The notes under the pieces were generated by a model. That model did not search any database. It was not told where the DNA came from and saw nothing but the letters and a program-made list of their open reading frames with translations. Positions 1 through 64,000 of a stretch of 64,000 nt of DNA are shown piece by piece. Position numbers and translations under genes: made by a program. Source of the DNA: Promethearchaeota archaeon Loki_b32 (GTDB lineage: Archaea > Asgardarchaeota > Lokiarchaeia > Sigyniarchaeales > SOKP01); NCBI GenBank assembly GCA_005223125.1, contig NJBH01000002.1:128001-192000 (forward strand), read 5' to 3'. How positions within the stretch are numbered: position 1 is the stretch's first letter; each line of letters starts with the position of its first letter.

Positions 1-2598
1 AACGACAATTAACTGGGGAATTATATGACTTTCTTTCTTAAAATCTTTCATAGCCTCAACCAATTCTTTTCGCCTTTCTTTGTCTAAATGGGTTGTTGGC
101 TCATCCATAATAACTGTGGATATTTGACTTGAAAGTAGCCTTGCAATCGCAAGTCGTAATATGATTGCTATAGCAACTTTTTCACCACCACTTACTGAAT
201 TAATTGAAAGTTTGCCTGTACGCCCAATAATCGTAATATCAAGATCCTCATCAATAGAAATATCTGTAATATTGATATTAAAAGCATCTAAATATTCTTT
301 TGCGAATTCAGTAATTTTGGGAGCAAATATTTTTCTTATTGCTTTTTGTAATCCGTCTTTAGAAAAGGCAGCTCTAATTTTTAATAAAAATTTGTTAAAA
401 TTTCGAATTTTGTCAAATTCTTTTAATTTTTCCTTAAATTCTTGAATATTTTGCTCCTTTTCTTTTAATTGAGTTTCTTGGTTTTTTATTTGTTTAATAA
501 GTAATTTCTTATTACTCTTTTTTGTATTTACGCTATCTTTAATTTCATTATATTCATTCATAGCATTCTCATAGTCTTCTTTCGTATATACTAATTCTTT
601 TATCTTTTCATTAGTATCTTTTAAATTTTTCTTTAAAATTTCTAATTCTTTATTATTTTTATCCAAATCTTGTTTATATTCTTCTAACTTTTCACTTTTG
701 ACTATATACCCATCACATTTTTCTTTTATATTTCTAAGATGTTTTAATTCTTTTTCGGGGTCTTTTGGTTTTTCTTTAAAATTCTTAAGAACTGACGTAA
801 TCGAAGATTCTATTTTATTTAAATCTGATTGTAAAATTTGAAGATGATTTTTTATTTCATTTACATCTCGCTTTTCACTTTTTAAAGCTTCTGCTGCTGC
901 TTTATATAAAATGAATTTTTTCTTTATTAATTTCATTTGCTTTTTATTATCTTCAACAATTTTTTCCAATTCGGATTTTTCTGATAATTTAATTTGTTCT
1001 TGTTTTACCTTTTCTTCCAAACCACTTATTTTTGACTGTAGATTATTAAGTTTTTTCTCAAGTTCATGATAGCGGTCCAGGTCTAATTTTTTAATTTCTT
1101 CAAGTCTATTCGTTAACTTGGACTCCTCCTCATCTAGTCTTTGTTTTTGTTTGTCATTTTTTTTTAATTGTTCTTTTTTATTGGCACTTTCTTCACTAAA
1201 ATTATTAATTACCTTATTCCGATGATCTTCGGTTAAATCACTTGAACAGACTGGACATTTTGTACTCTCTCCGAGGATCTTTAAATATTCATCAATTTCT
1301 TCAATCCTTCCTTTCATCTTACCTGAAAGATCTATTAAATTTCTAACCTTATTGTTGATATCGTTAACATTTTTTTCTAATTTTTGGATTAATTTCTGTT
1401 TCTCGGAGATATCTACTTTTGGTAAGTATTTTAGAGTATTTTTTTCGATCTTAATTATTTCTTCTTGAAATTCCTTAATATTTTCGTTATAGTTCTTTAT
1501 ATCTGCATTGAATTTTGCTACTTGAATTTCAATTTCATTATATATCTTTAACTCTTTTTGTTCTTCTTCGACTTTCTTTTCAGTTTCTTGGTATTGTATA
1601 TAGAATTCCTTATTTGCCTCTTTTTTATCATGCCATCCCTCTACTCTATCGAGATCATTAGTATTAGTCTTTATATCATTCTCTTTATTTTTTTTTTTAT
1701 TTAATAAATCAATATAGCTCTCATAATGCTCAATATTTTTTATCTGTGGTCGAAGTTTTTTTGCTTCTTCTTTAGCACTTCTGGCTTCATCCACTTGTTT
1801 TGCTAACTTTTCGACCATTTTATTTACCGAAGAGATTTTTTCATTAAGTTCTGTCTGTTCATTGGTCATCTTTTCATTGTCTTCACGCTTTGTTTCCCAT
1901 AACTCTTTTTTCTTTAAGGCTTTTTTTAACGATTCTTCTTCTATTTTTATTTCCTCATCAATCTTTGAGACATTATCTTTGAGTTCTTTAATGCTTAACT
2001 CCAACTTGTCTTTAGCTTCTTGATGATCTTCTAATTTAGCCTGAATTACATCATAATCTTTTAATTTATCTTCAAAGGCATCTATAACAGCTTTCATATT
2101 ATCATAAGCTTTTTTCAACTTATCTATTTCTAATAATTTGGCCATCACTTCTTTTCGTTCTGCAGGTCTTCCATCAATTAAATTCGTAATTTCTCCCTGC
2201 CTAATAAAAATTGAATTGATAATCGCATCTTTATCCATTCCTAAAATTTTAGCAATTTCTTCACTTACCCCAGTCTGTTTTGTTGCTTTTGAGATACCAT
2301 TTTCTCTAATTACTGCATAAGGTCCGCTGTCTGTTTCTCTTCTTCTGACTACTTCATAATCATTTCCATTATGCTCAAAAATTAATTTTACTTCTGCATT
2401 ATTAGTACCTTTTCTGATAAGATCATCAATATTATCCCCTCTAACGTGTTCGCCACAAATTGAATAATAAATCCCATCGATAATTGAGGATTTCCCGGAA
2501 CCATTTTCTCCTCGAAAGACCGAAACCCCTCTTGGAAAATCAAATTTAGTATCTTTATGAGAAATAAAATTCTTTAATTCAATTCTTTTCAATATCAT
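1..2598 (-). CDS. rad50: Rad50 SMC-family ATPase (3' end runs off the window)
   Basis: Absent from the ORF track; translated manually from ATG at 2598: MILKRIELKNFISHKDTKFDFPRGVSVFRGENGSGKSSI (Walker A). Long coiled coil, in-frame zinc hook CPVC at 1246-1257, signature SGGE and Walker B/D-loop IMDEPTTHLD near the window start. Overlaps the end of mre11. Confidence 0.95.
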   Translation of the reverse strand, partial: MILKRIELKNFISHKDTKFDFPRGVSVFRGENGSGKSSIIDGIYYSICGEHVRGDNIDDLIRKGTNNAEVKLIFEHNGNDYEVVRRRETDSGPYAVIRENGISKATKQTGVSEEIAKILGMDKDAIINSIFIRQGEITNLIDGRPAERKEVMAKLLEIDKLKKAYDNMKAVIDAFEDKLKDYDVIQAKLEDHQEAKDKLELSIKELKDNVSKIDEEIKIEEESLKKALKKKELWETKREDNEKMTNEQTELNEKISSVNKMVEKLAKQVDEARSAKEEAKKLRPQIKNIEHYESYIDLLNKKKNKENDIKTNTNDLDRVEGWHDKKEANKEFYIQYQETEKKVEEEQKELKIYNEIEIQVAKFNADIKNYNENIKEFQEEIIKIEKNTLKYLPKVDISEKQKLIQKLEKNVNDINNKVRNLIDLSGKMKGRIEEIDEYLKILGESTKCPVCSSDLTEDHRNKVINNFSEESANKKEQLKKNDKQKQRLDEEESKLTNRLEEIKKLDLDRYHELEKKLNNLQSKISGLEEKVKQEQIKLSEKSELEKIVEDNKKQMKLIKKKFILYKAAAEALKSEKRDVNEIKNHLQILQSDLNKIESSITSVLKNFKEKPKDPEKELKHLRNIKEKCDGYIVKSEKLEEYKQDLDKNNKELEILKKNLKDTNEKIKELVYTKEDYENAMNEYNEIKDSVNTKKSNKKLLIKQIKNQETQLKEKEQNIQEFKEKLKEFDKIRNFNKFLLKIRAAFSKDGLQKAIRKIFAPKITEFAKEYLDAFNINITDISIDEDLDITIIGRTGKLSINSVSGGEKVAIAIILRLAIARLLSSQISTVIMDEPTTHLDKERRKELVEAMKDFKKESHIIPQLIVV

Positions 2599-3700
2599 CT
2601 TCGATAAATTCCTCCTTAAAATATTTATTCGCTAAATTTATAGCTGAATCTTTATTTCCATTCGAAAGATCATCATAAAGACCTTTTGCAAATTGTCCCA
2701 TATTTTCATTCTCAAAATGCTCCACAAAAATTGCTTGAAGATCATAGTTATCTTTTGAAATTTTAATCTCTTTTGACTTTTTTTCACTAAACCTTATTTT
2801 ATGATATATGACTTTATCCTTCAATAATTTCTCAACGTTCTGCTGAATAAGTGCTCTATCTAAATCCTTTCCGTATATTTTAAGATTAACTACTGGTTTA
2901 TTTTCTTTTTCCAGATATTTTGGCAGGTCATTGACCTCTGATGCTTCTAATTCAAGTCTTAATTGTGGTCGGATATCTAATGGTATGAATTCATATTCAA
3001 TATTCCCATCTTCAATATCTACTATATAAAAACCTTTCCCTTTCTTCTGCCAAGTTGTAACCTCATCTTGCTTTTTAATCTCTGTTGCCCCGCTATATAC
3101 TAAGTAGCCCTCTCCGAATTTTAAGACATTAGTTGCATGAATATGTCCTAATGCATAATAACTTGCTTTTTTTGGTAAATCATCTAAAGTTAATTGATAT
3201 ACTCCCTTAAAAGGTAAATATTTTTTAATTGCTTGGTGAAGAATTAAGACAGAATTTTTAGAATTTTCGGCTATCTTATCAAATTTTTTCAATTCTTTCT
3301 TTAAATGCTCTTTATTCATAGTCCTTAGATTTGATATTCCTGCAAATAGTACATCCTTAATTTTTATTGATTCTAAAGTAAAGCTTTTCCCTAGTATCTG
3401 AATGTTAAATAATTCATGTGGTATTTTAGCTTTTCTTTTAGGTATATCATGTTCTCCTAAGACAGTCAAAAACTTAATTTTACCATTTAATTTATCTATC
3501 CCTTCTTTAAAACTGAGAAGTGCTTTTATAGGAGGATGATAATTATCAAATAGATCACCCGCATGAATTATAACATCCACTCGTTCTTCTAAGCATTTAT
3601 CTATAACTTGATGAAATGCATCATAAAAATCCTGTTCTCGTATATCCAGATTATATTGCTTATATCCTAAGTGGGTGTCTGATACGTGAGCTATTCTCAT
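2579..3700 (-). CDS. mre11: Mre11 double-strand-break repair nuclease
   Basis: Phosphoesterase motifs SDTHLG, AGDLFD, LGEHD (usually GNHD), LHQ, ALGHIH, YSG; directly upstream of rad50. Confidence 0.93.
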   Translation of the reverse strand: MRIAHVSDTHLGYKQYNLDIREQDFYDAFHQVIDKCLEERVDVIIHAGDLFDNYHPPIKALLSFKEGIDKLNGKIKFLTVLGEHDIPKRKAKIPHELFNIQILGKSFTLESIKIKDVLFAGISNLRTMNKEHLKKELKKFDKIAENSKNSVLILHQAIKKYLPFKGVYQLTLDDLPKKASYYALGHIHATNVLKFGEGYLVYSGATEIKKQDEVTTWQKKGKGFYIVDIEDGNIEYEFIPLDIRPQLRLELEASEVNDLPKYLEKENKPVVNLKIYGKDLDRALIQQNVEKLLKDKVIYHKIRFSEKKSKEIKISKDNYDLQAIFVEHFENENMGQFAKGLYDDLSNGNKDSAINLANKYFKEEFIEDDIEKN

Positions 3701-3706
3701 ACTTTT

Positions 3707-5353
3707 TCACTCCAGCATACCTCTTGTATCTTCTAAATCTTGTCGTAGATCTTCTTCTCTTCGCTGTTCTTCATTATCAACATATTCACGGGCTTCGTTT
3801 AACATACCTAATAGATCTAAATCTGCTCCCCCTTCTTGAGTATTTCGTCTTCTTACTTTAACCATAACGGGGGCTCTTGTCAAATTACCAACAACTACAG
3901 CTTCTCCAATGTTTAATCCCGGTAAATCACTTAACAGATCTTCACTTAATTTTTCAGAACTTCTCTTAATTGCGGTTTGATCTTCTGCATTGGTTATTTT
4001 TAAAATCATTTGGCTATTGCATTGACTTAATGCATCCTGGTCCACTTTATAAGGTCTCTGAGTTATTAATGCCTGAAAGACTCCAAATTTCCTACCCTCA
4101 GCTGCAATTTCTTTTACTATATCTATTGAATATCCACCGCCTCTTCTCCCAGGTTTATTAGGTAAAAAACGATGAGCTTCTTCAATAAATACAAAGACGG
4201 GAAAATGATATTCATCACTTCTTCTTTGATCATATATTTCATTAAGTATTCGTGAAGCTATATAGTCTGCTACATAATCTGGGATTCCAGATAAATCAAT
4301 TACAGAAACATGCTTTGGACGTATAATATCACAGACAGGGGTTGTTGTATCGGCAAAAATTTGTAATCTGTGCATTCTTCTTACATATCTCAATGCATTG
4401 CGGGAATCATTTGTATCTGCATTAGTTAATTCATTAATTAGATCATCTAAATTATAACCCGTAGCAGAATCTAGATTCGCTAAAGCACTTTCTATTGCTG
4501 TTCTAATTCGAGTAAATCTTTCAGGAATACCACAGATATTAAATATTTCAAATGCATCTAAATCAGCAAAACGAATTGAATATTGTTCGATTTCCCTTCC
4601 AACATCAGCATCAGTATATATTCCTGTACTATTAGGTGTCTGAAATACTCCCATTCGATTAATTGTTTCAATTTCATCTTGCCTTCCTTCGTCATTTTGT
4701 TCGCCTTCTTCTAAATTTTCTTCACTTTCTTCTTCTAATTGATTTCCCAATAATACATAATCCGCATGCGGATCAATGATAACAATTGTAGCTCCTTTTT
4801 TGTATAATTCTTCAACAAGAACTCCTCCCAAGTAACTTTTTCCACCTCCAGTCTGAGCCAATATTGAGATATGTCTTTGAAAACCTTTTATAGATATATA
4901 AACAGGTACATCTGAACGTGTAATTAAATGTCCAATATATAATCCTTCTTCTTCGGGATATGAATAAAATTCAGCTAAAAGGTCATTTGAAGCTAAATAA
5001 ACAGGATTACCCGGTTTTATTGCCCTTCTTGGCTGAAAGATATTTCCATTATGTAAATATCCTAGAACTCGTGCTTTAGCAAAGCATCGAGCATCAGCTA
5101 ATCCCGCACTTATAATTTTTTCAGCATCTTCCATTTTCAGATCGGCGACAAGTGCACGAGAATCCGCAAATACTTCAAATATTTGAGCAATAATACTTAC
5201 GTCAGTTTCTCGCATTATTCCTGCAATATTTATTAGTTCTTTCGAATGTATAGCGACATATTCTAATCTATTAATATCTTTATTAGTCGAAAAATAAAAT
5301 TCGGAAGTATTAACTTCTCCAACTATTATTCCTATTTTAGGGATACCTGACAC
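3707..5353 (-). CDS. herA: HerA bipolar DNA helicase/translocase
   Basis: N-terminal HAS-barrel-like region, Walker A AQTGGGKS, IIDPHADY, Walker B FIEEAHRF, EGRKFG, TQRP, SQCN. Confidence 0.93.
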   Translation of the reverse strand: MSGIPKIGIIVGEVNTSEFYFSTNKDINRLEYVAIHSKELINIAGIMRETDVSIIAQIFEVFADSRALVADLKMEDAEKIISAGLADARCFAKARVLGYLHNGNIFQPRRAIKPGNPVYLASNDLLAEFYSYPEEEGLYIGHLITRSDVPVYISIKGFQRHISILAQTGGGKSYLGGVLVEELYKKGATIVIIDPHADYVLLGNQLEEESEENLEEGEQNDEGRQDEIETINRMGVFQTPNSTGIYTDADVGREIEQYSIRFADLDAFEIFNICGIPERFTRIRTAIESALANLDSATGYNLDDLINELTNADTNDSRNALRYVRRMHRLQIFADTTTPVCDIIRPKHVSVIDLSGIPDYVADYIASRILNEIYDQRRSDEYHFPVFVFIEEAHRFLPNKPGRRGGGYSIDIVKEIAAEGRKFGVFQALITQRPYKVDQDALSQCNSQMILKITNAEDQTAIKRSSEKLSEDLLSDLPGLNIGEAVVVGNLTRAPVMVKVRRRNTQEGGADLDLLGMLNEAREYVDNEEQRREEDLRQDLEDTRGMLE

Positions 5354-6599
5354 GTCTATAACCTCTTGGTGTTGCTTTTTTTCCTATAATTTCTTCAAAT
5401 TTTTTTAAATATAATTCTTTAAAATCTACTCGTGATAATTTTACTTCATTATCCACGGCTGTAAGCCATATATTATAATTTTCCAACCCGCAATATCCCG
5501 CTGAAATTAATTTTAATACTTCATTTAAATCAATGTCTATCAATTTTGGCCATCCAATATCTAATAGTCTTTTATTAATACCAAAATACCATGCAGGTAT
5601 ATCTATTCGCATTGGAGTATCAATTCGAGTTGGTAAAATATGAAATGATATGATTGCTGGAAAGTCCAGCATCTCAAAAATAATTTTTTGAGCGTGCTTA
5701 ATAAAATCTGGATCTTCAGATAACGTTGGGAAATTAGATTCAATAAATTGTCTAAAATTTGTTCTTATTAATTTTTCCGCTCGTCGCCATCTGGTGCTAG
5801 CACCTAATAATAATGGTTTAGTATATCCAGAATCCTTTGCGTTACTAAGAATTAATAAAGAATCGGGTTTCCTTGCGATTAATTCTTCGGTCAACAAGAT
5901 AATATCTTTATCTCTTATTGATTTTGCTAATTTGAATGCATTTTTTGGTCTATCCAACGCTTCTGAAAGAAGTCTTTTTCTCAATTTTTTATCTGAAATT
6001 TTCTCTTTTAAGATCTCCTTTATTAAGAATTCTCTATAAAAAGAGGTTCTACTCTCTTTACTAATCCCTATAAGTAAAATTCCCTTTTCTTTACATAATT
6101 TTAATAATTTTAAATAAATTTCAAAATAATCTAGGATAAATCCCTTATTATTTTCCAGTTTAAGTTCCAATGGTAAGTGAACCATTCTACCATAAAGAGA
6201 ACCATCAATTAATAATATACCTTCAAATTGTTTTTCAATAGCTTGAATTCCTGCTAAATGTTCCGTCCATTCCATTACTCTTCCAATAAAAGTTGATTGA
6301 GTCATAATATTAGAGAAGTCAAAATCCGTAAAAATGGTTCTATACTTATTTTTCTTACCTAATGCTAAAGCACGACAGACAAAAAAGAAGCCTCCATTTG
6401 ATGTTGGACATCTCCCTCGACTACTATCTATTGCTATGACATCTTGTTCAGGGATACAGGAGTCTAATTGATAATTTATCCAATGAGCTTTAAATTTATT
6501 TTCATAAAATTTATTAATTTTTTTGTCCTCAAAATTTTCTAAAATCCTCTTAGATTTAGTATTTAAATCTACGATGAATTCTGTTAGAAATTCTGGCAT
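5337..6599 (-). CDS. nurA: NurA 5'-3' nuclease
   Basis: AIDSS, LIDGSL, IGISKES and a C-terminal YNIWLTAVDNEVKL motif; overlaps the herA start by 17 bp. Confidence 0.88.
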   Translation of the reverse strand: MPEFLTEFIVDLNTKSKRILENFEDKKINKFYENKFKAHWINYQLDSCIPEQDVIAIDSSRGRCPTSNGGFFFVCRALALGKKNKYRTIFTDFDFSNIMTQSTFIGRVMEWTEHLAGIQAIEKQFEGILLIDGSLYGRMVHLPLELKLENNKGFILDYFEIYLKLLKLCKEKGILLIGISKESRTSFYREFLIKEILKEKISDKKLRKRLLSEALDRPKNAFKLAKSIRDKDIILLTEELIARKPDSLLILSNAKDSGYTKPLLLGASTRWRRAEKLIRTNFRQFIESNFPTLSEDPDFIKHAQKIIFEMLDFPAIISFHILPTRIDTPMRIDIPAWYFGINKRLLDIGWPKLIDIDLNEVLKLISAGYCGLENYNIWLTAVDNEVKLSRVDFKELYLKKFEEIIGKKATPRGYRRVRYP

Positions 6600-6791
6600 T
6601 TTATTATTATATTTTACATTTTTTTCAAATTTTTTGTCTTTAATATAAAGAATACAAATTCAATATTATTTAAATCTTAAAGCTTAATCTGTTAACTTTT
6701 CTTTGCCAAAACGGAATTTTTCCTTTTATATTTTTTTGATTAATGCCTCTTAAGGCTTTTTAGATTCAAATGAGCAATGCTTTTCTATTTT

Positions 6792-8270
6792 TTACATATA
6801 ATTGCTATATGCTGTAGGAGGTGTAATATCTCTACCTTTCAATTCTCCCATTATTTTTCCTACTTTTTTTGATACTGAGAGTGTAACGGGCATTCTTTTA
6901 CAAAAATCTGTGCTATTCCAGTCTAATTTTGTTAAATTGATTATATCTCTTGCTAATATTTCAGTATCACTATCACTTTTTTCTACAATTACTTCAATAG
7001 GTTTTGGTATCATACTACCTGGATATGTATCAAGACAAGGAATGTAACCAGTTGTATAAAGATTAAAGACTTTTTTATTATTGGAATTTCTTTCAAATAC
7101 AGAACCACGAGCTATAGGATAATCTGTTGAGGTAATTGCATTAAAATGACAATATTCTTTAATATGAATAAAATCTTGGATTTCAATATTTTTTGTTGAT
7201 TTTAAAAATCCTTCATTTTCTTCCTCAGTATATTCCGATTTTTTATGTACAACAATTCTATTAGGCTTACTATTATGGTGTTGTCTTTTATATAAGTTAA
7301 TAGCTTGGGACAAAATATCTTTTGCTTGTTCTTCTGTAAGATTGGTTCTTCTAATATCTTCTTCATGTTCAACTTTTAATTCTAAACCTCTAGCCACTTG
7401 AGAGTCACCAGTCCTCATATAGACCTGAGCTATAGCAGCTTTAATAACTACACTATCTCTTTTATTAATATCATAGTAAAATGAAATTCCAACATGAACA
7501 GTTTCAGGATTTAAATCAGCTAATTTCCAGGGAATACCTGAAAATTTATAATATTGGGCAACAACATAGTTCCAAGCAATTGAAGCAGGATCTTCCAAAT
7601 TCCCTCCTTTGAATTCCAATGTTTGAGGAAGCATTAATTGTGTTCGCAAATTCAACTCATATCCTAGAACTTTTATATAATTATGGAAATCATAAAATAT
7701 TGGACGTTCACTTTGATCCATTGAAGCTATTCTCTGTAAATCTCGAAAATTCCGATCGCTTAGTCGGATTTTCTTATCTTTTGTAAATGGATCTGAACAA
7801 GCTTCTAGAATTTTTTTAGGAATAGTAATAATAATAACAGGTCTTGGAAGATTTTGCCCACTCAAATCTTTCAGAATCTGCTTTATATGTTCTGAAAATT
7901 CAACAATTCTTTCATTTCGGTTAGCAATATTAAGAATTTTTTCAATATTTTGTGAAGAAATTTCTTGACAATAATTATCATCTTTCTCCATATAAAATCC
8001 TAACGGACCATCTTGATATAATCCTGGAAAATCAAGATTTCTTATATTTGAATTAGGATATGTCACACCTTCTATTGAATATTGTAATAAAGAAAGAAAA
8101 TCAATTGCCGCATTAATTGATTTTTTCGATCCAATTATTCCTATAGGAATTCTTAAATTATTATGTTCCAATCCATTTGGTTTATAATTTAATAATCCTA
8201 CTCTTGGATCAGCACATGTAGTTTTATCTCTGAAAATTAAATCCGGTTCTGGCACTAAAAACGATCTCAT
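6792..8270 (-). CDS. ago: Short prokaryotic Argonaute (MID-PIWI), catalytically inactive
   Basis: N-terminal PEPDLIF..DPRVGL, FPG motif, MID pocket FHNYIK..TQ..YYKFSGIPWKL (HK type), PIWI features YPGSMIPKP, LTKLDWN, MPVTL, C-terminal YM. Catalytic Asp positions replaced (VGISFY, VHKKS). No N/PAZ domains; 492 aa. Confidence 0.93.
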   Translation of the reverse strand: MRSFLVPEPDLIFRDKTTCADPRVGLLNYKPNGLEHNNLRIPIGIIGSKKSINAAIDFLSLLQYSIEGVTYPNSNIRNLDFPGLYQDGPLGFYMEKDDNYCQEISSQNIEKILNIANRNERIVEFSEHIKQILKDLSGQNLPRPVIIITIPKKILEACSDPFTKDKKIRLSDRNFRDLQRIASMDQSERPIFYDFHNYIKVLGYELNLRTQLMLPQTLEFKGGNLEDPASIAWNYVVAQYYKFSGIPWKLADLNPETVHVGISFYYDINKRDSVVIKAAIAQVYMRTGDSQVARGLELKVEHEEDIRRTNLTEEQAKDILSQAINLYKRQHHNSKPNRIVVHKKSEYTEEENEGFLKSTKNIEIQDFIHIKEYCHFNAITSTDYPIARGSVFERNSNNKKVFNLYTTGYIPCLDTYPGSMIPKPIEVIVEKSDSDTEILARDIINLTKLDWNSTDFCKRMPVTLSVSKKVGKIMGELKGRDITPPTAYSNYM

Positions 8271-8285
8271 TTTTTATCTCCTCTT

Positions 8286-9707
8286 TTAATTAAAAAATTT
8301 ATCTATTCTTGTATCATTAACTCCGATTGTTTTAGAGCTCCAATTGACTGTATGCTCCATCAAGGGCTTTATTATAAATTCATTAAACCAGGGATCTTTA
8401 TCTCGGCTAAAATAATCACTAGTTAAGAAATCGCTCCAAAATTCTAACCTAAGTCTCCAACTTGGATTTCTATTCCATTTTGGATTCAAATACTTTTTAT
8501 GTAGATTACTTGAATGGTCTCCTGTTATCGTATTTACACCATTTCTAGTAAAAATAAATCTAGGCCAAATAAATAAACCCATTTTACCATCATATTCATC
8601 TAATCGAATGAAAACAGATTTATGCTCAACATAATACAGTGTTCCATCTGGGCTATAAATTGGTTTAGTTACTGTTTTAATTTTTCTATTGGGTAGATTA
8701 ATTTTAATTGGTTCTACACTGCCCTTTGGTTTATCATCAATAGGTTCGTCATAAGCAAAGAAAAAATCACTCTCCCATCTTCTTAAACCTTTACACCACA
8801 AATATCTTCGTAATGATGTATAAAGTAATTCCCTTTTCCTCTGAATATCAAGCCTATCTGTATCATGGTCATATACTGGTCCTGAAATATGGGGTCTAAG
8901 AACATTCAGATTCTTCTCAAATGACCTTACAACTGGTTCAGGTGCTTCAAATCGTGGAACAACAAATTCAGGTAACCTTTGCTTTTCTTCAGATCTAACT
9001 CTGTCAATTATAGTCTTTTTAAGTTTGAATTTGGATTTAACTTGCCAAAATTTTTGCGGATATTGTAATTCCATAAAATTTAATATAAGATTGTCCTTTT
9101 CTCTCGTTGGATCTCTTCGATTCTTAATTTCTCTTAACAATCTTTTATGCTGTGAATTTAGATTTTTTCTAAAAATATCTTCTCTATCTCTTACTCGTTC
9201 GACTAAACCAAGTAGGGAACAAACCTTTACATCAGTATTTCTAAAAAACTCTAAAATTTCTGATTCATTAGCGGAATTTAACTTTTCTACTTTTTTCTCA
9301 TCAAAATTTAATCCTTCCTTATTATTAAACCAATTTAAAATTTCTTCCTTTTCTGCTTCCCTTGTTAATACTTTTTTAGTCTGATTTTTTTTATTAAATT
9401 TATTCGCAAAAATTACAAATCTAAATCTTCTTTCAGGTCTTAAAATTAACCAATAATAGAAATAGTCAAATATTTCGTGTCTAAGATTTTCAGATTTAGC
9501 AAAAATCGAGACTTGAGTATTTTTAGCTTCTATCCATAAATTTTCTTTCTTATTATCCATGATAATATCAGATAAAGTCCCCTCATTTAAGGAATTCTTA
9601 GTTAAATGATAACCTTGAGTTTGATAATACCTTATAATGTATTTTTTATATAATTCTGAATTATAATTACGAGCTTCTCTCTCTGATTCAAAATCTTCCC
9701 ATGACAT
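8286..9707 (-). CDS. PD-(D/E)xK (Mrr/REase-like) nuclease fused to an APAZ domain; effector partner of the short pAgo
   Basis: N-terminal SDIIMDNKKENLWIEAK (D..ExK). C-terminal APAZ-like segment VEHKSV..IWPRFIFTRNG..NPKWNRNPSWRLRLEFWSDFL. Lies 15 bp upstream of the pAgo with a GAGGAG SD in the gap. Confidence 0.85.
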   Translation of the reverse strand: MSWEDFESEREARNYNSELYKKYIIRYYQTQGYHLTKNSLNEGTLSDIIMDNKKENLWIEAKNTQVSIFAKSENLRHEIFDYFYYWLILRPERRFRFVIFANKFNKKNQTKKVLTREAEKEEILNWFNNKEGLNFDEKKVEKLNSANESEILEFFRNTDVKVCSLLGLVERVRDREDIFRKNLNSQHKRLLREIKNRRDPTREKDNLILNFMELQYPQKFWQVKSKFKLKKTIIDRVRSEEKQRLPEFVVPRFEAPEPVVRSFEKNLNVLRPHISGPVYDHDTDRLDIQRKRELLYTSLRRYLWCKGLRRWESDFFFAYDEPIDDKPKGSVEPIKINLPNRKIKTVTKPIYSPDGTLYYVEHKSVFIRLDEYDGKMGLFIWPRFIFTRNGVNTITGDHSSNLHKKYLNPKWNRNPSWRLRLEFWSDFLTSDYFSRDKDPWFNEFIIKPLMEHTVNWSSKTIGVNDTRIDKFFN

Positions 9708-9905
9708 TGTATCTTATTTTTTCATTTTTTTATAAGAATAAATTATACTTCCTTATGTTACTTATGTTGTATATTATATATATAAACTTTATGTCAAATA
9801 TATTATTATAAAAAATTACTAATCTTTGAAAAACTAAATCTTTAAATCTTAGTTTATCGAATTATTATAATGTAGATAATGTTGCTAATTTATTAATAAG
9901 TTAAT

Positions 9906-11033
9906 ATGCCTGAAAAAAATTCGAATTTTCCAAAGATTAGAAATTTAGTTTTGGATGCTGTAAAGGAAGGTATTAATGAGAAAAAGATTTTTTATGATAT
10001 TTCTCCTAATTGGCATCAATATTTTCATTATGAAAGTAATCCTTTAGACTCATTTACTCCACATGAACCTTTTGAAGACCATCTAAATGAATTATTTGTT
10101 AATAGAGAAGCGGAAATTCATTTAATTTCAAATTATTTTGGAAGTATAAAAACTATTCCATATAACATGCATATCGCAATAATAGGTTCTAAAGGAATAG
10201 GTAAGCATACGACCCTAAAAATAATATGTAAAATCATTCAAGAATCGTTTCCAGAAATATCTTTTGAATATTATAACTTAAAAACAGGTAAAGATTTTAA
10301 AAATAATTCAGATTTAGAAGATTTTGAGTTAAATAATTTAGATAAACAAGAGCTAGATATTCGCCTCATCTCTTGTTCTGGTAAAAATAAGTGGTTGGTT
10401 TTAAAGAGAATTAATAACTATAAGAAGAAAAGTAAAATTTTTTTCACTATCTGGCATACTAGGGATTTTCCTATGAATGAAGGTTTAAAAATAAACAAAA
10501 TCATTTATTTTCGAAATTACAATAAAGAAGTTGTTACTAAAATTTTCGAGCGTAGAATTAAAAAGTTCCTAAATGAGAAAAAAGGAAATAAAAGTTACAT
10601 TAATAGTCTTTACAAGAATCTTCTTCCTTCTATTATCAGTGCATTTCAAGGTAATTTAAAACTTAGTTTTCATTTCTTTAAACAAATTCATCAATTAGCA
10701 AAAATGCAGAATTTAGATGAAATTCCACAATCCTTAATAGAGGAGTTAATGAATAATTATCTATTAATAAAAAGCCAAAAGATTACAAATAAAGAAAAAG
10801 AGATAATTAATTATCTTTTAAATGCTCAAAATGTTAAATTCATCACTACCAGCGATTTAAGAGATGATCTTCAATTTGATCGAACAGTAGCATGGAGATA
10901 CTTAGAGAATTTAACTAAAAAAAACATATTAACACGAGTAAAATACGGAAATCCCTCAAGATATAAAATCAATGACATTTTTCTGAGTTTTTATGAAGAT
11001 GAATTAAAAAATAGAATAATATTTAAAGAATGA
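9906..11033 (+). CDS. P-loop (archaeal ATPase/Cdc6-like) protein with C-terminal winged HTH; probably a degenerate ATPase
   Basis: FVNREAEI, Walker A-like GSKGIGKHT, no clear acidic Walker B; wHTH ITTSDLRDDLQFDRTVAWRYLENL. Confidence 0.65.
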   Translation: MPEKNSNFPKIRNLVLDAVKEGINEKKIFYDISPNWHQYFHYESNPLDSFTPHEPFEDHLNELFVNREAEIHLISNYFGSIKTIPYNMHIAIIGSKGIGKHTTLKIICKIIQESFPEISFEYYNLKTGKDFKNNSDLEDFELNNLDKQELDIRLISCSGKNKWLVLKRINNYKKKSKIFFTIWHTRDFPMNEGLKINKIIYFRNYNKEVVTKIFERRIKKFLNEKKGNKSYINSLYKNLLPSIISAFQGNLKLSFHFFKQIHQLAKMQNLDEIPQSLIEELMNNYLLIKSQKITNKEKEIINYLLNAQNVKFITTSDLRDDLQFDRTVAWRYLENLTKKNILTRVKYGNPSRYKINDIFLSFYEDELKNRIIFKE

Positions 11034-11046
11034 TAAGTGAAACAAC

Positions 11047-11847
11047 ATGCCATTATTGAGAATCTTTCATGATGTATATACCAAATCTGAAATAAGTCGA
11101 ATAGAAGAAAATATTAAAATTAAAAACGAAAATTTTGCTGAATTTGATGAAGAGAAGAAAATATTAAAACCTGGTTTTCGTAAAAGTAAACAAATCTTCA
11201 AACCTACTTCAAAAGGATATTATCTCACGGAATATTTTGAGATTGATAAAAGGTCAATGCCCTCCTATTATACTGAGATGTATTACTTTAAAAACCTGAC
11301 TGAAAAAATCGAATCAGAAGAAAAATTTTATCCCATCCTTATAAAAATCTTATTCAACAGGAAAAAAAAAGTATTATGTTTATATAGTAAACAAATTTTA
11401 AGAAATGATCTTGTTAATAATTTAGTAATCAAATTAAGGAATAAACACGGTTTAGATTTTAAGACACAACCCCAGAATTATATTTTTAAAGAAGATGAAT
11501 TAGATGACCTTGTTGATGCATTAGATATAAAAGACTACACTGCAATTTCTGTCTGGGATAAAGATAATAGGGCGATCTTAGAGAATCCTCAGAAGATTAC
11601 TGAGACTGAAAAGTTTATATCGTTCTTAAATGATACATATAAGGGTAAGTGGCATTACTTAAAAGTACCTTTTGATGAGCTGAATATCGAACTTAAAATT
11701 AATAATAAGACTCAGAAATACATCACTTTTATCAACGATTTTGTTGATGATATGCATTTAACTAATGCAGTAGATTTTTTAGTTTCGAAGATTTTTGAAG
11801 TTGAGGATTTCAGTGGTTCAAAACAAGTATTTATAAATTCATTTTAA
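11047..11847 (+). CDS. Hypothetical protein with a C-terminal PIP-box-like motif
   Basis: 266-aa ORF 13 bp downstream of the ATPase-wHTH gene; ends KQVFINSF. Confidence 0.65.
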   Translation: MPLLRIFHDVYTKSEISRIEENIKIKNENFAEFDEEKKILKPGFRKSKQIFKPTSKGYYLTEYFEIDKRSMPSYYTEMYYFKNLTEKIESEEKFYPILIKILFNRKKKVLCLYSKQILRNDLVNNLVIKLRNKHGLDFKTQPQNYIFKEDELDDLVDALDIKDYTAISVWDKDNRAILENPQKITETEKFISFLNDTYKGKWHYLKVPFDELNIELKINNKTQKYITFINDFVDDMHLTNAVDFLVSKIFEVEDFSGSKQVFINSF

Positions 11848-11948
11848 TGATAATTGAAATTTAATTTATATACATTAAAGAATCTCAGTAAATGGGGATA
11901 TTTTAAAGATGAGATTTCAAATTTTAATTATATATTAAAATAATTGAA

Positions 11949-12584
11949 TTAAATTACTTTTTTATTAAGTTCAATTATTATTTCTTCAATCTTCTCTGTG
12001 TCATTAACAAAATTTTCTTTTTTATCATTCTCATAGATACCATGAATCCCTATTTGATATTTGTTTAGGATAGCAATAAGATCATATTCAGGATTGGTAA
12101 AAAAACATTGAAGGGTGATTAGATCATTTATATCAAAGTAATTTCTTATCATTTTTATTCTTCCTTTAACATAATCTGCCGTTCTATTGAATTCAGGTCT
12201 TCTATTATTCCATTCTCCTTGTTGAAGGATTTCAACTCTCCAAGCATGAGTAATTATTTCACTTCTCTGATTCATTTCATTTAAAAGATTAGAAATATAT
12301 TCTACGATCGTTTTCAAACGCAAGGTTTTATCTCTACTTTTCTTAAAGGAGTTAATATATAGGATAATAAAAGGGCTTATAATAGCAATTATTTGAATTA
12401 ATTCTGAGAACTCAATAAGATTATAACAACTGAATAATATAATTAAACCAAATATAGCTAAACCAATCAAAATGAATCTATAATAAATTTTAAGAATATT
12501 TATTAAATTATAATTCTTTTTTCTATCCTCTTTATGAAGTATTTTTTCTTTGTTATCTGTAGATATTTTGATCACGCCCTCCAA
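11949..12584 (-). CDS. Hypothetical membrane protein (2 N-terminal TM helices)
   Basis: 211-aa ORF with hydrophobic segments FILIGLAIFGLIILF and LIQIIAIISPFIILYI. Confidence 0.55.
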   Translation of the reverse strand: MEGVIKISTDNKEKILHKEDRKKNYNLINILKIYYRFILIGLAIFGLIILFSCYNLIEFSELIQIIAIISPFIILYINSFKKSRDKTLRLKTIVEYISNLLNEMNQRSEIITHAWRVEILQQGEWNNRRPEFNRTADYVKGRIKMIRNYFDINDLITLQCFFTNPEYDLIAILNKYQIGIHGIYENDKKENFVNDTEKIEEIIIELNKKVI

Positions 12585-13317
12585 ATATTAATGCGAATAT
12601 TAGTAATTTTATCTCTTTATTGTATATTTTTCCCTAATGTAATATATTTTTTTTGTATTAGCTTATAATACACACAATAGAAATTTATCTTTTTCCCATT
12701 TTCCTCGATATTTTTTATCTCAAGCTGTATTGCCTCTAACTACTAAGGAAAATGCGATACAACACCCTTTATCACCGTGTGTTGTCCTTTGTCTCGCTGG
12801 TGTCTCTTGTTATACCTAATTAAATAGGAAAAAGGCGAAACGGAATAAAAGAACACCTTAAGAAAGTCTTGATCTTCTTATCTTGCATTTTTTCTTCTTT
12901 TGAGCTTCCATGTGCGAGAAACAATTTCATTACAAAACTTTTTAAAAAATGCGAGCATATAATGGTTAGAAAGAAGTGATTTTACTCCAGATATCTTAAC
13001 TGAATATGAATATATGTCGCTTGTAGGCCTATATAAATATAATTACTTCTTTCTAATAAATTTAGCGGTGAATAATCTAATATTTTGATTTTATAAAAAT
13101 AATGCTTCAAAATCTTAATTATGCTATAAAAATAAATAGAATAAGTCACAGTTCATTAGGATTCAGGCTTTAAAATCCTTTGACACTGTTATATTATTTC
13201 TATTTTTTATTTAAATTAGGATAAATTATAATTTTTTAAAATCCTAAAAAATTATGGATTATAAATTTAAAAGTGACAATGTTTTTAAAAATAATAAAAC
13301 CAAATATAGAATGAATA

Positions 13318-14295
13318 ATGCTAGAAGAAGTAAATTCACATCGAAATATAATTGATTACATATTTCTATTACGGATTATGAAGTTCTCAAAATCAGGGCT
13401 TATTAAATTATTTCAAATTCCTACAATGGAGATATCTCGATTAAAATCCTTAAATAAAGAATTTTTAACTAAGATTCTGCTTACTAAAAAGAAATCAAAC
13501 CTAGAATATTTCAACAAAATTTCAAAACTATATGATTTTAATCCTAACGAAGAGGAATACTCTGAATTGGAGAAATTAGTTAAATATTGCATCCAGAAAA
13601 ATATTACAATTGCAACACCTTTCGATAAAAACATTCCTAAATTGCTTCAAATTTTGCAGCCCGGAAAGCGTGATTTAGTATTTATCAAAGGTCAGATTAT
13701 AGATAAAGATTTAAAATCTTACTCTATATGTGGATCTCGAACGCCAACAAAAGAAGCAATTACTAAGACTCGGCAAATCGCGGAATTGCTAGCTAAATAT
13801 AAATTCACGCTTATAAATGGTTTTGCAAAAGGTATAGATATTGAGGCTTTTATCGGAGCTAATGCGCAAAATGGGAGATATATAGGTGTTTTAGCATCCG
13901 GAGTTGAAAATGTTTATCCTAATGAGAATAAACAATATGTACAGTCAGTTATTAAAAATGGTGCCTTAATATCGCAAAATCTTTTATGGAATCGTATTAA
14001 TAAGTTCGCACTACAAATGAGAAACCGATTTTCTGCACAATTATCATTAGGTAGCATCTTCATTGAAGGTAATTATAGATCAGGAACGATATGGCAATAT
14101 AAATTTGCGAAAGAAATTATGCGCCCTGTATTTTATCTGGAGCCAGAGAATTGGAATCACGATAACACACATATTTTAAAGATTGTTAGGGATGGGGGCG
14201 GAATTGAAATAAAAAATGATCTTAGTAATATCAAAAATATAATTGAGATTTTAGAAAAGGAGTATTCTAAGAGAATGGAGAGCTTTAATGACTAA
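13318..14295 (+). CDS. dprA: DprA/Smf family DNA-processing protein
   Basis: ICGSR, NGFAKGID, GVLASG, VYPNEN, RNRF, EGNYRSGT motifs. Confidence 0.88.
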   Translation: MLEEVNSHRNIIDYIFLLRIMKFSKSGLIKLFQIPTMEISRLKSLNKEFLTKILLTKKKSNLEYFNKISKLYDFNPNEEEYSELEKLVKYCIQKNITIATPFDKNIPKLLQILQPGKRDLVFIKGQIIDKDLKSYSICGSRTPTKEAITKTRQIAELLAKYKFTLINGFAKGIDIEAFIGANAQNGRYIGVLASGVENVYPNENKQYVQSVIKNGALISQNLLWNRINKFALQMRNRFSAQLSLGSIFIEGNYRSGTIWQYKFAKEIMRPVFYLEPENWNHDNTHILKIVRDGGGIEIKNDLSNIKNIIEILEKEYSKRMESFND

Positions 14296-15010
14296 GAAAA
14301 TAAAGTTTGATTTTGGAATATTTAAATGCAGCGAAATTACATTGAATTCAATTCCGCTTATTAAAGGGAGATTCTCGCTAAATATCAATCCCAATTTTTC
14401 AAAAGAATTTAAGAGACCTTTCTGGTTTTATGATTTAACAAAAAGATTAAAAATTGATGAGGTTATTTCTTTGGGTGCATATTATCCCCAGAGGAATTTT
14501 AATAGTGATTTAGAAGGCACTCCTAATCTAAGATATCCTGCATTTTCAGATATTTTGTTCAATTCTAAGTCAGGACCATTGCATAGAGCTCGGAGCGATT
14601 ATATAATAGAGTCCAGAAAGCAGCAATTAAGAATAATTTCAAATTTTTATGCTAATTATTTGAAAAATGTAATTGGATCATTAAATTATAATGAAATAAT
14701 TCCTGTACCTGCTAAATTAGAGTATTCCTATAATTCAGTTGAAATAATTAGTATGGAATTTAGCAATCTTTTTAATATTCCAATGAATATAAGTAGGATA
14801 GCACGAATAGATGATTATACAAAGGAATACTCGATAATATGTGAAAATGATAATTTAAATCAGAGAAGAATATTATTAATAGATGATATTATTACTGATG
14901 GAGAAACTAAAGAGAAAATATTTTTCAGATTGAATGAAAAGGGTTGCAATAATATAGATATGATAACTCTCGCAAGAACGGATCACAATATCTATGAGTA
15001 TAATGAATAA
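14288..15010 (+). CDS. ComF-like phosphoribosyltransferase
   Basis: IIPVP and PRPP-binding loop RRILLIDDIITDGET; overlaps dprA by 8 bp. Confidence 0.82.
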   Translation: MTKKIKFDFGIFKCSEITLNSIPLIKGRFSLNINPNFSKEFKRPFWFYDLTKRLKIDEVISLGAYYPQRNFNSDLEGTPNLRYPAFSDILFNSKSGPLHRARSDYIIESRKQQLRIISNFYANYLKNVIGSLNYNEIIPVPAKLEYSYNSVEIISMEFSNLFNIPMNISRIARIDDYTKEYSIICENDNLNQRRILLIDDIITDGETKEKIFFRLNEKGCNNIDMITLARTDHNIYEYNE

Positions 15011-15354
15011 AAATCTTATTATATAGACTAATATTAGACTCTTAATTGAAGTTATCGAGCATTTAAATTATTTAAAGCTAAAAACCTTAGTATGCGAGTA
15101 TTTGATGCAAACTTTTAGCATAACTTATCATGAGACGTTAATAAGTATAAAGTTTAGATGTTTTCAGATTTATAATTAACCTTTAACGAAATTTCGAGTC
15201 ATATATCTGATATGAATATTTAAAGAATAATCATCGTTATATAACTAAATTTCAAATGATAATTTTTTAAGCTGATATTTTCATCGGATTGGAGTTAAAA
15301 TTCTTTTAAAAATGCATTATATTAAAGAATTAATAAATAAGATTAATATAATAT

Positions 15355-15873
15355 TTGTTAAAATATTTCAATATGATACTGCAAAGTTCATTTGATTGGA
15401 TTGACATTATTTCCAAAATTATTGGCTCATTTATTGCAACAATTTTTACGATAATAGCTTGGTTCATTCTTGAATTCCTTAAAAAAAGAAAAGAGGGAAA
15501 AAAACTTGAAGAAAAAATCCAAGAGCTTTATAAAATTTTTTTAAGTAAAAGGAAAGAAATTCATACAGCTAAGCAGTTAATTAATCTATTTATATACGGA
15601 ATAGGAATTGAAAATACATCTAAAATCTTCAAAATTTCGCCTATACCTATTAAGAATGGATATTTGTTCGAAGGAAGTCTATATGTTTTGAGTATTTCAT
15701 CAACCACATTATCTAATAAAATATATATACACAAAGGTCATGGGATTGGTGTACCAACATATGATTTTGATAGTCCTAACGAAAATGAAGACGTTTTTAA
15801 TGAGTTTATTGAAGATTTTGAAAGAAATTGTGAAGAAAGTAAAATTAAACTAAGTAAAAATAGAAGTAGCTAA
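15355..15873 (+). CDS. Hypothetical protein with an N-terminal TM helix
   Basis: IIGSFIATIFTIIAWFIL followed by basic KKRK. Confidence 0.55.
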   Translation: MLKYFNMILQSSFDWIDIISKIIGSFIATIFTIIAWFILEFLKKRKEGKKLEEKIQELYKIFLSKRKEIHTAKQLINLFIYGIGIENTSKIFKISPIPIKNGYLFEGSLYVLSISSTTLSNKIYIHKGHGIGVPTYDFDSPNENEDVFNEFIEDFERNCEESKIKLSKNRSS

Positions 15874-15884
15874 TCTGTTTAACT

Positions 15885-16766
15885 ATGTTTAATAAAGAAC
15901 TCAAAGATATCACCGAAGAAGATATTTTAAAAATCGAAAAAGATCCAGTTAATTTTGAATCATTTGAAATTGAATATAAAAAACGATTTGATGGAGAAGC
16001 TGGAGAATTAAGAAGGGATGTTATTCAATTTGCTAATGGAAATGTTGTAGGACGTATAATATATGGAATATCAAATGATCCAATAAATGTTATTGGAATA
16101 GAGAAGAGTGAAATAGATATCTTGAAAAACATTTTAAATGATGTTCTTCCCAGAAAAATAGATCCAATCCTATCTCCATTTCCCCAGTATCAAGCTGTTC
16201 CTTTATCAAATGGAAAATATGTTTTTATAATAGAAATATTTCCAAAAAGCTATGGTGTTTATGGTATAAGAGTCCATGAAGATTTAACTAATAGGAATTA
16301 TAAGAGATATGAATTCTATAATCGAATGGATGGAAGTAAACATCAAATGAATATAGAAGAACTTGTTGAATTAATTGAAAGTAAAAGTAGAGGTAAGAAA
16401 AAACATTTAGAAGTTTCAATCCATGGGTTTTTTCTAATAGGCGGATTTGATGATGTTTTCATCTCAGTTAAAGCTGTAAATAAATCAGAAAGACCAATAG
16501 TTGTGACATCATACGGAATTTCTGTACTTGAGAAGGAAAAAGTTGTATATATCTCACCACTACATCCAGAATTAATGGTTTTAAATACAAAACTACCAAT
16601 AAAGTTAGAAGATGGTGAATCTTGTAATGCATATATTGATAGACCTTCTTTTGAAGAAATAATGAAAAAGGAAGGTTGGAGTTATCCAATACAAGTACAA
16701 GGTGTTTTTACCACTAATGATGGTAAGTATTTTTCAGAGGATATTATTTTAAAAGAAATTAAATAA
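15885..16766 (+). CDS. Schlafen/AlbA_2 domain protein with a C-terminal Ig-like beta domain
   Basis: ESFEIEYK, RDVIQFANGNVVGRIIYGI, FYNRMDGS; C-terminal beta-rich domain ISVKAVNKSERPIVV..LPIKLEDGES. Confidence 0.82.
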   Translation: MFNKELKDITEEDILKIEKDPVNFESFEIEYKKRFDGEAGELRRDVIQFANGNVVGRIIYGISNDPINVIGIEKSEIDILKNILNDVLPRKIDPILSPFPQYQAVPLSNGKYVFIIEIFPKSYGVYGIRVHEDLTNRNYKRYEFYNRMDGSKHQMNIEELVELIESKSRGKKKHLEVSIHGFFLIGGFDDVFISVKAVNKSERPIVVTSYGISVLEKEKVVYISPLHPELMVLNTKLPIKLEDGESCNAYIDRPSFEEIMKKEGWSYPIQVQGVFTTNDGKYFSEDIILKEIK

Positions 16767-17110
16767 TAATTAAGTTAATTGCTATTTTTAATGTATAAAA
16801 TTTATTGGATAATAGCTTGAGCAATCCCATCTTTAAAATTAAGTAGATCCGTTTGCCTCCATTTCTTTGAGTAAGATCTAATTTAGATCGTGCTGAGAAA
16901 TCTTACCTATTGGGTATAATTATCTGATTTCTTGAGAAATAATTTTCATAATTCTTTTCATGCAATCATTTAATTTTTATCTTACAGTTTTATTGAATAT
17001 TTATGAATAAAAGATATTTTAATTTCTTGAGTCCTGAATTATTAATGGAAGAATTAAAAAAACCAAGTTAGACATTAATCTTTTTCTCTTTTCTATGAAA
17101 TAAACTATAC

Positions 17111-17515
17111 TCAAAAGAGCAAGGATAAAGACAAGGAAATTACTGAAACAGCCAATGCACTTACGCTAATAATGAAATTAATTTTACTCTCTCTTAAATT
17201 TAGCATTAAACTTACATAGAGCTCTAAGTTCTTTTGTACTTGATCCTTATTATTCCAAACAGTTGTTCTCCCCTGTGAATCATCTGCATCATCCCCCGAC
17301 AGAATTGTCGATTTTTGCTGAATATTATCTATTAATTTTAAAATATCAATATATCCTTTCTTTAACTTTCTTCATTTTGAAGTATATCCTGATAATAAAC
17401 CTGTGATACTTCTAGAAATTTCTAAATAAGCGTCAGCTAAATTAGAGAGGTTTAATCCACTCATTTCTATATATTCTTTTAAAGTCTTTGAAGGTTGAAC
17501 AAGTTTTAAATCCAT
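17111..17515 (-). pseudogene. Disrupted gene for a small C-terminally anchored protein
   Basis: ATG at 17515 (MDLKLVQPSKTLKEYIEM..) reaches TGA after 47 codons. Protein-like reading continues over two frame changes and ends in hydrophobic ISVSALAVSVISLSLSLLF-TGA. Confidence 0.45.
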
Positions 17516-17558
17516 ATTAGTCACTTAAGTTATTTTTGTAAAAAGTTTCAGGTATAAT

Positions 17559-17885
17559 TTAATTTTTATGGTTTCTCAATTTTTCTTCCGGAACTTTAAT
17601 TTCTTTCCCTGATAATGTGATAAGATATTCTATCTCACGATCATCACCAATAAAAACCATGAATCCCGCTTTAATAGCAACATCCATATCATCAGTTATA
17701 AATGTGGCATAATCATCTCCTACTCCATTATTATCATTTAATTTAATACCCCATTCCTTCCATTGCCGAAATTGTTTTGTTAATGACTCAAATGTGTCAA
17801 TAAAATCATCTATCGTAGCGGCATGAGAGGTAATCCACTTATTCCTCCATGTTGATATATATTTTTCCAACGTAATTTTCATCAC
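17559..17885 (-). CDS. Hypothetical protein
   Basis: 108-aa ORF with protein-like composition (WRNKW..DDYA); AGGTGA overlaps the annotated start, so the true start is uncertain. Confidence 0.6.
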   Translation of the reverse strand: MMKITLEKYISTWRNKWITSHAATIDDFIDTFESLTKQFRQWKEWGIKLNDNNGVGDDYATFITDDMDVAIKAGFMVFIGDDREIEYLITLSGKEIKVPEEKLRNHKN

Positions 17886-17941
17886 CTTTAGGTTTTCATA
17901 AAATTTTCAATTTCGGACTTAAATTTTTCTTTTTCTTCCAT

Positions 17942-18304
17942 CTATTTCTTAATTTTTTCGATATTTGTATCATATTCTTCAGCTCGTATATCATCAGACA
18001 AATTATTCATATCTATGGAATCAGCTTCTACGATTTTTTCATTATACATCCCCGGAATGCGTTGATAAATCGCTCGTCTACTATACTTTTCTGCTTTTTC
18101 CACAATATCATTTGCTAAATCAAATAAACCATCTGCTATATATTCTTCACAGGGAATTACAACCCGTTCAAAGAGAAGTGTCGCTTGAACCCAGTTTGGA
18201 TCTTGGTATTCATTCATAGGGTCTTCTAAAAGCTCTCTTATCTGGATTTCGATATACTCCTGAATAAAAGCACAGGCATCATACATTCTATCTAATCCCG
18301 CCAT
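17942..18304 (-). CDS. Hypothetical acidic protein
   Basis: 120-aa ATG ORF, co-oriented with its neighbour. Confidence 0.6.
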   Translation of the reverse strand: MAGLDRMYDACAFIQEYIEIQIRELLEDPMNEYQDPNWVQATLLFERVVIPCEEYIADGLFDLANDIVEKAEKYSRRAIYQRIPGMYNEKIVEADSIDMNNLSDDIRAEEYDTNIEKIKK

Positions 18305-18420
18305 AAATTATTATCATCTCATAATTTTTTCAAATGTTTCTATTATAACTTCAATCAAAAGTATATAAAGAAAAAACAAAATCCTCAAATAATAAAATTT
18401 AATTATTTGGGAGTGTTTTT

Positions 18421-18430
18421 TATTATATAA
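18421..18430 (+). promoter_or_regulatory. AT-rich TATA-like element immediately upstream of the tRNA
   Basis: TATTATATAA 5' of the tRNA; spacing is too short for certainty. Confidence 0.25.
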
Positions 18431-18434
18431 TATT

Positions 18435-18506
18435 GGGCCTATGGATTAGTGGAAGATCGTTCGCTTGGCATGCGAAAGGCCGCGGGTTCAATTCCCGCTA
18501 GGTCCA
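18435..18506 (+). tRNA. tRNA-Ala(GGC)
   Basis: Acceptor stem GGGCCTA/TAGGTCC with the G3:U70 Ala determinant, anticodon arm TTCGC-TTGGCAT-GCGAA, T-arm GCGGG-TTCAATT-CCCGC, discriminator A, no encoded CCA, no intron. Confidence 0.96.
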
Positions 18507-18724
18507 TTTCGGATTCTTATTATTGACAAATATACTCTAAATAAACCAATGAATCTTGTACATTGGTTAAAGTTTAAAAAAAAACCAATAATTTAATTAT
18601 CTAGTCTTAGGGTAAAAAGAAAAAAAGAGAAAAACTTAGAATTTCATCTTATCTTGTTCAATATCAAACATCCAACATTAAACTTCCATCATCAAACTTC
18701 CACCAATAAAAAAAAGGAAAAGAA

Positions 18725-19555
18725 TTAAAGATAATTTCTCTTCCTAGGTAGGCTGAATTGGTAATTATCCAGCATATCATTGAAAAGGTCTTTTCCAAAA
18801 CCCATTTCAAAGCATTCACCATGAATTTCCCTTCCTTCGATGGGACCTCCACTGGTTTTTTTGGCGATTTTATAGTTAAGAGCAAACAATTGTTGGATTT
18901 GTATAAGGAATTCCTTACTCCCACAAGTGATTCTTGAACTCCTAACTTTTCCATCACCGTCATAATAGCCAAGTAAAAATGCTAAATATAGCTCTCGACT
19001 ACTAAGTTTTGGTAATTGAATGGATTTGGATTTTGCTCGCCCAATTATAAACCCATGTTTTTCAAGGTTATTAGTAAATTGGGAATTGAGCAGTCTAATA
19101 CCGACTTTTGTATTGTATCGGTGTTTTTTGTATTTAGGATTGAATCCAATAGCATTAATGAATCGATCTATGAGGATCTCTTCTTTGATGCTAATCTCGA
19201 CTCCAAACCGAATACCATTTTTTTGCATAGACATCCATCCCTCTGCAAATAACCAACCAAGCCAATAAGCTTTTTCTTTGGTGTCAATAACCTTGAAATA
19301 ATCAAGATTAATGTTTGGGTGGAACTTGAAGATATGTTGATATTGTTTTTGAACATTCCCAGGACTCATAATATCACCTCTTTTTTTTAATTTGTATTTA
19401 TAAACCAAGGGAAGAGCCCAACGCCAACCGTGTGAAATAATTGAAGTTAGGGTCTTCCCTTGCTTCAAAATACTTGAGGTGATATTTTGAAGCCACGTAG
19501 AAGATATTACTAAATTTTCTCTTTTTTCTTTTTTAAATCGAGACCTGATAAGCAA
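18725..19555 (-). CDS. Free-standing two-motif LAGLIDADG endonuclease
   Basis: AYWLGWLFAEG and AFLLGYYDGDG motifs; the frame stays open upstream to ATA at 19714, so the start is uncertain. Confidence 0.85.
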   Translation of the reverse strand: MLIRSRFKKEKRENLVISSTWLQNITSSILKQGKTLTSIISHGWRWALPLVYKYKLKKRGDIMSPGNVQKQYQHIFKFHPNINLDYFKVIDTKEKAYWLGWLFAEGWMSMQKNGIRFGVEISIKEEILIDRFINAIGFNPKYKKHRYNTKVGIRLLNSQFTNNLEKHGFIIGRAKSKSIQLPKLSSRELYLAFLLGYYDGDGKVRSSRITCGSKEFLIQIQQLFALNYKIAKKTSGGPIEGREIHGECFEMGFGKDLFNDMLDNYQFSLPRKRNYL

Positions 19556-19837
19556 ATTTTGTGTAGAATCTATTGTTCTACAACACTTTTCAGGGCTCGC
19601 TCGGAAATTATTATATTGAGGGCTATATATTTGAGAATTGATTTTAACCGATTTTACATGGTGAAAATCATCCTCAAACCGATTGGATATTTCAAAATCT
19701 GCTGAAAGCGTTATTTAAAAACCCTAATTGAATAGTTGTCTCAGATTAATTTTTTCCGAGTTGTAATAAAGTAGAAAGAGGAGTATAAAAACACCACAAA
19801 AACAGAAAATATTATTGTAATAATTTTAATTTAGAAA

Positions 19838-19867
19838 GTGCAGAGGAGGGATTTCCCCTCCGTGCAC
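19838..19867. terminator. GC-rich stem-loop, possibly a terminator or RNA element
   Basis: GTGCA-GA-GGAGGG-ATTTC-CCCTCC-G-TGCAC in AT-rich intergenic DNA, ~100 bp downstream of the HerA-dsRBD gene; followed by TTTCT on the minus strand. Confidence 0.45.
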
Positions 19868-19963
19868 AATTCTTCCCTTGTTTATAGAAGGTGATATTTA
19901 CGACTCCTATAATATCATTATCAAATGAATATATTTAAACAAAAAAGTTTTTCGGGTCTAGTT

Positions 19964-21586
19964 TTATAAACCCAAAACGTCACACATCCTTTTAGCAGCG
20001 TCATTCTCAGCCAATTTTTTACTTTTTGCTTTTCCTATTATCGTATCATCACGATTTTTGAAAAATCCTTGAAAGTTATTTATATTTGTTCCTGGAACAA
20101 TGCTTAATTCTACTGTATAAGTGGGAGAATGATTTGGACCATCTCTATTTATCACTTTATAAATTGGCAATTTAAAATGGTTTTGTTGACAAAATTCGTG
20201 AAGTAATGATTTAGGATTTTTATCTCTATTATCTTTTTGAGCCAAATTTTTTATTAATTTTTCAAGACGAAAGAAATCCTCATCTCTATTTTGATTAGGA
20301 TTTTCAGTTTCAATTTTTAGAGTTTTAATATTTTCTTTTTTGACTTTAGGAAAAATCAAATCATTTTCTTCAAGTCTTTTTTCAATTTTAGGCGTTTTTT
20401 TTCTCAGCTTAACAAATTTGATTTTATCTTTAAGTTTTTTAAACCATAATGATTTATTCAATAAATTCTTCTTTGATTCAGCTTGATTAAAATCTCCATT
20501 TTCTTCACTTTCACTTTTCTGGAGTATTCTTTTATTATTAGCATTTATTTGGTCAAGGGTTAGCGAATGTCTTTTAATATATGGAATGTACAATAGAAAA
20601 GGTTTTTCAATCGAATTTACACGAATAATACAATAACCCATTTGTAGCATAGATAGGTATTCTTCATGTTCTTCATCAAGATTGAGTAGTTTACGCAATG
20701 TCTCTTTTTGCATATGGTTCTTAAAAGTAATTAACACTCCACAATTCGCTAAAATCTCTTCACTAACATCGGGACGTGTGGCAATAGTAATTAAGCATTC
20801 ACCAGTCCCTCTTAATAAAAGAGCAATATCTTCAATATAAGTCGAGATTTTAGTTTTGTCAGATAGTCCCCTGGGAGCAAAGTATTGAGCATCTTCAATA
20901 ATAGTCATATGTCTTATAGTTGTGTAGTCTTCCGAACCTTTAGATAAATTTTTATCCCATAAGTATTTTAAAATCATGTTTAAAAAGAATATAGCATCTT
21001 CTTTTTCTCCACCAAGGCGAATAATTGAGCTTAAATCAATAAGAATGTCTCTTTCAAATAATTTTTTTACATCTAATTTATTTTTTGTTTCAAAAATCGC
21101 CTTAATAGGACCAACAGAAAATCTTCTTATCCTATTTTTAACACTGATTATTGATTGGTCTAAAAATGGAATATTTCTTTTTTCTTTTTGAAGATATTCT
21201 TCGCATTTTTCGTAGAATCCTTCCCAACTCTGATATTCCTTGCTGCTACAAACTTCAGTTAAAATATCAACTAATACTTTTTGCATTTGAGGTGTAAATT
21301 CTGCGTGTGCTTCCAACATCTGGGCACTTTTAAAAATCGCAAATATTCTCTCTGCATGAACTTCGGGATTACTTCCTTCTGGATTAAAAATATTTATTGA
21401 AAAATTTTCTCCAGGTCTTATGATTAGTAGGTCATTGAGTTTCTCTTGTAAGAAATTGTATTCTCCTTTGAATTCTACAAGCATTATTGGTGTTTTATAA
21501 TGCTTTTTAAAATTCATTAAAAAGAATTGTAAAAAATTACTTTTTCCTGCTCCTGTTGAACCACATACAAACATATGTCGCTCCAA
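19964..21586 (-). CDS. HerA/FtsK-family (DUF87-like) ATPase fused to a C-terminal dsRNA-binding domain
   Basis: RHMFVCGSTGAGKS, VEFKGEY, IIEDAQ, ATRP; C-terminal NPKSLLHEFCQQ..GPNHSPTYTVEL..GKAKSKKLAENDAAKRM. Frame is open upstream to ATT at 21691. Confidence 0.85.
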   Translation of the reverse strand: MERHMFVCGSTGAGKSNFLQFFLMNFKKHYKTPIMLVEFKGEYNFLQEKLNDLLIIRPGENFSINIFNPEGSNPEVHAERIFAIFKSAQMLEAHAEFTPQMQKVLVDILTEVCSSKEYQSWEGFYEKCEEYLQKEKRNIPFLDQSIISVKNRIRRFSVGPIKAIFETKNKLDVKKLFERDILIDLSSIIRLGGEKEDAIFFLNMILKYLWDKNLSKGSEDYTTIRHMTIIEDAQYFAPRGLSDKTKISTYIEDIALLLRGTGECLITIATRPDVSEEILANCGVLITFKNHMQKETLRKLLNLDEEHEEYLSMLQMGYCIIRVNSIEKPFLLYIPYIKRHSLTLDQINANNKRILQKSESEENGDFNQAESKKNLLNKSLWFKKLKDKIKFVKLRKKTPKIEKRLEENDLIFPKVKKENIKTLKIETENPNQNRDEDFFRLEKLIKNLAQKDNRDKNPKSLLHEFCQQNHFKLPIYKVINRDGPNHSPTYTVELSIVPGTNINNFQGFFKNRDDTIIGKAKSKKLAENDAAKRMCDVLGL

Positions 21587-21795
21587 ATCATGAATTGATA
21601 AATAGAACGCATTTTTCTTTTTACCGTCTTTTACAATTTTCCCAAATTTTATATCTCCGTTTTTAGCTTCTGAAACTGCCTCTCTTAAAATTTATAAAAC
21701 GATAATTAGGATTAGCAAAAATCTTATATAGCTGTTTATCATTTAACTATTTAACATTTATACAGACAAAAATCAATAAAATTTATGAAAATAAG

Positions 21796-23511
21796 ATGAA
21801 ATCAAACATTCAAACTAAAAAAATTATAATGATTATAGGAATTTTTTTCGTTTTGTCAACCTTAATTTATTTTAATTCCAATTTCAGTACTGGAAATATC
21901 TATAGAAGAGATGTAAATTTAAAAATCTCACCTATTTCTGAAAAAATTATTATAATCGGTAATTCAGGTTGGGTTGATTTTAGGAGTGATGGAAAATGTA
22001 CTGGTTCAGGTACTTATTCCGATCCATATATCATAGAAGATTTAGTAATCGATGGAGGAGGATCGGGAAATTGCATCTGGATTGAAAATACAGATGTATA
22101 CTTTATAATTGAAAATTGTAATGTTTACAATTCATTAAATTACCCTAGTGCGGGAATCAAATTAAGAAGTGTTAATAACGGACAACTACTTGATAATAAT
22201 TGTTCGTCTAATCATTATGGAATATACATCGCTAATAGTAAGAATATCACTCTATCAGGAAATACGGCTAATGATAACCAGCATATAGGGATATATTTGA
22301 AGAAATGTAATATCACCACTACTTCGGGAAACACAGCCAATTATAATTATTATGCTGGGATAAGCTTATATTTGTGTAATAACATCACTACTTCGGGAAA
22401 TACAGTAAGCAATAGTGAACAATGGGGGATATTTTTCCATTATAGTAATAATAACACCATTTCGGGAAACACAGCCAATTATAATTATTTTGAGGGGATA
22501 TATTTAGAAAATAGCCATAATAACACCATTTCAGGAAACACAGCCAATTATAATTATTACGCTGGGATATATTTAACAAATAGCTATAACAATGCCGTGA
22601 TGGGAAACACTGTTAACAATAATAGTATATATGGTATAGGTTTAGATAATAGTTGCAAAGATAACACGATCTCGGGAAATACTGTAAATAATAATGAGAT
22701 ATCTTTAAATGGTAAGAACCACATTATTTCGAGCAATATTTTAAATAATACTGGATTAAGTGTATTTGGTCCAATTGAAGAACTTTGTTCCTATGATATT
22801 GATGTTACAAATCTTGTGAATGGAAACCCTCTTTATTATTACATCAATGAAATAAATTTAGGACCAAACAATTTTACGAATGCCGGGCAAGTGATATTGG
22901 TTAATTGTAGTAATTCATTAATATCCAACTTAGATATTTCTTATAGTTCTAACGGAATTTCATTATATTACTGTAATCACAATGATATCTTGGAAAACAC
23001 CTTAATTAACAATACTCGGTCAGGTATATGTTTATATTATTGTAACTATAATAATGTCTCGGAAAATACGATAAATAATAATATTTGGGGGGGGATATTT
23101 TTATATTACTGTACCTCTAACGAAATCTCGGGAAATATGGCAATTAACAATGACTATGGGATTTATTTTCAAGATAGTCATTATAACGATATATTGGGAA
23201 ATAATGCAAGTTACAATTTTTATGATGGGATACATCTACTTGATAGTCATAACAACTCCGTTTCGGGGAATACAGCAAATAACAATAAATGCGGAATATA
23301 TTTAGATTCAAGTGATAATAATATCGTTTCAGGAAATACAATATTAGGGAATGATATATGCATTGATGAACAATATTGTGATGGGAATATTTTTGAAAAT
23401 AATGATTGTGGTAAGAAAAAACCAACAATACTAGGATATAGTTTATTCTTTCTACTTGGCACTCTATCCGTTATTTTAATAATTAAGTGTAGAAAAATAA
23501 AGAAATTTTGA
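21796..23511 (+). CDS. NosD/parallel beta-helix surface protein with signal peptide and Loki-CTERM-like anchor
   Basis: GSGTYSDPYII, repeated GIYL..S.NN.ISGN units, C-terminal ILGYSLFFLLG..KCRKIKK. Confidence 0.85.
   Translation: MKSNIQTKKIIMIIGIFFVLSTLIYFNSNFSTGNIYRRDVNLKISPISEKIIIIGNSGWVDFRSDGKCTGSGTYSDPYIIEDLVIDGGGSGNCIWIENTDVYFIIENCNVYNSLNYPSAGIKLRSVNNGQLLDNNCSSNHYGIYIANSKNITLSGNTANDNQHIGIYLKKCNITTTSGNTANYNYYAGISLYLCNNITTSGNTVSNSEQWGIFFHYSNNNTISGNTANYNYFEGIYLENSHNNTISGNTANYNYYAGIYLTNSYNNAVMGNTVNNNSIYGIGLDNSCKDNTISGNTVNNNEISLNGKNHIISSNILNNTGLSVFGPIEELCSYDIDVTNLVNGNPLYYYINEINLGPNNFTNAGQVILVNCSNSLISNLDISYSSNGISLYYCNHNDILENTLINNTRSGICLYYCNYNNVSENTINNNIWGGIFLYYCTSNEISGNMAINNDYGIYFQDSHYNDILGNNASYNFYDGIHLLDSHNNSVSGNTANNNKCGIYLDSSDNNIVSGNTILGNDICIDEQYCDGNIFENNDCGKKKPTILGYSLFFLLGTLSVILIIKCRKIKKF
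22255..22600 (+). repeat. 69-bp (23-aa) intragenic tandem repeat
   Basis: TC(G/A)GGAAACACAGCCAATTATAATTAT at 22324, 22462 and 22531, with a diverged unit at 22393; period 69 bp. Confidence 0.8.
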
Positions 23512-23548
23512 AATGCTAAATGTAGGGTGTTATTTTACTTACCTATAT

Positions 23549-24073
23549 TTAAGAAGCATACTTAATCATACGCTGGGTTAATTCTCTGAAAGCTTCTTCA
23601 ACATTTTCACCAGTTTTAGCTGAGGTTTCAATATAAATACTATCTTTACCTTCTGCATATTCTCTTACAACTTTATTATCAATCGAGCGGCTAACATCTT
23701 TTACCAAATCTAACTTATTTCCTATGATAATAAAAGGAATATTTTCATTTAATATTCCAAACATCTCTGAAAGCCATTGTTCAATCTCTTCATATGTATT
23801 GAGTCTTGTAAGGTCAAAAATTATTAGAGCGCCTTGAGTTCCTTCATAGTATTGTTTATGCAAAAATTTAAACTTTTTCTGCCCCGCTACATCCCAAATA
23901 ACCAGTTTAGCAATGTTTTTTGATTCTAAAGTAATTTCTTTAATTAAATAGTTAATACCTATAGTTGTTATATAATCACGAGAGAATTCGTTCTTTACAA
24001 ACCGATATAATATGCTAGTTTTTCCTACAGCAGGAGCGCCTAATAATAGTATCTTAAAACTATATTGCTTCAT
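23549..24073 (-). CDS. Rab-like small GTPase (eukaryotic signature protein)
   Basis: GAPAVGKTS, TIG, WDVAGQ, NKLD, ETSAK; no C-terminal prenylation cysteines. Confidence 0.93.
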   Translation of the reverse strand: MKQYSFKILLLGAPAVGKTSILYRFVKNEFSRDYITTIGINYLIKEITLESKNIAKLVIWDVAGQKKFKFLHKQYYEGTQGALIIFDLTRLNTYEEIEQWLSEMFGILNENIPFIIIGNKLDLVKDVSRSIDNKVVREYAEGKDSIYIETSAKTGENVEEAFRELTQRMIKYAS

Positions 24074-24416
24074 AAAAATACATTGAAATAAATTCTAATT
24101 GGCAATAAATTTAATATTATCCAATAGTAATAATTATTTTTCATTAAAAAATAAATATTCTTCTTAAGTTAAGCAAAGAGAAAGAGGTTTTACAAGGCTA
24201 GATACGGTTTAACAAGAATTTTGATGAACCTTTTATATCATTTTCTAGAAAACATAAGAAAATTCAAGAAATAATAGTATTTTTGGATTAATTCAAGACC
24301 TATAAATCTATTTTGAGACCTTAAATTAATGATTCGAGAAAAGTAGAATCTATAATTTTTTTAAAAAAGTACTTTTTTAGATTATTAAAACAAAGATTAA
24401 ATAATTACTTTATTTT

Positions 24417-27400
24417 GTGTTGTTTATGAGAAGATCTAGAAACAGAATTTCTTTTTTAATCTTATTAACCATTTTTTTCAGTTATTTTATAATTCCATTC
24501 ATTGGAACACGATTGAATAGTTCCAATCTTAATGATCAAAACATTAATAATGAAATAGATTTAAAATCATTGTCGTCCTCTCTTTCAAGCGGAATTAATT
24601 CAGATAAGAATAATTTAGAAAATTATTCAAGTTATCAGATTTCAAAATATGGAACAACCCTTAATAAATTTCTATCTAATATCACTTTAAACCATGACAG
24701 TAATCAAAAAGAGGTGAAAGTTATTGTTGTATTTGATAAATCCTTATCTAAAAAAGAGCATGTTGTTCTATTAGACTCAATTTTTGATAACTATAATTTG
24801 ATAAGCAACTATGATATAATTCCCGGTGCTTATATAAAACTCAATCCTAATCAACTTATTACAAAAAAAGATGTAATAGATGGTATTATATCAATTACTC
24901 AAATTCATAAATCGAATGTTTATGAGTTACCTTCTGTTTCAGATAATTCGGTACAATTGAGTGCGTTAGATAGTGGCGATTATTCTAACTGGTGGCTTTC
25001 TGCTATTGGTGCTGAAAGTCTCCCTTATGATGGCTCAGGTGTGAAAGTAGCTGTGATTGATACGGGAATTTACCCTCATCCTGATTTAACAATTATTAAT
25101 AACAGTAATTTTGTTGCTGATGAGGAGTTATGGGAATATGATGATAAAACTGGACATGGTACTCATGCTGCTGGAATTATTGGTGGTGATGGTGGTGGCT
25201 CTTCTGGAGAATATCGTGGCGTTGCTTCTGGTGTTTTGTTAATTAATGCAAGAGCAGGTAATGAAAGTGGATTAGATGAAGGAGATATAATAAGAGCGAT
25301 TGAATGGAGCTCTAAACCAACCCATTCGGGTGGTGCAGGAGCAGATATAGTATCCATGAGTTTTGGTGGGGTGTATCCTTATATTTCTGATCTTATTACT
25401 CAAGCAATCACAAACGCAAAAGATAACTTTGGTGTTATTTTTGTTTCATCTGCAGGTAATTCTGGACCGGAGTATTTTACTGGTTCAACTCCCGCTTCTG
25501 GTATTGATGTTATATCTGTAGGTGCTACAGATAGAAACGATAATCTGGCTTCTTTTAGTAGTTGGGGTCCAACTTTTCGGTATTTAGGGTTCCCTGATGT
25601 TGTTGCTCCTGGTATTAATATTATTTCCACAGATGCAAAGGATTCTACATTTTCCAAAGAAGAACGTTATAAAGACAACTATTTGGATTTTACAGATGAT
25701 GCAGATTATATTCCTCTAAGCGGAACGAGTTTTTCCTGTCCTATGGTTGCGGGTGCATTAGCAATTCTATTGGATGCGTATCCCAATATTACACCTGAAA
25801 CTGCTAGAATAGCTTTATTAGAAGGAGCAAGAAAACTTCCTGATGAAAATGAAATCGATATTCTTAAATCTGGAGCAGGGATGATAAATGTAACTGCATC
25901 CTTAGATTATTTAAACAGTATTTCTCCTGACTATAATGATACAGCAAAACTATTCCCTGATGATCTTCCAGTTAAACCTTATGATTTATTACATTTCCCG
26001 GGAGACCATCAAAAATTTAATTTAACTGTAATCTCTGGAGACGCTAATGATTTTGATATTGAAATTCCAACCTATATTCAAGGTGTATCTCTATCTATAG
26101 ATAAGTTAACGATTAATTTCTCTAACTCTGGAATTGATTTTTTAGAAATAGATATTGAAATTCAAAAAGATGCTATTCCAGAGATAAAGACATTTCAAAT
26201 TAACCTTACCATTGGAGTTAAAATTTATGATACTGCTGAGATCACATTAGATATTAGATTACCAGAGTATCGAATATTAATGGAATCTTTCCATGGATTA
26301 AATGATTGGTTTGCCGTCCCAAATTTTGGATACACTTTTTATCAGATGGGGTTTTATGAAGCTATGGCGGATCTTACAGATCTTAATATTTCGATTGACT
26401 ATAGCATGGAATATTGGACACCAGATTATAATAAGGATTTCGACAATTCAATTTTAACAGAAGAAAGATTAGCTCAATATGATATTGTTGTTTTACAAAA
26501 CCCAATCCTTCCCTATAGTCATGTAGAAATTGATAACATAGTAAATTACTATGAAGGTGGCGGTAATCTGTTATTTTTAGGAACTAGGTACCAAGATATG
26601 GTAGTGGAAAATATAAATTATTTATTCACCAGATTGGGAATAGATATTCAAATAAATGAAGAAAATGTAATGAATGATAACTGGCTTGGTATTGGAGCAA
26701 GTATAACTTCTCAAAGTGTATATAATTTTGATAATTCAGCGATTTTTAATGACGTATCCCAATTCTATTGGCTATATGGTAATAGTTTTACTATTTCTAA
26801 TAATGCTGAGTCTATCGCAACCATAGATAATAAAACAGTAGTGGCGCTTTATAATGGAACTGAAAATGGAAAAGGAAACTTTTTAGCTTTCGGAGATTTA
26901 AATTGGATTTACGATAAATATGATTCATCAGCTTATATTGATGACCATTCAAATTTATTAAAAAATATAGTCGACTTTTTATTACCCTCAAATGAAGTAT
27001 CTATCAACATAGAATTAGAAAAAGAAAGCACTTCAAATGGTGAAATTGATATCTCAATTTATTTGAAAAACCAAACCTCTGAGGCTCCAATTACAAATTA
27101 TACTTCTTTAACTTTAACAATTAAGAATGAAACATATCAAGAGTTGATTATATTAAATACAACATTTACAAGTGATGGAATATATTTCAATGAGTCATTT
27201 AATATTCCGTTTCCAAGTAATATACCTTATTCATTAATAGTAAATTTGACAATTGGTTCAATAGAATATAATAAAACCTCGAAAATTCTTTATTATAACA
27301 GTAATGAAATGCCACAAATTAATGATTTATCTGTTAGTGATATACAAATTACAAGAGTAGAATCAACATTATTGATTTCTGAATTAGATGATAACTCATA

Positions 27401-28403
27401 TAATGATTTTGAGGGGCAACTCTCTATTTATTCCTATTCATTTTATAATACTAAAAAATCTGTTAATAAAACTTTAACATTCAGTCATAGTGGTTCCAAT
27501 TATTATACTGCAACTTTCGACGCAGATACAGCTGATCCTTCTGGATATGCTATTCTTTATTTAGTACCGATGAATTCCAATTATACTGCTTCAAATTCAC
27601 CTAGAGCTCTTTTTCTAATTATTAATAATCCCCCCGAAATTATAAAAGAAAGTTCTACATTTGATCATGGTTCTTTTGATAGTACTGAATCTGATGATGG
27701 TTCATATGTTTATTCCGCAACTCAAGGCGATACATTTGATTTTGCAGTAGATGTGGAAGATACGGTAGCATATGAAGACGATAATTCTAATATGAGAGTC
27801 TTTGTAAACTTATTTATATATGTGACAGCAGGCGAAGGAACTATTATCGGTATAATTCCAAACACTTTTGAAGTTGCTGAGTTAAATTATCTTTCAAGCT
27901 CCGATAAATACGAAGGAACTTTTACTATACCAATTACTATGCAATATAGTACCATTGCGGGCATAAAATCTGTATCAACGGCAACTGAATTTGATACTTC
28001 CACCAATACTGGATATTTAGGAGTTCTCATTATTACTGCATATGATAGTGAAGGTGGATCTGATGAATTTACCATTATTTTAATAATTTCTGAACAACCT
28101 ATTGATTTTAGTTTTCTTATTATTATTGTATTGATAGTAATTGGTATCATTGGATTTGCGGGAATGCTTATTTATTTTGTAAAAAGGCAAAAGCGCCCTA
28201 AGATTACTCAATATCCGCCAATGTATCAAGATTATTATTACGAATCCCCAATTGAAAAACCAGAAGAAACTTATTTAATTCCCGATCCTTTATCTCATCT
28301 AGAACAATTTTATTGTCCTTTCTGTGGACAATTAGTAACACAACCAAAGAAATTTTGTCCACATTGTGGGGAATCTCTCACATTTAATGAAACAAATGAA
28401 TAG
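24417..28403 (+). CDS. Membrane-anchored S8 subtilisin-like serine protease with a cytoplasmic zinc ribbon
   Basis: Catalytic triad VIDTG, HGTH, SGTSFSCP; N-terminal and C-terminal TM helices; CPFCG..CPHCG. Confidence 0.92.
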   Translation: MLFMRRSRNRISFLILLTIFFSYFIIPFIGTRLNSSNLNDQNINNEIDLKSLSSSLSSGINSDKNNLENYSSYQISKYGTTLNKFLSNITLNHDSNQKEVKVIVVFDKSLSKKEHVVLLDSIFDNYNLISNYDIIPGAYIKLNPNQLITKKDVIDGIISITQIHKSNVYELPSVSDNSVQLSALDSGDYSNWWLSAIGAESLPYDGSGVKVAVIDTGIYPHPDLTIINNSNFVADEELWEYDDKTGHGTHAAGIIGGDGGGSSGEYRGVASGVLLINARAGNESGLDEGDIIRAIEWSSKPTHSGGAGADIVSMSFGGVYPYISDLITQAITNAKDNFGVIFVSSAGNSGPEYFTGSTPASGIDVISVGATDRNDNLASFSSWGPTFRYLGFPDVVAPGINIISTDAKDSTFSKEERYKDNYLDFTDDADYIPLSGTSFSCPMVAGALAILLDAYPNITPETARIALLEGARKLPDENEIDILKSGAGMINVTASLDYLNSISPDYNDTAKLFPDDLPVKPYDLLHFPGDHQKFNLTVISGDANDFDIEIPTYIQGVSLSIDKLTINFSNSGIDFLEIDIEIQKDAIPEIKTFQINLTIGVKIYDTAEITLDIRLPEYRILMESFHGLNDWFAVPNFGYTFYQMGFYEAMADLTDLNISIDYSMEYWTPDYNKDFDNSILTEERLAQYDIVVLQNPILPYSHVEIDNIVNYYEGGGNLLFLGTRYQDMVVENINYLFTRLGIDIQINEENVMNDNWLGIGASITSQSVYNFDNSAIFNDVSQFYWLYGNSFTISNNAESIATIDNKTVVALYNGTENGKGNFLAFGDLNWIYDKYDSSAYIDDHSNLLKNIVDFLLPSNEVSINIELEKESTSNGEIDISIYLKNQTSEAPITNYTSLTLTIKNETYQELIILNTTFTSDGIYFNESFNIPFPSNIPYSLIVNLTIGSIEYNKTSKILYYNSNEMPQINDLSVSDIQITRVESTLLISELDDNSYNDFEGQLSIYSYSFYNTKKSVNKTLTFSHSGSNYYTATFDADTADPSGYAILYLVPMNSNYTASNSPRALFLIINNPPEIIKESSTFDHGSFDSTESDDGSYVYSATQGDTFDFAVDVEDTVAYEDDNSNMRVFVNLFIYVTAGEGTIIGIIPNTFEVAELNYLSSSDKYEGTFTIPITMQYSTIAGIKSVSTATEFDTSTNTGYLGVLIITAYDSEGGSDEFTIILIISEQPIDFSFLIIIVLIVIGIIGFAGMLIYFVKRQKRPKITQYPPMYQDYYYESPIEKPEETYLIPDPLSHLEQFYCPFCGQLVTQPKKFCPHCGESLTFNETNE

Positions 28404-28429
28404 ATTTTTTTTTCAATATTTACTTTTTT

Positions 28430-29146
28430 TTATTTTGGGAGAGTTAACACGTTCCCATCTTCGAGTCCGACGTAGACTTTAGAAGTCATATCTATAAATA
28501 ATCCTGTATCAACAATTCCGGGAATATTTAGAAGCTTTAAGTTAAGTTCTTGTGGTTTTTTAATTTCTCCAAAATCTACATCGATTATAAAATTACCATT
28601 GTCTGTAATTAATGGTCCACTTTTTGACCGAGCCATACGAAGAACTGGATTTCCATCAATTTTTATTAATTTGTTCATTAATGGAAAATAAGCCATTGGA
28701 ATTACTTCAATAGGGATACCTCGTTTCCAATTTGTGCCTAAAATTTTAGAATTCTTTCTGAAATCCACTATTATAATAAGTTCCTTTGAATTTGAAGCGA
28801 TTATCTTCTCCTGTACTAAACAACCACCTCCACCTTTAATTAAGTTAAGATCCTTATCTATCTCGTCTGCCCCATCAATATCAATGTCAATTTCCGAATA
28901 CTGTTCTAAAGATACTAATTCTAATCCATTCTGTATTATTAATTGGTAAGCTTGAAATGAACTTGGGATACATTTTATATTCATTGCCTTTTCTTTGTTG
29001 ATTTCACCTAATCTTTCAACAGCATACACAACAGTCGACCCACTACCAATTCCTACGATCATATTCTTTTTAATATTTTCTTCTACAGCTTTTATAGCAG
29101 CATTCTTTTTTCCTAATTCAATTAGATTTTCAGTCAAGATAATCAC
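28430..29146 (-). CDS. rpiA: Ribose-5-phosphate isomerase A
   Basis: GIGSGST, DGADEID, IKGGGG, TDNGN. Confidence 0.95.
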   Translation of the reverse strand: MIILTENLIELGKKNAAIKAVEENIKKNMIVGIGSGSTVVYAVERLGEINKEKAMNIKCIPSSFQAYQLIIQNGLELVSLEQYSEIDIDIDGADEIDKDLNLIKGGGGCLVQEKIIASNSKELIIIVDFRKNSKILGTNWKRGIPIEVIPMAYFPLMNKLIKIDGNPVLRMARSKSGPLITDNGNFIIDVDFGEIKKPQELNLKLLNIPGIVDTGLFIDMTSKVYVGLEDGNVLTLPK

Positions 29147-29153
29147 ATTTAGT

Positions 29154-29576
29154 CTATTTTTTTAACAGATTTAAAATCCTAATTGCTAAATACGCAGCAT
29201 TTTCGCCTCGATCAATACCAACACTCGCAACAGGAACTCCTGGAGGCATTTGAACTATAGATAATAAGGCATCCAATCCACCTAACTTTGTACTTACAGG
29301 TACTCCTATAACGGGTTTATTTGTTTTTGATGCGATCACACCTGGTAAGGCAGCAGAAAGACCAGCAACGGCAATATATATTAACGAATCACACTTTTTT
29401 AAATATTCATCTAATTGCTCCGGATTTCGATGAGCAGAAATAATTTGAAGATCATATTTTATATTATTTTCCTGTAAAACGCTTTCAGCCTTTTTATAAA
29501 TATCCTCATCTGAGGTACTCCCTGCAATTATGGAGACTAAAGTTTTTTCACTAGTGTCTACGTTTGGTTTAGGCAT
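29154..29576 (-). CDS. purE: N5-CAIR mutase / AIR carboxylase
   Basis: [25 protein letters not shown]. Confidence 0.95.
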
Positions 29577-29782
29577 AATTTATTTAAATCTTCTATGCAT
29601 AAAAATAATTCTAATAGCATCTTAATAGGAATATCAAAATTTTCGAAAAGAATAATATTAACTACGAAAAAACTACTTATTTTTATCAAAAAGTTTAATA
29701 TTATTTTAAACCTTCAACTAGTAAAATTGAATTTTTAATAATCAAAAATTACTCAAATATTTTTATAGTTGGTGAAATTAAA

Positions 29783-31066
29783 TTGGAATTAAAAGAAGTA
29801 TGGATGGTTGATTATGCTCGTACAGCATTTTCTCGTTCTAGACCAAAACAACCGGAAAGAGACGTTTTTGGGGAAATTAGAAGTGATGAACTTCTTGCTA
29901 AATTATTAGTCAAATTCTTTGATCAGAAATTAACAGATAAAGGAATAGAGAAGAAAGATATCGATGAGTTCACTGTGGGTACTGCTATGGGTGTTTACGA
30001 GAATTGGACTTACGGAGGTAGACTTCCATTATTTTTAGCGGAGTTTCCAGTAGAGGTTCCAGCTATGTTTGTTGATAGACAATGCGGTTCAGCAGGTTCT
30101 GGAATGCATGTAGGTATCATGGAAATTATGACTGGTCATAGTAAAACCTGTTTAGCTGGTGGTGTTGAACATATGACTCGTGTTGATATGCAGAATAATC
30201 ACGTACGCCCAAATTTAAAAATGATTAATAAGAAAAGCGAATGGTACAGACCTCAATATGATATGCTAACTACAATTAATATGCTTCAAACAGCCCAAAA
30301 ATTATATGAAGAAGAAATACCTGTTTTTACTAAAGAGGATTTAGACAAATTTGGTGTAAGAGCACATAATTTAACAGTAGAAAGTCAAGAAGCAGGATGG
30401 TTTAAAGGTGAAATTATCCCCATTGAAGGTCACGTTGAGGGAAATGTTGAAGAACCAATGATGGTGGATAAAGATATGGCAGCAAGAAAGTCTACCTTGG
30501 AAAGTGTTTCAGGATTACGTAGATTATCAAAACCATTTTTCTTAAAAAAGAATGGAGGTAGAGCTGGTTATAAAGAAAGAGAAGGAACTGCGGAAGGAGT
30601 TATTACCGCTGGCAATTCTTCTCCTCTAAATGCTGGTGCTACTGTATGTCTTATAATGGAGGCTGAGGAAGCTAAAAAACGAGGAATTGAACCTTTGGCC
30701 AGAATTGTATCGATTGGATGGGCGGGGGTAGATCCTACGGTAATGGGTAGAGGTCCTGTTCCAGCAACAGAAAAAGCATTAAAATATGCGGGATTGACAG
30801 CAGATGATATTGATTATTGGGAAATAAACGAAGCTTTTACAATTGTAGCGTTAAATTGTATGAATCACTTTAATATTCCAGAAGAAAAAGTCAATGTAAT
30901 GGGCGGATCTACAGCAATCGGACATCCATTAGGGGCCACAATGGTTAGATTACCAGGAACTCTTGCTCGTGTCTTAAAAGATAAAAAAGCTAAATATGGT
31001 GTAGCAAATGCCTGTGTTGGTGGCGGTCAAGGTGTTACCACGATAATAGAGAATTTGGATGCCTAA
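29783..31066 (+). CDS. Acetyl-CoA C-acyltransferase (thiolase)
   Basis: QCGS, NEAF, GHPLGA, CVGGGQG. Confidence 0.95.
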   Translation: MELKEVWMVDYARTAFSRSRPKQPERDVFGEIRSDELLAKLLVKFFDQKLTDKGIEKKDIDEFTVGTAMGVYENWTYGGRLPLFLAEFPVEVPAMFVDRQCGSAGSGMHVGIMEIMTGHSKTCLAGGVEHMTRVDMQNNHVRPNLKMINKKSEWYRPQYDMLTTINMLQTAQKLYEEEIPVFTKEDLDKFGVRAHNLTVESQEAGWFKGEIIPIEGHVEGNVEEPMMVDKDMAARKSTLESVSGLRRLSKPFFLKKNGGRAGYKEREGTAEGVITAGNSSPLNAGATVCLIMEAEEAKKRGIEPLARIVSIGWAGVDPTVMGRGPVPATEKALKYAGLTADDIDYWEINEAFTIVALNCMNHFNIPEEKVNVMGGSTAIGHPLGATMVRLPGTLARVLKDKKAKYGVANACVGGGQGVTTIIENLDA

Positions 31067-31244
31067 ATTCATTAAAATTATAATTTTCTATAATTTTTTG
31101 TTTTTCTTTATTCTATTTTTTATTTTGGCAAGTTTGTTTTTATAATATTAAGACTCTTAAATTCATCTGTTTTCTGCGTAATATTTAAATATTAACTAAT
31201 AACAAATTAACATATAAAAAAAGTAAAATGAATGTGAAATCAAA

Positions 31245-31451
31245 ATGACAGTTTATAAAAGTATTCAGTTAGTTGGTACTAGTGATAAGAATTGGGCAGA
31301 TGCGGTTAGGAATTGTTACGAAGAGGCCAAGAAGTCTTTACGCGGTATTAGAAATATCCAGATCCTCGAATCTGATGTAAAAATAAAGGAAGATATTGAC
31401 AAAATGATATACAGAGTTCGTGTACAAGTAAACTTCCAATTAGAAAGATAA
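31245..31451 (+). CDS. Dodecin family flavin-binding protein
   Basis: VYKSIQLVGTS..WADA..YRVRVQVNF. Confidence 0.88.
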   Translation: MTVYKSIQLVGTSDKNWADAVRNCYEEAKKSLRGIRNIQILESDVKIKEDIDKMIYRVRVQVNFQLER

Positions 31452-31601
31452 AAGTTTAATTTCTTTTTTATTTTTTTTTCTTTTTTAAAATTTAAGACAT
31501 ATAATCTAATACTTTATTGATGAATAAAATAAAGTTAAACCTCAAATTTTAAATATGATGAATTCTATTCAGATTTTAATAATTTCAAGAAAGGGGTAAT
31601 A

Positions 31602-31730
31602 ATGTTTCAGTCAATTGATATCTTAGATATCTTTTCAGATCCAACAGTCATGAGATATATTATCGGGGGTATAATAATATTAGTAGTTGTTATCATCTGC
31701 TATTCTATCCATAGGAAATTAACGTCATAA
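31602..31730 (+). CDS. Small single-pass membrane protein (42 aa), not in the ORF track
   Basis: AAGGGG SD, then MFQSIDILDIFSDPTVMRYIIGGIIILVVVIICYSIHRKLTS. Confidence 0.55.
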   Translation: MFQSIDILDIFSDPTVMRYIIGGIIILVVVIICYSIHRKLTS

Positions 31731-31739
31731 GAAAAAAAA

Positions 31740-32255
31740 TTATTTTTGTCTTAAATCATCCAATTTTTTTCTGATTTGGGATCGCGCTGTTAATGCATAG
31801 GTAAAATTTGAGTCAATTTCTAAGGCTTTTTCATAGAGATTTAAAGCTTCTTCATATTGTTCCATATCTTCATAAAGTAATCCTAAATTATAGAGACAAT
31901 ATTTATAATCAGGTTTAATTTCTAATGCCTTTTTGAAAGATTTCTTAGCATTTTCCATCTGACCTAAATTGAAATAAGCAATACCTAAATTATAATGTGC
32001 TCTATAATTTTTTGGACTTATTATGGTAATTCTCTCAAATAATTGTTTAGCTTTTTCATATTCCAGCGTATAATAATCATTAAGATATCCTCCATAATTA
32101 AATAAAGTGTCTATCAATATATCTTTAATTTCTCCAGATTCAGGTTTATTTTCATATAGTTGTTCTAAGATTTTAAGAGCTTCTTCATATTCTTCCTGTC
32201 TCCTTAAAATCTTTGCCTTTTCAAGAAGTTGTGTCCTACTATTTGAATTTTTCAT
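31740..32255 (-). CDS. TPR-repeat protein
   Basis: AHYNLGIAYF..A..KALEIKP; LYNLGLLY..KALEID. Confidence 0.9.
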   Translation of the reverse strand: MKNSNSRTQLLEKAKILRRQEEYEEALKILEQLYENKPESGEIKDILIDTLFNYGGYLNDYYTLEYEKAKQLFERITIISPKNYRAHYNLGIAYFNLGQMENAKKSFKKALEIKPDYKYCLYNLGLLYEDMEQYEEALNLYEKALEIDSNFTYALTARSQIRKKLDDLRQK

Positions 32256-32296
32256 GAAGAATTTTCACATATTTTTAGGAAAAAAAGGATTTATAT

Positions 32297-32752
32297 TTAC
32301 AATTCATTTTCATACCAGATATTTGGTGATTTTTTTACTCCAAGTTTTAGGAAAAGACTTCTCGTTGCTCCATCAGAATCGGGACAGATAAAATATACTT
32401 TATCAATTTTTAAAGATCTTTTAATATATAATTGTAGTTCCCGGATAATTTGTTCTTCAATTCCTTTTTTATAAGAATCTTCTTTTCTTGTTAAAACTTG
32501 GTGAATTAATACTCTATCATTACCCAAATAATCTCTAAATAAGGTATATGTTCCAAAACCTAAGATTTTTCCATCTTCTTTTGCTACAACCATTGAATTT
32601 CTATATTGAAGGTCAAGAGATCTCCGATTTAACTCTTCCTCAAATTTTTCCCAATGAGAGAAGAAATAAGATTTACTAGAAATAAATTCTTTAAAAATTT
32701 CTTTTAGCACTTCTTTGTCCGCTCTAGGGTCGTATCTGTCTATAATAATCAT
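32297..32752 (-). CDS. GNAT-fold protein
   Basis: VVAKEDGKILGF..YKKGIE..LFLKLG. Confidence 0.6.
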   Translation of the reverse strand: MIIIDRYDPRADKEVLKEIFKEFISSKSYFFSHWEKFEEELNRRSLDLQYRNSMVVAKEDGKILGFGTYTLFRDYLGNDRVLIHQVLTRKEDSYKKGIEEQIIRELQLYIKRSLKIDKVYFICPDSDGATRSLFLKLGVKKSPNIWYENEL

Positions 32753-32845
32753 TTTTTCACCGATGGAATATTGATATTTAACAAAATATCTATTCTTTAA
32801 TAAAAATTATTTTTTATAATACAGGATTATTTAAGATGATTAAAA

Positions 32846-33361
32846 ATGAGTCATAGGATTAATGATGAAATCGTATCAATTCCTATTAAGAAATTGAGAA
32901 ATGATACAAATATCCCTCAGCAGTCAAAACTGGGAGATGCTGGAGCTGATGCAAGGATTATTGGCTTTAAAAAGATTATTCATGAAAATGATAAAAAAGA
33001 ATTAATCGAGATTAATTCAGATACTTATACATTAAAACCATTAGAGAGAATAGGCTGTCCATTAGGATTCTCAACAGCTATACCGGAAGGATATTACTTT
33101 AAAGTGGTTCCTCGAAGTGGAGTAGCTTTATGGGATGGACTGTCTATTGTGAATTCTCCAGGTACGATTGATGCTGGATACCGAAATGAGTGGATGGTAA
33201 TTGTCGTGAATCTTTCCAATAAAGAAGTTACATTAAAGAAAGGCGAAAGAATCTGCCAAATTATTTTATCTAAAATGTACCATTATAAATTTATTGAGTC
33301 AGATGAATTACCCGAATCTGAACGAGGTTTGGGGGGTTTTGGTTCTACAGGTAAGAAATAA
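32846..33361 (+). CDS. dut: dUTP diphosphatase
   Basis: AGAD, PRSG, GTIDAGYR, RGLGGFGSTG. Confidence 0.95.
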   Translation: MSHRINDEIVSIPIKKLRNDTNIPQQSKLGDAGADARIIGFKKIIHENDKKELIEINSDTYTLKPLERIGCPLGFSTAIPEGYYFKVVPRSGVALWDGLSIVNSPGTIDAGYRNEWMVIVVNLSNKEVTLKKGERICQIILSKMYHYKFIESDELPESERGLGGFGSTGKK

Positions 33362-33403
33362 ATTTTAATTAAATATTAATATTTTGTTGAGAAAAGATCT
33401 AAT

Positions 33404-33622
33404 ATGTCAGAATTAACAGAAGAAGAAAATTTTATAATTACAAAACTCAAAGAAAAAGGGGGTAAGCTGAATTACAAGGAATTACAAATTCTATGCGAAG
33501 ATAAATTCGAAGGAGTAAGGTTAATTCTCAAAAAGCTAAAAGAAAAAGGAATTGTTGAATATGAAGGTATGATACCTGGTTTTTCAGCTGAAATTGAATT
33601 ATTACGAGATGAAATTACTTAA
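33404..33622 (+). CDS. Small winged-helix-like protein
   Basis: LNYKELQ..VRLILKKLKEKGIV pattern. Confidence 0.55.
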   Translation: MSELTEEENFIITKLKEKGGKLNYKELQILCEDKFEGVRLILKKLKEKGIVEYEGMIPGFSAEIELLRDEIT

Positions 33623-33691
33623 ATTTCCTAATCGTAACCCTTATGTTGTTTTTTTAATTTTCTTTTATAGTATTTAGGTTTAAGATTTACT

Positions 33692-35215
33692 ATGAGTGAA
33701 AACAATTCAGAATCCACTAAAGATAATTTTATTGAACAAATTCTTAACCCTAGGAGTATCTGTGTTTTTGGTGCAAATAATAATCTTATGACAACAATGG
33801 GCTCAATGCAACTACGAAATATTATTGCTGGAGGTGGATTTAATGGAAATATATTCCCTGTGCATCCAAGATTGGAAAAAGTTCAAGGAATTCAAGCTTA
33901 TCAGTCTATATTCGATATCCCAATAATACCAGATCTAGCATTTATTATATTACCAACAAGAATCGTACCTCAAGTTATGGAAGAATGTGGTCAAAGAGGT
34001 GTAAAACATTTAATCATTACATCAGGTGGCTTTCGAGAGACGGGATCTGAGGGAAAAGAATTATCTAAACAAATTGACAAAATAGCTAAAAAATATGATA
34101 TGAGATTCATTGGTCCTAACTGTCTAGGTGTATATAATGGATGGTATGGTTATCCTGATAAAAGAGACGCTTATTTCAACACTTTTTGGATTTATCTCCC
34201 TCATAAACGCGGAAATATTTCGATTATTAGCCAATCTGGTACTGTTGCAGCTCAAACTGCTTTTTATACAAATGATTTGGGAATTAAAATAGGAAAATCT
34301 ATATCCGTAGGGAATGAAAGAAACATAGATTTAGTGGATGTATTAAGATATTTTAAAGATGATCCTCTTACTGAAGTAATTGGGCTTTATATTGAAGAAA
34401 TCAAACAGGGAAAAGAATTTATTAAATTAGCGAAAGCTACTACCCCTTACAAGCCTATAGTTGCAATTTATGCTGGGGGTACACAAGCAGCGGCAAGATC
34501 TATAATGAGTCATACAGGATCAATTAGTACGGATAATAAAATTTATGAAGCAGTATTTAAAGAAACAGGCATAATTTCTACTAATTCCATTAAAGATTTC
34601 TTGTATTATCTTAGAACTTTATCACAAGCGCAATCATATAAAGTCTTTCCAAAAGGGAATCGAATAGGAATTATAACTGATTCAGGAGGTCCCGGTGCTA
34701 TGATGACTAAAACTGCTGAATTGTATGGATTAGAAATACCAGAATTTTCAACAGAATTACAATTAGAATTTAAAAAAGATATTCCTAAAACAGCAAGCTC
34801 AGTGAATCCTATTGATATTACTTTTCACGAGAACTTTATGAATATGTTTATAAAATTCCCAAAATTACTAATGAAATCTCATGAAGTCGATGCGGTTATA
34901 GTGTTTGGTGTTTATGATTTTGATGATATAATGAATGTTATTGAAAAATCGGGTATGAAACTTGATGAAAACATGAAAAATATGAAAGATATATTCGAAA
35001 AAATTGTTTTAAAATCTATAAAAAGATTAATGAAAAAGTATTCAATACCAGTGTTTTTTGCTGGACCATATCCTTATAGATATCCTTGGATGCAAAAATT
35101 CATAGAACATGATATCCCTATTTTTAGCATGTGGGATGATATAACTAAATGCCTTAGTATATTATATCGTTATGCTGAATATCGTAAAAATTTAAATCCT
35201 AAATTTAAAAATTGA
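33692..35215 (+). CDS. Acyl-CoA synthetase (ADP-forming), alpha subunit / CoA-binding protein
   Basis: GGFRE, IGPNCLG, SQSG, SVGNE, SHTG, SGG, NPID. Confidence 0.9.
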   Translation: MSENNSESTKDNFIEQILNPRSICVFGANNNLMTTMGSMQLRNIIAGGGFNGNIFPVHPRLEKVQGIQAYQSIFDIPIIPDLAFIILPTRIVPQVMEECGQRGVKHLIITSGGFRETGSEGKELSKQIDKIAKKYDMRFIGPNCLGVYNGWYGYPDKRDAYFNTFWIYLPHKRGNISIISQSGTVAAQTAFYTNDLGIKIGKSISVGNERNIDLVDVLRYFKDDPLTEVIGLYIEEIKQGKEFIKLAKATTPYKPIVAIYAGGTQAAARSIMSHTGSISTDNKIYEAVFKETGIISTNSIKDFLYYLRTLSQAQSYKVFPKGNRIGIITDSGGPGAMMTKTAELYGLEIPEFSTELQLEFKKDIPKTASSVNPIDITFHENFMNMFIKFPKLLMKSHEVDAVIVFGVYDFDDIMNVIEKSGMKLDENMKNMKDIFEKIVLKSIKRLMKKYSIPVFFAGPYPYRYPWMQKFIEHDIPIFSMWDDITKCLSILYRYAEYRKNLNPKFKN

Positions 35216-35355
35216 AAATTTAAGTTGTAAAATCTCTACTTATTTCACTAATTATATATATGTTTTTTATCTATAATTATTAGAATTACACCAAAAAGTT
35301 ATATCAGATATAAGAAACTTTAATTATAATAAATTATACGAGCGTAGTTTTAATT

Positions 35356-36354
35356 TTGCCAATAGAATTTTATAATCCTCCTTCAGCGATTCTAGCTTCT
35401 GGATCAAAATTAGGGGTTGAGATTGGAGGTAGTAAAAGCATTTTAAGTATGGATGCTCGTCATAATTTATATTCTGAGGGTGTTATCTTCAGTGAATTAA
35501 GCTGGGGTGCATTTTATCAAGAAGAAGGATTAGAAGATCAAATAGACACATTTGAGACCAAAGAATTTGACTCAATTCGAGAAGATCCTGAAGCGTTGGC
35601 TAAGAAAATTGTGGAAAGTATTTACAATATCATAAATAATAACAGATTGTTATATGGTATTGCCGATTTCGAAGTAGATGGGTTTCTCAATCAAAATACT
35701 ATTATTCCTGGACTTAAGTTAGACTATGCTATAATAAATAAGTTATTAGATGCCCATAAAAAAACAAGAGATGAAGATTTATTTCCAAATCTCTTATCTG
35801 ATGCAAAGGGAGCTCATAGAATAAAGATTGAATTCCAGGGAACAAAAAAAAGGAATCTTCATCTAATTGGTTCAAAATTAGAAGATTTAGCTGATATCTT
35901 AAGAATGGCTAAAGGATTTGCGACGGGGATAGTCTGTACTTCACGGGGTGCTGCCAATCTTTATATTATGTGTGATAATATTGTGTTTAAAGAAGAAGAA
36001 TATCCAGATCTCTACACCGATGAAGAAAATTTAGCTATAATAGAGATGGGTATCCAAAGAGAACTATTATTTCCAATTAGTTGGTTTAGAATAGATCTAG
36101 GTATTAGATCTCTTGAAACTTTAGAACTATGGGATAAAATCAAAGAAAACCCGAAATTAAACAAAGCTATGAAATATTATGAGAAATATATAACCAGCTT
36201 AGTTTATAAAAAATTTCAGGTTATGGCTTCGACAGAAAAGATCGGTACTGATGTAGAAGAGGATTTTTATACAATGAGTCCGGCAGAAAGAAGAAAAGCG
36301 CTTAGAGATATGGCCGAAGCAATAAGAAAATTAACTGATGAATATAAGAAATAG
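35356..36354 (+). CDS. Hypothetical protein
   Basis: 332-aa ORF with normal codon usage; no motif recognised. Confidence 0.75.
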   Translation: MPIEFYNPPSAILASGSKLGVEIGGSKSILSMDARHNLYSEGVIFSELSWGAFYQEEGLEDQIDTFETKEFDSIREDPEALAKKIVESIYNIINNNRLLYGIADFEVDGFLNQNTIIPGLKLDYAIINKLLDAHKKTRDEDLFPNLLSDAKGAHRIKIEFQGTKKRNLHLIGSKLEDLADILRMAKGFATGIVCTSRGAANLYIMCDNIVFKEEEYPDLYTDEENLAIIEMGIQRELLFPISWFRIDLGIRSLETLELWDKIKENPKLNKAMKYYEKYITSLVYKKFQVMASTEKIGTDVEEDFYTMSPAERRKALRDMAEAIRKLTDEYKK

Positions 36355-36358
36355 AAAT

Positions 36359-36667
36359 CTATTTTTCTTTTAGAATTCTGGGGGCTTTGATATAACCGTC
36401 CTTTTTATATTTTGCATTTTTTAAGGCTTCTTCATTTGAAAGCGATTTCCAAATAATGTCTTCACGAAAAACATTTTTTAAACCGTCTATTGGATGGGTC
36501 ATTGGTTTTACATTACTTGTATCCAAGTCATCTAATTTTTTAAAATAATTTAGGATATCACCTAATTGTATAGCTAACTTTTCTTTTTCATCATCAGATA
36601 AATCTAATAAAGCTAATTTTGAAATATGATCGATGGTTTCCTTTGAGAATTCTTCTTTCTCTGACAT
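36359..36667 (-). CDS. gatC: Asp/Glu-tRNA amidotransferase subunit C
   Basis: HISKLALL..LDTSNVKP..VFRED..GYIKAPRI. Confidence 0.92.
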   Translation of the reverse strand: MSEKEEFSKETIDHISKLALLDLSDDEKEKLAIQLGDILNYFKKLDDLDTSNVKPMTHPIDGLKNVFREDIIWKSLSNEEALKNAKYKKDGYIKAPRILKEK

Positions 36668-36788
36668 GGCTCAGTTCATTAAAATATAAGTATAGATAAT
36701 AATTAAGATTAACTACCTTACTGAACTTGCTATAATTCTTTAAAAAATAATAAAAAGTATTAAGTGATATCAATTTTTTATTTTAATT

Positions 36789-37142
36789 ATGGTAGATCAA
36801 GAAGATTTAAGGTTTGAAATCCCAAGTTATGCATTTATCGCACTAGCAAGACGTGGTATGGAAAAAATCTCTTTAGATCAATGTTTTTTGAAGAATTGTG
36901 ATAATCAGGACCCAGAATTATTAGAACCCTTTAAGAAAGAAGAATATGAAGATGACAAGAAACAAGTGAAAGAGATCTATATCAAATGTAAAAAATGTAA
37001 AGGTATATTCATTTTAAAACTAGAGACTCTAAAAAGAGTAGCTAAATCTACTAAGGATAAGGATGAAGATGTTTTATCAATGGGGATGGTATATGCTTTA
37101 GACGAGAAAAAGAATAACCTTGGACATATTGGTTATTTTTAA
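36789..37142 (+). CDS. Hypothetical Zn-finger-like protein
   Basis: CFLKNC and CKKC pairs. Confidence 0.65.
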   Translation: MVDQEDLRFEIPSYAFIALARRGMEKISLDQCFLKNCDNQDPELLEPFKKEEYEDDKKQVKEIYIKCKKCKGIFILKLETLKRVAKSTKDKDEDVLSMGMVYALDEKKNNLGHIGYF

Positions 37143-37154
37143 TAATTTATTCAT

Positions 37155-37862
37155 TTGTTTTATAAGAAAATGACTTTCAAATTCTATTTATTTGATTTAG
37201 ATGGAACTCTATTAAATCTGGGTAATATACGTGCTTATGCAGATCAAATTTTTACAAAAACACTAACTATTTTAAAAGCACCTAATATACCCAATAGAGA
37301 AGAAAAGCTAAAATTTTGGTTGGCTGGCAAAGATTATATCAAAGTATTGAATAAATGGGGTATTTCTAAACCACAATATTTTTGGAATGTATATGATAAA
37401 GTTGATTTTGAACACCGAAAAGTTCTAATAAATCAAAAAAAAATTGGATTATTTAATGATGTTAAAGATATATTAAAAAAGATTTTTGAGATTTCTAATA
37501 AACTTGCTATTGTAACTAATACAGCTGGTTATGTTGTTGAATATATTTTGAAAAAATTTAACATTTCAAAATGTTTTCATGAAATCTTTAGTATGGGGCC
37601 TGGGATTGATGAAAAATTCGCAAAACCTTCTCCTAGTGGTATTTTCTCAATTTTAAGAAAGTTTAACTATGATCAAAAATATCATAAAGCCTTAATGATA
37701 GGGGATTCAATAGTTGATATAATTGCAGCGAAAAAAGCAAATATCACTGCTTGTTTAATAACAAGAGATAAAAAAAGATATCCAGAAGATTATGAAGATT
37801 GGTTATATTCTCCTGATTTTATTATTGAAAGTTTAGATGAATTAATTCGTTTAAATTCTTAG
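37155..37862 (+). CDS. HAD-family hydrolase
   Basis: FDLDGTL, VTN, KPSP, IGDSIVD. Confidence 0.92.
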   Translation: MFYKKMTFKFYLFDLDGTLLNLGNIRAYADQIFTKTLTILKAPNIPNREEKLKFWLAGKDYIKVLNKWGISKPQYFWNVYDKVDFEHRKVLINQKKIGLFNDVKDILKKIFEISNKLAIVTNTAGYVVEYILKKFNISKCFHEIFSMGPGIDEKFAKPSPSGIFSILRKFNYDQKYHKALMIGDSIVDIIAAKKANITACLITRDKKRYPEDYEDWLYSPDFIIESLDELIRLNS

Positions 37863-38078
37863 TGAATTTTTAATTAATCAATTTCATTAACAAGGAGTTA
37901 GAAATTTAAATCCTCTATTTGTTTAATGGATTTTTGAGCACTCAAAAAATAAGTTTTTTAATTAAAATTATTGAATTACCGATTCATAAAGTTCGATATA
38001 TTAACTTGTTAAAGAAAAAAAATTAAATAATCGAACTGCTTTTTATTTAATATTGAAAATCTTAAGAGACTAGTCTAA

Positions 38079-39806
38079 ATGTCGACAAAATTAGGAGAAG
38101 AAGACCTATTAAGAAAAAAAGTATGGAAAATCATCAATTTAACACAAGCTAATCAATTATTTGTTCATTATAAAGATTTGAGCATTAAGTATTTTGCTGA
38201 AAAAAGTAAAAAAGTTACTACATCAATATTACCAGAAATCTTAACATTATGTGTTTTAAACGCTTTGGTTCCCAATTCTGCGATACTTTTAGTAGGTGGC
38301 CATGGCGGCGGTAAAACAACACTCTCTAAGCTTTTGGGGCGAATGTTTACTGCTACTTCACTTAATGACATTGAAAGTTCAATCATAAGGGGACATCCTC
38401 AATTAACTGAAGAAAAACTTATAGGTACTTTAAAGCTTGGGAAATTGATGAAAGAAGGTGAAGAAGAGGTTGTATGGAGACATTTTGTTACTAATTTTTG
38501 GAAAATCATTGATGAGGTGAATCGGTTAACACCATATGCACAAGATATCCTCTTATCATTGCTAGCAGAAGGTACCGTTAAGTATTATGATTCAATAATA
38601 TCAATTAATAAATATTGTTTATTTGCTACTATTAATCCTCATGATATTGGGACATTCGAGTTATCTCAGCCATTTTTAGATCGTTTTGGCATTTCAGTCC
38701 CAATAACAATGCCAGCGAGCCATGATTTACAATTAATCTTATCTGGAAAAGATGAGAAATATTCTGGTTTAGATGAACTTGTTCAAGTGCCTGAAATTTT
38801 GTTTATTGATGATTTAATGGAAATCTGGTATTATGTGAACAGAATACAATTCTCATCTGAAGTTAATAACTTTATACACGCCATAATTAGAGAATTTACA
38901 TTATGTTCAAGGATAGATAAAGGAAATACCGAAGATATAAAACCTAGTACAGGTTTATGCACAGGTTGCCATTTTAATACTGCTCAAAACATTTGTAATA
39001 AAATTGATTCGATTCTAAGTGTAAGAGTTGCAAAAGATCTGCTGAGATATTCAAAAGCTCTAGCATGGTTATTAGGAATCAATAATATTGATGTTAATAT
39101 TGTAAACACTATCGCCCCTTATGTAATATCGCATAGAACGAAGTATGTAAAACGAGATTTAGACAAATCACCATATTTTGGAAATAAATATGAATTTTCT
39201 AAAAATATTTTAAAAACTATCCAAAAAAGATTTAAAAATCGTGAAATCTGCTACCATATTACAGAAAGATTTCGAGAAGGAAATCCTAAGGATAATGATT
39301 TAACTGAGTTAAAAAAATTCGAAAAAAATGATTTAATCGTAAAATATGATTTAATTCCGTTTGTAAATTCAATTAATAATAAGGAGTATCCCCCAATTGC
39401 CCAAGAAATTCAAGAGGCATCAAAGAAAGGAGATATTAATAAGCTCGCTGAAATCAGGAATACTCTTATGGAAGAAATTAATTTCCCTAATAGAGGAGAC
39501 TTAATTGAATGGACTAATAGAGAACTTTACAAACAAACAGTTACTGATTACGTCTTCAAGTACCAATTTAATAAGGAAGTGTGGGCTGATATTGCTGCAG
39601 AATTTTCAAAATTAGATCAACCCTTAAAAGAAGCATTTAGTCAAAGACAAACTAAACAAATACGGACTGAAGATATGTTGATTGAAATAAATGTTACTGG
39701 AACAAAAGAGGATTCTCTTGTAAATATTCAAATTTCTGGTGGTTCTGAAGCTTTAAAGTTAAGAGATATACTAAATAATTTAAGTTATATTCAAAAAGAA
39801 GAATAA
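38079..39806 (+). CDS. MoxR-like AAA+ ATPase
   Basis: GGHGGGKT, IIDEVNR, ATINP, FLDRF, SVR. Confidence 0.88.
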   Translation: MSTKLGEEDLLRKKVWKIINLTQANQLFVHYKDLSIKYFAEKSKKVTTSILPEILTLCVLNALVPNSAILLVGGHGGGKTTLSKLLGRMFTATSLNDIESSIIRGHPQLTEEKLIGTLKLGKLMKEGEEEVVWRHFVTNFWKIIDEVNRLTPYAQDILLSLLAEGTVKYYDSIISINKYCLFATINPHDIGTFELSQPFLDRFGISVPITMPASHDLQLILSGKDEKYSGLDELVQVPEILFIDDLMEIWYYVNRIQFSSEVNNFIHAIIREFTLCSRIDKGNTEDIKPSTGLCTGCHFNTAQNICNKIDSILSVRVAKDLLRYSKALAWLLGINNIDVNIVNTIAPYVISHRTKYVKRDLDKSPYFGNKYEFSKNILKTIQKRFKNREICYHITERFREGNPKDNDLTELKKFEKNDLIVKYDLIPFVNSINNKEYPPIAQEIQEASKKGDINKLAEIRNTLMEEINFPNRGDLIEWTNRELYKQTVTDYVFKYQFNKEVWADIAAEFSKLDQPLKEAFSQRQTKQIRTEDMLIEINVTGTKEDSLVNIQISGGSEALKLRDILNNLSYIQKEE

Positions 39807-39823
39807 ATAAATTTTAAAGTAAT

Positions 39824-41545
39824 ATGATTCAATCGAGGAGAAGAGGAAGAGGCAAAAGTACTAAAAAGGAAATTACAGAAAATGAAAGAAAGATCATAGA
39901 ATTAGCTAAGATTGCATGGACTAAAACTTTAAAGGAATTTTATTTTCCTCCCTTAAATGAACCTAACTATGTATTTGATTATACTCATTTAGAGGGTTTT
40001 TATATTGATCTTGAACATCGATGGCAAATAACAATGAACTTAGCTAATACACCATTATTTAAAGATGATGGTGAATATATTGATTATTTTCATATTATCT
40101 CACTTCATGAGGTTTCTCACTATCAAATAATTCCTTACGATGGTTTAATCAATGCAAAATTACTCAGGGCTGCGATGATGCATGTAAACCAGAATTACGC
40201 ACCTATAATTGTAAATATTTTTGCTGATCTTATAATAGATACAAAATTATATCAAAAATATCCAAATCTCATTACATGGGAAATGGAGGTAACCTATAAA
40301 CATCTTAAAAGTAAGGGACCAATTTGCAACTTGACAAAGTTCCTATTTCGAGCTTATGAAAAAATATGGAATAAAGATATCTTAAATGATGAGTTGCTAA
40401 AAGAAATGGATTCCTTAGCGGAACGAGTTTCTAAAACTATTCTAAAAGATTTTGAAGATGAGTCAACTTGGGAAAAGAAAGTAGCTTTAGTTGCCAAATA
40501 TTTAAATAATTTAATTCAAGATACTTTTACGTTAATAGGAAATAGAGGCATATTGGATAAAAATAAAGAAAAGAGAAAGAGTCCTGGCGGTGCATTTTTG
40601 GAAGTGCCTAAAGATATTTTAGAAGTAATGGATAACCCTTTAGAGAATAAGAATTCAGACAAACTAAAAGAAGGAAATGAAGATGAATTAAGACAAAAAT
40701 CAGAAGAATTTGCTAAAGATGTTCCCTATTCTGAATACGGTGGACCTGCACGTCAGGCAGGGATTTTAATAGATGGGAGTGCATTAGCTGCTTGGTATAG
40801 AGGATCTGCGAAAAATTTAATCGAAATTAAAATATTTGAGGAAAAACCAGGAGGGCAATTACCCGTTTACCCAGAAGTGTGGCGAATTGGAGATAGAATA
40901 GAAGAATTAGATATTGTTCAGAGTTTATTGAATAGCCCCGTAATGATACCTAATATAACTACAAGAAAATGGGCTTACAGAGAGGGAACTGGGCATCTAG
41001 TAGAAAAACAAATCCCTGATCTTTTGATCGTTTTAGATTCATCAGGTTCAATGGGTTGGAATTATACATCTAGATCTGCTAGCGGAAAAGGACCTTATCA
41101 TACAGCTCTAATAGCTGCGTTTGCTTCTTTGCATTTTGCAGCTAGAAAAGGTGCAAAATTCAGTATAATCAATTTTTCAAACAGAGCAGATGTTTGTCAA
41201 TGGACCTCTGATTATAAAAAAGCTGAAAAAGTTTTATTAAGATATCAAGGAGGAGGAACATTTTTACCGATAAAACAAATCGCAAATCAATGCGAAAAAG
41301 CAGATAGAAATGTGCTTGTATTTATCATTACTGATTTTGGTATCTATAATTGGAGCAAAGCTAAAAAAATTATGACAGACTTAGCTCAAAAAGGGCATAA
41401 AATAGTAGGGTTTTTCATAGGGTCAAAGAGAATACCAAAAGATAAATTTAAAAGTCTATTAGATAAGGTCACTTTCTACGGAATAGGGAATGTAAAAGAT
41501 TTAATAGATTTGGTGATAACGGAAGTGAAAAAATACTACTTATAG
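39824..41545 (+). CDS. vWA domain protein with an N-terminal HExxH (metallopeptidase-like) region
   Basis: HEVSH; MIDAS LDSSGSM, GGGT, ITD. Confidence 0.85.
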   Translation: MIQSRRRGRGKSTKKEITENERKIIELAKIAWTKTLKEFYFPPLNEPNYVFDYTHLEGFYIDLEHRWQITMNLANTPLFKDDGEYIDYFHIISLHEVSHYQIIPYDGLINAKLLRAAMMHVNQNYAPIIVNIFADLIIDTKLYQKYPNLITWEMEVTYKHLKSKGPICNLTKFLFRAYEKIWNKDILNDELLKEMDSLAERVSKTILKDFEDESTWEKKVALVAKYLNNLIQDTFTLIGNRGILDKNKEKRKSPGGAFLEVPKDILEVMDNPLENKNSDKLKEGNEDELRQKSEEFAKDVPYSEYGGPARQAGILIDGSALAAWYRGSAKNLIEIKIFEEKPGGQLPVYPEVWRIGDRIEELDIVQSLLNSPVMIPNITTRKWAYREGTGHLVEKQIPDLLIVLDSSGSMGWNYTSRSASGKGPYHTALIAAFASLHFAARKGAKFSIINFSNRADVCQWTSDYKKAEKVLLRYQGGGTFLPIKQIANQCEKADRNVLVFIITDFGIYNWSKAKKIMTDLAQKGHKIVGFFIGSKRIPKDKFKSLLDKVTFYGIGNVKDLIDLVITEVKKYYL

Positions 41546-41552
41546 TTTTGAT

Positions 41553-42664
41553 TTAATCCATTTCTCTCCCTATTTTCATTCCTAATTCAAGGAAGTCTTT
41601 AGGAATATTTTCTCTCTCTAGGTGTTTTAATGATATTATGTTTGCCGGACAATTAACCACACATATACCACATCCCATGCATTTACTATCATCAATTTCT
41701 GGTTTAGTATCACCTAATGATATCGCCTTAAAAATACAATTTGCTTCACATGTTCCACATCTTTCACATAATTTAGAATTTTTGATTTCAGCAATGTAGT
41801 TAGCAGCCGCTACAGAATGTGGTTTGTCCCACATAGTAATCCCTCCTAATGGATTACAACAACTTGAACAACAATTGATAACATAGAATGTGTTCCTTCA
41901 ATAAAATTCTCTGTCGTGTGAACTAGACCTTTTTGATTAAACTCTTTGCACAATCTTTTTGCTTCTTCTTTACTTATTTCATGACCAAGATCTCTTTCAA
42001 TTATAAATTTAGCCATATGATTCATATAAAAACAAGTTTCTAACGGAAATTTTTCCTTACAATCTCTAATTCCTAAAGTTTCTGTACGAGTTTTACAAGC
42101 ACATTTAGTAATAGCTATTATTTTCGCATCATCGATAATTCTTGAAACATTTTCATAGGGCAATATCATCTTCGTTGACTCAATTGATTTTTGAACAGGT
42201 ATCACTCGAAGAGTAGGCGTTTCAGGTGATCCACTATAAACTTTGTACCAATCATCATCAACCATATTTTTAAAACTCAATTCTGCTAATTTTTTTGCCT
42301 TTTCTTTTGGATATTTGTGGTAGCTTAATGGAGGAAAACTATGAAGGAGAGGTGTTATGTGAATCGCATATTTTGGATCTTTTGAACCTATTTTTGTTAC
42401 ACAATTTTGACGTATTAATCTCTCTAAAATTTGTTGGGCTTCATCTTCACTTTTTTGAATTTTTTTTGCATATCGTTTTAGTGGAAGAAAATTAGTGACC
42501 ACGTTTAATTTATTTAAATATTTCACATCTTCAGAGTCAATTAACACTTTCAAGTAATCAATCCAACCATTAGGAATTTTACCTTTTTGTCCTGCTGGTG
42601 ATAATCTGGGTACTGAAGTATCTAATTTTTTTACTAGGATTTCATAAGGATCTTCACTTAACAA
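41553..42664 (-). pseudogene. 4Fe-4S binding protein split by a 1-bp frameshift
   Basis: ORFs 41846-42664 and 41553-41834 join into ..SML(C)NCCSSCCNPLGGITMWDKP.. if one G is restored between 41878 and 41877; matches the paralog at 43315. Confidence 0.8.
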
Positions 42665-42806
42665 GAAACCACCTTTTCATTTCTAAATTTAAAAGGATTA
42701 TAATTAATTGTATTTATCTTTATTTAAGACTTTTTTAAAATTATATAAAAAAGAGGAAATGAACCCGAAAAAGAAAAAACTTTATTAACTTGATGTAATG
42801 AATGAT

Positions 42807-43073
42807 TTATTTAGGTTTGTTAATTTCTCGTAAATATTGCTTCATGAAATATCGCTGGGATTGACAATAAAGTAACTTATCTTTAGGTGTTAGATGTTTG
42901 CATTTCTGTAAGACATTCTGAATATCTGTAAGCAGCTTAAAATTATCATATTTCGTTTTTTGTGATATATCCACAACTTCTTTATCAATTGGGGTAATAT
43001 TGACTTCTTTTTCATAGAATAACTCTCTAAGATTTAGAACTGGTTCTGAGTCTTCTATATTTGAAATCATCAT
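42807..43073 (-). CDS. Hypothetical protein
   Basis: 88-aa ATG ORF only. Confidence 0.5.
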   Translation of the reverse strand: MMISNIEDSEPVLNLRELFYEKEVNITPIDKEVVDISQKTKYDNFKLLTDIQNVLQKCKHLTPKDKLLYCQSQRYFMKQYLREINKPK

Positions 43074-43314
43074 TTTTTTTCATTCGATTTTGAATTTTTT
43101 TTAAGATTCATTCACATTATTATGAACATCTCTATAATAGCAGAGAGATATCTACATATATATTAAAAACATATGATCAGATCTTTTTTGAAACTAAGTG
43201 ATATCTAGGTAATATCTTCAAGAATTTGACATTTTTTTTAAAATTTGAGAAATAATGATAATATTAATAATTAAGATAGAATAATAGAATTAAAGACAGT
43301 TAAGGAGTTTTTAG

Positions 43315-44433
43315 ATGAAATTAGAGGATATGAAAATTTATAGAAAATTGCAAGAACATCTTGATAAATTACCAATTGGGTTTCCTCCTACAAAATCTGG
43401 AGTCGAATTAAAATTATTACAATATCTTTTTACACCCAAAGAAGCAAAAGTTGCTACTAAACTAAGTTTCACTTATGAAACCTTAAGTACTATTTATGAA
43501 CGAATAGACGATCCTCATATGTTAATTGAAGAATTAGAAGAAATTTTAGAAAATAGTATAAAAAAGGGGAGTATTCATTATAAAAGAAAAGGAGAAGAGA
43601 AACTTTATGCTAATGCAATGTTAATCATAGGTATATTTGAGTATCAAGTTAATAGGCTTACAATGGAGTTTATGGATTTAATGAAACAATATGGACAGGA
43701 AATGTTTGATGCTGAGTTATTTCGCACTAAAATATCCCAAACTCGTGTTGTACCAGTGGAGAAAAGTATATCTCATGAAAATTTTGTAGCACCTTATAAT
43801 GACGTAAGGAGATTAATTCAAGATGCAGAGAATCCTATTGCTGTCACTAATTGTGTATGTCGCCAAAAACAGGATGTTCGAAGAGAAAGGGATCCATGTA
43901 AACTTACAAATAGGTATGAGACTTGTATTGGATTTGGGCATAGTGCGCAATTGTATATCGACCAAGGGTGGGCTCGTGAAATAACGAAAGAAGAAGCCCT
44001 GAATATTTTAGATAAAAATGAAGAAACGGGCTTAGTACTCCAGTTTGGTAATGCTCAACGTCCTGGCTTTATATGCAGTTGCTGTGGATGCTGTTGTGGA
44101 TTATTGAGAGATTTTAAAAAAATAAACAATCCAGCAAGACTTATGAAAACTAATTATTATGTTGAGATTGACTCTGATTTATGTGTTGGTTGTGGAATAT
44201 GTGTAGATCGATGTCAAATGGGCGCTTTAACTCTCATTGATAATATCTCAACTGTTAATCGAAAAAAATGCTTAGGGTGCGGTCTCTGCGTTGTAACTTG
44301 TTCTGCAGAAGCAATTGAATTAAAGAATAAGAAAAAAGAAATAAATCCTCCAGAATCAACTGATGATTTAAATGCTATGATTCTAAATAAAAAAAAAGAA
44401 TTAATAGAGAAATACAACAAATCAAAAAGGTAG
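43315..44433 (+). CDS. 4Fe-4S dicluster protein
   Basis: CVCR..C..ETC, ICSCCGCCC, CVGCGICVDRC, CLGCGLCVVTC. Confidence 0.9.
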   Translation: MKLEDMKIYRKLQEHLDKLPIGFPPTKSGVELKLLQYLFTPKEAKVATKLSFTYETLSTIYERIDDPHMLIEELEEILENSIKKGSIHYKRKGEEKLYANAMLIIGIFEYQVNRLTMEFMDLMKQYGQEMFDAELFRTKISQTRVVPVEKSISHENFVAPYNDVRRLIQDAENPIAVTNCVCRQKQDVRRERDPCKLTNRYETCIGFGHSAQLYIDQGWAREITKEEALNILDKNEETGLVLQFGNAQRPGFICSCCGCCCGLLRDFKKINNPARLMKTNYYVEIDSDLCVGCGICVDRCQMGALTLIDNISTVNRKKCLGCGLCVVTCSAEAIELKNKKKEINPPESTDDLNAMILNKKKELIEKYNKSKR

Positions 44434-44445
44434 ATTGAAGAAAAA

Positions 44446-44973
44446 TTAGAGCACTGTAAGTAGGCTATCAATATCAAGCCAACCTTTTAAAGCGTGAATT
44501 ATTTTTCTTTGTTCATCTACAACGAATTGTCCCGGTCCTTGCTTTTCCCAACCTTCATATTCTCCATGTTCAATACCTAATTTCGTCGCTTCTTTCAATT
44601 TAGATCTCACTTTAGTGAACGCTCCAGCAGTCATCAATCCAAGTCCATATTCCTTATATAATTCATCTTTAGAACTTGGAATAACAGGAAAATCAATATT
44701 TTCTTTTTGAATATATTCATGTGCTACTTTTTCACCTGATTGAGTAATGTATAAGATCTTTGCTCCCTTGTCTTCAATCTCCGACTTTCGCTTCATTAAA
44801 ATGGAGAGATCCAACAAACATATAGGGCATCCAAAGTATCTTGAAAATATTAAAACAACTTTCTGTCCTTTAAATTCTGCTAAATCGACTGAACCGGTAT
44901 TGTAAGAATCCAATTTAAATAAAGGGGCTTCATCTCCTTCTTTTAAGTCATTCTTTCCCATAATTTCCCACAT
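44446..44973 (-). CDS. AhpC/TSA redoxin-family protein
   Basis: GDEAPLF, RYFGCPIC. Confidence 0.85.
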   Translation of the reverse strand: MWEIMGKNDLKEGDEAPLFKLDSYNTGSVDLAEFKGQKVVLIFSRYFGCPICLLDLSILMKRKSEIEDKGAKILYITQSGEKVAHEYIQKENIDFPVIPSSKDELYKEYGLGLMTAGAFTKVRSKLKEATKLGIEHGEYEGWEKQGPGQFVVDEQRKIIHALKGWLDIDSLLTVL

Positions 44974-45154
44974 CTCTTAATTTATATATATATTTCAAAT
45001 TATTGGTTTCATAAAAGATTTATAATAAAATTTAGAGCGATAAAATTTCTTAATTAATTATAATCAATTAATTTTAATAATGTAAGCTCAATAAATAACA
45101 TAAGAAGAAATTACAATATAATCAAAATTACAATTTAAATTAAAATCGATATAA

Positions 45155-45958
45155 TTGGTGAAAATTATGGTAAAAAAGGAATATGTTTGTGAGAAAGGTA
45201 AGAAATCCAGTATTATTATTGATGATTTGACAGTTGAAATTAAAGAAGGAGCAACCTTCGTTTTAGGTTTTGCCGGAATTGGCCTAATAGGTCCTATTGT
45301 TGCTAATACACTTATTGAACAACTTACAGATATAAAAGAAATAGGTTTTATTACTTCAGAGTATCTCCCCCCTATCTCAGTCTTTTATGCAGGTGTTTTA
45401 AAGCATCCCTTCAGATTGCTTTATTCTCTAAAAAATAACTTGATTGTTGGTATTTGTGAGGTACCATTTCAGATTCCAAATGCTTACAACGACCTAAGTA
45501 AAACAATTTGTAATTGGGCTTTATCTGAGGATGTTAAAGCAAAAGAAATCGTGATTTTTCAAGGAATCCCCCAGAGAGGTATAATTGATGAATATCCAGT
45601 TTATTATGCTGCTGAAGAAGTGATGATGGACCATCTTGAAAAATTCGGGATTACAAAAGTTGAGAAAGGGATCATCGTGGGTCCTGAAGCGACCGTTTTA
45701 AATGAAGCACTAACTAATAAATTACATGCTTATGCATTATTTACTCCTGTATTAGAAATCCCTACTCCAGAAGGGGCTGCCAGTATTTTAGAAGTACTAA
45801 ATAAAATGTATGAATTAACAATTGACACAGCATCTCTTATCGAACAAGGAAAGGAAATTAAGTCTAAAATGCTAGAATTAGCCCAGAAAGCTCAACAATA
45901 TCAAAAACAACAACAATTACCCGGAACTGGCAAAGAATACACAGGCTATTTCCAATAG
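45155..45958 (+). CDS. Proteasome assembly chaperone PAC2 family protein
   Basis: GFAGIGLIG, PFRL, GIIVGP, PTPEGAA; C-terminal YFQ; likely start at ATG 45167. Confidence 0.82.
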   Translation: MVKIMVKKEYVCEKGKKSSIIIDDLTVEIKEGATFVLGFAGIGLIGPIVANTLIEQLTDIKEIGFITSEYLPPISVFYAGVLKHPFRLLYSLKNNLIVGICEVPFQIPNAYNDLSKTICNWALSEDVKAKEIVIFQGIPQRGIIDEYPVYYAAEEVMMDHLEKFGITKVEKGIIVGPEATVLNEALTNKLHAYALFTPVLEIPTPEGAASILEVLNKMYELTIDTASLIEQGKEIKSKMLELAQKAQQYQKQQQLPGTGKEYTGYFQ

Positions 45959-46159
45959 AATAGATAATTATTGTATTTATTTTTAAATTCTCTAACTACT
46001 TTTTTATTAATTTTTATACTAGTATAAAAGAAACAATTAAATCTCACTCGTCTATAAAAATTGATAATCTATTAAAATTACATTTATAATTCACCTTTAT
46101 TTAGATAAATTGAATCAAAATATAGCAAAGGATAATAATTGTATCTGAGGTAATTTACA

Positions 46160-46600
46160 ATTAAAGAAAAATTTGTACCTGTTCAAATTAATCAAGAATT
46201 ATGTCTAAGATGTGAGCGATGTCTTCGAGCATGTAAAGCTAAAGCAATATATTTCGAACATGGAATTAGAAAAGTTGATTACACTAAATGTAAAGCTTGT
46301 TTAAGTTGCGTTCAAGTATGTCCAAGGAATGCAATAGAGGTAACTTCTATAACAAGTCCAGATCAAATTATTAGTATCAAAATAGATCATGAGAAATGTA
46401 ATATGTGCGAGCAGTGTCTAGATGAGAATGGAAAATTCTCTCCTAAAAATCTTTTTTATAAAGATATCGTGAAAAAAGTAGGAAGAGAGGAAGAAGGAAT
46501 CAGGTATAAGTTTAGGGAAATTGTAAAATGTCAAGGATGCTTAAAGTGTGAATTATCTTGTCCAGAAGGAGCTATTAAGCCCGTGAAACTTGAAAATTAA
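46160..46600 (+). CDS. Polyferredoxin (4Fe-4S), longer than the ORF-track call
   Basis: Frame is open from TAA 46151; ATT 46160 after GAGGTA adds CLRCERCLRAC and CKACLSCVQVCP upstream of CNMCEQC and CQGCLKCELSCP. Confidence 0.85.
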   Translation: MKEKFVPVQINQELCLRCERCLRACKAKAIYFEHGIRKVDYTKCKACLSCVQVCPRNAIEVTSITSPDQIISIKIDHEKCNMCEQCLDENGKFSPKNLFYKDIVKKVGREEEGIRYKFREIVKCQGCLKCELSCPEGAIKPVKLEN

Positions 46601-46615
46601 ATCCATAATGGAAAT

Positions 46616-47167
46616 TTAGCTTTTCTCTTTAATTTTTTGTAATATAAGTTGCTTAATCTCAGAAAATTTTGAAATTACAACAATCCCTTCCATTTGTTTT
46701 AATTTTTTAATATTTTCAAGCTCAATATCTCTTATCTTTAAAACTAAGGTGGAGCCATTGGGCCGAGAAGTTACAATAGGCTCAGTATCTTGATCAGATG
46801 GAAAAATATAGACTGTCTGCCCACCTTTAATGGCTTGAGCTACACAATTTGTTATTAAAGTGTCAGCAATACCACAAACAATTTTAGCTACACTATTAGC
46901 AGAAACAGGACAGGCTAAAAACAGATCGTAATTTCCAAGTTGTAGAGGTCCTGCATAAAATGGAATATTAGGAGTTTTTTCTACTTTGACCTTTTTAACG
47001 GTTTCAGTCAATAGGAGCCATTTCTTATACCATTTAACAACTGCAGCGCCCTCTTTAGATAAAATTACAGTTATATCGATGTCATAATTATCTTGTAATT
47101 CTTTCATTAAATCAATTGATTCTCGCATTAAATACCCAGTTCCTGTTATACCCCAAATAAGTTTCAT
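46616..47167 (-). CDS. Archaeal flavoprotein (AfpA/HFCD family)
   Basis: MKLIWGITGTG, PVSANSVAKIVCGIADTLITN; start placed at the second Met. Confidence 0.85.
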   Translation of the reverse strand: MKLIWGITGTGYLMRESIDLMKELQDNYDIDITVILSKEGAAVVKWYKKWLLLTETVKKVKVEKTPNIPFYAGPLQLGNYDLFLACPVSANSVAKIVCGIADTLITNCVAQAIKGGQTVYIFPSDQDTEPIVTSRPNGSTLVLKIRDIELENIKKLKQMEGIVVISKFSEIKQLILQKIKEKS

Positions 47168-47177
47168 ATCCTTCTGA

Positions 47178-47690
47178 TCACCGTTCTTCTTCATATAATC
47201 TTGGCAAAAATTCAGTAAAATATCCTATTTCTTCGATATTATGCTTTTTCAAATCTTCAATGAATGAATTTGGGACTTGAGCAGGTAAACGAAATGTTGA
47301 TCGTAAGAAGGTTCCATTAGGAATTGATTGATATTCATGTAAAATCCAACTAATAGGGTTATCTTTATTATTTAAAACACTTGCTGCATTTTTATGGTTA
47401 AACTCAGCCTTTATAGGTATTGAGTCAGGATTTTCCCATCGAATTCTTAATGTTGTTGGTCTTCCTTCGATTATTTCAACAACACGATGTATTGCTCCCA
47501 TATGGCCCTTCGCACTTTCAGGAGAGACTTCCCATTCAAATGATTTATGGTCTTTAGGATGCCATAATCTATAGCGTTCTGAATTATCAATATGATCCCA
47601 CCACCAATCAATCATTTCAGGAGAAACTCTAGAGAGTTCATGTTCTACGATTAGATCAATAGTTTCATTATTTGATTTTTTTTTATTCAT
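47178..47690 (-). CDS. DAPG hydrolase (PhlG)-like Bet v1-fold protein
   Basis: SPEMIDWWW..RYRLWHPKDH..LRSTF..HNIEE. Confidence 0.75.
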   Translation of the reverse strand: MNKKKSNNETIDLIVEHELSRVSPEMIDWWWDHIDNSERYRLWHPKDHKSFEWEVSPESAKGHMGAIHRVVEIIEGRPTTLRIRWENPDSIPIKAEFNHKNAASVLNNKDNPISWILHEYQSIPNGTFLRSTFRLPAQVPNSFIEDLKKHNIEEIGYFTEFLPRLYEEER

Positions 47691-47843
47691 TTTTATTATT
47701 CGATTAGCGATTTTAGAAGTTAAAATTATTCCTAATTTATGAAAAATTAGCCTTATTTATAAAATCTAATGAAAAGAATTAATAATTTAAGCATGATAAT
47801 TATTTAATTAGGATATTCTAATATTATAATTTTTAGATTTAAT

Positions 47844-49067
47844 ATGAATGATTCGAAATATATTTACCTTGATAATGCTGCAACAACTCCAATGGACCCC
47901 CGAGTTATAGAGGAGGTAAATAAACATTTTAAAGAAACCTATGGAAATACCTCAAGCCTACACTCAGTGGGACAAAAAGCGGGGCAAGTATTGTTGAAAT
48001 CTCGTGAAATAATTGCTTCATTAATCAATGCTCATAGAGATGATATTTTCTTTACCTCTTCAGGAACAGAAGCGGATAATATGGCGATTTTTGGAGTTGT
48101 TTCAAGAAATAAAAAAAGAGGAAATCATATAATTACAACTTCAATTGAGCACCATGCAGTAGAAAACCCATATAAAGAATCAGAGAAAACTGGAATTGAA
48201 GTTACTTTTCTACCGGTCGATAAATATGGTTTAATTGAAATTAAAGACTTAGAGAATGCCATTACTGACAAAACCATATTAATTAGTATTATGTTTGCCA
48301 ATAATGAAATTGGGACAATTGAGCCAATAAAAGAGATTGGAGCTATTGCGAAAAAACATGATATTATTTTTCACACCGATGCAGTTCAAGCTTTCGGAAA
48401 AGTTCCAATTGATGTAAATGAAATGAATATTGATCTGTTATCCGCTTCAGCTCATAAACTTTATGGCCCAAAAGGAGTAGGGATGCTATATATTCGCAAT
48501 AAAGGTGTAAGAGAAGGATGGGGTAAATTTATGGACCCTCTTATGTATGGTGGTGGTCATGAAAGAGATATGAGACCAAGTACGGTAAATGTTCCCGGAA
48601 TAGCGGGTTTTGCAAAAGCAGTAGAACTTGCTAAAGAAGAAATGGAAGAGGAATCTCTAAGACATATAAAATTAAGAGACAAAATTATAAAATGGGTAAC
48701 AGAAAACATTGAAGATACATATTTGAATGGACATCCTACTCAAAGACTCCCAAATAACGTAAACCTCGGATTTAAATATATTGAAGGTGAATCAATTGTA
48801 TTAGATTTAGATATGGAAGGAATAGCTACTTCAACGGGATCGGCTTGTTCTTCAAAAACCCTAGATCCTTCACATGTACTATTAGCAATCGGATTAAAAC
48901 CAGAAGAAGCGCATGGTTCATTGAGAGTTTCTTTAGGAAGATTTACAACTGATGAAGATATTGATTATTTCCTTGAAAAATTGCCCCCAATAATAGAGAG
49001 ACTTAGAAAAATGTCACCTCTTAAAAAGGGTGTAAAGTATATGTTTAATAATAAGGAACATAAATAA
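47844..49067 (+). CDS. iscS: Cysteine desulfurase (IscS/NifS)
   Basis: YLDNAATT, SAHKLYGPKG, STGSACSS. Confidence 0.95.
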   Translation: MNDSKYIYLDNAATTPMDPRVIEEVNKHFKETYGNTSSLHSVGQKAGQVLLKSREIIASLINAHRDDIFFTSSGTEADNMAIFGVVSRNKKRGNHIITTSIEHHAVENPYKESEKTGIEVTFLPVDKYGLIEIKDLENAITDKTILISIMFANNEIGTIEPIKEIGAIAKKHDIIFHTDAVQAFGKVPIDVNEMNIDLLSASAHKLYGPKGVGMLYIRNKGVREGWGKFMDPLMYGGGHERDMRPSTVNVPGIAGFAKAVELAKEEMEEESLRHIKLRDKIIKWVTENIEDTYLNGHPTQRLPNNVNLGFKYIEGESIVLDLDMEGIATSTGSACSSKTLDPSHVLLAIGLKPEEAHGSLRVSLGRFTTDEDIDYFLEKLPPIIERLRKMSPLKKGVKYMFNNKEHK

Positions 49068-49248
49068 CATCCTCATTAAGATTCATTTATTTGCTTAAGA
49101 GGAATTATCCCCGGTTTATTTTGATTCGTATTTCCTAATCCAAAATATAATTTTGTTATAAGTTTAATATAAGAAATTAATTTTTATTTTTTATATCAAA
49201 CACAATTATTAATAATTTTTAATTTATGTAAAAGGTTAGATTTTACTT

Positions 49249-49911
49249 ATGGACGATCAAAAAAAGCTCGCAATTGTAATATTAATAGGCGGAAAAAACA
49301 TCCGCTTTGGAAACGAATCTGCTGCTGTTTTAGATGTACTCGGAAAACCGCTAATTTTACACCAAATAGAAACGCTTTCTAAATTTGACGAAGATGTTTT
49401 TTTGGTTGCTAACTCAGAATATCAGATTAATTCCTATTATAGGGAGATTAATTTTCCAAGAGACATTAACTTCATCGTTGATGATACAGAAATTATCGGG
49501 GAATCTGATGTAAGAACTCCAATGTTAGGTATATATTCTGGTTTCAAAGAACTAAATATTTTAGGTTTTGAAAAGGGCTTTCTATTATCGGGCGATATGC
49601 CTTTAATCAAACCTGAAGTGATCGAATTATTGATTAAAGAAGTCGAAGGATACGATTGTTGTATTCCAAGATGGAATAATGGATTTTTGGAGCCATTATT
49701 CGCTATCTATCCTGTTGAAAAAACGTATGAACTTGCGAAAAAAACAATTCAAGAAAAAAATTATTCTTTAAATAGTATAATCGATAAAACTTGGAACATA
49801 AATTACATATCAGTTGAAGAATCGATAAAACCGTTAGATCAAAATTTAATCGGCTTAATAAACATAAACGGACCAATCGATCTTGAGAAAGTAATCAAAT
49901 TATACCAGTAA
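49249..49911 (+). CDS. mobA: MobA-like molybdenum cofactor guanylyltransferase/NTP transferase
   Basis: ILIGGKNIRFG, GDMP, EPLFAIY, NINGPIDL. Confidence 0.75.
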   Translation: MDDQKKLAIVILIGGKNIRFGNESAAVLDVLGKPLILHQIETLSKFDEDVFLVANSEYQINSYYREINFPRDINFIVDDTEIIGESDVRTPMLGIYSGFKELNILGFEKGFLLSGDMPLIKPEVIELLIKEVEGYDCCIPRWNNGFLEPLFAIYPVEKTYELAKKTIQEKNYSLNSIIDKTWNINYISVEESIKPLDQNLIGLININGPIDLEKVIKLYQ

Positions 49912-49990
49912 CTTTAATTTTTTCTTATTATCATTCTCTATTTTTTTTGCATCTTAATTTTTCTCAATAAACCTTATACTCTAAAAAAAA

Positions 49991-52306
49991 TTGTTTAACT
50001 TAATGGATAAAGAGGAATTTAAATTTTCAGATAAAAAAATTCCAATTGAAAGAAAAGATGAAATAGATTCTTCCTACAAAATTAAATCTTATAACTTGAA
50101 ACTAAAATTTATGGAAGAAAGGAAAATTCCTCAAAGAGAAATTAAAGATCTGCTTAATCATTTTTTTAATACTACTAAAGTTATCTCAAGAAAAACTAAA
50201 AACTCAATATCTAAAATAATTTACTCTCAAAAAGATAGAATCTTAATTGTGATTACTCCTTTGGGTAAAGATATTATTGTTAATCGAGATAGATTAAGTA
50301 GAGATTATGGATGGTTCTTTTTCATAGAAAAACCTAAAAAAAAGGAAAAAGATTTAAAAAAGAAGAAACCAAAAAAAAAAGAAGAAAGGAAAGAAGAGAA
50401 AACATTAAGTACGGAAGACTTTCCTTTTGATGATTCAATTGTTCCGTTAAAAGAAAAAATAAATATGCGTTCGTTATATCGTACAAAAGAATATGATCAT
50501 TACTTGAAATTGATTAAATCTGGAGATATATCTCAATTACCTGTGAAAGATGTCCTAAATGACTTATTCTTTAAAGATGAGACCATTCCCCTTGAAGAAA
50601 AAAAGGGAATTAGAAAAATCATATATTATCAAAAAGAAAAGGTCATTGTCATAAAGTCTCTTATAGGAGATGAACTATATGAAAATTTAGAAAGATTAGT
50701 TAAAAAGTACGGTTGGTATTTTTACATTACTGGAGTTCCAGTAGGGAAAAGTGAACTTTGTATCGCAATTGATAAAGTTGAAAAGAGATTTGAATTGGAT
50801 TACTTTAAAAATATATCTCTTGCGGAAGATTCAAATAATTCTAGTGATATAAGAGTAACAATTTATCCAATCGTCCTGAAACCTAACCATAATTGCCACA
50901 TTCTAGGTTTAGGGAATCTTAATATTTTATTGGATTGCGGACTTTCGGAGAAAGATGAAGAAAATGAAATTGAAGGAGATTTTAGGCATATTGAAGATTA
51001 TATGCTAAATTTACCGCAATATATTACCGAAGAAGAAAAAATTCGAAAAGAAATAGTTGATGAGGATTCAGATGAGGTGATCTTAGAAGAGATCCCAAAG
51101 AATCCAAAAATAGACGCTATATTTCTCAGTCATAGTCATTATGATCATGTTTCAGGACTTAAAGAACTAATTAAATTATATCCAGATACTCCACTTTTAA
51201 GTTCAAGAATAACATTAGATTTATATCTACTTAGAGATTCGAATTTCTTAAAACAAGAGACACATAATGAAATTGAAGAAGAAGAATACCAAAATATAGT
51301 TAAGAATATTATATATGTTGAAAATGGTACTAAAATCGAATTTAAAGAAAGAAATTGCTTTCTCTCATTTTTTCATGCTGGTCATATGCCTGGAGCATTG
51401 ATGTTATTGGCAAAAATAAATGATTTTAAGTTTTTATACACAGGAGATTATACTTATATCGATATAACTCCATTTGCGGGTACAAGACGATTTTTAGAAC
51501 AAATTTCTCATCCTATTGATTATTTATTGATTGATGGTACAGCCGCTCAAGAAGATTTTGGCAATATTTCTGATCAATTTCATAGCCTAATTTTATTTTT
51601 AGAACAAAAAGCAGAATATGGGGATAATTCATTAATTGGAGCGGATCCTTCAAGTTTAGCCATAAGTTTTATGTTAACTTTTTGGAGATATTTTAGAAAG
51701 CAACAATTAAGGCGTGGTTTCAAAAAACGTCCAAATATTTATGTCGATATGATGGTGAGGAGAAATATCCAAGTTATAAACCATCGCTATGAATATATCT
51801 ATGGTCCAATTTCAAGACTAATTCGTGATAAAGCAAATCCATTTAATAGCATAAAATTTAGATGGTTTGATCATACTAATTTAAACTTTTTACGCAAGAA
51901 AAATAATATAATAATTTCCCATCCACCTGACCTTTCTTACGGATTAATAAGAAATATTATTAATGTTGTTGGACGAAATCCTCATAATTTTGTTTTTTTA
52001 GCAGGATCCATCCATGATCCTCCGGGTTCAGATCTACTAGAAGGTGCTGAAGAAATAGAATTTTCTGAGACATGGAAAATGCCATTTCGGGCATTATTAC
52101 TCAATACATTTGCGCCTCACATTAAAATTAAACTCCATGCTGATAAAAATCAGTTGCTGGAAATGATAAAAAACTTGGAGCCGAAAGAAGTTTGCTTTTT
52201 CCACCAATCAGCTAGAAAATTGGTAGAAGTAGTTGAATATGTACAAGAATTGGGCGTTGATAAAGTCTCTTTACCTGTAAAAAGAAAGCTTAAAATATTG
52301 AATTAA
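49991..52306 (+). CDS. Metallo-beta-lactamase/beta-CASP ribonuclease with a duplicated N-terminal domain
   Basis: LLDCG, SHSHYDH, AGHMPGA, YTGD, HAD, FFH. Confidence 0.85.
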   Translation: MFNLMDKEEFKFSDKKIPIERKDEIDSSYKIKSYNLKLKFMEERKIPQREIKDLLNHFFNTTKVISRKTKNSISKIIYSQKDRILIVITPLGKDIIVNRDRLSRDYGWFFFIEKPKKKEKDLKKKKPKKKEERKEEKTLSTEDFPFDDSIVPLKEKINMRSLYRTKEYDHYLKLIKSGDISQLPVKDVLNDLFFKDETIPLEEKKGIRKIIYYQKEKVIVIKSLIGDELYENLERLVKKYGWYFYITGVPVGKSELCIAIDKVEKRFELDYFKNISLAEDSNNSSDIRVTIYPIVLKPNHNCHILGLGNLNILLDCGLSEKDEENEIEGDFRHIEDYMLNLPQYITEEEKIRKEIVDEDSDEVILEEIPKNPKIDAIFLSHSHYDHVSGLKELIKLYPDTPLLSSRITLDLYLLRDSNFLKQETHNEIEEEEYQNIVKNIIYVENGTKIEFKERNCFLSFFHAGHMPGALMLLAKINDFKFLYTGDYTYIDITPFAGTRRFLEQISHPIDYLLIDGTAAQEDFGNISDQFHSLILFLEQKAEYGDNSLIGADPSSLAISFMLTFWRYFRKQQLRRGFKKRPNIYVDMMVRRNIQVINHRYEYIYGPISRLIRDKANPFNSIKFRWFDHTNLNFLRKKNNIIISHPPDLSYGLIRNIINVVGRNPHNFVFLAGSIHDPPGSDLLEGAEEIEFSETWKMPFRALLLNTFAPHIKIKLHADKNQLLEMIKNLEPKEVCFFHQSARKLVEVVEYVQELGVDKVSLPVKRKLKILN

Positions 52307-52332
52307 GAATTTTTAAAAAAATAAATATTAGT

Positions 52333-52698
52333 TTATTCAGTAAAATCGCCTAGATCTTTTATAGCCATAAAATCACCCAAAAATGCTTTTTTTAGGAGTT
52401 CAGAAGCTTTTTCCCATAGATTCTCTAAAATATTTTGTACATTTATCATATCTTCCTTATTTTTAAATTCAATAGTAATTTTTTGAGATTCTTCATCTAC
52501 ATTTATATCCATTTGAATGTCTTCTGTTAAACCCCCAATTACTTTAAGCATGTCTTTTACTTCACTCTCTTTACCTAATTCATCCTTTCTTTTTTTTTCT
52601 CCTTTAAAATCTAAACTAATTTTAAGTTTTATATCATCTATATTGATTGATACCTGTTCTTTTAACATATTTTTTAATCCATCTATTATATTTTCCAT
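52333..52698 (-). CDS. Hypothetical protein
   Basis: AAGGAGGAGG SD precedes ATG 52698 (MENIIDG); the longer call overlaps the upstream gene. Confidence 0.7.
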   Translation of the reverse strand: MENIIDGLKNMLKEQVSINIDDIKLKISLDFKGEKKRKDELGKESEVKDMLKVIGGLTEDIQMDINVDEESQKITIEFKNKEDMINVQNILENLWEKASELLKKAFLGDFMAIKDLGDFTE

Positions 52699-52717
52699 AT
52701 TAAATCCTCCTCCTTCT

Positions 52718-54547
52718 TTAACTATTATTCTTTTTTTTAATGGGAACATCAATATAGGACGCGTAAGAGGCATTTCGTGCAATAGTAATGGTAGGTTTTC
52801 CATCAGTTGGGTATTTTCTAAAAGTATCTTTATCAGCTCCCGCGATGGCAAGTTTGAGTCTATGTCCTTTTCGAATAAGGACAGACGTCGGTCGAAATCC
52901 GAAAGTTACTTCTGTGATTTCCCCCGGTATCATTGGAGAGGCATCTTTCTTTTTAAAAGAATGGTAGGGAATTAATATTTCATATGGGGGTGTATCCGTG
53001 GATATTTTACGGTGAATTAATCTTAAATTTCCATCTGTAAAATAATGTATGTTTCCATTATCATCTATTTCTTCTAAATAAGCAAATATTGCTCCATCAT
53101 CGTGAGTTGATCTAAGAAATAATGTAATCGTGGCATGACCTGTGATCTCCACATCCTCTTCAAAAGGCGGACTTGTATATGTCAATAACTTTTTATCTGC
53201 TTTTTCTCTATTTGAGTAATCAATTGGTAAACCTAATAATGTCCACCACCTATTTAATCTACCAGATGTGGCGGTAAAGCTTACTTTATAATTATCTTCT
53301 CCTGCATCATTTTCAGGTTTCTTTGTAGTTATTGTATTATTTTCAGATAAATACCATTTCATTCTTGTAAATCCTTCAGGTGGCCAAACTTGAGTTTTAT
53401 TCCATTTTTCTTCTCCCATTGTGTAATAATACAAAGTTTTTCCTTTAATTTCCTCTCCATATAGAATTGAGTCAAAAAAATCAATCCATGTAGTAATACG
53501 CTCTTTTGGAGAAGGAGTGACTTCGGGTTTATCCGGATTTAAAGGATCAGCAGGATATAAAGCTCCATGATTCCATGCTCCAATTATTGCAATGTGAGGA
53601 TTTTTCAAATTTATAAACCTATTTATGTGAGCATCAATATAAGCTGAATCTAACCAAGCACACCAACTCAATATAGGCACATTAGATTTTTCAAACTGAT
53701 CTTGGTAAATAAAAGAACTAATCTCATCTGGTGTTGCTCCATCTGGAAGAGAATCATCTCGAAAATCTTTATCATGAAGTAAATCATAGACATATTCATT
53801 TGAAAGATGTTCTTCCTTAGCTTCTTCTAATATTTTCTGATCTGTATCAATATCAATAGGTTTTACCCCTTTCATCAATAACCATAAATACGGAATTAGT
53901 TCTTTAAAAGCTTTAGAATTGTTTTGATCAAGATTTCTTCCTACAAAGGACCAAAGTTGTACAAATGCGTGATCAAAACAGCCCCCAGGAAAAGCGACAT
54001 CAGTATAAGCATCCCATAACCCGTGACCCGGCATAATAGCTTTGACAGCGGGATGATTATTTACTGCTAACTGTTCCGCAGTTGTTGCAGTATAAGATAT
54101 TCCATTAGAAACAACATTTCCATTTGACCAAGGTTGAGAAATAATCCAATCTACAATATCAGCGCCATCTTTAACTTCTTCTTTTGAAAATGGATAAGGT
54201 CTTGATCCAAAAGAAGCACCGCATCCTCTCACGTCTACATACACTATTGCATAACCACGCTTAGTGAATAATGCAGGTGAAGGTGTAAAAATTGATGTTT
54301 CTTTAAGTACCCATCGAAAAGGAATTCTAAGTTTTGCAGCTCTCCAATATCTTGTTTGATATAATAATGTAGGAAGTTTTTGTTCGGGATCTATTCCTTT
54401 AGGAAGACATATAGTAACTGCAATTTTTACTCCATCTCTCATAGGAATATGGATATTACTGGTTGTATAATCTTTATAGGTCTTTCTTTGGGGAAAATTC
54501 CACTTCAGATGAAATGGATTATTATCACTTTCGATATTTTTACTCAT
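52718..54547 (-). CDS. CocE/NonD family alpha/beta hydrolase
   Basis: MRDGVKI, DVRGCGAS, GISY, GAWNH. Confidence 0.92.
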   Translation of the reverse strand: MSKNIESDNNPFHLKWNFPQRKTYKDYTTSNIHIPMRDGVKIAVTICLPKGIDPEQKLPTLLYQTRYWRAAKLRIPFRWVLKETSIFTPSPALFTKRGYAIVYVDVRGCGASFGSRPYPFSKEEVKDGADIVDWIISQPWSNGNVVSNGISYTATTAEQLAVNNHPAVKAIMPGHGLWDAYTDVAFPGGCFDHAFVQLWSFVGRNLDQNNSKAFKELIPYLWLLMKGVKPIDIDTDQKILEEAKEEHLSNEYVYDLLHDKDFRDDSLPDGATPDEISSFIYQDQFEKSNVPILSWCAWLDSAYIDAHINRFINLKNPHIAIIGAWNHGALYPADPLNPDKPEVTPSPKERITTWIDFFDSILYGEEIKGKTLYYYTMGEEKWNKTQVWPPEGFTRMKWYLSENNTITTKKPENDAGEDNYKVSFTATSGRLNRWWTLLGLPIDYSNREKADKKLLTYTSPPFEEDVEITGHATITLFLRSTHDDGAIFAYLEEIDDNGNIHYFTDGNLRLIHRKISTDTPPYEILIPYHSFKKKDASPMIPGEITEVTFGFRPTSVLIRKGHRLKLAIAGADKDTFRKYPTDGKPTITIARNASYASYIDVPIKKKNNS

Positions 54548-54727
54548 AATTGTTTCTCTAATCCTAATTTAAATTCTTAAGATAATATAATACTATTTTT
54601 ATCTTCTGTTATTTATTAAGTTACTTCTTCTGATAATCAATTGAATTTATTAAATGTAAACCATAAATCTTTAAGGAAATGATCTCTTATACATCATAGA
54701 ACTAAATTATTGATAAGGTGTATAAAG

Positions 54728-55108
54728 ATTTACTCTGATAAAGTCCTGGACCACTTTAAAAATCCCCGAAATATGGGTGAAATGAAGGACGCTGATGCAG
54801 TAGGCGAATATGGAAATCCTATATGTGGCGATTTAATGCATATATATATTAAGGTGAAAGAGATGAATGGACAAAAAATTATTGATGACATCTCTTTTCA
54901 GACTTTTGGTTGCGCTGCTGCTATTGCTACATCTTCTATGATTACAGAGATTGCTAAAGGAAAAACTTTAGATGAAGCTTCAAATATTACCAGAGATGAT
55001 GTAGCTAAATCTTTAGATGGACTACCTCCTATTAAATTGCATTGTTCAAATTTAGCTGCAGACGCCTTAAAAGATGCTATTAAAAATTATCGAGAAAACC
55101 AAAAATAA
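54728..55108 (+). CDS. iscU: Fe-S cluster scaffold IscU/NifU
   Basis: YSDKVLDHF.NPRN, GNPICGD, FGC, LPPIKLHCS; start at ATT 54728 after AAGGTG (TTG 54710 is the alternative). Confidence 0.93.
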   Translation: MYSDKVLDHFKNPRNMGEMKDADAVGEYGNPICGDLMHIYIKVKEMNGQKIIDDISFQTFGCAAAIATSSMITEIAKGKTLDEASNITRDDVAKSLDGLPPIKLHCSNLAADALKDAIKNYRENQK

Positions 55109-55156
55109 AATTCTTTTTCCTCTTCAATTAGAAATTAAAGTTTATTCTTTACTCTT

Positions 55157-56029
55157 ATGGAATTTTCTAAACCAATAATAAACATTATTCAAGAGCGAAT
55201 ATCTCATAGAACTTATTCTGGACACTCTCTTGAAAAAGTTCTTAGAGAAAAGGTATTGAATTTATTGGAAAATCATGATTTGATAAGTCCTTTTAGTAAA
55301 TATGCTGGAAAAGCAAGATTTAGGCTTTTAAGCATTCCAGAGTTTAACTCTAAAGAAAGGAAAAAGTTAGGGACTTATGGATTCATAAAGGGCGCTCAAG
55401 ATTTTATTGTAGGAGCAGTTGAAAAATCTCAGTACAGTCGAGAACATTATGGATATCTTATGGAAACTATTATTTTAGGTGCCACAGATTTGGGGTTAGG
55501 CACATGTTGGTTAGGTGGTTTTTTTAACAGAAGTCTATTTACTTCGAAAATTAATTGTACATCAGATGAAATCATACCTGCTATTACACCCATTGGATAT
55601 TCTGCTCAGAGAACAGTTAGAGAAAAGGTTATTCGATCATTTGCTAAAGCAGATAAAAGATTGCCTTGGGATCAATTATTTTTTGAAGGAAATCATAGTG
55701 TTTCATTATCTAAGGAAAAAGCAGGCAAGTATTCAAAACTACTTGAAATGGTTAGATTAGGGCCATCTGCTGGGAACAAACAACCTTGGCGGATATTTAA
55801 AGTACTCACCAGAGATACTTTTCATTTTTATACCATTAACCCTAAAGATGGACGATTTTTGCAATACAGCAAATTTCGACCTATAGATATCGGAATAGCT
55901 GTTAGTCACTTTGATCTTACGGCAAAAGAATTAGGCATTAATGGGAATTGGATAATTGAGACTCCTCAAATTCCCGGAGCAGACGACTTAATATATAAGA
56001 TTACTTGGAATGGGGATGACAAAAAATAA
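55157..56029 (+). CDS. Nitroreductase family protein
   Basis: RISHRTY, GLGTCWLG, PSAGNKQPW, DIGIA. Confidence 0.88.
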   Translation: MEFSKPIINIIQERISHRTYSGHSLEKVLREKVLNLLENHDLISPFSKYAGKARFRLLSIPEFNSKERKKLGTYGFIKGAQDFIVGAVEKSQYSREHYGYLMETIILGATDLGLGTCWLGGFFNRSLFTSKINCTSDEIIPAITPIGYSAQRTVREKVIRSFAKADKRLPWDQLFFEGNHSVSLSKEKAGKYSKLLEMVRLGPSAGNKQPWRIFKVLTRDTFHFYTINPKDGRFLQYSKFRPIDIGIAVSHFDLTAKELGINGNWIIETPQIPGADDLIYKITWNGDDKK

Positions 56030-56049
56030 GTCAATCTAATTATTAATAT

Positions 56050-56298
56050 ATGATTTTAGGAGTAGGGGCTGTATTATTAGTAATTATTATTTTAACATAC
56101 ATTGTAATTCATTACAATACCCATAACGATTCAATAAATCCATTAAAAAATGAATATTATGAAAATAATGAGATAAAATCCCCTAAAACCGATGATAAGG
56201 AGTTTTCTTTAGGAAATGCTAATTTTTGTTATAATTGCGGTAAAAAATTAGATTATAATTCAGTAAAATTTTGCATATATTGTGGAGTAGAAATTTAA
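56050..56298 (+). CDS. Small membrane-anchored zinc-ribbon protein
   Basis: N-terminal TM helix; FCYNCG..FCIYCG. Confidence 0.75.
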   Translation: MILGVGAVLLVIIILTYIVIHYNTHNDSINPLKNEYYENNEIKSPKTDDKEFSLGNANFCYNCGKKLDYNSVKFCIYCGVEI

Positions 56299-56442
56299 TT
56301 GAAATAACTTGAAGTTTTATAACCTAAACGATTAAATACAGATTATTATGAAACCAAAATGAGAAGTTAATTTACAAATTATAAACAAAAGGTATAATTA
56401 TCAAAGTTAGTAATTAGAAATATGAGAAAAAGGTGATTTTTC

Positions 56443-59340
56443 ATAACAGAAACTAAAGAAAATATAAATATTAAGTTAGGTGGAATGACATGCGCTAATT
56501 GCGCTTTGAAGATCGAAACAAAGTTAAATAATCTTGAAGGTGTCAATACAGCAGTAGTTAACTTTGCTAATGAGGAGGCAACAGTTGATTATGATCCTAG
56601 AACCGTTGATTTTACTGTTTTTAAGGATGCAATTCGTGATCTTGGTTATAAAGCATCATTAGCTAAAATCGATTTAAAAGTTGTAGATACCCTTTCTGAA
56701 AGTGAATTTGAAAATTTCATTAAGAAGATAAAAACTATCCAAGGAATTCATGATATCAGAGGGAACTACAAAGCTTCCAAGATGTTCATTGAATTCAATG
56801 AATTAATTATAGATGAAAATGGCGTATATTCTACAATAAAGCAATTGGGCTATACTATTGAGAAATCCGCAGGAGTAATGGATATGGAGATTATTAAGCA
56901 TAAGAAAGAAATGAGATATCGTTTACGTATTATGTTAATTTCACTAACGTTTTCACTAATAATTACTCCTATTAGCTGGCTTGTAATAGAATCTTTCGAA
57001 AGGAATTTAGTCCTATTTTTTCTCGCAGTTGCTAATTACCTTATTTCTGGCTCTTTCTTTTTGATTGGAGCATACAAATCTTTGAAGAATAAATCTACAA
57101 ACATGGATGTATTAGTCGCTTTAGGCACCACAACAGCACTTATTTATTCCATATTAACGACATTTATCATATCTGGAAATACCTTTTACGAAGCTATGAG
57201 TATGATAATTACTTTCTTACTAGTCGGAAAATATCTTGAACATAAAACTAAGGGACAGACTTCAGAAGCTATAAAAAAATTAATCGGTTTACAACCAAAA
57301 ACTGCTACAATTTTAAAAGATGGAAAAGAAATTGAGATTCCTATTGAAGAAATTGAGTTAGGAGATACATTAGTTGTGAGACCTGGTGAAAAAATTCCTG
57401 TGGATGGAAAAGTTGTTGAAGGAAAAACTAAAGTAGATGAATCAATGATCACAGGTGAAAGTAAGTATGTTAAAAAAGAAATTGAGAGTGAGGTAATTGG
57501 GGCAACAGTAAATCAGACTGGATTAATTCATATGATTGCTGAGAAAATCGGTAAAGATACATTACTATTTCAGATTATAGATTTTGTAAAACAAGCTCAA
57601 GGTAGAAAAGCAGCTAAACAGCAATTAGCCGATAAAGTTAGTAATTATTTTGTACCATTAGTTATTATAATAGCAGTAAGTTCATTTTTATACTGGTTTT
57701 TTATTGGAACTCAAGTATTCCCAGTACTTCAAGCTACTAGACTTGAAACCTCTTTGTTAGTCTTTACTTCAGTAGTTGTTATAGCATGTCCTTGCGCTTT
57801 AGGACTTGCAATTCCAACCGCTGTAATGGTTGGTACAGGTAAAGGTGCTGAAAATGGTCTTTTAATTAAAGGAGGTGATTCACTGGAATCGATCAATACA
57901 ATTAACACTATTGTTTTTGATAAAACAGGTACTTTGACGGTTGGAAAGCCAAAAGTTTCGGTAATTTTTACTGAAAAGGATTTGAATAATACAGGTTATG
58001 ATGAAAATGAACTACTATTTTATGCTGGAAGTGCTGAAATGGGATCAGAACATCCTCTTGGAAGGGCCATCATTGAAGAAGCAAATCAAAGAGGATTATC
58101 TCTCGAATCACCAAAAGAATTTGATGCTTTTCCTGGAAAAGGCATTAAAACTAAAATTAAAGGAAAAACAGTATTAATTGGAAATAATAAATTAATGTTA
58201 GACAATGGTATATCAATTGAAGATTATAAGAACAAATTTAATGAATATCAGCAATATGGTATAACAACAATTTTAATCAGTATTGATAATACAATCAAAG
58301 GTATAATAGGGATTTCTGATAAAATAAAGGATCAAGCACCCTATGCTTTAGATAAATTACGAGAAACTGGTTTAGAAATTTATATGTTAACAGGAGATAA
58401 CATGCAAACAGCTTTAATTATTGGAAAACAATTAAAAATTGATGATCAACATATTTTGGCAGAGGTTTTACCTAATGAGAAAGCTTTAACTATTCAAAAA
58501 TTGCAGGAGTCTGGAGACCATAAGGTTGTCGGTATGGTGGGTGATGGAATAAATGATGCTCCTGCATTAGCTCAAGCGGATGTTGGAATAGCAATAGGAT
58601 CTGGAACTGATGTCGCCATTGAAACTGCTGATATTGTTCTGATGAGAGGAGATTTACGAAATGTTGTTTCTGCCATTAATTTATCAAAAAAGACTTATAA
58701 AAAGATGATAACAAATCTATTCTGGGCTTTTATTTATAATGTTATCGGAATACCAATCGCAGCTGGTGTATTTTATGGTTTAACTGGACTATTTCTGCCA
58801 CCTTATTTAGCAGCAGTTTTTATGGCAACAAGTTCGGTTTCCGTAGTAACAAATGCTTTATTTTTAAAAAAATATGAACCAAAAACACCTCAACAACTTG
58901 AAGAAGAAATGTTATTGGTTTCTCAAGAGAAAGTAACAGATCCAGTATGTGGAATGGAAATTGATCCAAGACAAGCAATTGAATATGAATATAAAAGTAA
59001 AATATATCATTTTTGCAATCCTAATTGTGAAACTCATTTCAAACGAGATCCTGAAAGATTTAAGAATTATGATGCAATGGATCCAAAACTTATGCAAATA
59101 AAAAGCCCTGATAGTAACAAAAAAGAAGAAAGTGTAATTGAGAATGAACAAACTAAAAAGGAGGATAAAAATATGGGAAAATTAAAATGTTCGGAATGTG
59201 GATTAGAGCAAGATCTTCCAATGCATTGTGGACAAGCCATGCATAAAGAAGGAGATCAATTAGTCTGCTGGATGGGTTCTAGCTGTGGAGCTCAACTAAT
59301 TCCAGAACATCATGGAAAACATATGGAAGTTATTGAATAA
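56443..59340 (+). CDS. copA: Cu(I)-translocating P1B ATPase with C-terminal YHS and Cys/His-rich domains
   Basis: GMTCANC, TGES, CPC, DKTGT, SEHPL, GDGIND, YN and MATSS; YHS DPVCGM..FC..C; start proposed at ATA 56443. Confidence 0.95.
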
Positions 59341-59354
59341 TATATTAAAACTGA

Positions 59355-59546
59355 GTGGTGAAATTGGAAAAACTTCAATTAATTTGTTGTAAGTGTGGGA
59401 ATGTGATGGAAACACTTCCTAGTAGTAGCCAAGATATTATTATAGATGAAGAAACCGGAGAAATTTTATATTGGAATGGCCAAAAATGCGGTTATAGACC
59501 TTCAGATTGCCTTGTTTGTGAAAAATGTCAAGATAAAGGTTGTTAA
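59355..59546 (+). CDS. Small Cys-rich metal-binding protein
   Basis: CCKCG..WNGQKCG..CEKC; resembles the CopA C-terminal domain. Confidence 0.65.
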   Translation: MVKLEKLQLICCKCGNVMETLPSSSQDIIIDEETGEILYWNGQKCGYRPSDCLVCEKCQDKGC

Positions 59547-59650
59547 ACTAACAGATTTTTTACTCTAATCTTATATTTCATAAAAAATAATCTTTAAAGT
59601 AATTTTTACTTACTATATTTCGAATAAGCGTTTTATGGAGGAAAAACATC

Positions 59651-60646
59651 ATGAAGTATTATTCAGATATATTAAAATTAATCGGTAGAACACCATTAGT
59701 CCGGATTAATAAGAGTAATCCGTATTCTAATGTGTTAATGTTAGCTAAATTAGAAAAATATAATCCATCTGGGTCTGTAAAAGACAGAATTGCGATTTCT
59801 ATGATAGAAGAAGCAGAGAAAGCAGGAATATTAACACACGAAAAAGTTATAATAGAACCGAGTAGTGGAAATACAGGAATTGGGTTATCTTTAGTATGTG
59901 CTGCTAAAGGTTATCCTCTAGAAATTGTTATGCCTGAAACAATGTCAGTAGAAAGACGTAAAATAATGACTGCTTATGGGGCTAAAATAACTTTAACTCC
60001 CGGGAAGAAAGGAATGGATGGAACACAAGATTATGTAGAAGAAATAGTAAAAAAAAATCCTGAAAAATACTTTTTTCTTAATCAGTATGCTAACGAAAAT
60101 AACCCATTGGCTCATTATAGATATACAGCCGAAGAAATAATTGAAGATACTGATGGAGAAATTGATGTGTTTGTTGCGGGATTAGGAACCTCTGGTACTT
60201 TAATGGGGGTCTCAAGAAGATTAAAAGAACATAACCCAAACATTAAAATAATTGCTGTAGAACCTGAAGCTGAAGCACCGATTCAAGGTTTGAAGAGTTT
60301 AAAAACTTCTTATATTCCAGAAATTTATGATGAAACGAGAATAGATGAAAAAGTGTATGTTTCTATAGAAGATGCTGCACATGCTTCTCGAATGTTAGCA
60401 TTACAAGAAGGAATTTTTACTGGTATCAGTTCAGGAGCTGCTTTGCATGTTGCTATAGAAACTGTAGAAAAGATGGAATCTGGTACTTTAGTAGTATTAT
60501 TACCAGATGGTGGTGAAAAATATATTTCCAATCCCATTTATGCTCCGGAAAAATGTTTAGAATGTACTAGAAGATGTAAAATCAAGACTCTATGGGATGA
60601 TCAATATATAAAATCAATATCAGAGTGGTGGGAAAATAAAGAATAA
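59651..60646 (+). CDS. Cysteine synthase (CysK/CysM family)
   Basis: IGRTPL, NPSGSVKDR, SSGNTG, GTSGT, GISSGA. Confidence 0.93.
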   Translation: MKYYSDILKLIGRTPLVRINKSNPYSNVLMLAKLEKYNPSGSVKDRIAISMIEEAEKAGILTHEKVIIEPSSGNTGIGLSLVCAAKGYPLEIVMPETMSVERRKIMTAYGAKITLTPGKKGMDGTQDYVEEIVKKNPEKYFFLNQYANENNPLAHYRYTAEEIIEDTDGEIDVFVAGLGTSGTLMGVSRRLKEHNPNIKIIAVEPEAEAPIQGLKSLKTSYIPEIYDETRIDEKVYVSIEDAAHASRMLALQEGIFTGISSGAALHVAIETVEKMESGTLVVLLPDGGEKYISNPIYAPEKCLECTRRCKIKTLWDDQYIKSISEWWENKE

Positions 60647-60655
60647 AATTAATAG

Positions 60656-61951
60656 TTAGTTCTGTTTTATATCCTTCTCTTTAAATTTTATCCAAACTTC
60701 CAAAGCGATAAATACAAATAATCCAATTAGACATAATAAAGCCCCTATAAAAAAAGCCATTTGGTATGCAAAAACCTCACTCTTTCCCTCATTATATAAG
60801 AAATCAATGAGAGGACCTGAAATTAATGTACCTGCCACGCCCCACGAGAGGAAAAACGTAGTATTATACACAGCAAATAATTTCCCTCGCATTCTTTCTG
60901 GAATTAGAACTGAGGCAATTGCATATGAGGAAGCATATATTATTACCTCTGCGGCTCCGATTAAAAATGATCCTATAAAAATGATCGATAGATGAAAAGT
61001 AGTTGCTGTAATAATTAGAGCGACAATCCCTAATGAAGTTCCAATTATTAATGTTTTTGAATGACCAAATTTTTTACTTAAGAATCCTGCCGTAAATCCT
61101 ATGATCAATGTTGCTACTGATCGTGTATTTGCTATAAAACTTAGCAGTATAGGACTTACATCAAACCCAGAATCTAAAGAGAGATATTGAGAATAAGGCA
61201 CTGCTATACTATTTCTTCCAAAGTTAATAAAAATCAAAGCTACAATGAATATGATAAAAACAAATATATAATTTTGATTATTTCTTGTTTGATCTGATGA
61301 TTTTTCTTGTTCTGCTAATTCTATATTAACTCCTCCCTCTGGTGTAAAAAACATCGGGATTATTGAAATAAACATTACAAATGAAGCTATAACAAAAAGT
61401 GGTCCATTTCTAAATCCAAAACCAGCATCATACAAGAATCCTCCAATAAATATTCCAATTATCCTTCCTAATCCACCTAGACTTATTAATTGACCCATAA
61501 TTTTACTTCTTTTCTCAGATGGGTATAAATCACTTAATAAGGCGCTCCAACCAATGTTTGACATTGACCAAAACATTTCTACGCAAGTTAACCCTAATAT
61601 AATTACCCAGCCTACAATAACATAATTATTAAAGGAAAAGTGAATACCCCAAACTATTAAAGTTCCTAATCCTGCTAAAAATTCACCACATATAATAAAA
61701 GTTCTTCTTCGCTGAATTTTATCACTAATTGGTCCCCAAACAAAATTCTGAAATATAACAGAAGCAATCATTGGAAACGTGGCGTAAAAAGTTGTCATTG
61801 TAACAGATAACCCTAAAAACTCTCTCATATAAATCGATAAGTAGGTATAAAAAAGTCCCCTTCTGAACATGGCAAGCATTTGAAAGGAAGATAATCCAGT
61901 AAAAATTGCGAAGGGTGATCTCTTACTAATTTTCGCAGATAATTTTGGCAT
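60656..61951 (-). CDS. MFS transporter
   Basis: About 12 TM helices; motif A WGPISDKIQRRR. Confidence 0.9.
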   Translation of the reverse strand: MPKLSAKISKRSPFAIFTGLSSFQMLAMFRRGLFYTYLSIYMREFLGLSVTMTTFYATFPMIASVIFQNFVWGPISDKIQRRRTFIICGEFLAGLGTLIVWGIHFSFNNYVIVGWVIILGLTCVEMFWSMSNIGWSALLSDLYPSEKRSKIMGQLISLGGLGRIIGIFIGGFLYDAGFGFRNGPLFVIASFVMFISIIPMFFTPEGGVNIELAEQEKSSDQTRNNQNYIFVFIIFIVALIFINFGRNSIAVPYSQYLSLDSGFDVSPILLSFIANTRSVATLIIGFTAGFLSKKFGHSKTLIIGTSLGIVALIITATTFHLSIIFIGSFLIGAAEVIIYASSYAIASVLIPERMRGKLFAVYNTTFFLSWGVAGTLISGPLIDFLYNEGKSEVFAYQMAFFIGALLCLIGLFVFIALEVWIKFKEKDIKQN

Positions 61952-62086
61952 ATTAAATTTATAAGTTATTTTAAATAATTAAAAGAAATCTGTTTTCTAA
62001 AAGTTTCTATTTATTTAGGATTGAATGAAAAAATTGGAAAACAATATGAATTAAAATGAGTACTAATAAAGGGTATTTAAATTATT

Positions 62087-64000
62087 TTAAACTTGTTTCT
62101 CCTCGAATGTTTTTCTCCATTTTTCTAACTGTTTTAATAACTTTGGAGTATCTGGAACTTGAATAAGTTGTTTTGTATATATTGGATAATATTTGTATAG
62201 ATTATTTAGCAGATCTAGCCAAAATTTTTGACTTTCTGTTTGATCTGGTATTTCTTTTTTTAATTGGAGAATTATCTTTTTCTCTTTTTTAGCTTTGAGA
62301 GATTTCAAGAAGTTTTTCATGACCAGTACTCTAAATTCTGAGTATTCTTCTGGTCTAAAATTAGCTAATGAGTAGCACATATTATCATCAGGAAATGGTA
62401 AGAATTTTATTAACTTATCTTCTGGTACTTTAGGATTATCAAGCAACGTAAGTTCTATATCAGTTTTGCTGATATTTTCTAAAATGGGATATAATTCTCC
62501 AGGAGATATTTTTGTTTTTCGCTCTATTTGGTAGGCAATTTCAGAAATTGGAATATATAGTACAGGAAATTTCTCTTGATTCTCTATTCGAAAATAATAA
62601 TCCTTTGTTATGATTTGCATAATTAATTCATTTATTTCTTCAGAAAGATCATCGGCAGTAAAAGATATTTGGGTCTCCTTCAATTTCTCTTCAAAAATTA
62701 CTTTATCTTTCTGTTTTTTACCATAACCTACAGAAAGAGATGAAATAAAACTATTTGCTGCTTCACCTTCTTCTTCTCCTTTGACTAATCGGCTAGTTTT
62801 ACTTTCACCTTCCAATGCTCTTTCAAATATTCTTTCACTAAGATATTTTCTAGCTTTTTGTGCTGCAACTCCTTTTTTCTCAAATTGCTCGGTGACTGAA
62901 ACAAAATCAATCATCTTTACTAGTTTTCCTAATTCCTTTTTTTCTTCTGTTATTAATATATCCATATCCTTTTTCGCTAACTGTTCAAGGAGATCATAAA
63001 CATTTCCTTTAGATAACTGAGTTGCTTTAATTAGTTCTCGCTCAATTATTTCAATAGGATAAGCCTCACCTCTTCTGATATATTCACTCCTTATAATTTT
63101 ATAGACTTTATCTAGGCTTCTCTCTTCTTTACTAACAGTTTCTTTTTGCAATCGCATAAACATTGAAGTCTCATGCGGTTTTATATAATAAATTAATAAA
63201 GTTGTACCTAAGAAAAATATCATAAGCACTGAAATAATATATTTATCCCACATTAATACCATACCCACGTCAGTTACTATTTGATTTGGAATTTTACTTG
63301 CAAGAGAGAAACGTGTCAATGTTTGAGCAAATACACAAGCTAAAAATAATAATATCAAACCGTCTTTTTTGAAGATCAATATGCGCCATCCAAGTGTTTT
63401 ACCCAGTTTCTTTACTATGCGATATAAAAAGTACATTGAAATAATAAATTCAAATACAAAAATAAATGAAACAACAGAACCTGTTGCTCCGATAGTTGCT
63501 TGGAAAGCGCTAATAGTCTCATCTTGAAGTAACATGTAAATACTAATTTGTAGAATCTGAAAGAAAAAAATGAAGAACACTATCAATGAGAAAGTAAAAT
63601 TATCAAAAGTACCAGCTCTTTTAGTTTCAGCTCGTCGTCTAGTTGATACATATTCAAAAATGATGAAAACCAGAGTCATTACTAAACTAAAGTAAATTAA
63701 GGGCATTATCTTGGTCATTTCTAGATTATAAACTGCGACCGCACCGCTTGGATCTTTAGGTCCGAAAAAATCTAAAGATAAAAATACTAAGAAACTTCTA
63801 TAAAATAATGAAATTACAATAAGTACGCCTAAAATAAAAAATGGGATAATTACTGCAAAAAAATATCTTGATACTGAATATTTTTTAATGAATCTCGCTT
63901 CGATTTTTGTTGAAAATTTTCTTGAATAAATATAAAAACGACTACTTAATAAGACTAGCCAAATCATCGCTAGCGTTAATAAATACGTCATAAAGTTAAT
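62087..64000 (-). CDS. Large multi-pass membrane protein with cytoplasmic wHTH-like segments (5' end probably outside the window)
   Basis: Frame is open to the window edge; about 7 TM helices followed by a soluble domain. Confidence 0.7.
   Translation of the reverse strand: MNFMTYLLTLAMIWLVLLSSRFYIYSRKFSTKIEARFIKKYSVSRYFFAVIIPFFILGVLIVISLFYRSFLVFLSLDFFGPKDPSGAVAVYNLEMTKIMPLIYFSLVMTLVFIIFEYVSTRRRAETKRAGTFDNFTFSLIVFFIFFFQILQISIYMLLQDETISAFQATIGATGSVVSFIFVFEFIISMYFLYRIVKKLGKTLGWRILIFKKDGLILLFLACVFAQTLTRFSLASKIPNQIVTDVGMVLMWDKYIISVLMIFFLGTTLLIYYIKPHETSMFMRLQKETVSKEERSLDKVYKIIRSEYIRRGEAYPIEIIERELIKATQLSKGNVYDLLEQLAKKDMDILITEEKKELGKLVKMIDFVSVTEQFEKKGVAAQKARKYLSERIFERALEGESKTSRLVKGEEEGEAANSFISSLSVGYGKKQKDKVIFEEKLKETQISFTADDLSEEINELIMQIITKDYYFRIENQEKFPVLYIPISEIAYQIERKTKISPGELYPILENISKTDIELTLLDNPKVPEDKLIKFLPFPDDNMCYSLANFRPEEYSEFRVLVMKNFLKSLKAKKEKKIILQLKKEIPDQTESQKFWLDLLNNLYKYYPIYTKQLIQVPDTPKLLKQLEKWRKTFEEKQV

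Follow-up and report, generated by a model that had tools for sequence, protein, structure and literature searches.

Gene content of the locus

The window, a stretch of 64,000 nucleotides from the archaeon Loki_b32 (contig C21:128001-192000; genome 95% complete), carries in its first part six minus-strand genes in the order REase-APAZ, pAgo, nurA, herA, mre11 and rad50 (Table 1). Homologues bear the labels Promethearchaeota or Lokiarchaeota. Open reading frames, family matches and motifs agree with the initial annotation on their common orientation, their overlaps and the 192-bp gap between pAgo and nurA (6600-6791). The nurA and herA genes overlap by 17 bp, 6 bp separate herA from mre11, and mre11 and rad50 overlap by 20 bp; the full rad50 product has 895 aa, the last 90 nt of the gene lying outside the window. 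Catalytic motifs of HerA, Rad50, NurA and Mre11 are all present, with NurA D58 and D132 invariant in the alignment and GEH instead of the usual GNH in Mre11.

Table 1. Features of the Argonaute-resection locus and the basis of their assignment
Feature	Position	Strand	Basis or remark
rad50	1-2598	(-)	AAA_23 and Rad50 zinc hook
mre11, clade A	2579-3700	(-)	Metallophos; Mre11 tree
herA ATPase, clade A	3707-5353	(-)	DUF87 E 4e-36; Walker A/B
nurA, accessory clade A	5337-6599	(-)	PF09376; distribution across genomes
TATA-like box of nurA, TTTAAATA	6674-6667	(-)	75 nt before nurA start
Scar: 17 codons like C-terminus of L190-family long pAgo	6706-6756	(-)	BLOSUM score 65
Short pAgo (MID-PIWI)	6792-8270	(-)	492 aa; Piwi family, PADLOC
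REase-APAZ effector	8286-9707	(-)	473 aa; PADLOC, alignment, APAZ profile, structure model
P-loop ATPase-wHTH, first front-pair gene	9906-11033	(+)	weak Pfam matches
Orphan second front-pair gene	11047-11847	(+)	266 aa; PCNA-box-like tail

The box that had been placed about 70 bp upstream of nurA was also recovered. An exact match to this TATA-like box arises in 9% of shuffles, so that the evidence for it is its conserved position: the same box is found at -74 in locus L190. Since a long pAgo lies upstream there, the box cannot decide whether the operon is coupled to an Argonaute. No terminator-like site was seen when the pAgo-nurA gap was scanned.

PADLOC assigned the short Argonaute to pAgo_I (385 bits) and the effector to Aga_REase_Archaea (86 bits). 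The catalytic aspartates of the short pAgo are lost (Ser263, no RDG motif), and its family profile matches the EaeSPARDA Ago 9qbp with E 2e-70. In the effector, the PD-(D/E)xK site (E18, D47, E60, K62) is invariant in an alignment of 30 rows, and the profile matches SPARDA DREN-APAZ (E 5e-16) over the APAZ part alone. SPARDA chains were the top fold matches of the effector model (pLDDT 83), with full-length fold alignments at rmsd 12-15 A; on this basis a nuclease of the DREN/DUF4365 subfamily is possible. The window pair thus resembles the SPARDA systems Nba, Xau and Eae (bioRxiv 10.1101/2025.04.08.647717), which give its best sequence and fold matches, in that an inactive MID-PIWI pAgo follows a PD-(D/E)xK-APAZ gene at a distance of 15 bp. 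It differs in that the nuclease matches Aga_REase_Archaea and not DREN by sequence, and in that the family is archaeal and bears a PCNA-box-like tail. By analogy, we infer that the pair acts on its own as a suicide nuclease of the SPARDA kind, with an RNA guide and a DNA target. The C-terminal motif, Q-x-x-[LIM]-x-x-[FY], ends 21 of 58 distinct effector-family tails compared with 13 of 666 other genes; in the window effector, Asp replaces the Gln. Such a tail could perhaps dock the effector on PCNA, an alternative role being suggested by XauSPARDA, in which the C-terminal tail is autoinhibitory.

Divergent from the effector gene is a front pair on the plus strand. Its P-loop ATPase-wHTH, a probable regulator, has counterparts in the same position in eight loci (L062, L110, L119, L085, L192, L198, L199 and L202). 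A family search with the orphan protein returned no named family; an RdgC-like identity was considered and dropped (score only 0.80, not confirmed). Long and short pAgo cassettes are headed alike, either by this front pair or by a CARF-wHTH and a metallo-beta-lactamase nuclease.

An accessory resection operon with Wadjet-like neighbours

A search for a second set of resection genes, proposed in the initial annotation, located nurA on contig C3, herA on C4, C50 and C58, and mre11-rad50 on C58. The C3 (housekeeping) nurA has orthologues at 68-85% throughout the genus, and the C58 mre11 was found in 14 of 24 congeners. Of 160 other Lokiarchaeia genomes, only 8 have a close match to the window nurA. 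The proteins related to it come from Helarchaeota, Archaeoglobus and Methanomicrobia (50-56%), and the gene was not found in viral contigs. The phylogeny against Asgard copies, likewise proposed, grouped the window Mre11 with those of Archaeoglobus and Helarchaeota (clade A, 100/100), apart from both housekeeping types of the genus, the deep order of the tree being unsure because of long branches. Compared to the archaeal HerA-NurA/Mre11-Rad50 operon (PMC13748450), the window operon likewise has four genes in one operon with their active-site motifs kept; however, it is a second, patchily distributed copy inside a defence island and not a single, vertically inherited, syntenic one. Sequence and distribution indicate that nurA-herA-mre11-rad50 of the window is a mobile accessory end-resection module, and that a separate vertical set is kept in the genome. 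The annotation had taken the nurA box as a hint of a chance insertion next to a housekeeping operon; the box is there, the housekeeping operon is not.

The operon had also been described as bordering a defence-like island. A Wadjet-like jetA-jetB-jetC-jetD set on the same strand starts 52 bp past the rad50 stop (C21:127858-121474), which puts the operon within the island, with defence genes to either side. A tRNA-Ala attachment-site repeat was looked for and not found. The four genes encode a MukF/JetA-like protein (0.93/0.91), a 223-aa protein without a family match, an SMC protein with a weak JetC match and a JetD-type Toprim nuclease with JetD_C above the cut-off. As in Wadjet JetABCD, which cuts circular DNA and spares linear DNA, kleisin-like, small, SMC and Toprim genes follow in A-B-C-D order; unlike it, the Asgard family is divergent and nearly always stands behind a resection operon (PMC10586767 for Wadjet). 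A HerA-Mre11-Rad50 operon, belonging to clade A, B or C, immediately precedes eight of the nine distinct jet loci. At L102, a JetC that is 84% identical to that of the window lies behind an Mre11 of another clade that is only 25% identical, and overall the clade of the resection operon has been exchanged three times while the Wadjet-like loci retained such an operon. The jetABCD family is present in 5 of 161 genomes of the class, and a JetC search among 400 genomes of the phylum gave no further one.

Retention through these exchanges argues against a reading without coupling, in which the operon is mobile repair or self-protection cargo and its promoter region a recombination hotspot that exchanges cassettes. 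Several observations are nevertheless in line with that reading. Clade A is apparently the housekeeping operon in Helarchaeota, and the housekeeping resection slot of the genus has itself been displaced non-orthologously. The neighbours of the operon vary (BREX, UvrD, OLD, CRISPR, HD), the homologue in A. fulgidus DSM 8774 sitting after a CRISPR array, and nurA has its own TATA box.

Argonautes upstream of nurA

Metagenome contig L190 is 98% identical to the window locus from nurA through jetC and carries a 789-aa long pAgo 99 bp upstream of nurA. This protein retains D582, D649 and D766, is probably catalytic, and has CtAgo of APACE1 as its nearest structure (E 6e-86). Within the pAgo-nurA gap of the window, a 51-nt scar aligns to the last 18 residues of the L190 pAgo with a score that was reached in none of 2000 dinucleotide shuffles and none of 2000 genomic controls. 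The locus and L190 are about 100% identical from the start codon of nurA onward, but 66-74% across the preceding 150 bp. This drop indicates that a relative of the L190 gene left the scar and that recombination took place at the start of nurA; the identity pattern fits either direction of recombination between the window strain and L190. No long pAgo was found elsewhere in this genome. The best reading of these sequences is that the short pAgo/REase-APAZ pair is a later occupant and that the gene originally upstream was a long pAgo.

The initial annotation had proposed an Ago-resectosome partnership with the short pAgo as the partner. This part of the proposal found little support, given the scar and given that the closest short-pAgo orthologues (G102, G131 and L110, at 83-85%) come without a resection operon. 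The short module and the front pair together are 83-84% identical in DNA to the G131 and L110 cassettes, neither of which is followed by nurA. Downstream sequence of 1.5 kb or more was available for 37 short-pAgo lineages. In two of these (L131, L132; Bathyarchaeia-like contigs), the short pAgo is near nurA; they amount to one event, with an opposite-strand gene in between and housekeeping surroundings. Considering that Argonaute has replaced Argonaute in the same slot, ahead of an intact and co-oriented operon, the exchange could also have been functional, the short pAgo/REase-APAZ pair adopting an operon that makes its single-stranded DNA targets or repairs its breaks. A gap without a terminator-like site, the need of short pAgos for single-stranded targets, the second adjacency in L131/L132 and a genome left without a long pAgo would all suit a functional exchange. 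We nonetheless hold it to be quite unlikely: the orthologues and the single event speak against it, SPARDA systems act as two genes in E. coli, and the front pair is common to both cassette types, so that recombination by itself, with no call for a functional need, suffices to explain the swap.

The recurrent linkage itself was borne out, with long pAgos. A long pAgo is, or originally was, directly upstream of a resection operon in eight loci (L190, L192, G098, G038, G018, G107, G079 and G099), which combine pAgo families X, Y and Z with resection clades A, B, D and E. The PIWI halves of the three families share no BLAST match, and the Mre11 proteins of the four clades are mutually 20-30% identical; the gene order is constant and the spacing is 88-190 bp in most combinations. 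The divergent Argonaute of L192 (nurA 86%) has 966 aa and was called from hhalign (96%, E 5e-9), its single-sequence model reaching pLDDT 33. A relative of this protein in G038 (E 3e-17) is broken at an assembly gap. In G098 (nurA 70%), a 4.5-kb insert, flanked by a 149-nt repeat that contains the nurA start, separates a 757-aa pAgo from nurA. In the remaining four loci, the genes that come after the long pAgo (NurA-like, HerA, Mre11 and Rad50) belong to two other clades, in one case with a fusion of Mre11 and Rad50; the NurA matches of the first genes are weak (E 6e-6 to 5e-3). Family Y is without the fourth catalytic residue. The long pAgos at G098 and L190 speak against pure chance as an explanation for the adjacency. 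The operon is neither the genome's only set nor the copy that is syntenic throughout the genus, and the association recurs, contrary to the circumstances that the annotation had named as speaking against a link.

Where the DNA upstream of clade A/B operons is known, about half of them are without an Ago (L193, G155, G080, G160, Helarchaeota and A. fulgidus), and several long pAgos from these same families occur without an operon (G158, G245 and G308). The Ago-resection link, as these gene neighbourhoods portray it, is frequent but not obligatory; the loci are related, and cases within a family are not independent. Even so, three Ago families joined to four resection clades in eight combinations of constant order are difficult to reconcile with operons that are mere cargo, as is the finding that an Ago lies upstream in 0 of the 18 housekeeping operons of the genus, and we regard the absence of any coupling as unlikely.

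Possible role in DNA-cutting defence

The reading that we favour, and rate as somewhat more likely than not, is that the accessory resection module serves DNA-cutting defence systems, long pAgo and Wadjet, the short module being a later occupant. Mre11-Rad50 would find the ends of invader DNA, whether this enters in linear form or is a circle that JetD or the long pAgo has opened, and HerA-NurA would degrade them and so finish the invader DNA. Degradation would at the same time supply the long pAgo with small DNA guides and with single-stranded targets, comparable to RecBCD/AddAB or ACE1 in bacteria. In the window, the cassette of front pair, REase-APAZ and short pAgo would have taken the place of the long pAgo. 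The short pair would act without help from the operon, and the latter is probably maintained for Wadjet, with its own promoter. The mixing of unrelated Ago and resection partners suggests that coupling is through DNA rather than through protein contact. Guide feeding and clearing of Wadjet products are what we infer from gene content, order, history and motifs. As a counterweight, the whole evidence is gene order, and defence islands shuffle cassettes. A broader view, with exchangeable NurA-HerA-Mre11-Rad50 as a shared archaeal immune hub that turns ends into Argonaute guides and targets, finishes Wadjet-cut circles and serves even a PCNA-tethered suicide-type short Argonaute, appears doubtful to us.

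RecBCD provides guides to CbAgo (10.1101/2020.03.01.971358) and ACE1 does so in cyanobacteria without RecBCD (PMC12094033). The loci described here are alike in that a long pAgo would depend on a nuclease for guides, with CtAgo as the closest match of the displaced pAgo family; unlike there, the partner is a four-gene resection machine. APACE1 consists of a long-A pAgo and the Cas4-family ACE1, a combination absent from this genome, which has no long pAgo; no ACE-like gene follows the L190 pAgo either. HerA, NurA and SbcCD paralogues accompany CRISPR loci (Cas-HerA, Cas-NurA, SbcC, SbcD; PMC3973734), where repair paralogues are likewise joined to defence, but the window operon is attached to Argonaute and Wadjet-like genes. 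Neither PMC12094033 nor 10.1101/2020.03.01.971358 mentions NurA or HerA as an Ago partner, the main texts of pAgo surveys do not name NurA, Rad50 or Mre11 as pAgo partners, and a literature search for Wadjet linked with resection genes gave nothing. Each part is of a known kind, and the combination of Ago or Wadjet with resection appears to be undescribed; new in this locus are the scar and the conserved PCNA-box-like tail of the effector family.

The source of Argonaute DNA guides in cells without RecBCD/AddAB is a stated open question (PMC12094033). A co-encoded resection operon makes both guide supply and the removal of DNA after Wadjet cutting testable with one mesophilic cassette. If the favoured reading is true, Mre11-Rad50 would be used against foreign DNA in archaeal relatives of eukaryotes. 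In eukaryotes, the Mre11-Rad50 complex restricts viruses. The locus offers a good way into a cassette that is real and recurrent, and the window genome and its 98%-identical sister contig, between which the Argonaute alone differs, make a natural pair.

Resection genes and their neighbours outside the window

The housekeeping resection slot of the genus, distinct from the accessory copy in the window, holds two alternative gene sets between the same flanks: the canonical nurA-herA-mre11-rad50 operon occupies it in about 22 of 53 genomes, and a non-orthologous set (herA, a 331-aa gene, mre11 and rad50) fills it in 14/24. As for clade A, the accessory clade that includes the window operon, its operon in A. 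fulgidus DSM 8774 (L197) lies downstream of Cas10, cas1/2/4, the probable array (4.5 kb free of genes) and a CARF-wHTH gene. The G098 operon of clade A has a BREX-like cluster (BrxC, 542 bits) after it.

At L001, four more genes with the orientation of jetD, the last of the Wadjet-like genes, come after it: a TPR gene, a GHKL-like ATPase gene, a PD-T4-7-like gene (113 bits) and one of 235 aa; the ATPase and TPR genes are retained downstream of jetD in G038. The clade C resection train that precedes jetABCD at L094/L095, L097, L103, L106 and L108 includes a HerA of 800 aa, a highly divergent NurA-like gene and one additional gene of 235 aa.

PCNA-box-like tails and the window island

The archaeal REase-APAZ family has a conserved PCNA-box-like motif at the C-terminus (21 of 58 tails, against a 2% background), and so do most orphans, the second genes of the divergent front pairs heading pAgo cassettes.

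Features of the window and compared loci
Sequence	Coordinates	Feature
Window	8286-8320	PCNA-box-like motif, REase-APAZ C-terminus
Window	11820-11847	PCNA-box-like motif, front-pair orphan C-terminus
Window	13318-15010	DprA/phosphoribosyltransferase pair, ShosTA-like (PADLOC)
Window	15885-16766	Schlafen/AlbA-like gene
Window	18434-18507	tRNA-Ala, close to island's right end
Window	19964-21586	HerA-like ATPase, dsRNA-binding-like domain at its end
C58 (L002), same genome	47177-53605	Housekeeping slot
L001	7663-12958	Genes after jetD
L086 (G098)	4764-17822	Clade A operon, then BREX-like cluster

A duplicated attachment site was sought for the tRNA-Ala gene and none was found. The DprA/phosphoribosyltransferase pair has a 99% identical counterpart in G096, located 1.1 kb away from another short-pAgo pair, and the HerA-like ATPase has a 64% paralogue on contig C48 of the same genome.

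Follow-up and report, generated by a model that had tools for sequence, protein, structure and literature searches.

An FtsK/HerA-type ATPase with a fused double-stranded RNA-binding domain in Lokiarchaeia, followed by a candidate structured RNA

The stretch of Promethearchaeota archaeon Loki_b32 DNA analysed here (64,000 nucleotides, hereafter the window) carries on its minus strand an open frame, 21688-19964, that joins a DUF87 ATPase (Pfam, E = 9e-8) to a C-terminal double-stranded RNA-binding domain, or dsRBD (Pfam dsrm at 19973-20215, E = 6e-16, scoring 59 bits where the cut-off is 23). The ATPase core, of FtsK/HerA/VirB4 type, lies at 20570-21670, with Walker A at 21562-21539, a variant Walker B (E-D) at 20896-20891 and an arginine finger at 20812-20810; the first usable start codon in this allele is a TTG at 21586. 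Behind the core come a Lys-rich, largely disordered linker (20290-20557; pLDDT below 50 at residues 506-573 of the modelled intact allele) and an amphipathic helix (20225-20287 by alignment and comparison of tails; helix 575-595 in the model), which is the usual C-terminus of many members of the ATPase family. The dsRBD (19964-20215) is joined directly behind that last helix. A first-pass annotation had claimed such a fusion from the sequence, and the domain matches bear it out; the linker and the motifs IIEDAQ, LRGTG and ATRP that it had read are likewise present in the frame.

Five intact full-length alleles of 664-686 residues come from other samples (L002, L003, L006, L064 and L074), and contigs of independent runs span the linker and dsRBD at 97% identity (X1, over 20003-20556; also X4). 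Together these rule out an assembly artefact or read-through as the source of the fusion, a danger against which the first-pass annotation had itself proposed a check of read support across the linker and of the distribution in Asgard archaea. That distribution amounts to about ten Lokiarchaeia-type loci, and named homologs of the protein belong to Promethearchaeota/Lokiarchaeia; among 400 genomes of the phylum, the fusion occurs in the window's genome only, plus a remnant in G071, and a genome-wide search of the window's 4.1-Mb genome returns the fusion gene as its sole dsrm match. The fusion is thus rare and accessory. Because the fused ATPases form a single clade (SH-aLRT 99 in a quick tree) and their dsRBDs do so as well (99/99 in the dsRBD tree), the fusion has one origin; because four of the ten alleles are broken (the window's, L076/L077 with a TAA at codon 450, L252 and G071), the gene is dispensable. 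A viral origin was considered and rejected, since viral contigs hold no relative of the ATPase and only two distant matches to the dsRBD. The first-pass annotation did not recognise the architecture, and we found no report of it in paper searches whose coverage of the literature was incomplete; as far as those searches reach, the ATPase-dsRBD architecture is unreported.

The window allele is not whole. In intact alleles the first 113 or so residues contain three membrane helices, and one such allele (L064), whose core is 99.7% identical to the window's, keeps this anchor. In the window, similarity to all relatives ends abruptly at 21671 (blastn, five loci); two contigs of other runs (X1 and X4) depart from the window sequence at the same position, one on each side, and none of the contigs listed bridges the junction. 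What lies beyond the break point at 21671/21672, up to 21795, is sequence upstream of a divergent NosD-like gene, which replaces the three-helix anchor and the two upstream membrane-protein genes of intact alleles. A divergent NosD-like gene 9 kb upstream in L006 fits a deletion at 21671, and since the remaining frame shows few changes relative to L064, the break is recent or the product of a mis-join. On these comparisons the window allele is a 5′-truncated copy of a membrane-anchored ATPase, its junction being either a true deletion or a mis-join, and, stripped of anchor and partner genes, it is most likely a recently broken copy that would be at best a soluble RNA binder. We also considered a naturally anchor-less architecture and an upstream frameshift that would restore the anchor, and rejected both because no trace of an anchor is found upstream or elsewhere in the assembly. 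The earlier remark that the motor lacks the HAS barrel had therefore mistaken a truncation for an architecture. Anchor and truncation alike had escaped the first-pass annotation, as had the gene for a membrane partner and the structured RNA that follows the fusion, both described below.

The ATPase family to which the core belongs is found in 124 of the 161 genomes of the class and is near-universal in Lokiarchaeia. The vertical copy, flanked by the thermosome and YchF genes in two families, is present in the window's genome too, where the full-length, anchored paralog spans 12060-13832 of locus L007. Among 86 aligned members Walker A and the arginine finger do not vary, the E-D Walker B and the sensor Thr are universal, and E372, D373, Q375, R400 and T411 are likewise constant. 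The variant motifs that the first-pass annotation had singled out in its HerA-like motor are consequently real but family-wide, and there is nothing in them peculiar to the fusion. Structural alignment of the L064 model, whose mean pLDDT is 81, gives Z 28-29 with DndH-C, HerA and VirB4, and a RecA-like core with helical insert, Walker A and arginine finger places the protein in the FtsK/HerA superfamily. In the fusion core Walker B is E-D, against E-E in HerA, and Thr stands in place of the sensor Gln, its ATPase activity being presumed.

The resemblance to Sulfolobus HerA of the HerA-NurA system (PDB 4d2i) covers Walker A, the arginine finger, the Pfam DUF87 match and the fold of the ATPase, which superposes at Z 28.8 (rmsd 3.6 over 332 residues). 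In contrast to HerA, intact fusion alleles have three membrane helices in place of a HAS barrel; the fusion ends in a dsRBD, and no NurA, Mre11 or Rad50 gene lies beside it. The window's true HerA, encoded in an operon at 1-6599, reads E-E-A-H and T-Q-R where the fusion reads E-D-x-Q and A-T-R/H. The fusion is therefore not a canonical HerA: it has no HAS barrel, its Walker B and sensor differ, and nurA, mre11 and rad50 are not its neighbours.

A second parallel is offered by DNA-transfer machines. CedB and TedB of the Ced and Ted DNA import systems, TrwB/VirD4 and VirB4 are membrane-anchored FtsK/HerA-superfamily ATPases encoded beside small polytopic membrane proteins (PMC9905601), and the intact fusion alleles resemble them in both respects (VirB4 Z 28.4, TrwB Z 23.6), the anchor being lost in the window allele. 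Accessory copies of the ATPase often adjoin a membrane protein of about 205 residues with three or four helices (contigs of at least 15 other genomes), and a gene of this kind precedes the fusion in L003, L006, L064 and L076. A predicted complex of ATPase and partner scores 0.48 against 0.07 for the best control, which is weak support: of 80 solved pairs 58 came up to the mark, as did 2 of 110 mismatched ones, but at 0.60 or below only 7 of the 80 and both mismatches did so; at least 85% of contacts agree between runs, and the partner's pLDDT is at least 70. The best fold match to the partner has Z 6.2 and a VirB5/VirB6 stalk entry Z 5.6 (rmsd 4.2, 144 residues aligned), not above background, so that no clear match emerges among PDB representatives or the Atlas. 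Unlike the six or seven helices of the Ced, Ted and coupling-system partners, this one has three or four; no VirB6/CedA or pilin homolog is demonstrable (pilin-like leads stand at 0.80-0.82 only), and no relaxase lies at the fusion. Membership in a Ced or coupling system is not shown by these likenesses, and we know of no RNA-binding tail in Ced, Ted or type IV coupling systems.

The same evidence bears on one explanation of the locus as a whole, in which two independent passengers share a cassette: the ATPase would be a DNA pump like Ced or coupling proteins, working with its partner, the dsRBD a useful but general tail for contact with nucleic acid or protein, and the folded RNA behind the gene (described below) a protein-free leader of an endonuclease. 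Tails are freely swapped in the family, from a bare helix to zinc ribbons (26 of 86) and long helical domains; three membrane helices are present in 65 of 76 long members; the nearest folds are DndH-C, HerA and VirB4; and family copies reside in elements with RadA, Cdc6 and RPA genes. Against it stand the lack of a demonstrable pilin or VirB6 homolog and the conservation of the RNA-contact residues in addition to the fold, and we consider it somewhat unlikely. Among the other tails in the family, a helical C-terminal domain (residues 620-750 of P0006; also L127 and L128) looks HEPN-like, with a weak DUF4145 lead (0.81). Two loci, L119 and L120 (G084:C7 and G089:C82), combine RPA-like, Cdc6, RadA and AbrB-sized genes with the membrane ATPase and its 205-residue partner and resemble an integrated mobile element.

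The dsRBD is of type A, with an insert of about 14 residues between strands 2 and 3, as seen in its Pfam match, its model and its relatives. The model shows the alpha-beta-beta-beta-alpha fold (helices 599-609 and 664-679, strands 616-623, 630-636 and 656-661; pLDDT 85-96) with an inserted helix at 643-649. All three of the RNA-contact regions defined for dsRBDs (PMC11309768) are retained, as a helix-1 Glu and the motifs GPNH and KKLAE (GPxH and KKxA types), and the G, H, K, K and A are invariant in ten relatives. Between diverged alleles, dN/dS is 0.09-0.26 in the dsRBD, 0.03-0.11 in the core and 0.24-0.94 in the linker, from which purifying selection on the dsRBD is evident. Because canonical motifs and selection coincide, the domain is probably a working dsRNA binder; the clear C-terminal dsRBD reported at first pass holds up in fold, score, motifs and selection alike.

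As to its source, in a set of 1.8 billion proteins its best single-domain relatives are Promethearchaeota RNase III proteins of about 260 residues with the same loop insert, a feature common to the fusion and a Lokiarchaeia RNase III subfamily. The dsRBDs of Lokiarchaeia RNase III proteins encoded with NYN ribonucleases are likewise of type A, 40-48% identical to that of the fusion. Unlike RNase III, including the rnc product encoded beside the Asgard Argonaute HrAgo1, the fusion has no catalytic domain, sits on a membrane motor and shows no linkage to Argonaute. Judging from the shared insert and the search ranks, on which this call rests while the tree leaves the sister group unresolved, the dsRBD was taken from a Lokiarchaeia RNase III, once. 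Donor-type genes stand behind a NYN ribonuclease gene in defence-type islands in all three cases looked up, and one donor-type locus has the 205-residue membrane gene 3 kb away, so that donor and cassette do meet. The two-gene modules themselves (L108 9541-10780, L109 9580-10798, L111 9541-10801) are candidates for an RNA-cutting defence or toxin module. Elsewhere in the class, dsRBD matches occur in 25 of 161 genomes, mostly in RNase III (10 of 14 genomes in family f3, 11 of 134 in f1), and three loci of genus g2 (L016, L021, L024) hold lone dsRBD frames of about 108 codons, of the insert-bearing type and without a start codon, that are probably RNase III remnants. Between L002 (at 9464-9757) and L074 the dsRBD end has been exchanged by recombination: their ATPase cores are close (dS 0.16) and their dsRBDs far apart (dS 2.15).

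The fusion is one part of a variable cassette. Its order is a small membrane protein, the ~205-residue membrane protein, the ATPase-dsRBD gene, a structured element and a two-motif LAGLIDADG endonuclease gene (18725-19369, minus strand; Pfam LAGLIDADG_3, acidic residues of both motifs present) with a conserved ribosome-binding site at 19380-19375 and an ATG at 19369. The endonuclease gene follows the fusion in seven loci, and the succession of fusion, endonuclease gene and 3′ end of a tRNA-Ala(GGC) gene is found in the window, L064, L003, L074 and L077, and with a damaged tRNA in L002. In the window the tRNA gene lies at 18434-18507 on the plus strand, with the cassette's insertion site about 215 nt past its 3′ end. 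Since in G084 and G061 the site is empty, the tRNA flank continuing straight to a small GTPase gene (at 23549 in the window), the stretch from about 18725 to 23545 is inserted, with the stop codon of the endonuclease gene as its left edge. On the conserved flank of the site are the Rab-like small GTPase gene (23549-24073, minus strand) and a large membrane subtilase gene (24417-28403, plus strand). With its two-motif LAGLIDADG gene, fixed tRNA-proximal site and full and empty alleles, the cassette resembles tRNA-side free-standing homing endonucleases, and the pattern fits homing by a free-standing endonuclease, as in the T4-type cases. The endonuclease itself has been swapped, given that over 18725-19270 the window and L064 alleles are 61-77% identical inside flanks of 90-99% identity.

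The spacer of about 590 nt between the dsRBD stop and the endonuclease ATG holds, at 19360-19920 on the minus strand, an element of about 550 nt that folds at z -10.4 relative to shuffles in the window and at z -5.8 to -10.5 in seven loci, the sense strand always being the more stable, compared with -3.0 to +0.8 in five control stretches. In the consensus structure, 95.7% of cells are paired and 17 pairs are changed on both sides, a number reached by none of 500 shuffles and comparing with 1-3 in slid controls; the set is seven related sequences from which the structure was itself derived, and much of the change separates two subgroups. We take this covariation as strong but not formal proof. 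Rfam holds no match (chance matches only at E up to 10), exact-pattern scans of the genome and of viral contigs returned nothing, and DNA and covariance searches did not find the element in 134 other genomes of the family, many of them incomplete. Structured leaders are not a habit of this endonuclease family, 29 of 30 other loci folding at z above -5. In short, the element is a candidate for an undescribed folded RNA.

Its first part, a two-hairpin module followed by a T tract (19835-19910, by pair counts and pairing probabilities), stands behind the dsRBD in all nine assessable loci and is single-copy in the genome. Hairpin 1 contains an anti-Shine-Dalgarno segment (19894-19886) predicted to pair either locally or with the ribosome-binding site of the endonuclease gene. 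That site is predicted to be paired in all seven loci (P 0.67-0.99), opening it would cost 4-14 kcal/mol, and in three of the seven its partner is the anti-Shine-Dalgarno segment some 520 nt upstream. One locus, L253, an early branch in the dsRBD tree, keeps the fusion and the two hairpins and has lost the remainder of the element and the endonuclease, a circumstance that favours separate passengers. Conversely, the nearest endonuclease without a fusion (G076, 84% identical, at the same tRNA) also lacks the element, which speaks against a leader that belongs to the endonuclease alone.

The 3′ two thirds of the element are a relic. At 19370-19714 (minus strand) a group II-type reverse transcriptase gene (RVT_N) has left its first ~115 codons, open, in frame with the endonuclease gene and now part of long stems. 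Covariance model R1 of the element matched reverse transcriptase genes, the translated relic matches them with an HMM E of 2e-17, and Pfam finds RVT_N in the L074 relic at E = 0.0035; descent from a group II-type reverse transcriptase gene follows from this RVT_N relic. The same stretch folds at z -0.7, 0.2 and -2.8 in intact reverse transcriptase genes and at -2.8 to -6.6 in the relic. Since the intact genes are unfolded there, the stems are new, formed after the gene decayed. The relic has dN/dS of about 1, on which ground we rejected a selected protein in this frame. Across seven alleles it nevertheless holds no stop codon where about 20 would be expected, and its indels are whole-codon only; these features, together with the frame shared with the endonuclease, suggest that ribosomes probably still traverse it.

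Group II introns carrying LAGLIDADG genes are known (PMC13190283), and the cassette is like them in that a reverse transcriptase gene is succeeded by a LAGLIDADG gene in a folded RNA. Unlike them, it has no ribozyme domains (I-VI, domain V), its folded part is decayed coding sequence, and it lies outside a host gene; only about 200 nt precede the relic, and over 18500-20000 and in L074 no group II intron RNA family is found at the gathering score or at E up to 10. By these sequence features the element is not a group II intron. Group II-type reverse transcriptases occur at L246 8277-10955, L247 1023-3494 and L245 7378-8751, with no Rfam intron RNA around them; two of the three carry fused treble-clef zinc-finger repeats and end in a nuclease-like part. 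The copy in G031 follows a tRNA and an ATPase gene of the fusion's family.

A retroelement-derived RNA that closes on itself, next to a protein with membrane anchor, ring ATPase and substrate tail in the manner of coupling proteins, raises the thought of an RNA-transfer module, in which the dsRBD would load cassette RNA on the motor for pumping by way of the partner proteins into another cell or vesicles, and the endonuclease message would start homing there. The cassette can be copied at a cut site only from DNA, however; the window's genome contains no reverse transcriptase of the relic's type, and no channel homolog could be demonstrated. We regard this module as highly improbable.

The wider neighbourhood has the look of a defence island. 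At 1-9707 (minus strand), genes for a REase-APAZ protein and a short pAgo are followed head to tail by nurA, herA, mre11 and a Rad50-like gene, and a DprA and PRTase pair lies at 13318-15010 (plus strand; PADLOC ShosA, with weak ShosT/PsyrT matches). A cassette set amid restriction, SMC-like and STAND genes, a donor RNase III that keeps company with a NYN RNase in defence islands, and the service of HerA-type motors in defence complexes could mean that the dsRBD is a sensor that detects foreign dsRNA, from an RNA virus or from antisense pairs of mobile elements, and switches motor and partner to an abortive state. Like Sir2-HerA, DUF4297-HerA, TdpAB and DndH, the fusion has the motor fold (Z 23-29) and an island location. 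Unlike them it has a membrane anchor. No conserved effector gene is recognisable beside it, PADLOC matches on the ATPase are confined to the generic P-loop region (HerA/mad8 models) and are absent from the partner genes, and the parent gene belongs to the chromosomal core, flanked by the thermosome and YchF genes. A sensor of this kind seems to us decidedly unlikely.

The first-pass annotation had also proposed a part in the handling of Argonaute guide RNA. An Argonaute is indeed present (6792-8270), a short pAgo with the REase-APAZ partner, but at 11.7 kb from the fusion, not the ~10 kb given, and on the far side of the tRNA insertion site. Neighbourhoods of rnc, Argonaute and helicase genes have been described in Asgard archaea (10.1101/2023.12.14.571608) and, with the proximity in the window, are what can be said for such a pathway. 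No Argonaute or APAZ homolog occurs in eight other fusion loci (1.6-19.8 kb, several of them short), where the first-pass annotation had suggested looking for co-occurrence, or in the donor RNase III loci; in L064, the 99%-identical allele, a type I restriction gene takes the place of the window's Argonaute and defence island; and the fusion lacks the RNase III catalytic domain. Short pAgo proteins are not, to our knowledge, users of dsRNA-derived guides, and a guide pathway is scarcely credible here.

The reading that we tentatively prefer is that the dsRBD binds the neighbouring RNA and so ties control of the endonuclease to the motor. The intact protein would be a ring motor bound to the membrane, with a flexible tail that selects the substrate in the manner of coupling-protein tails. 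Its dsRBD would bind A-form stems of the RNA encoded directly behind its own gene, an RNA in which the ribosome-binding site of the endonuclease gene would stay paired; the ATPase-dsRBD protein, holding or remodelling this RNA, would set when the DNA-cutting, cassette-spreading endonuclease is translated, and it may hold the endonuclease transcript at the membrane. Transcription of the element, its binding by the dsRBD, activity of the motor and control of endonuclease translation are all steps that we infer, and we think of them as possible rather than probable. In favour of this reading we count the single-clade fusion, the retained RNA contacts, the folding and covariation of the element, the two-hairpin module in nine of nine loci, the absence of the element from the fusion-less G076 locus, the paired ribosome-binding site and the adjacent membrane partner. 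On the other side are L253, the four broken alleles of ten and a covariation drawn from seven relatives. Since fusion and element are of one origin, their co-occurrence is one event, not nine, and cannot prove a partnership; and since dsRBDs bind dsRNA without sequence specificity (PMC11309768), nothing forces a target in cis.

Prokaryotic dsRBDs are almost always RNase III tails, whereas the eukaryotic domain is a free module, found on helicases, kinases and deaminases. The Asgard fusion shows the domain leaving RNase III in traceable form, with the donor subfamily, the junction and selection all readable. Taken in full, a mobile Asgard module in which a captured dsRBD redirects a membrane motor to a dedicated RNA made from a dead reverse transcriptase gene, which the motor binds, remodels or transports and through which it controls a homing endonuclease, is in our estimate unlikely. 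We know of no member of the FtsK/HerA superfamily that remodels RNA; were the motor RNA-directed, it would be the first, and among the prokaryotes nearest to eukaryotes a dsRBD from RNase III would have been turned into a modular adaptor. The candidate RNA built its stems from a decaying protein-coding gene while the frame stayed open, and dsRBD and candidate ligand RNA are both small enough for tests in vitro. A tail that names its substrate class would also give a handle on the function of a near-universal, uncharacterised membrane motor of Lokiarchaeia.
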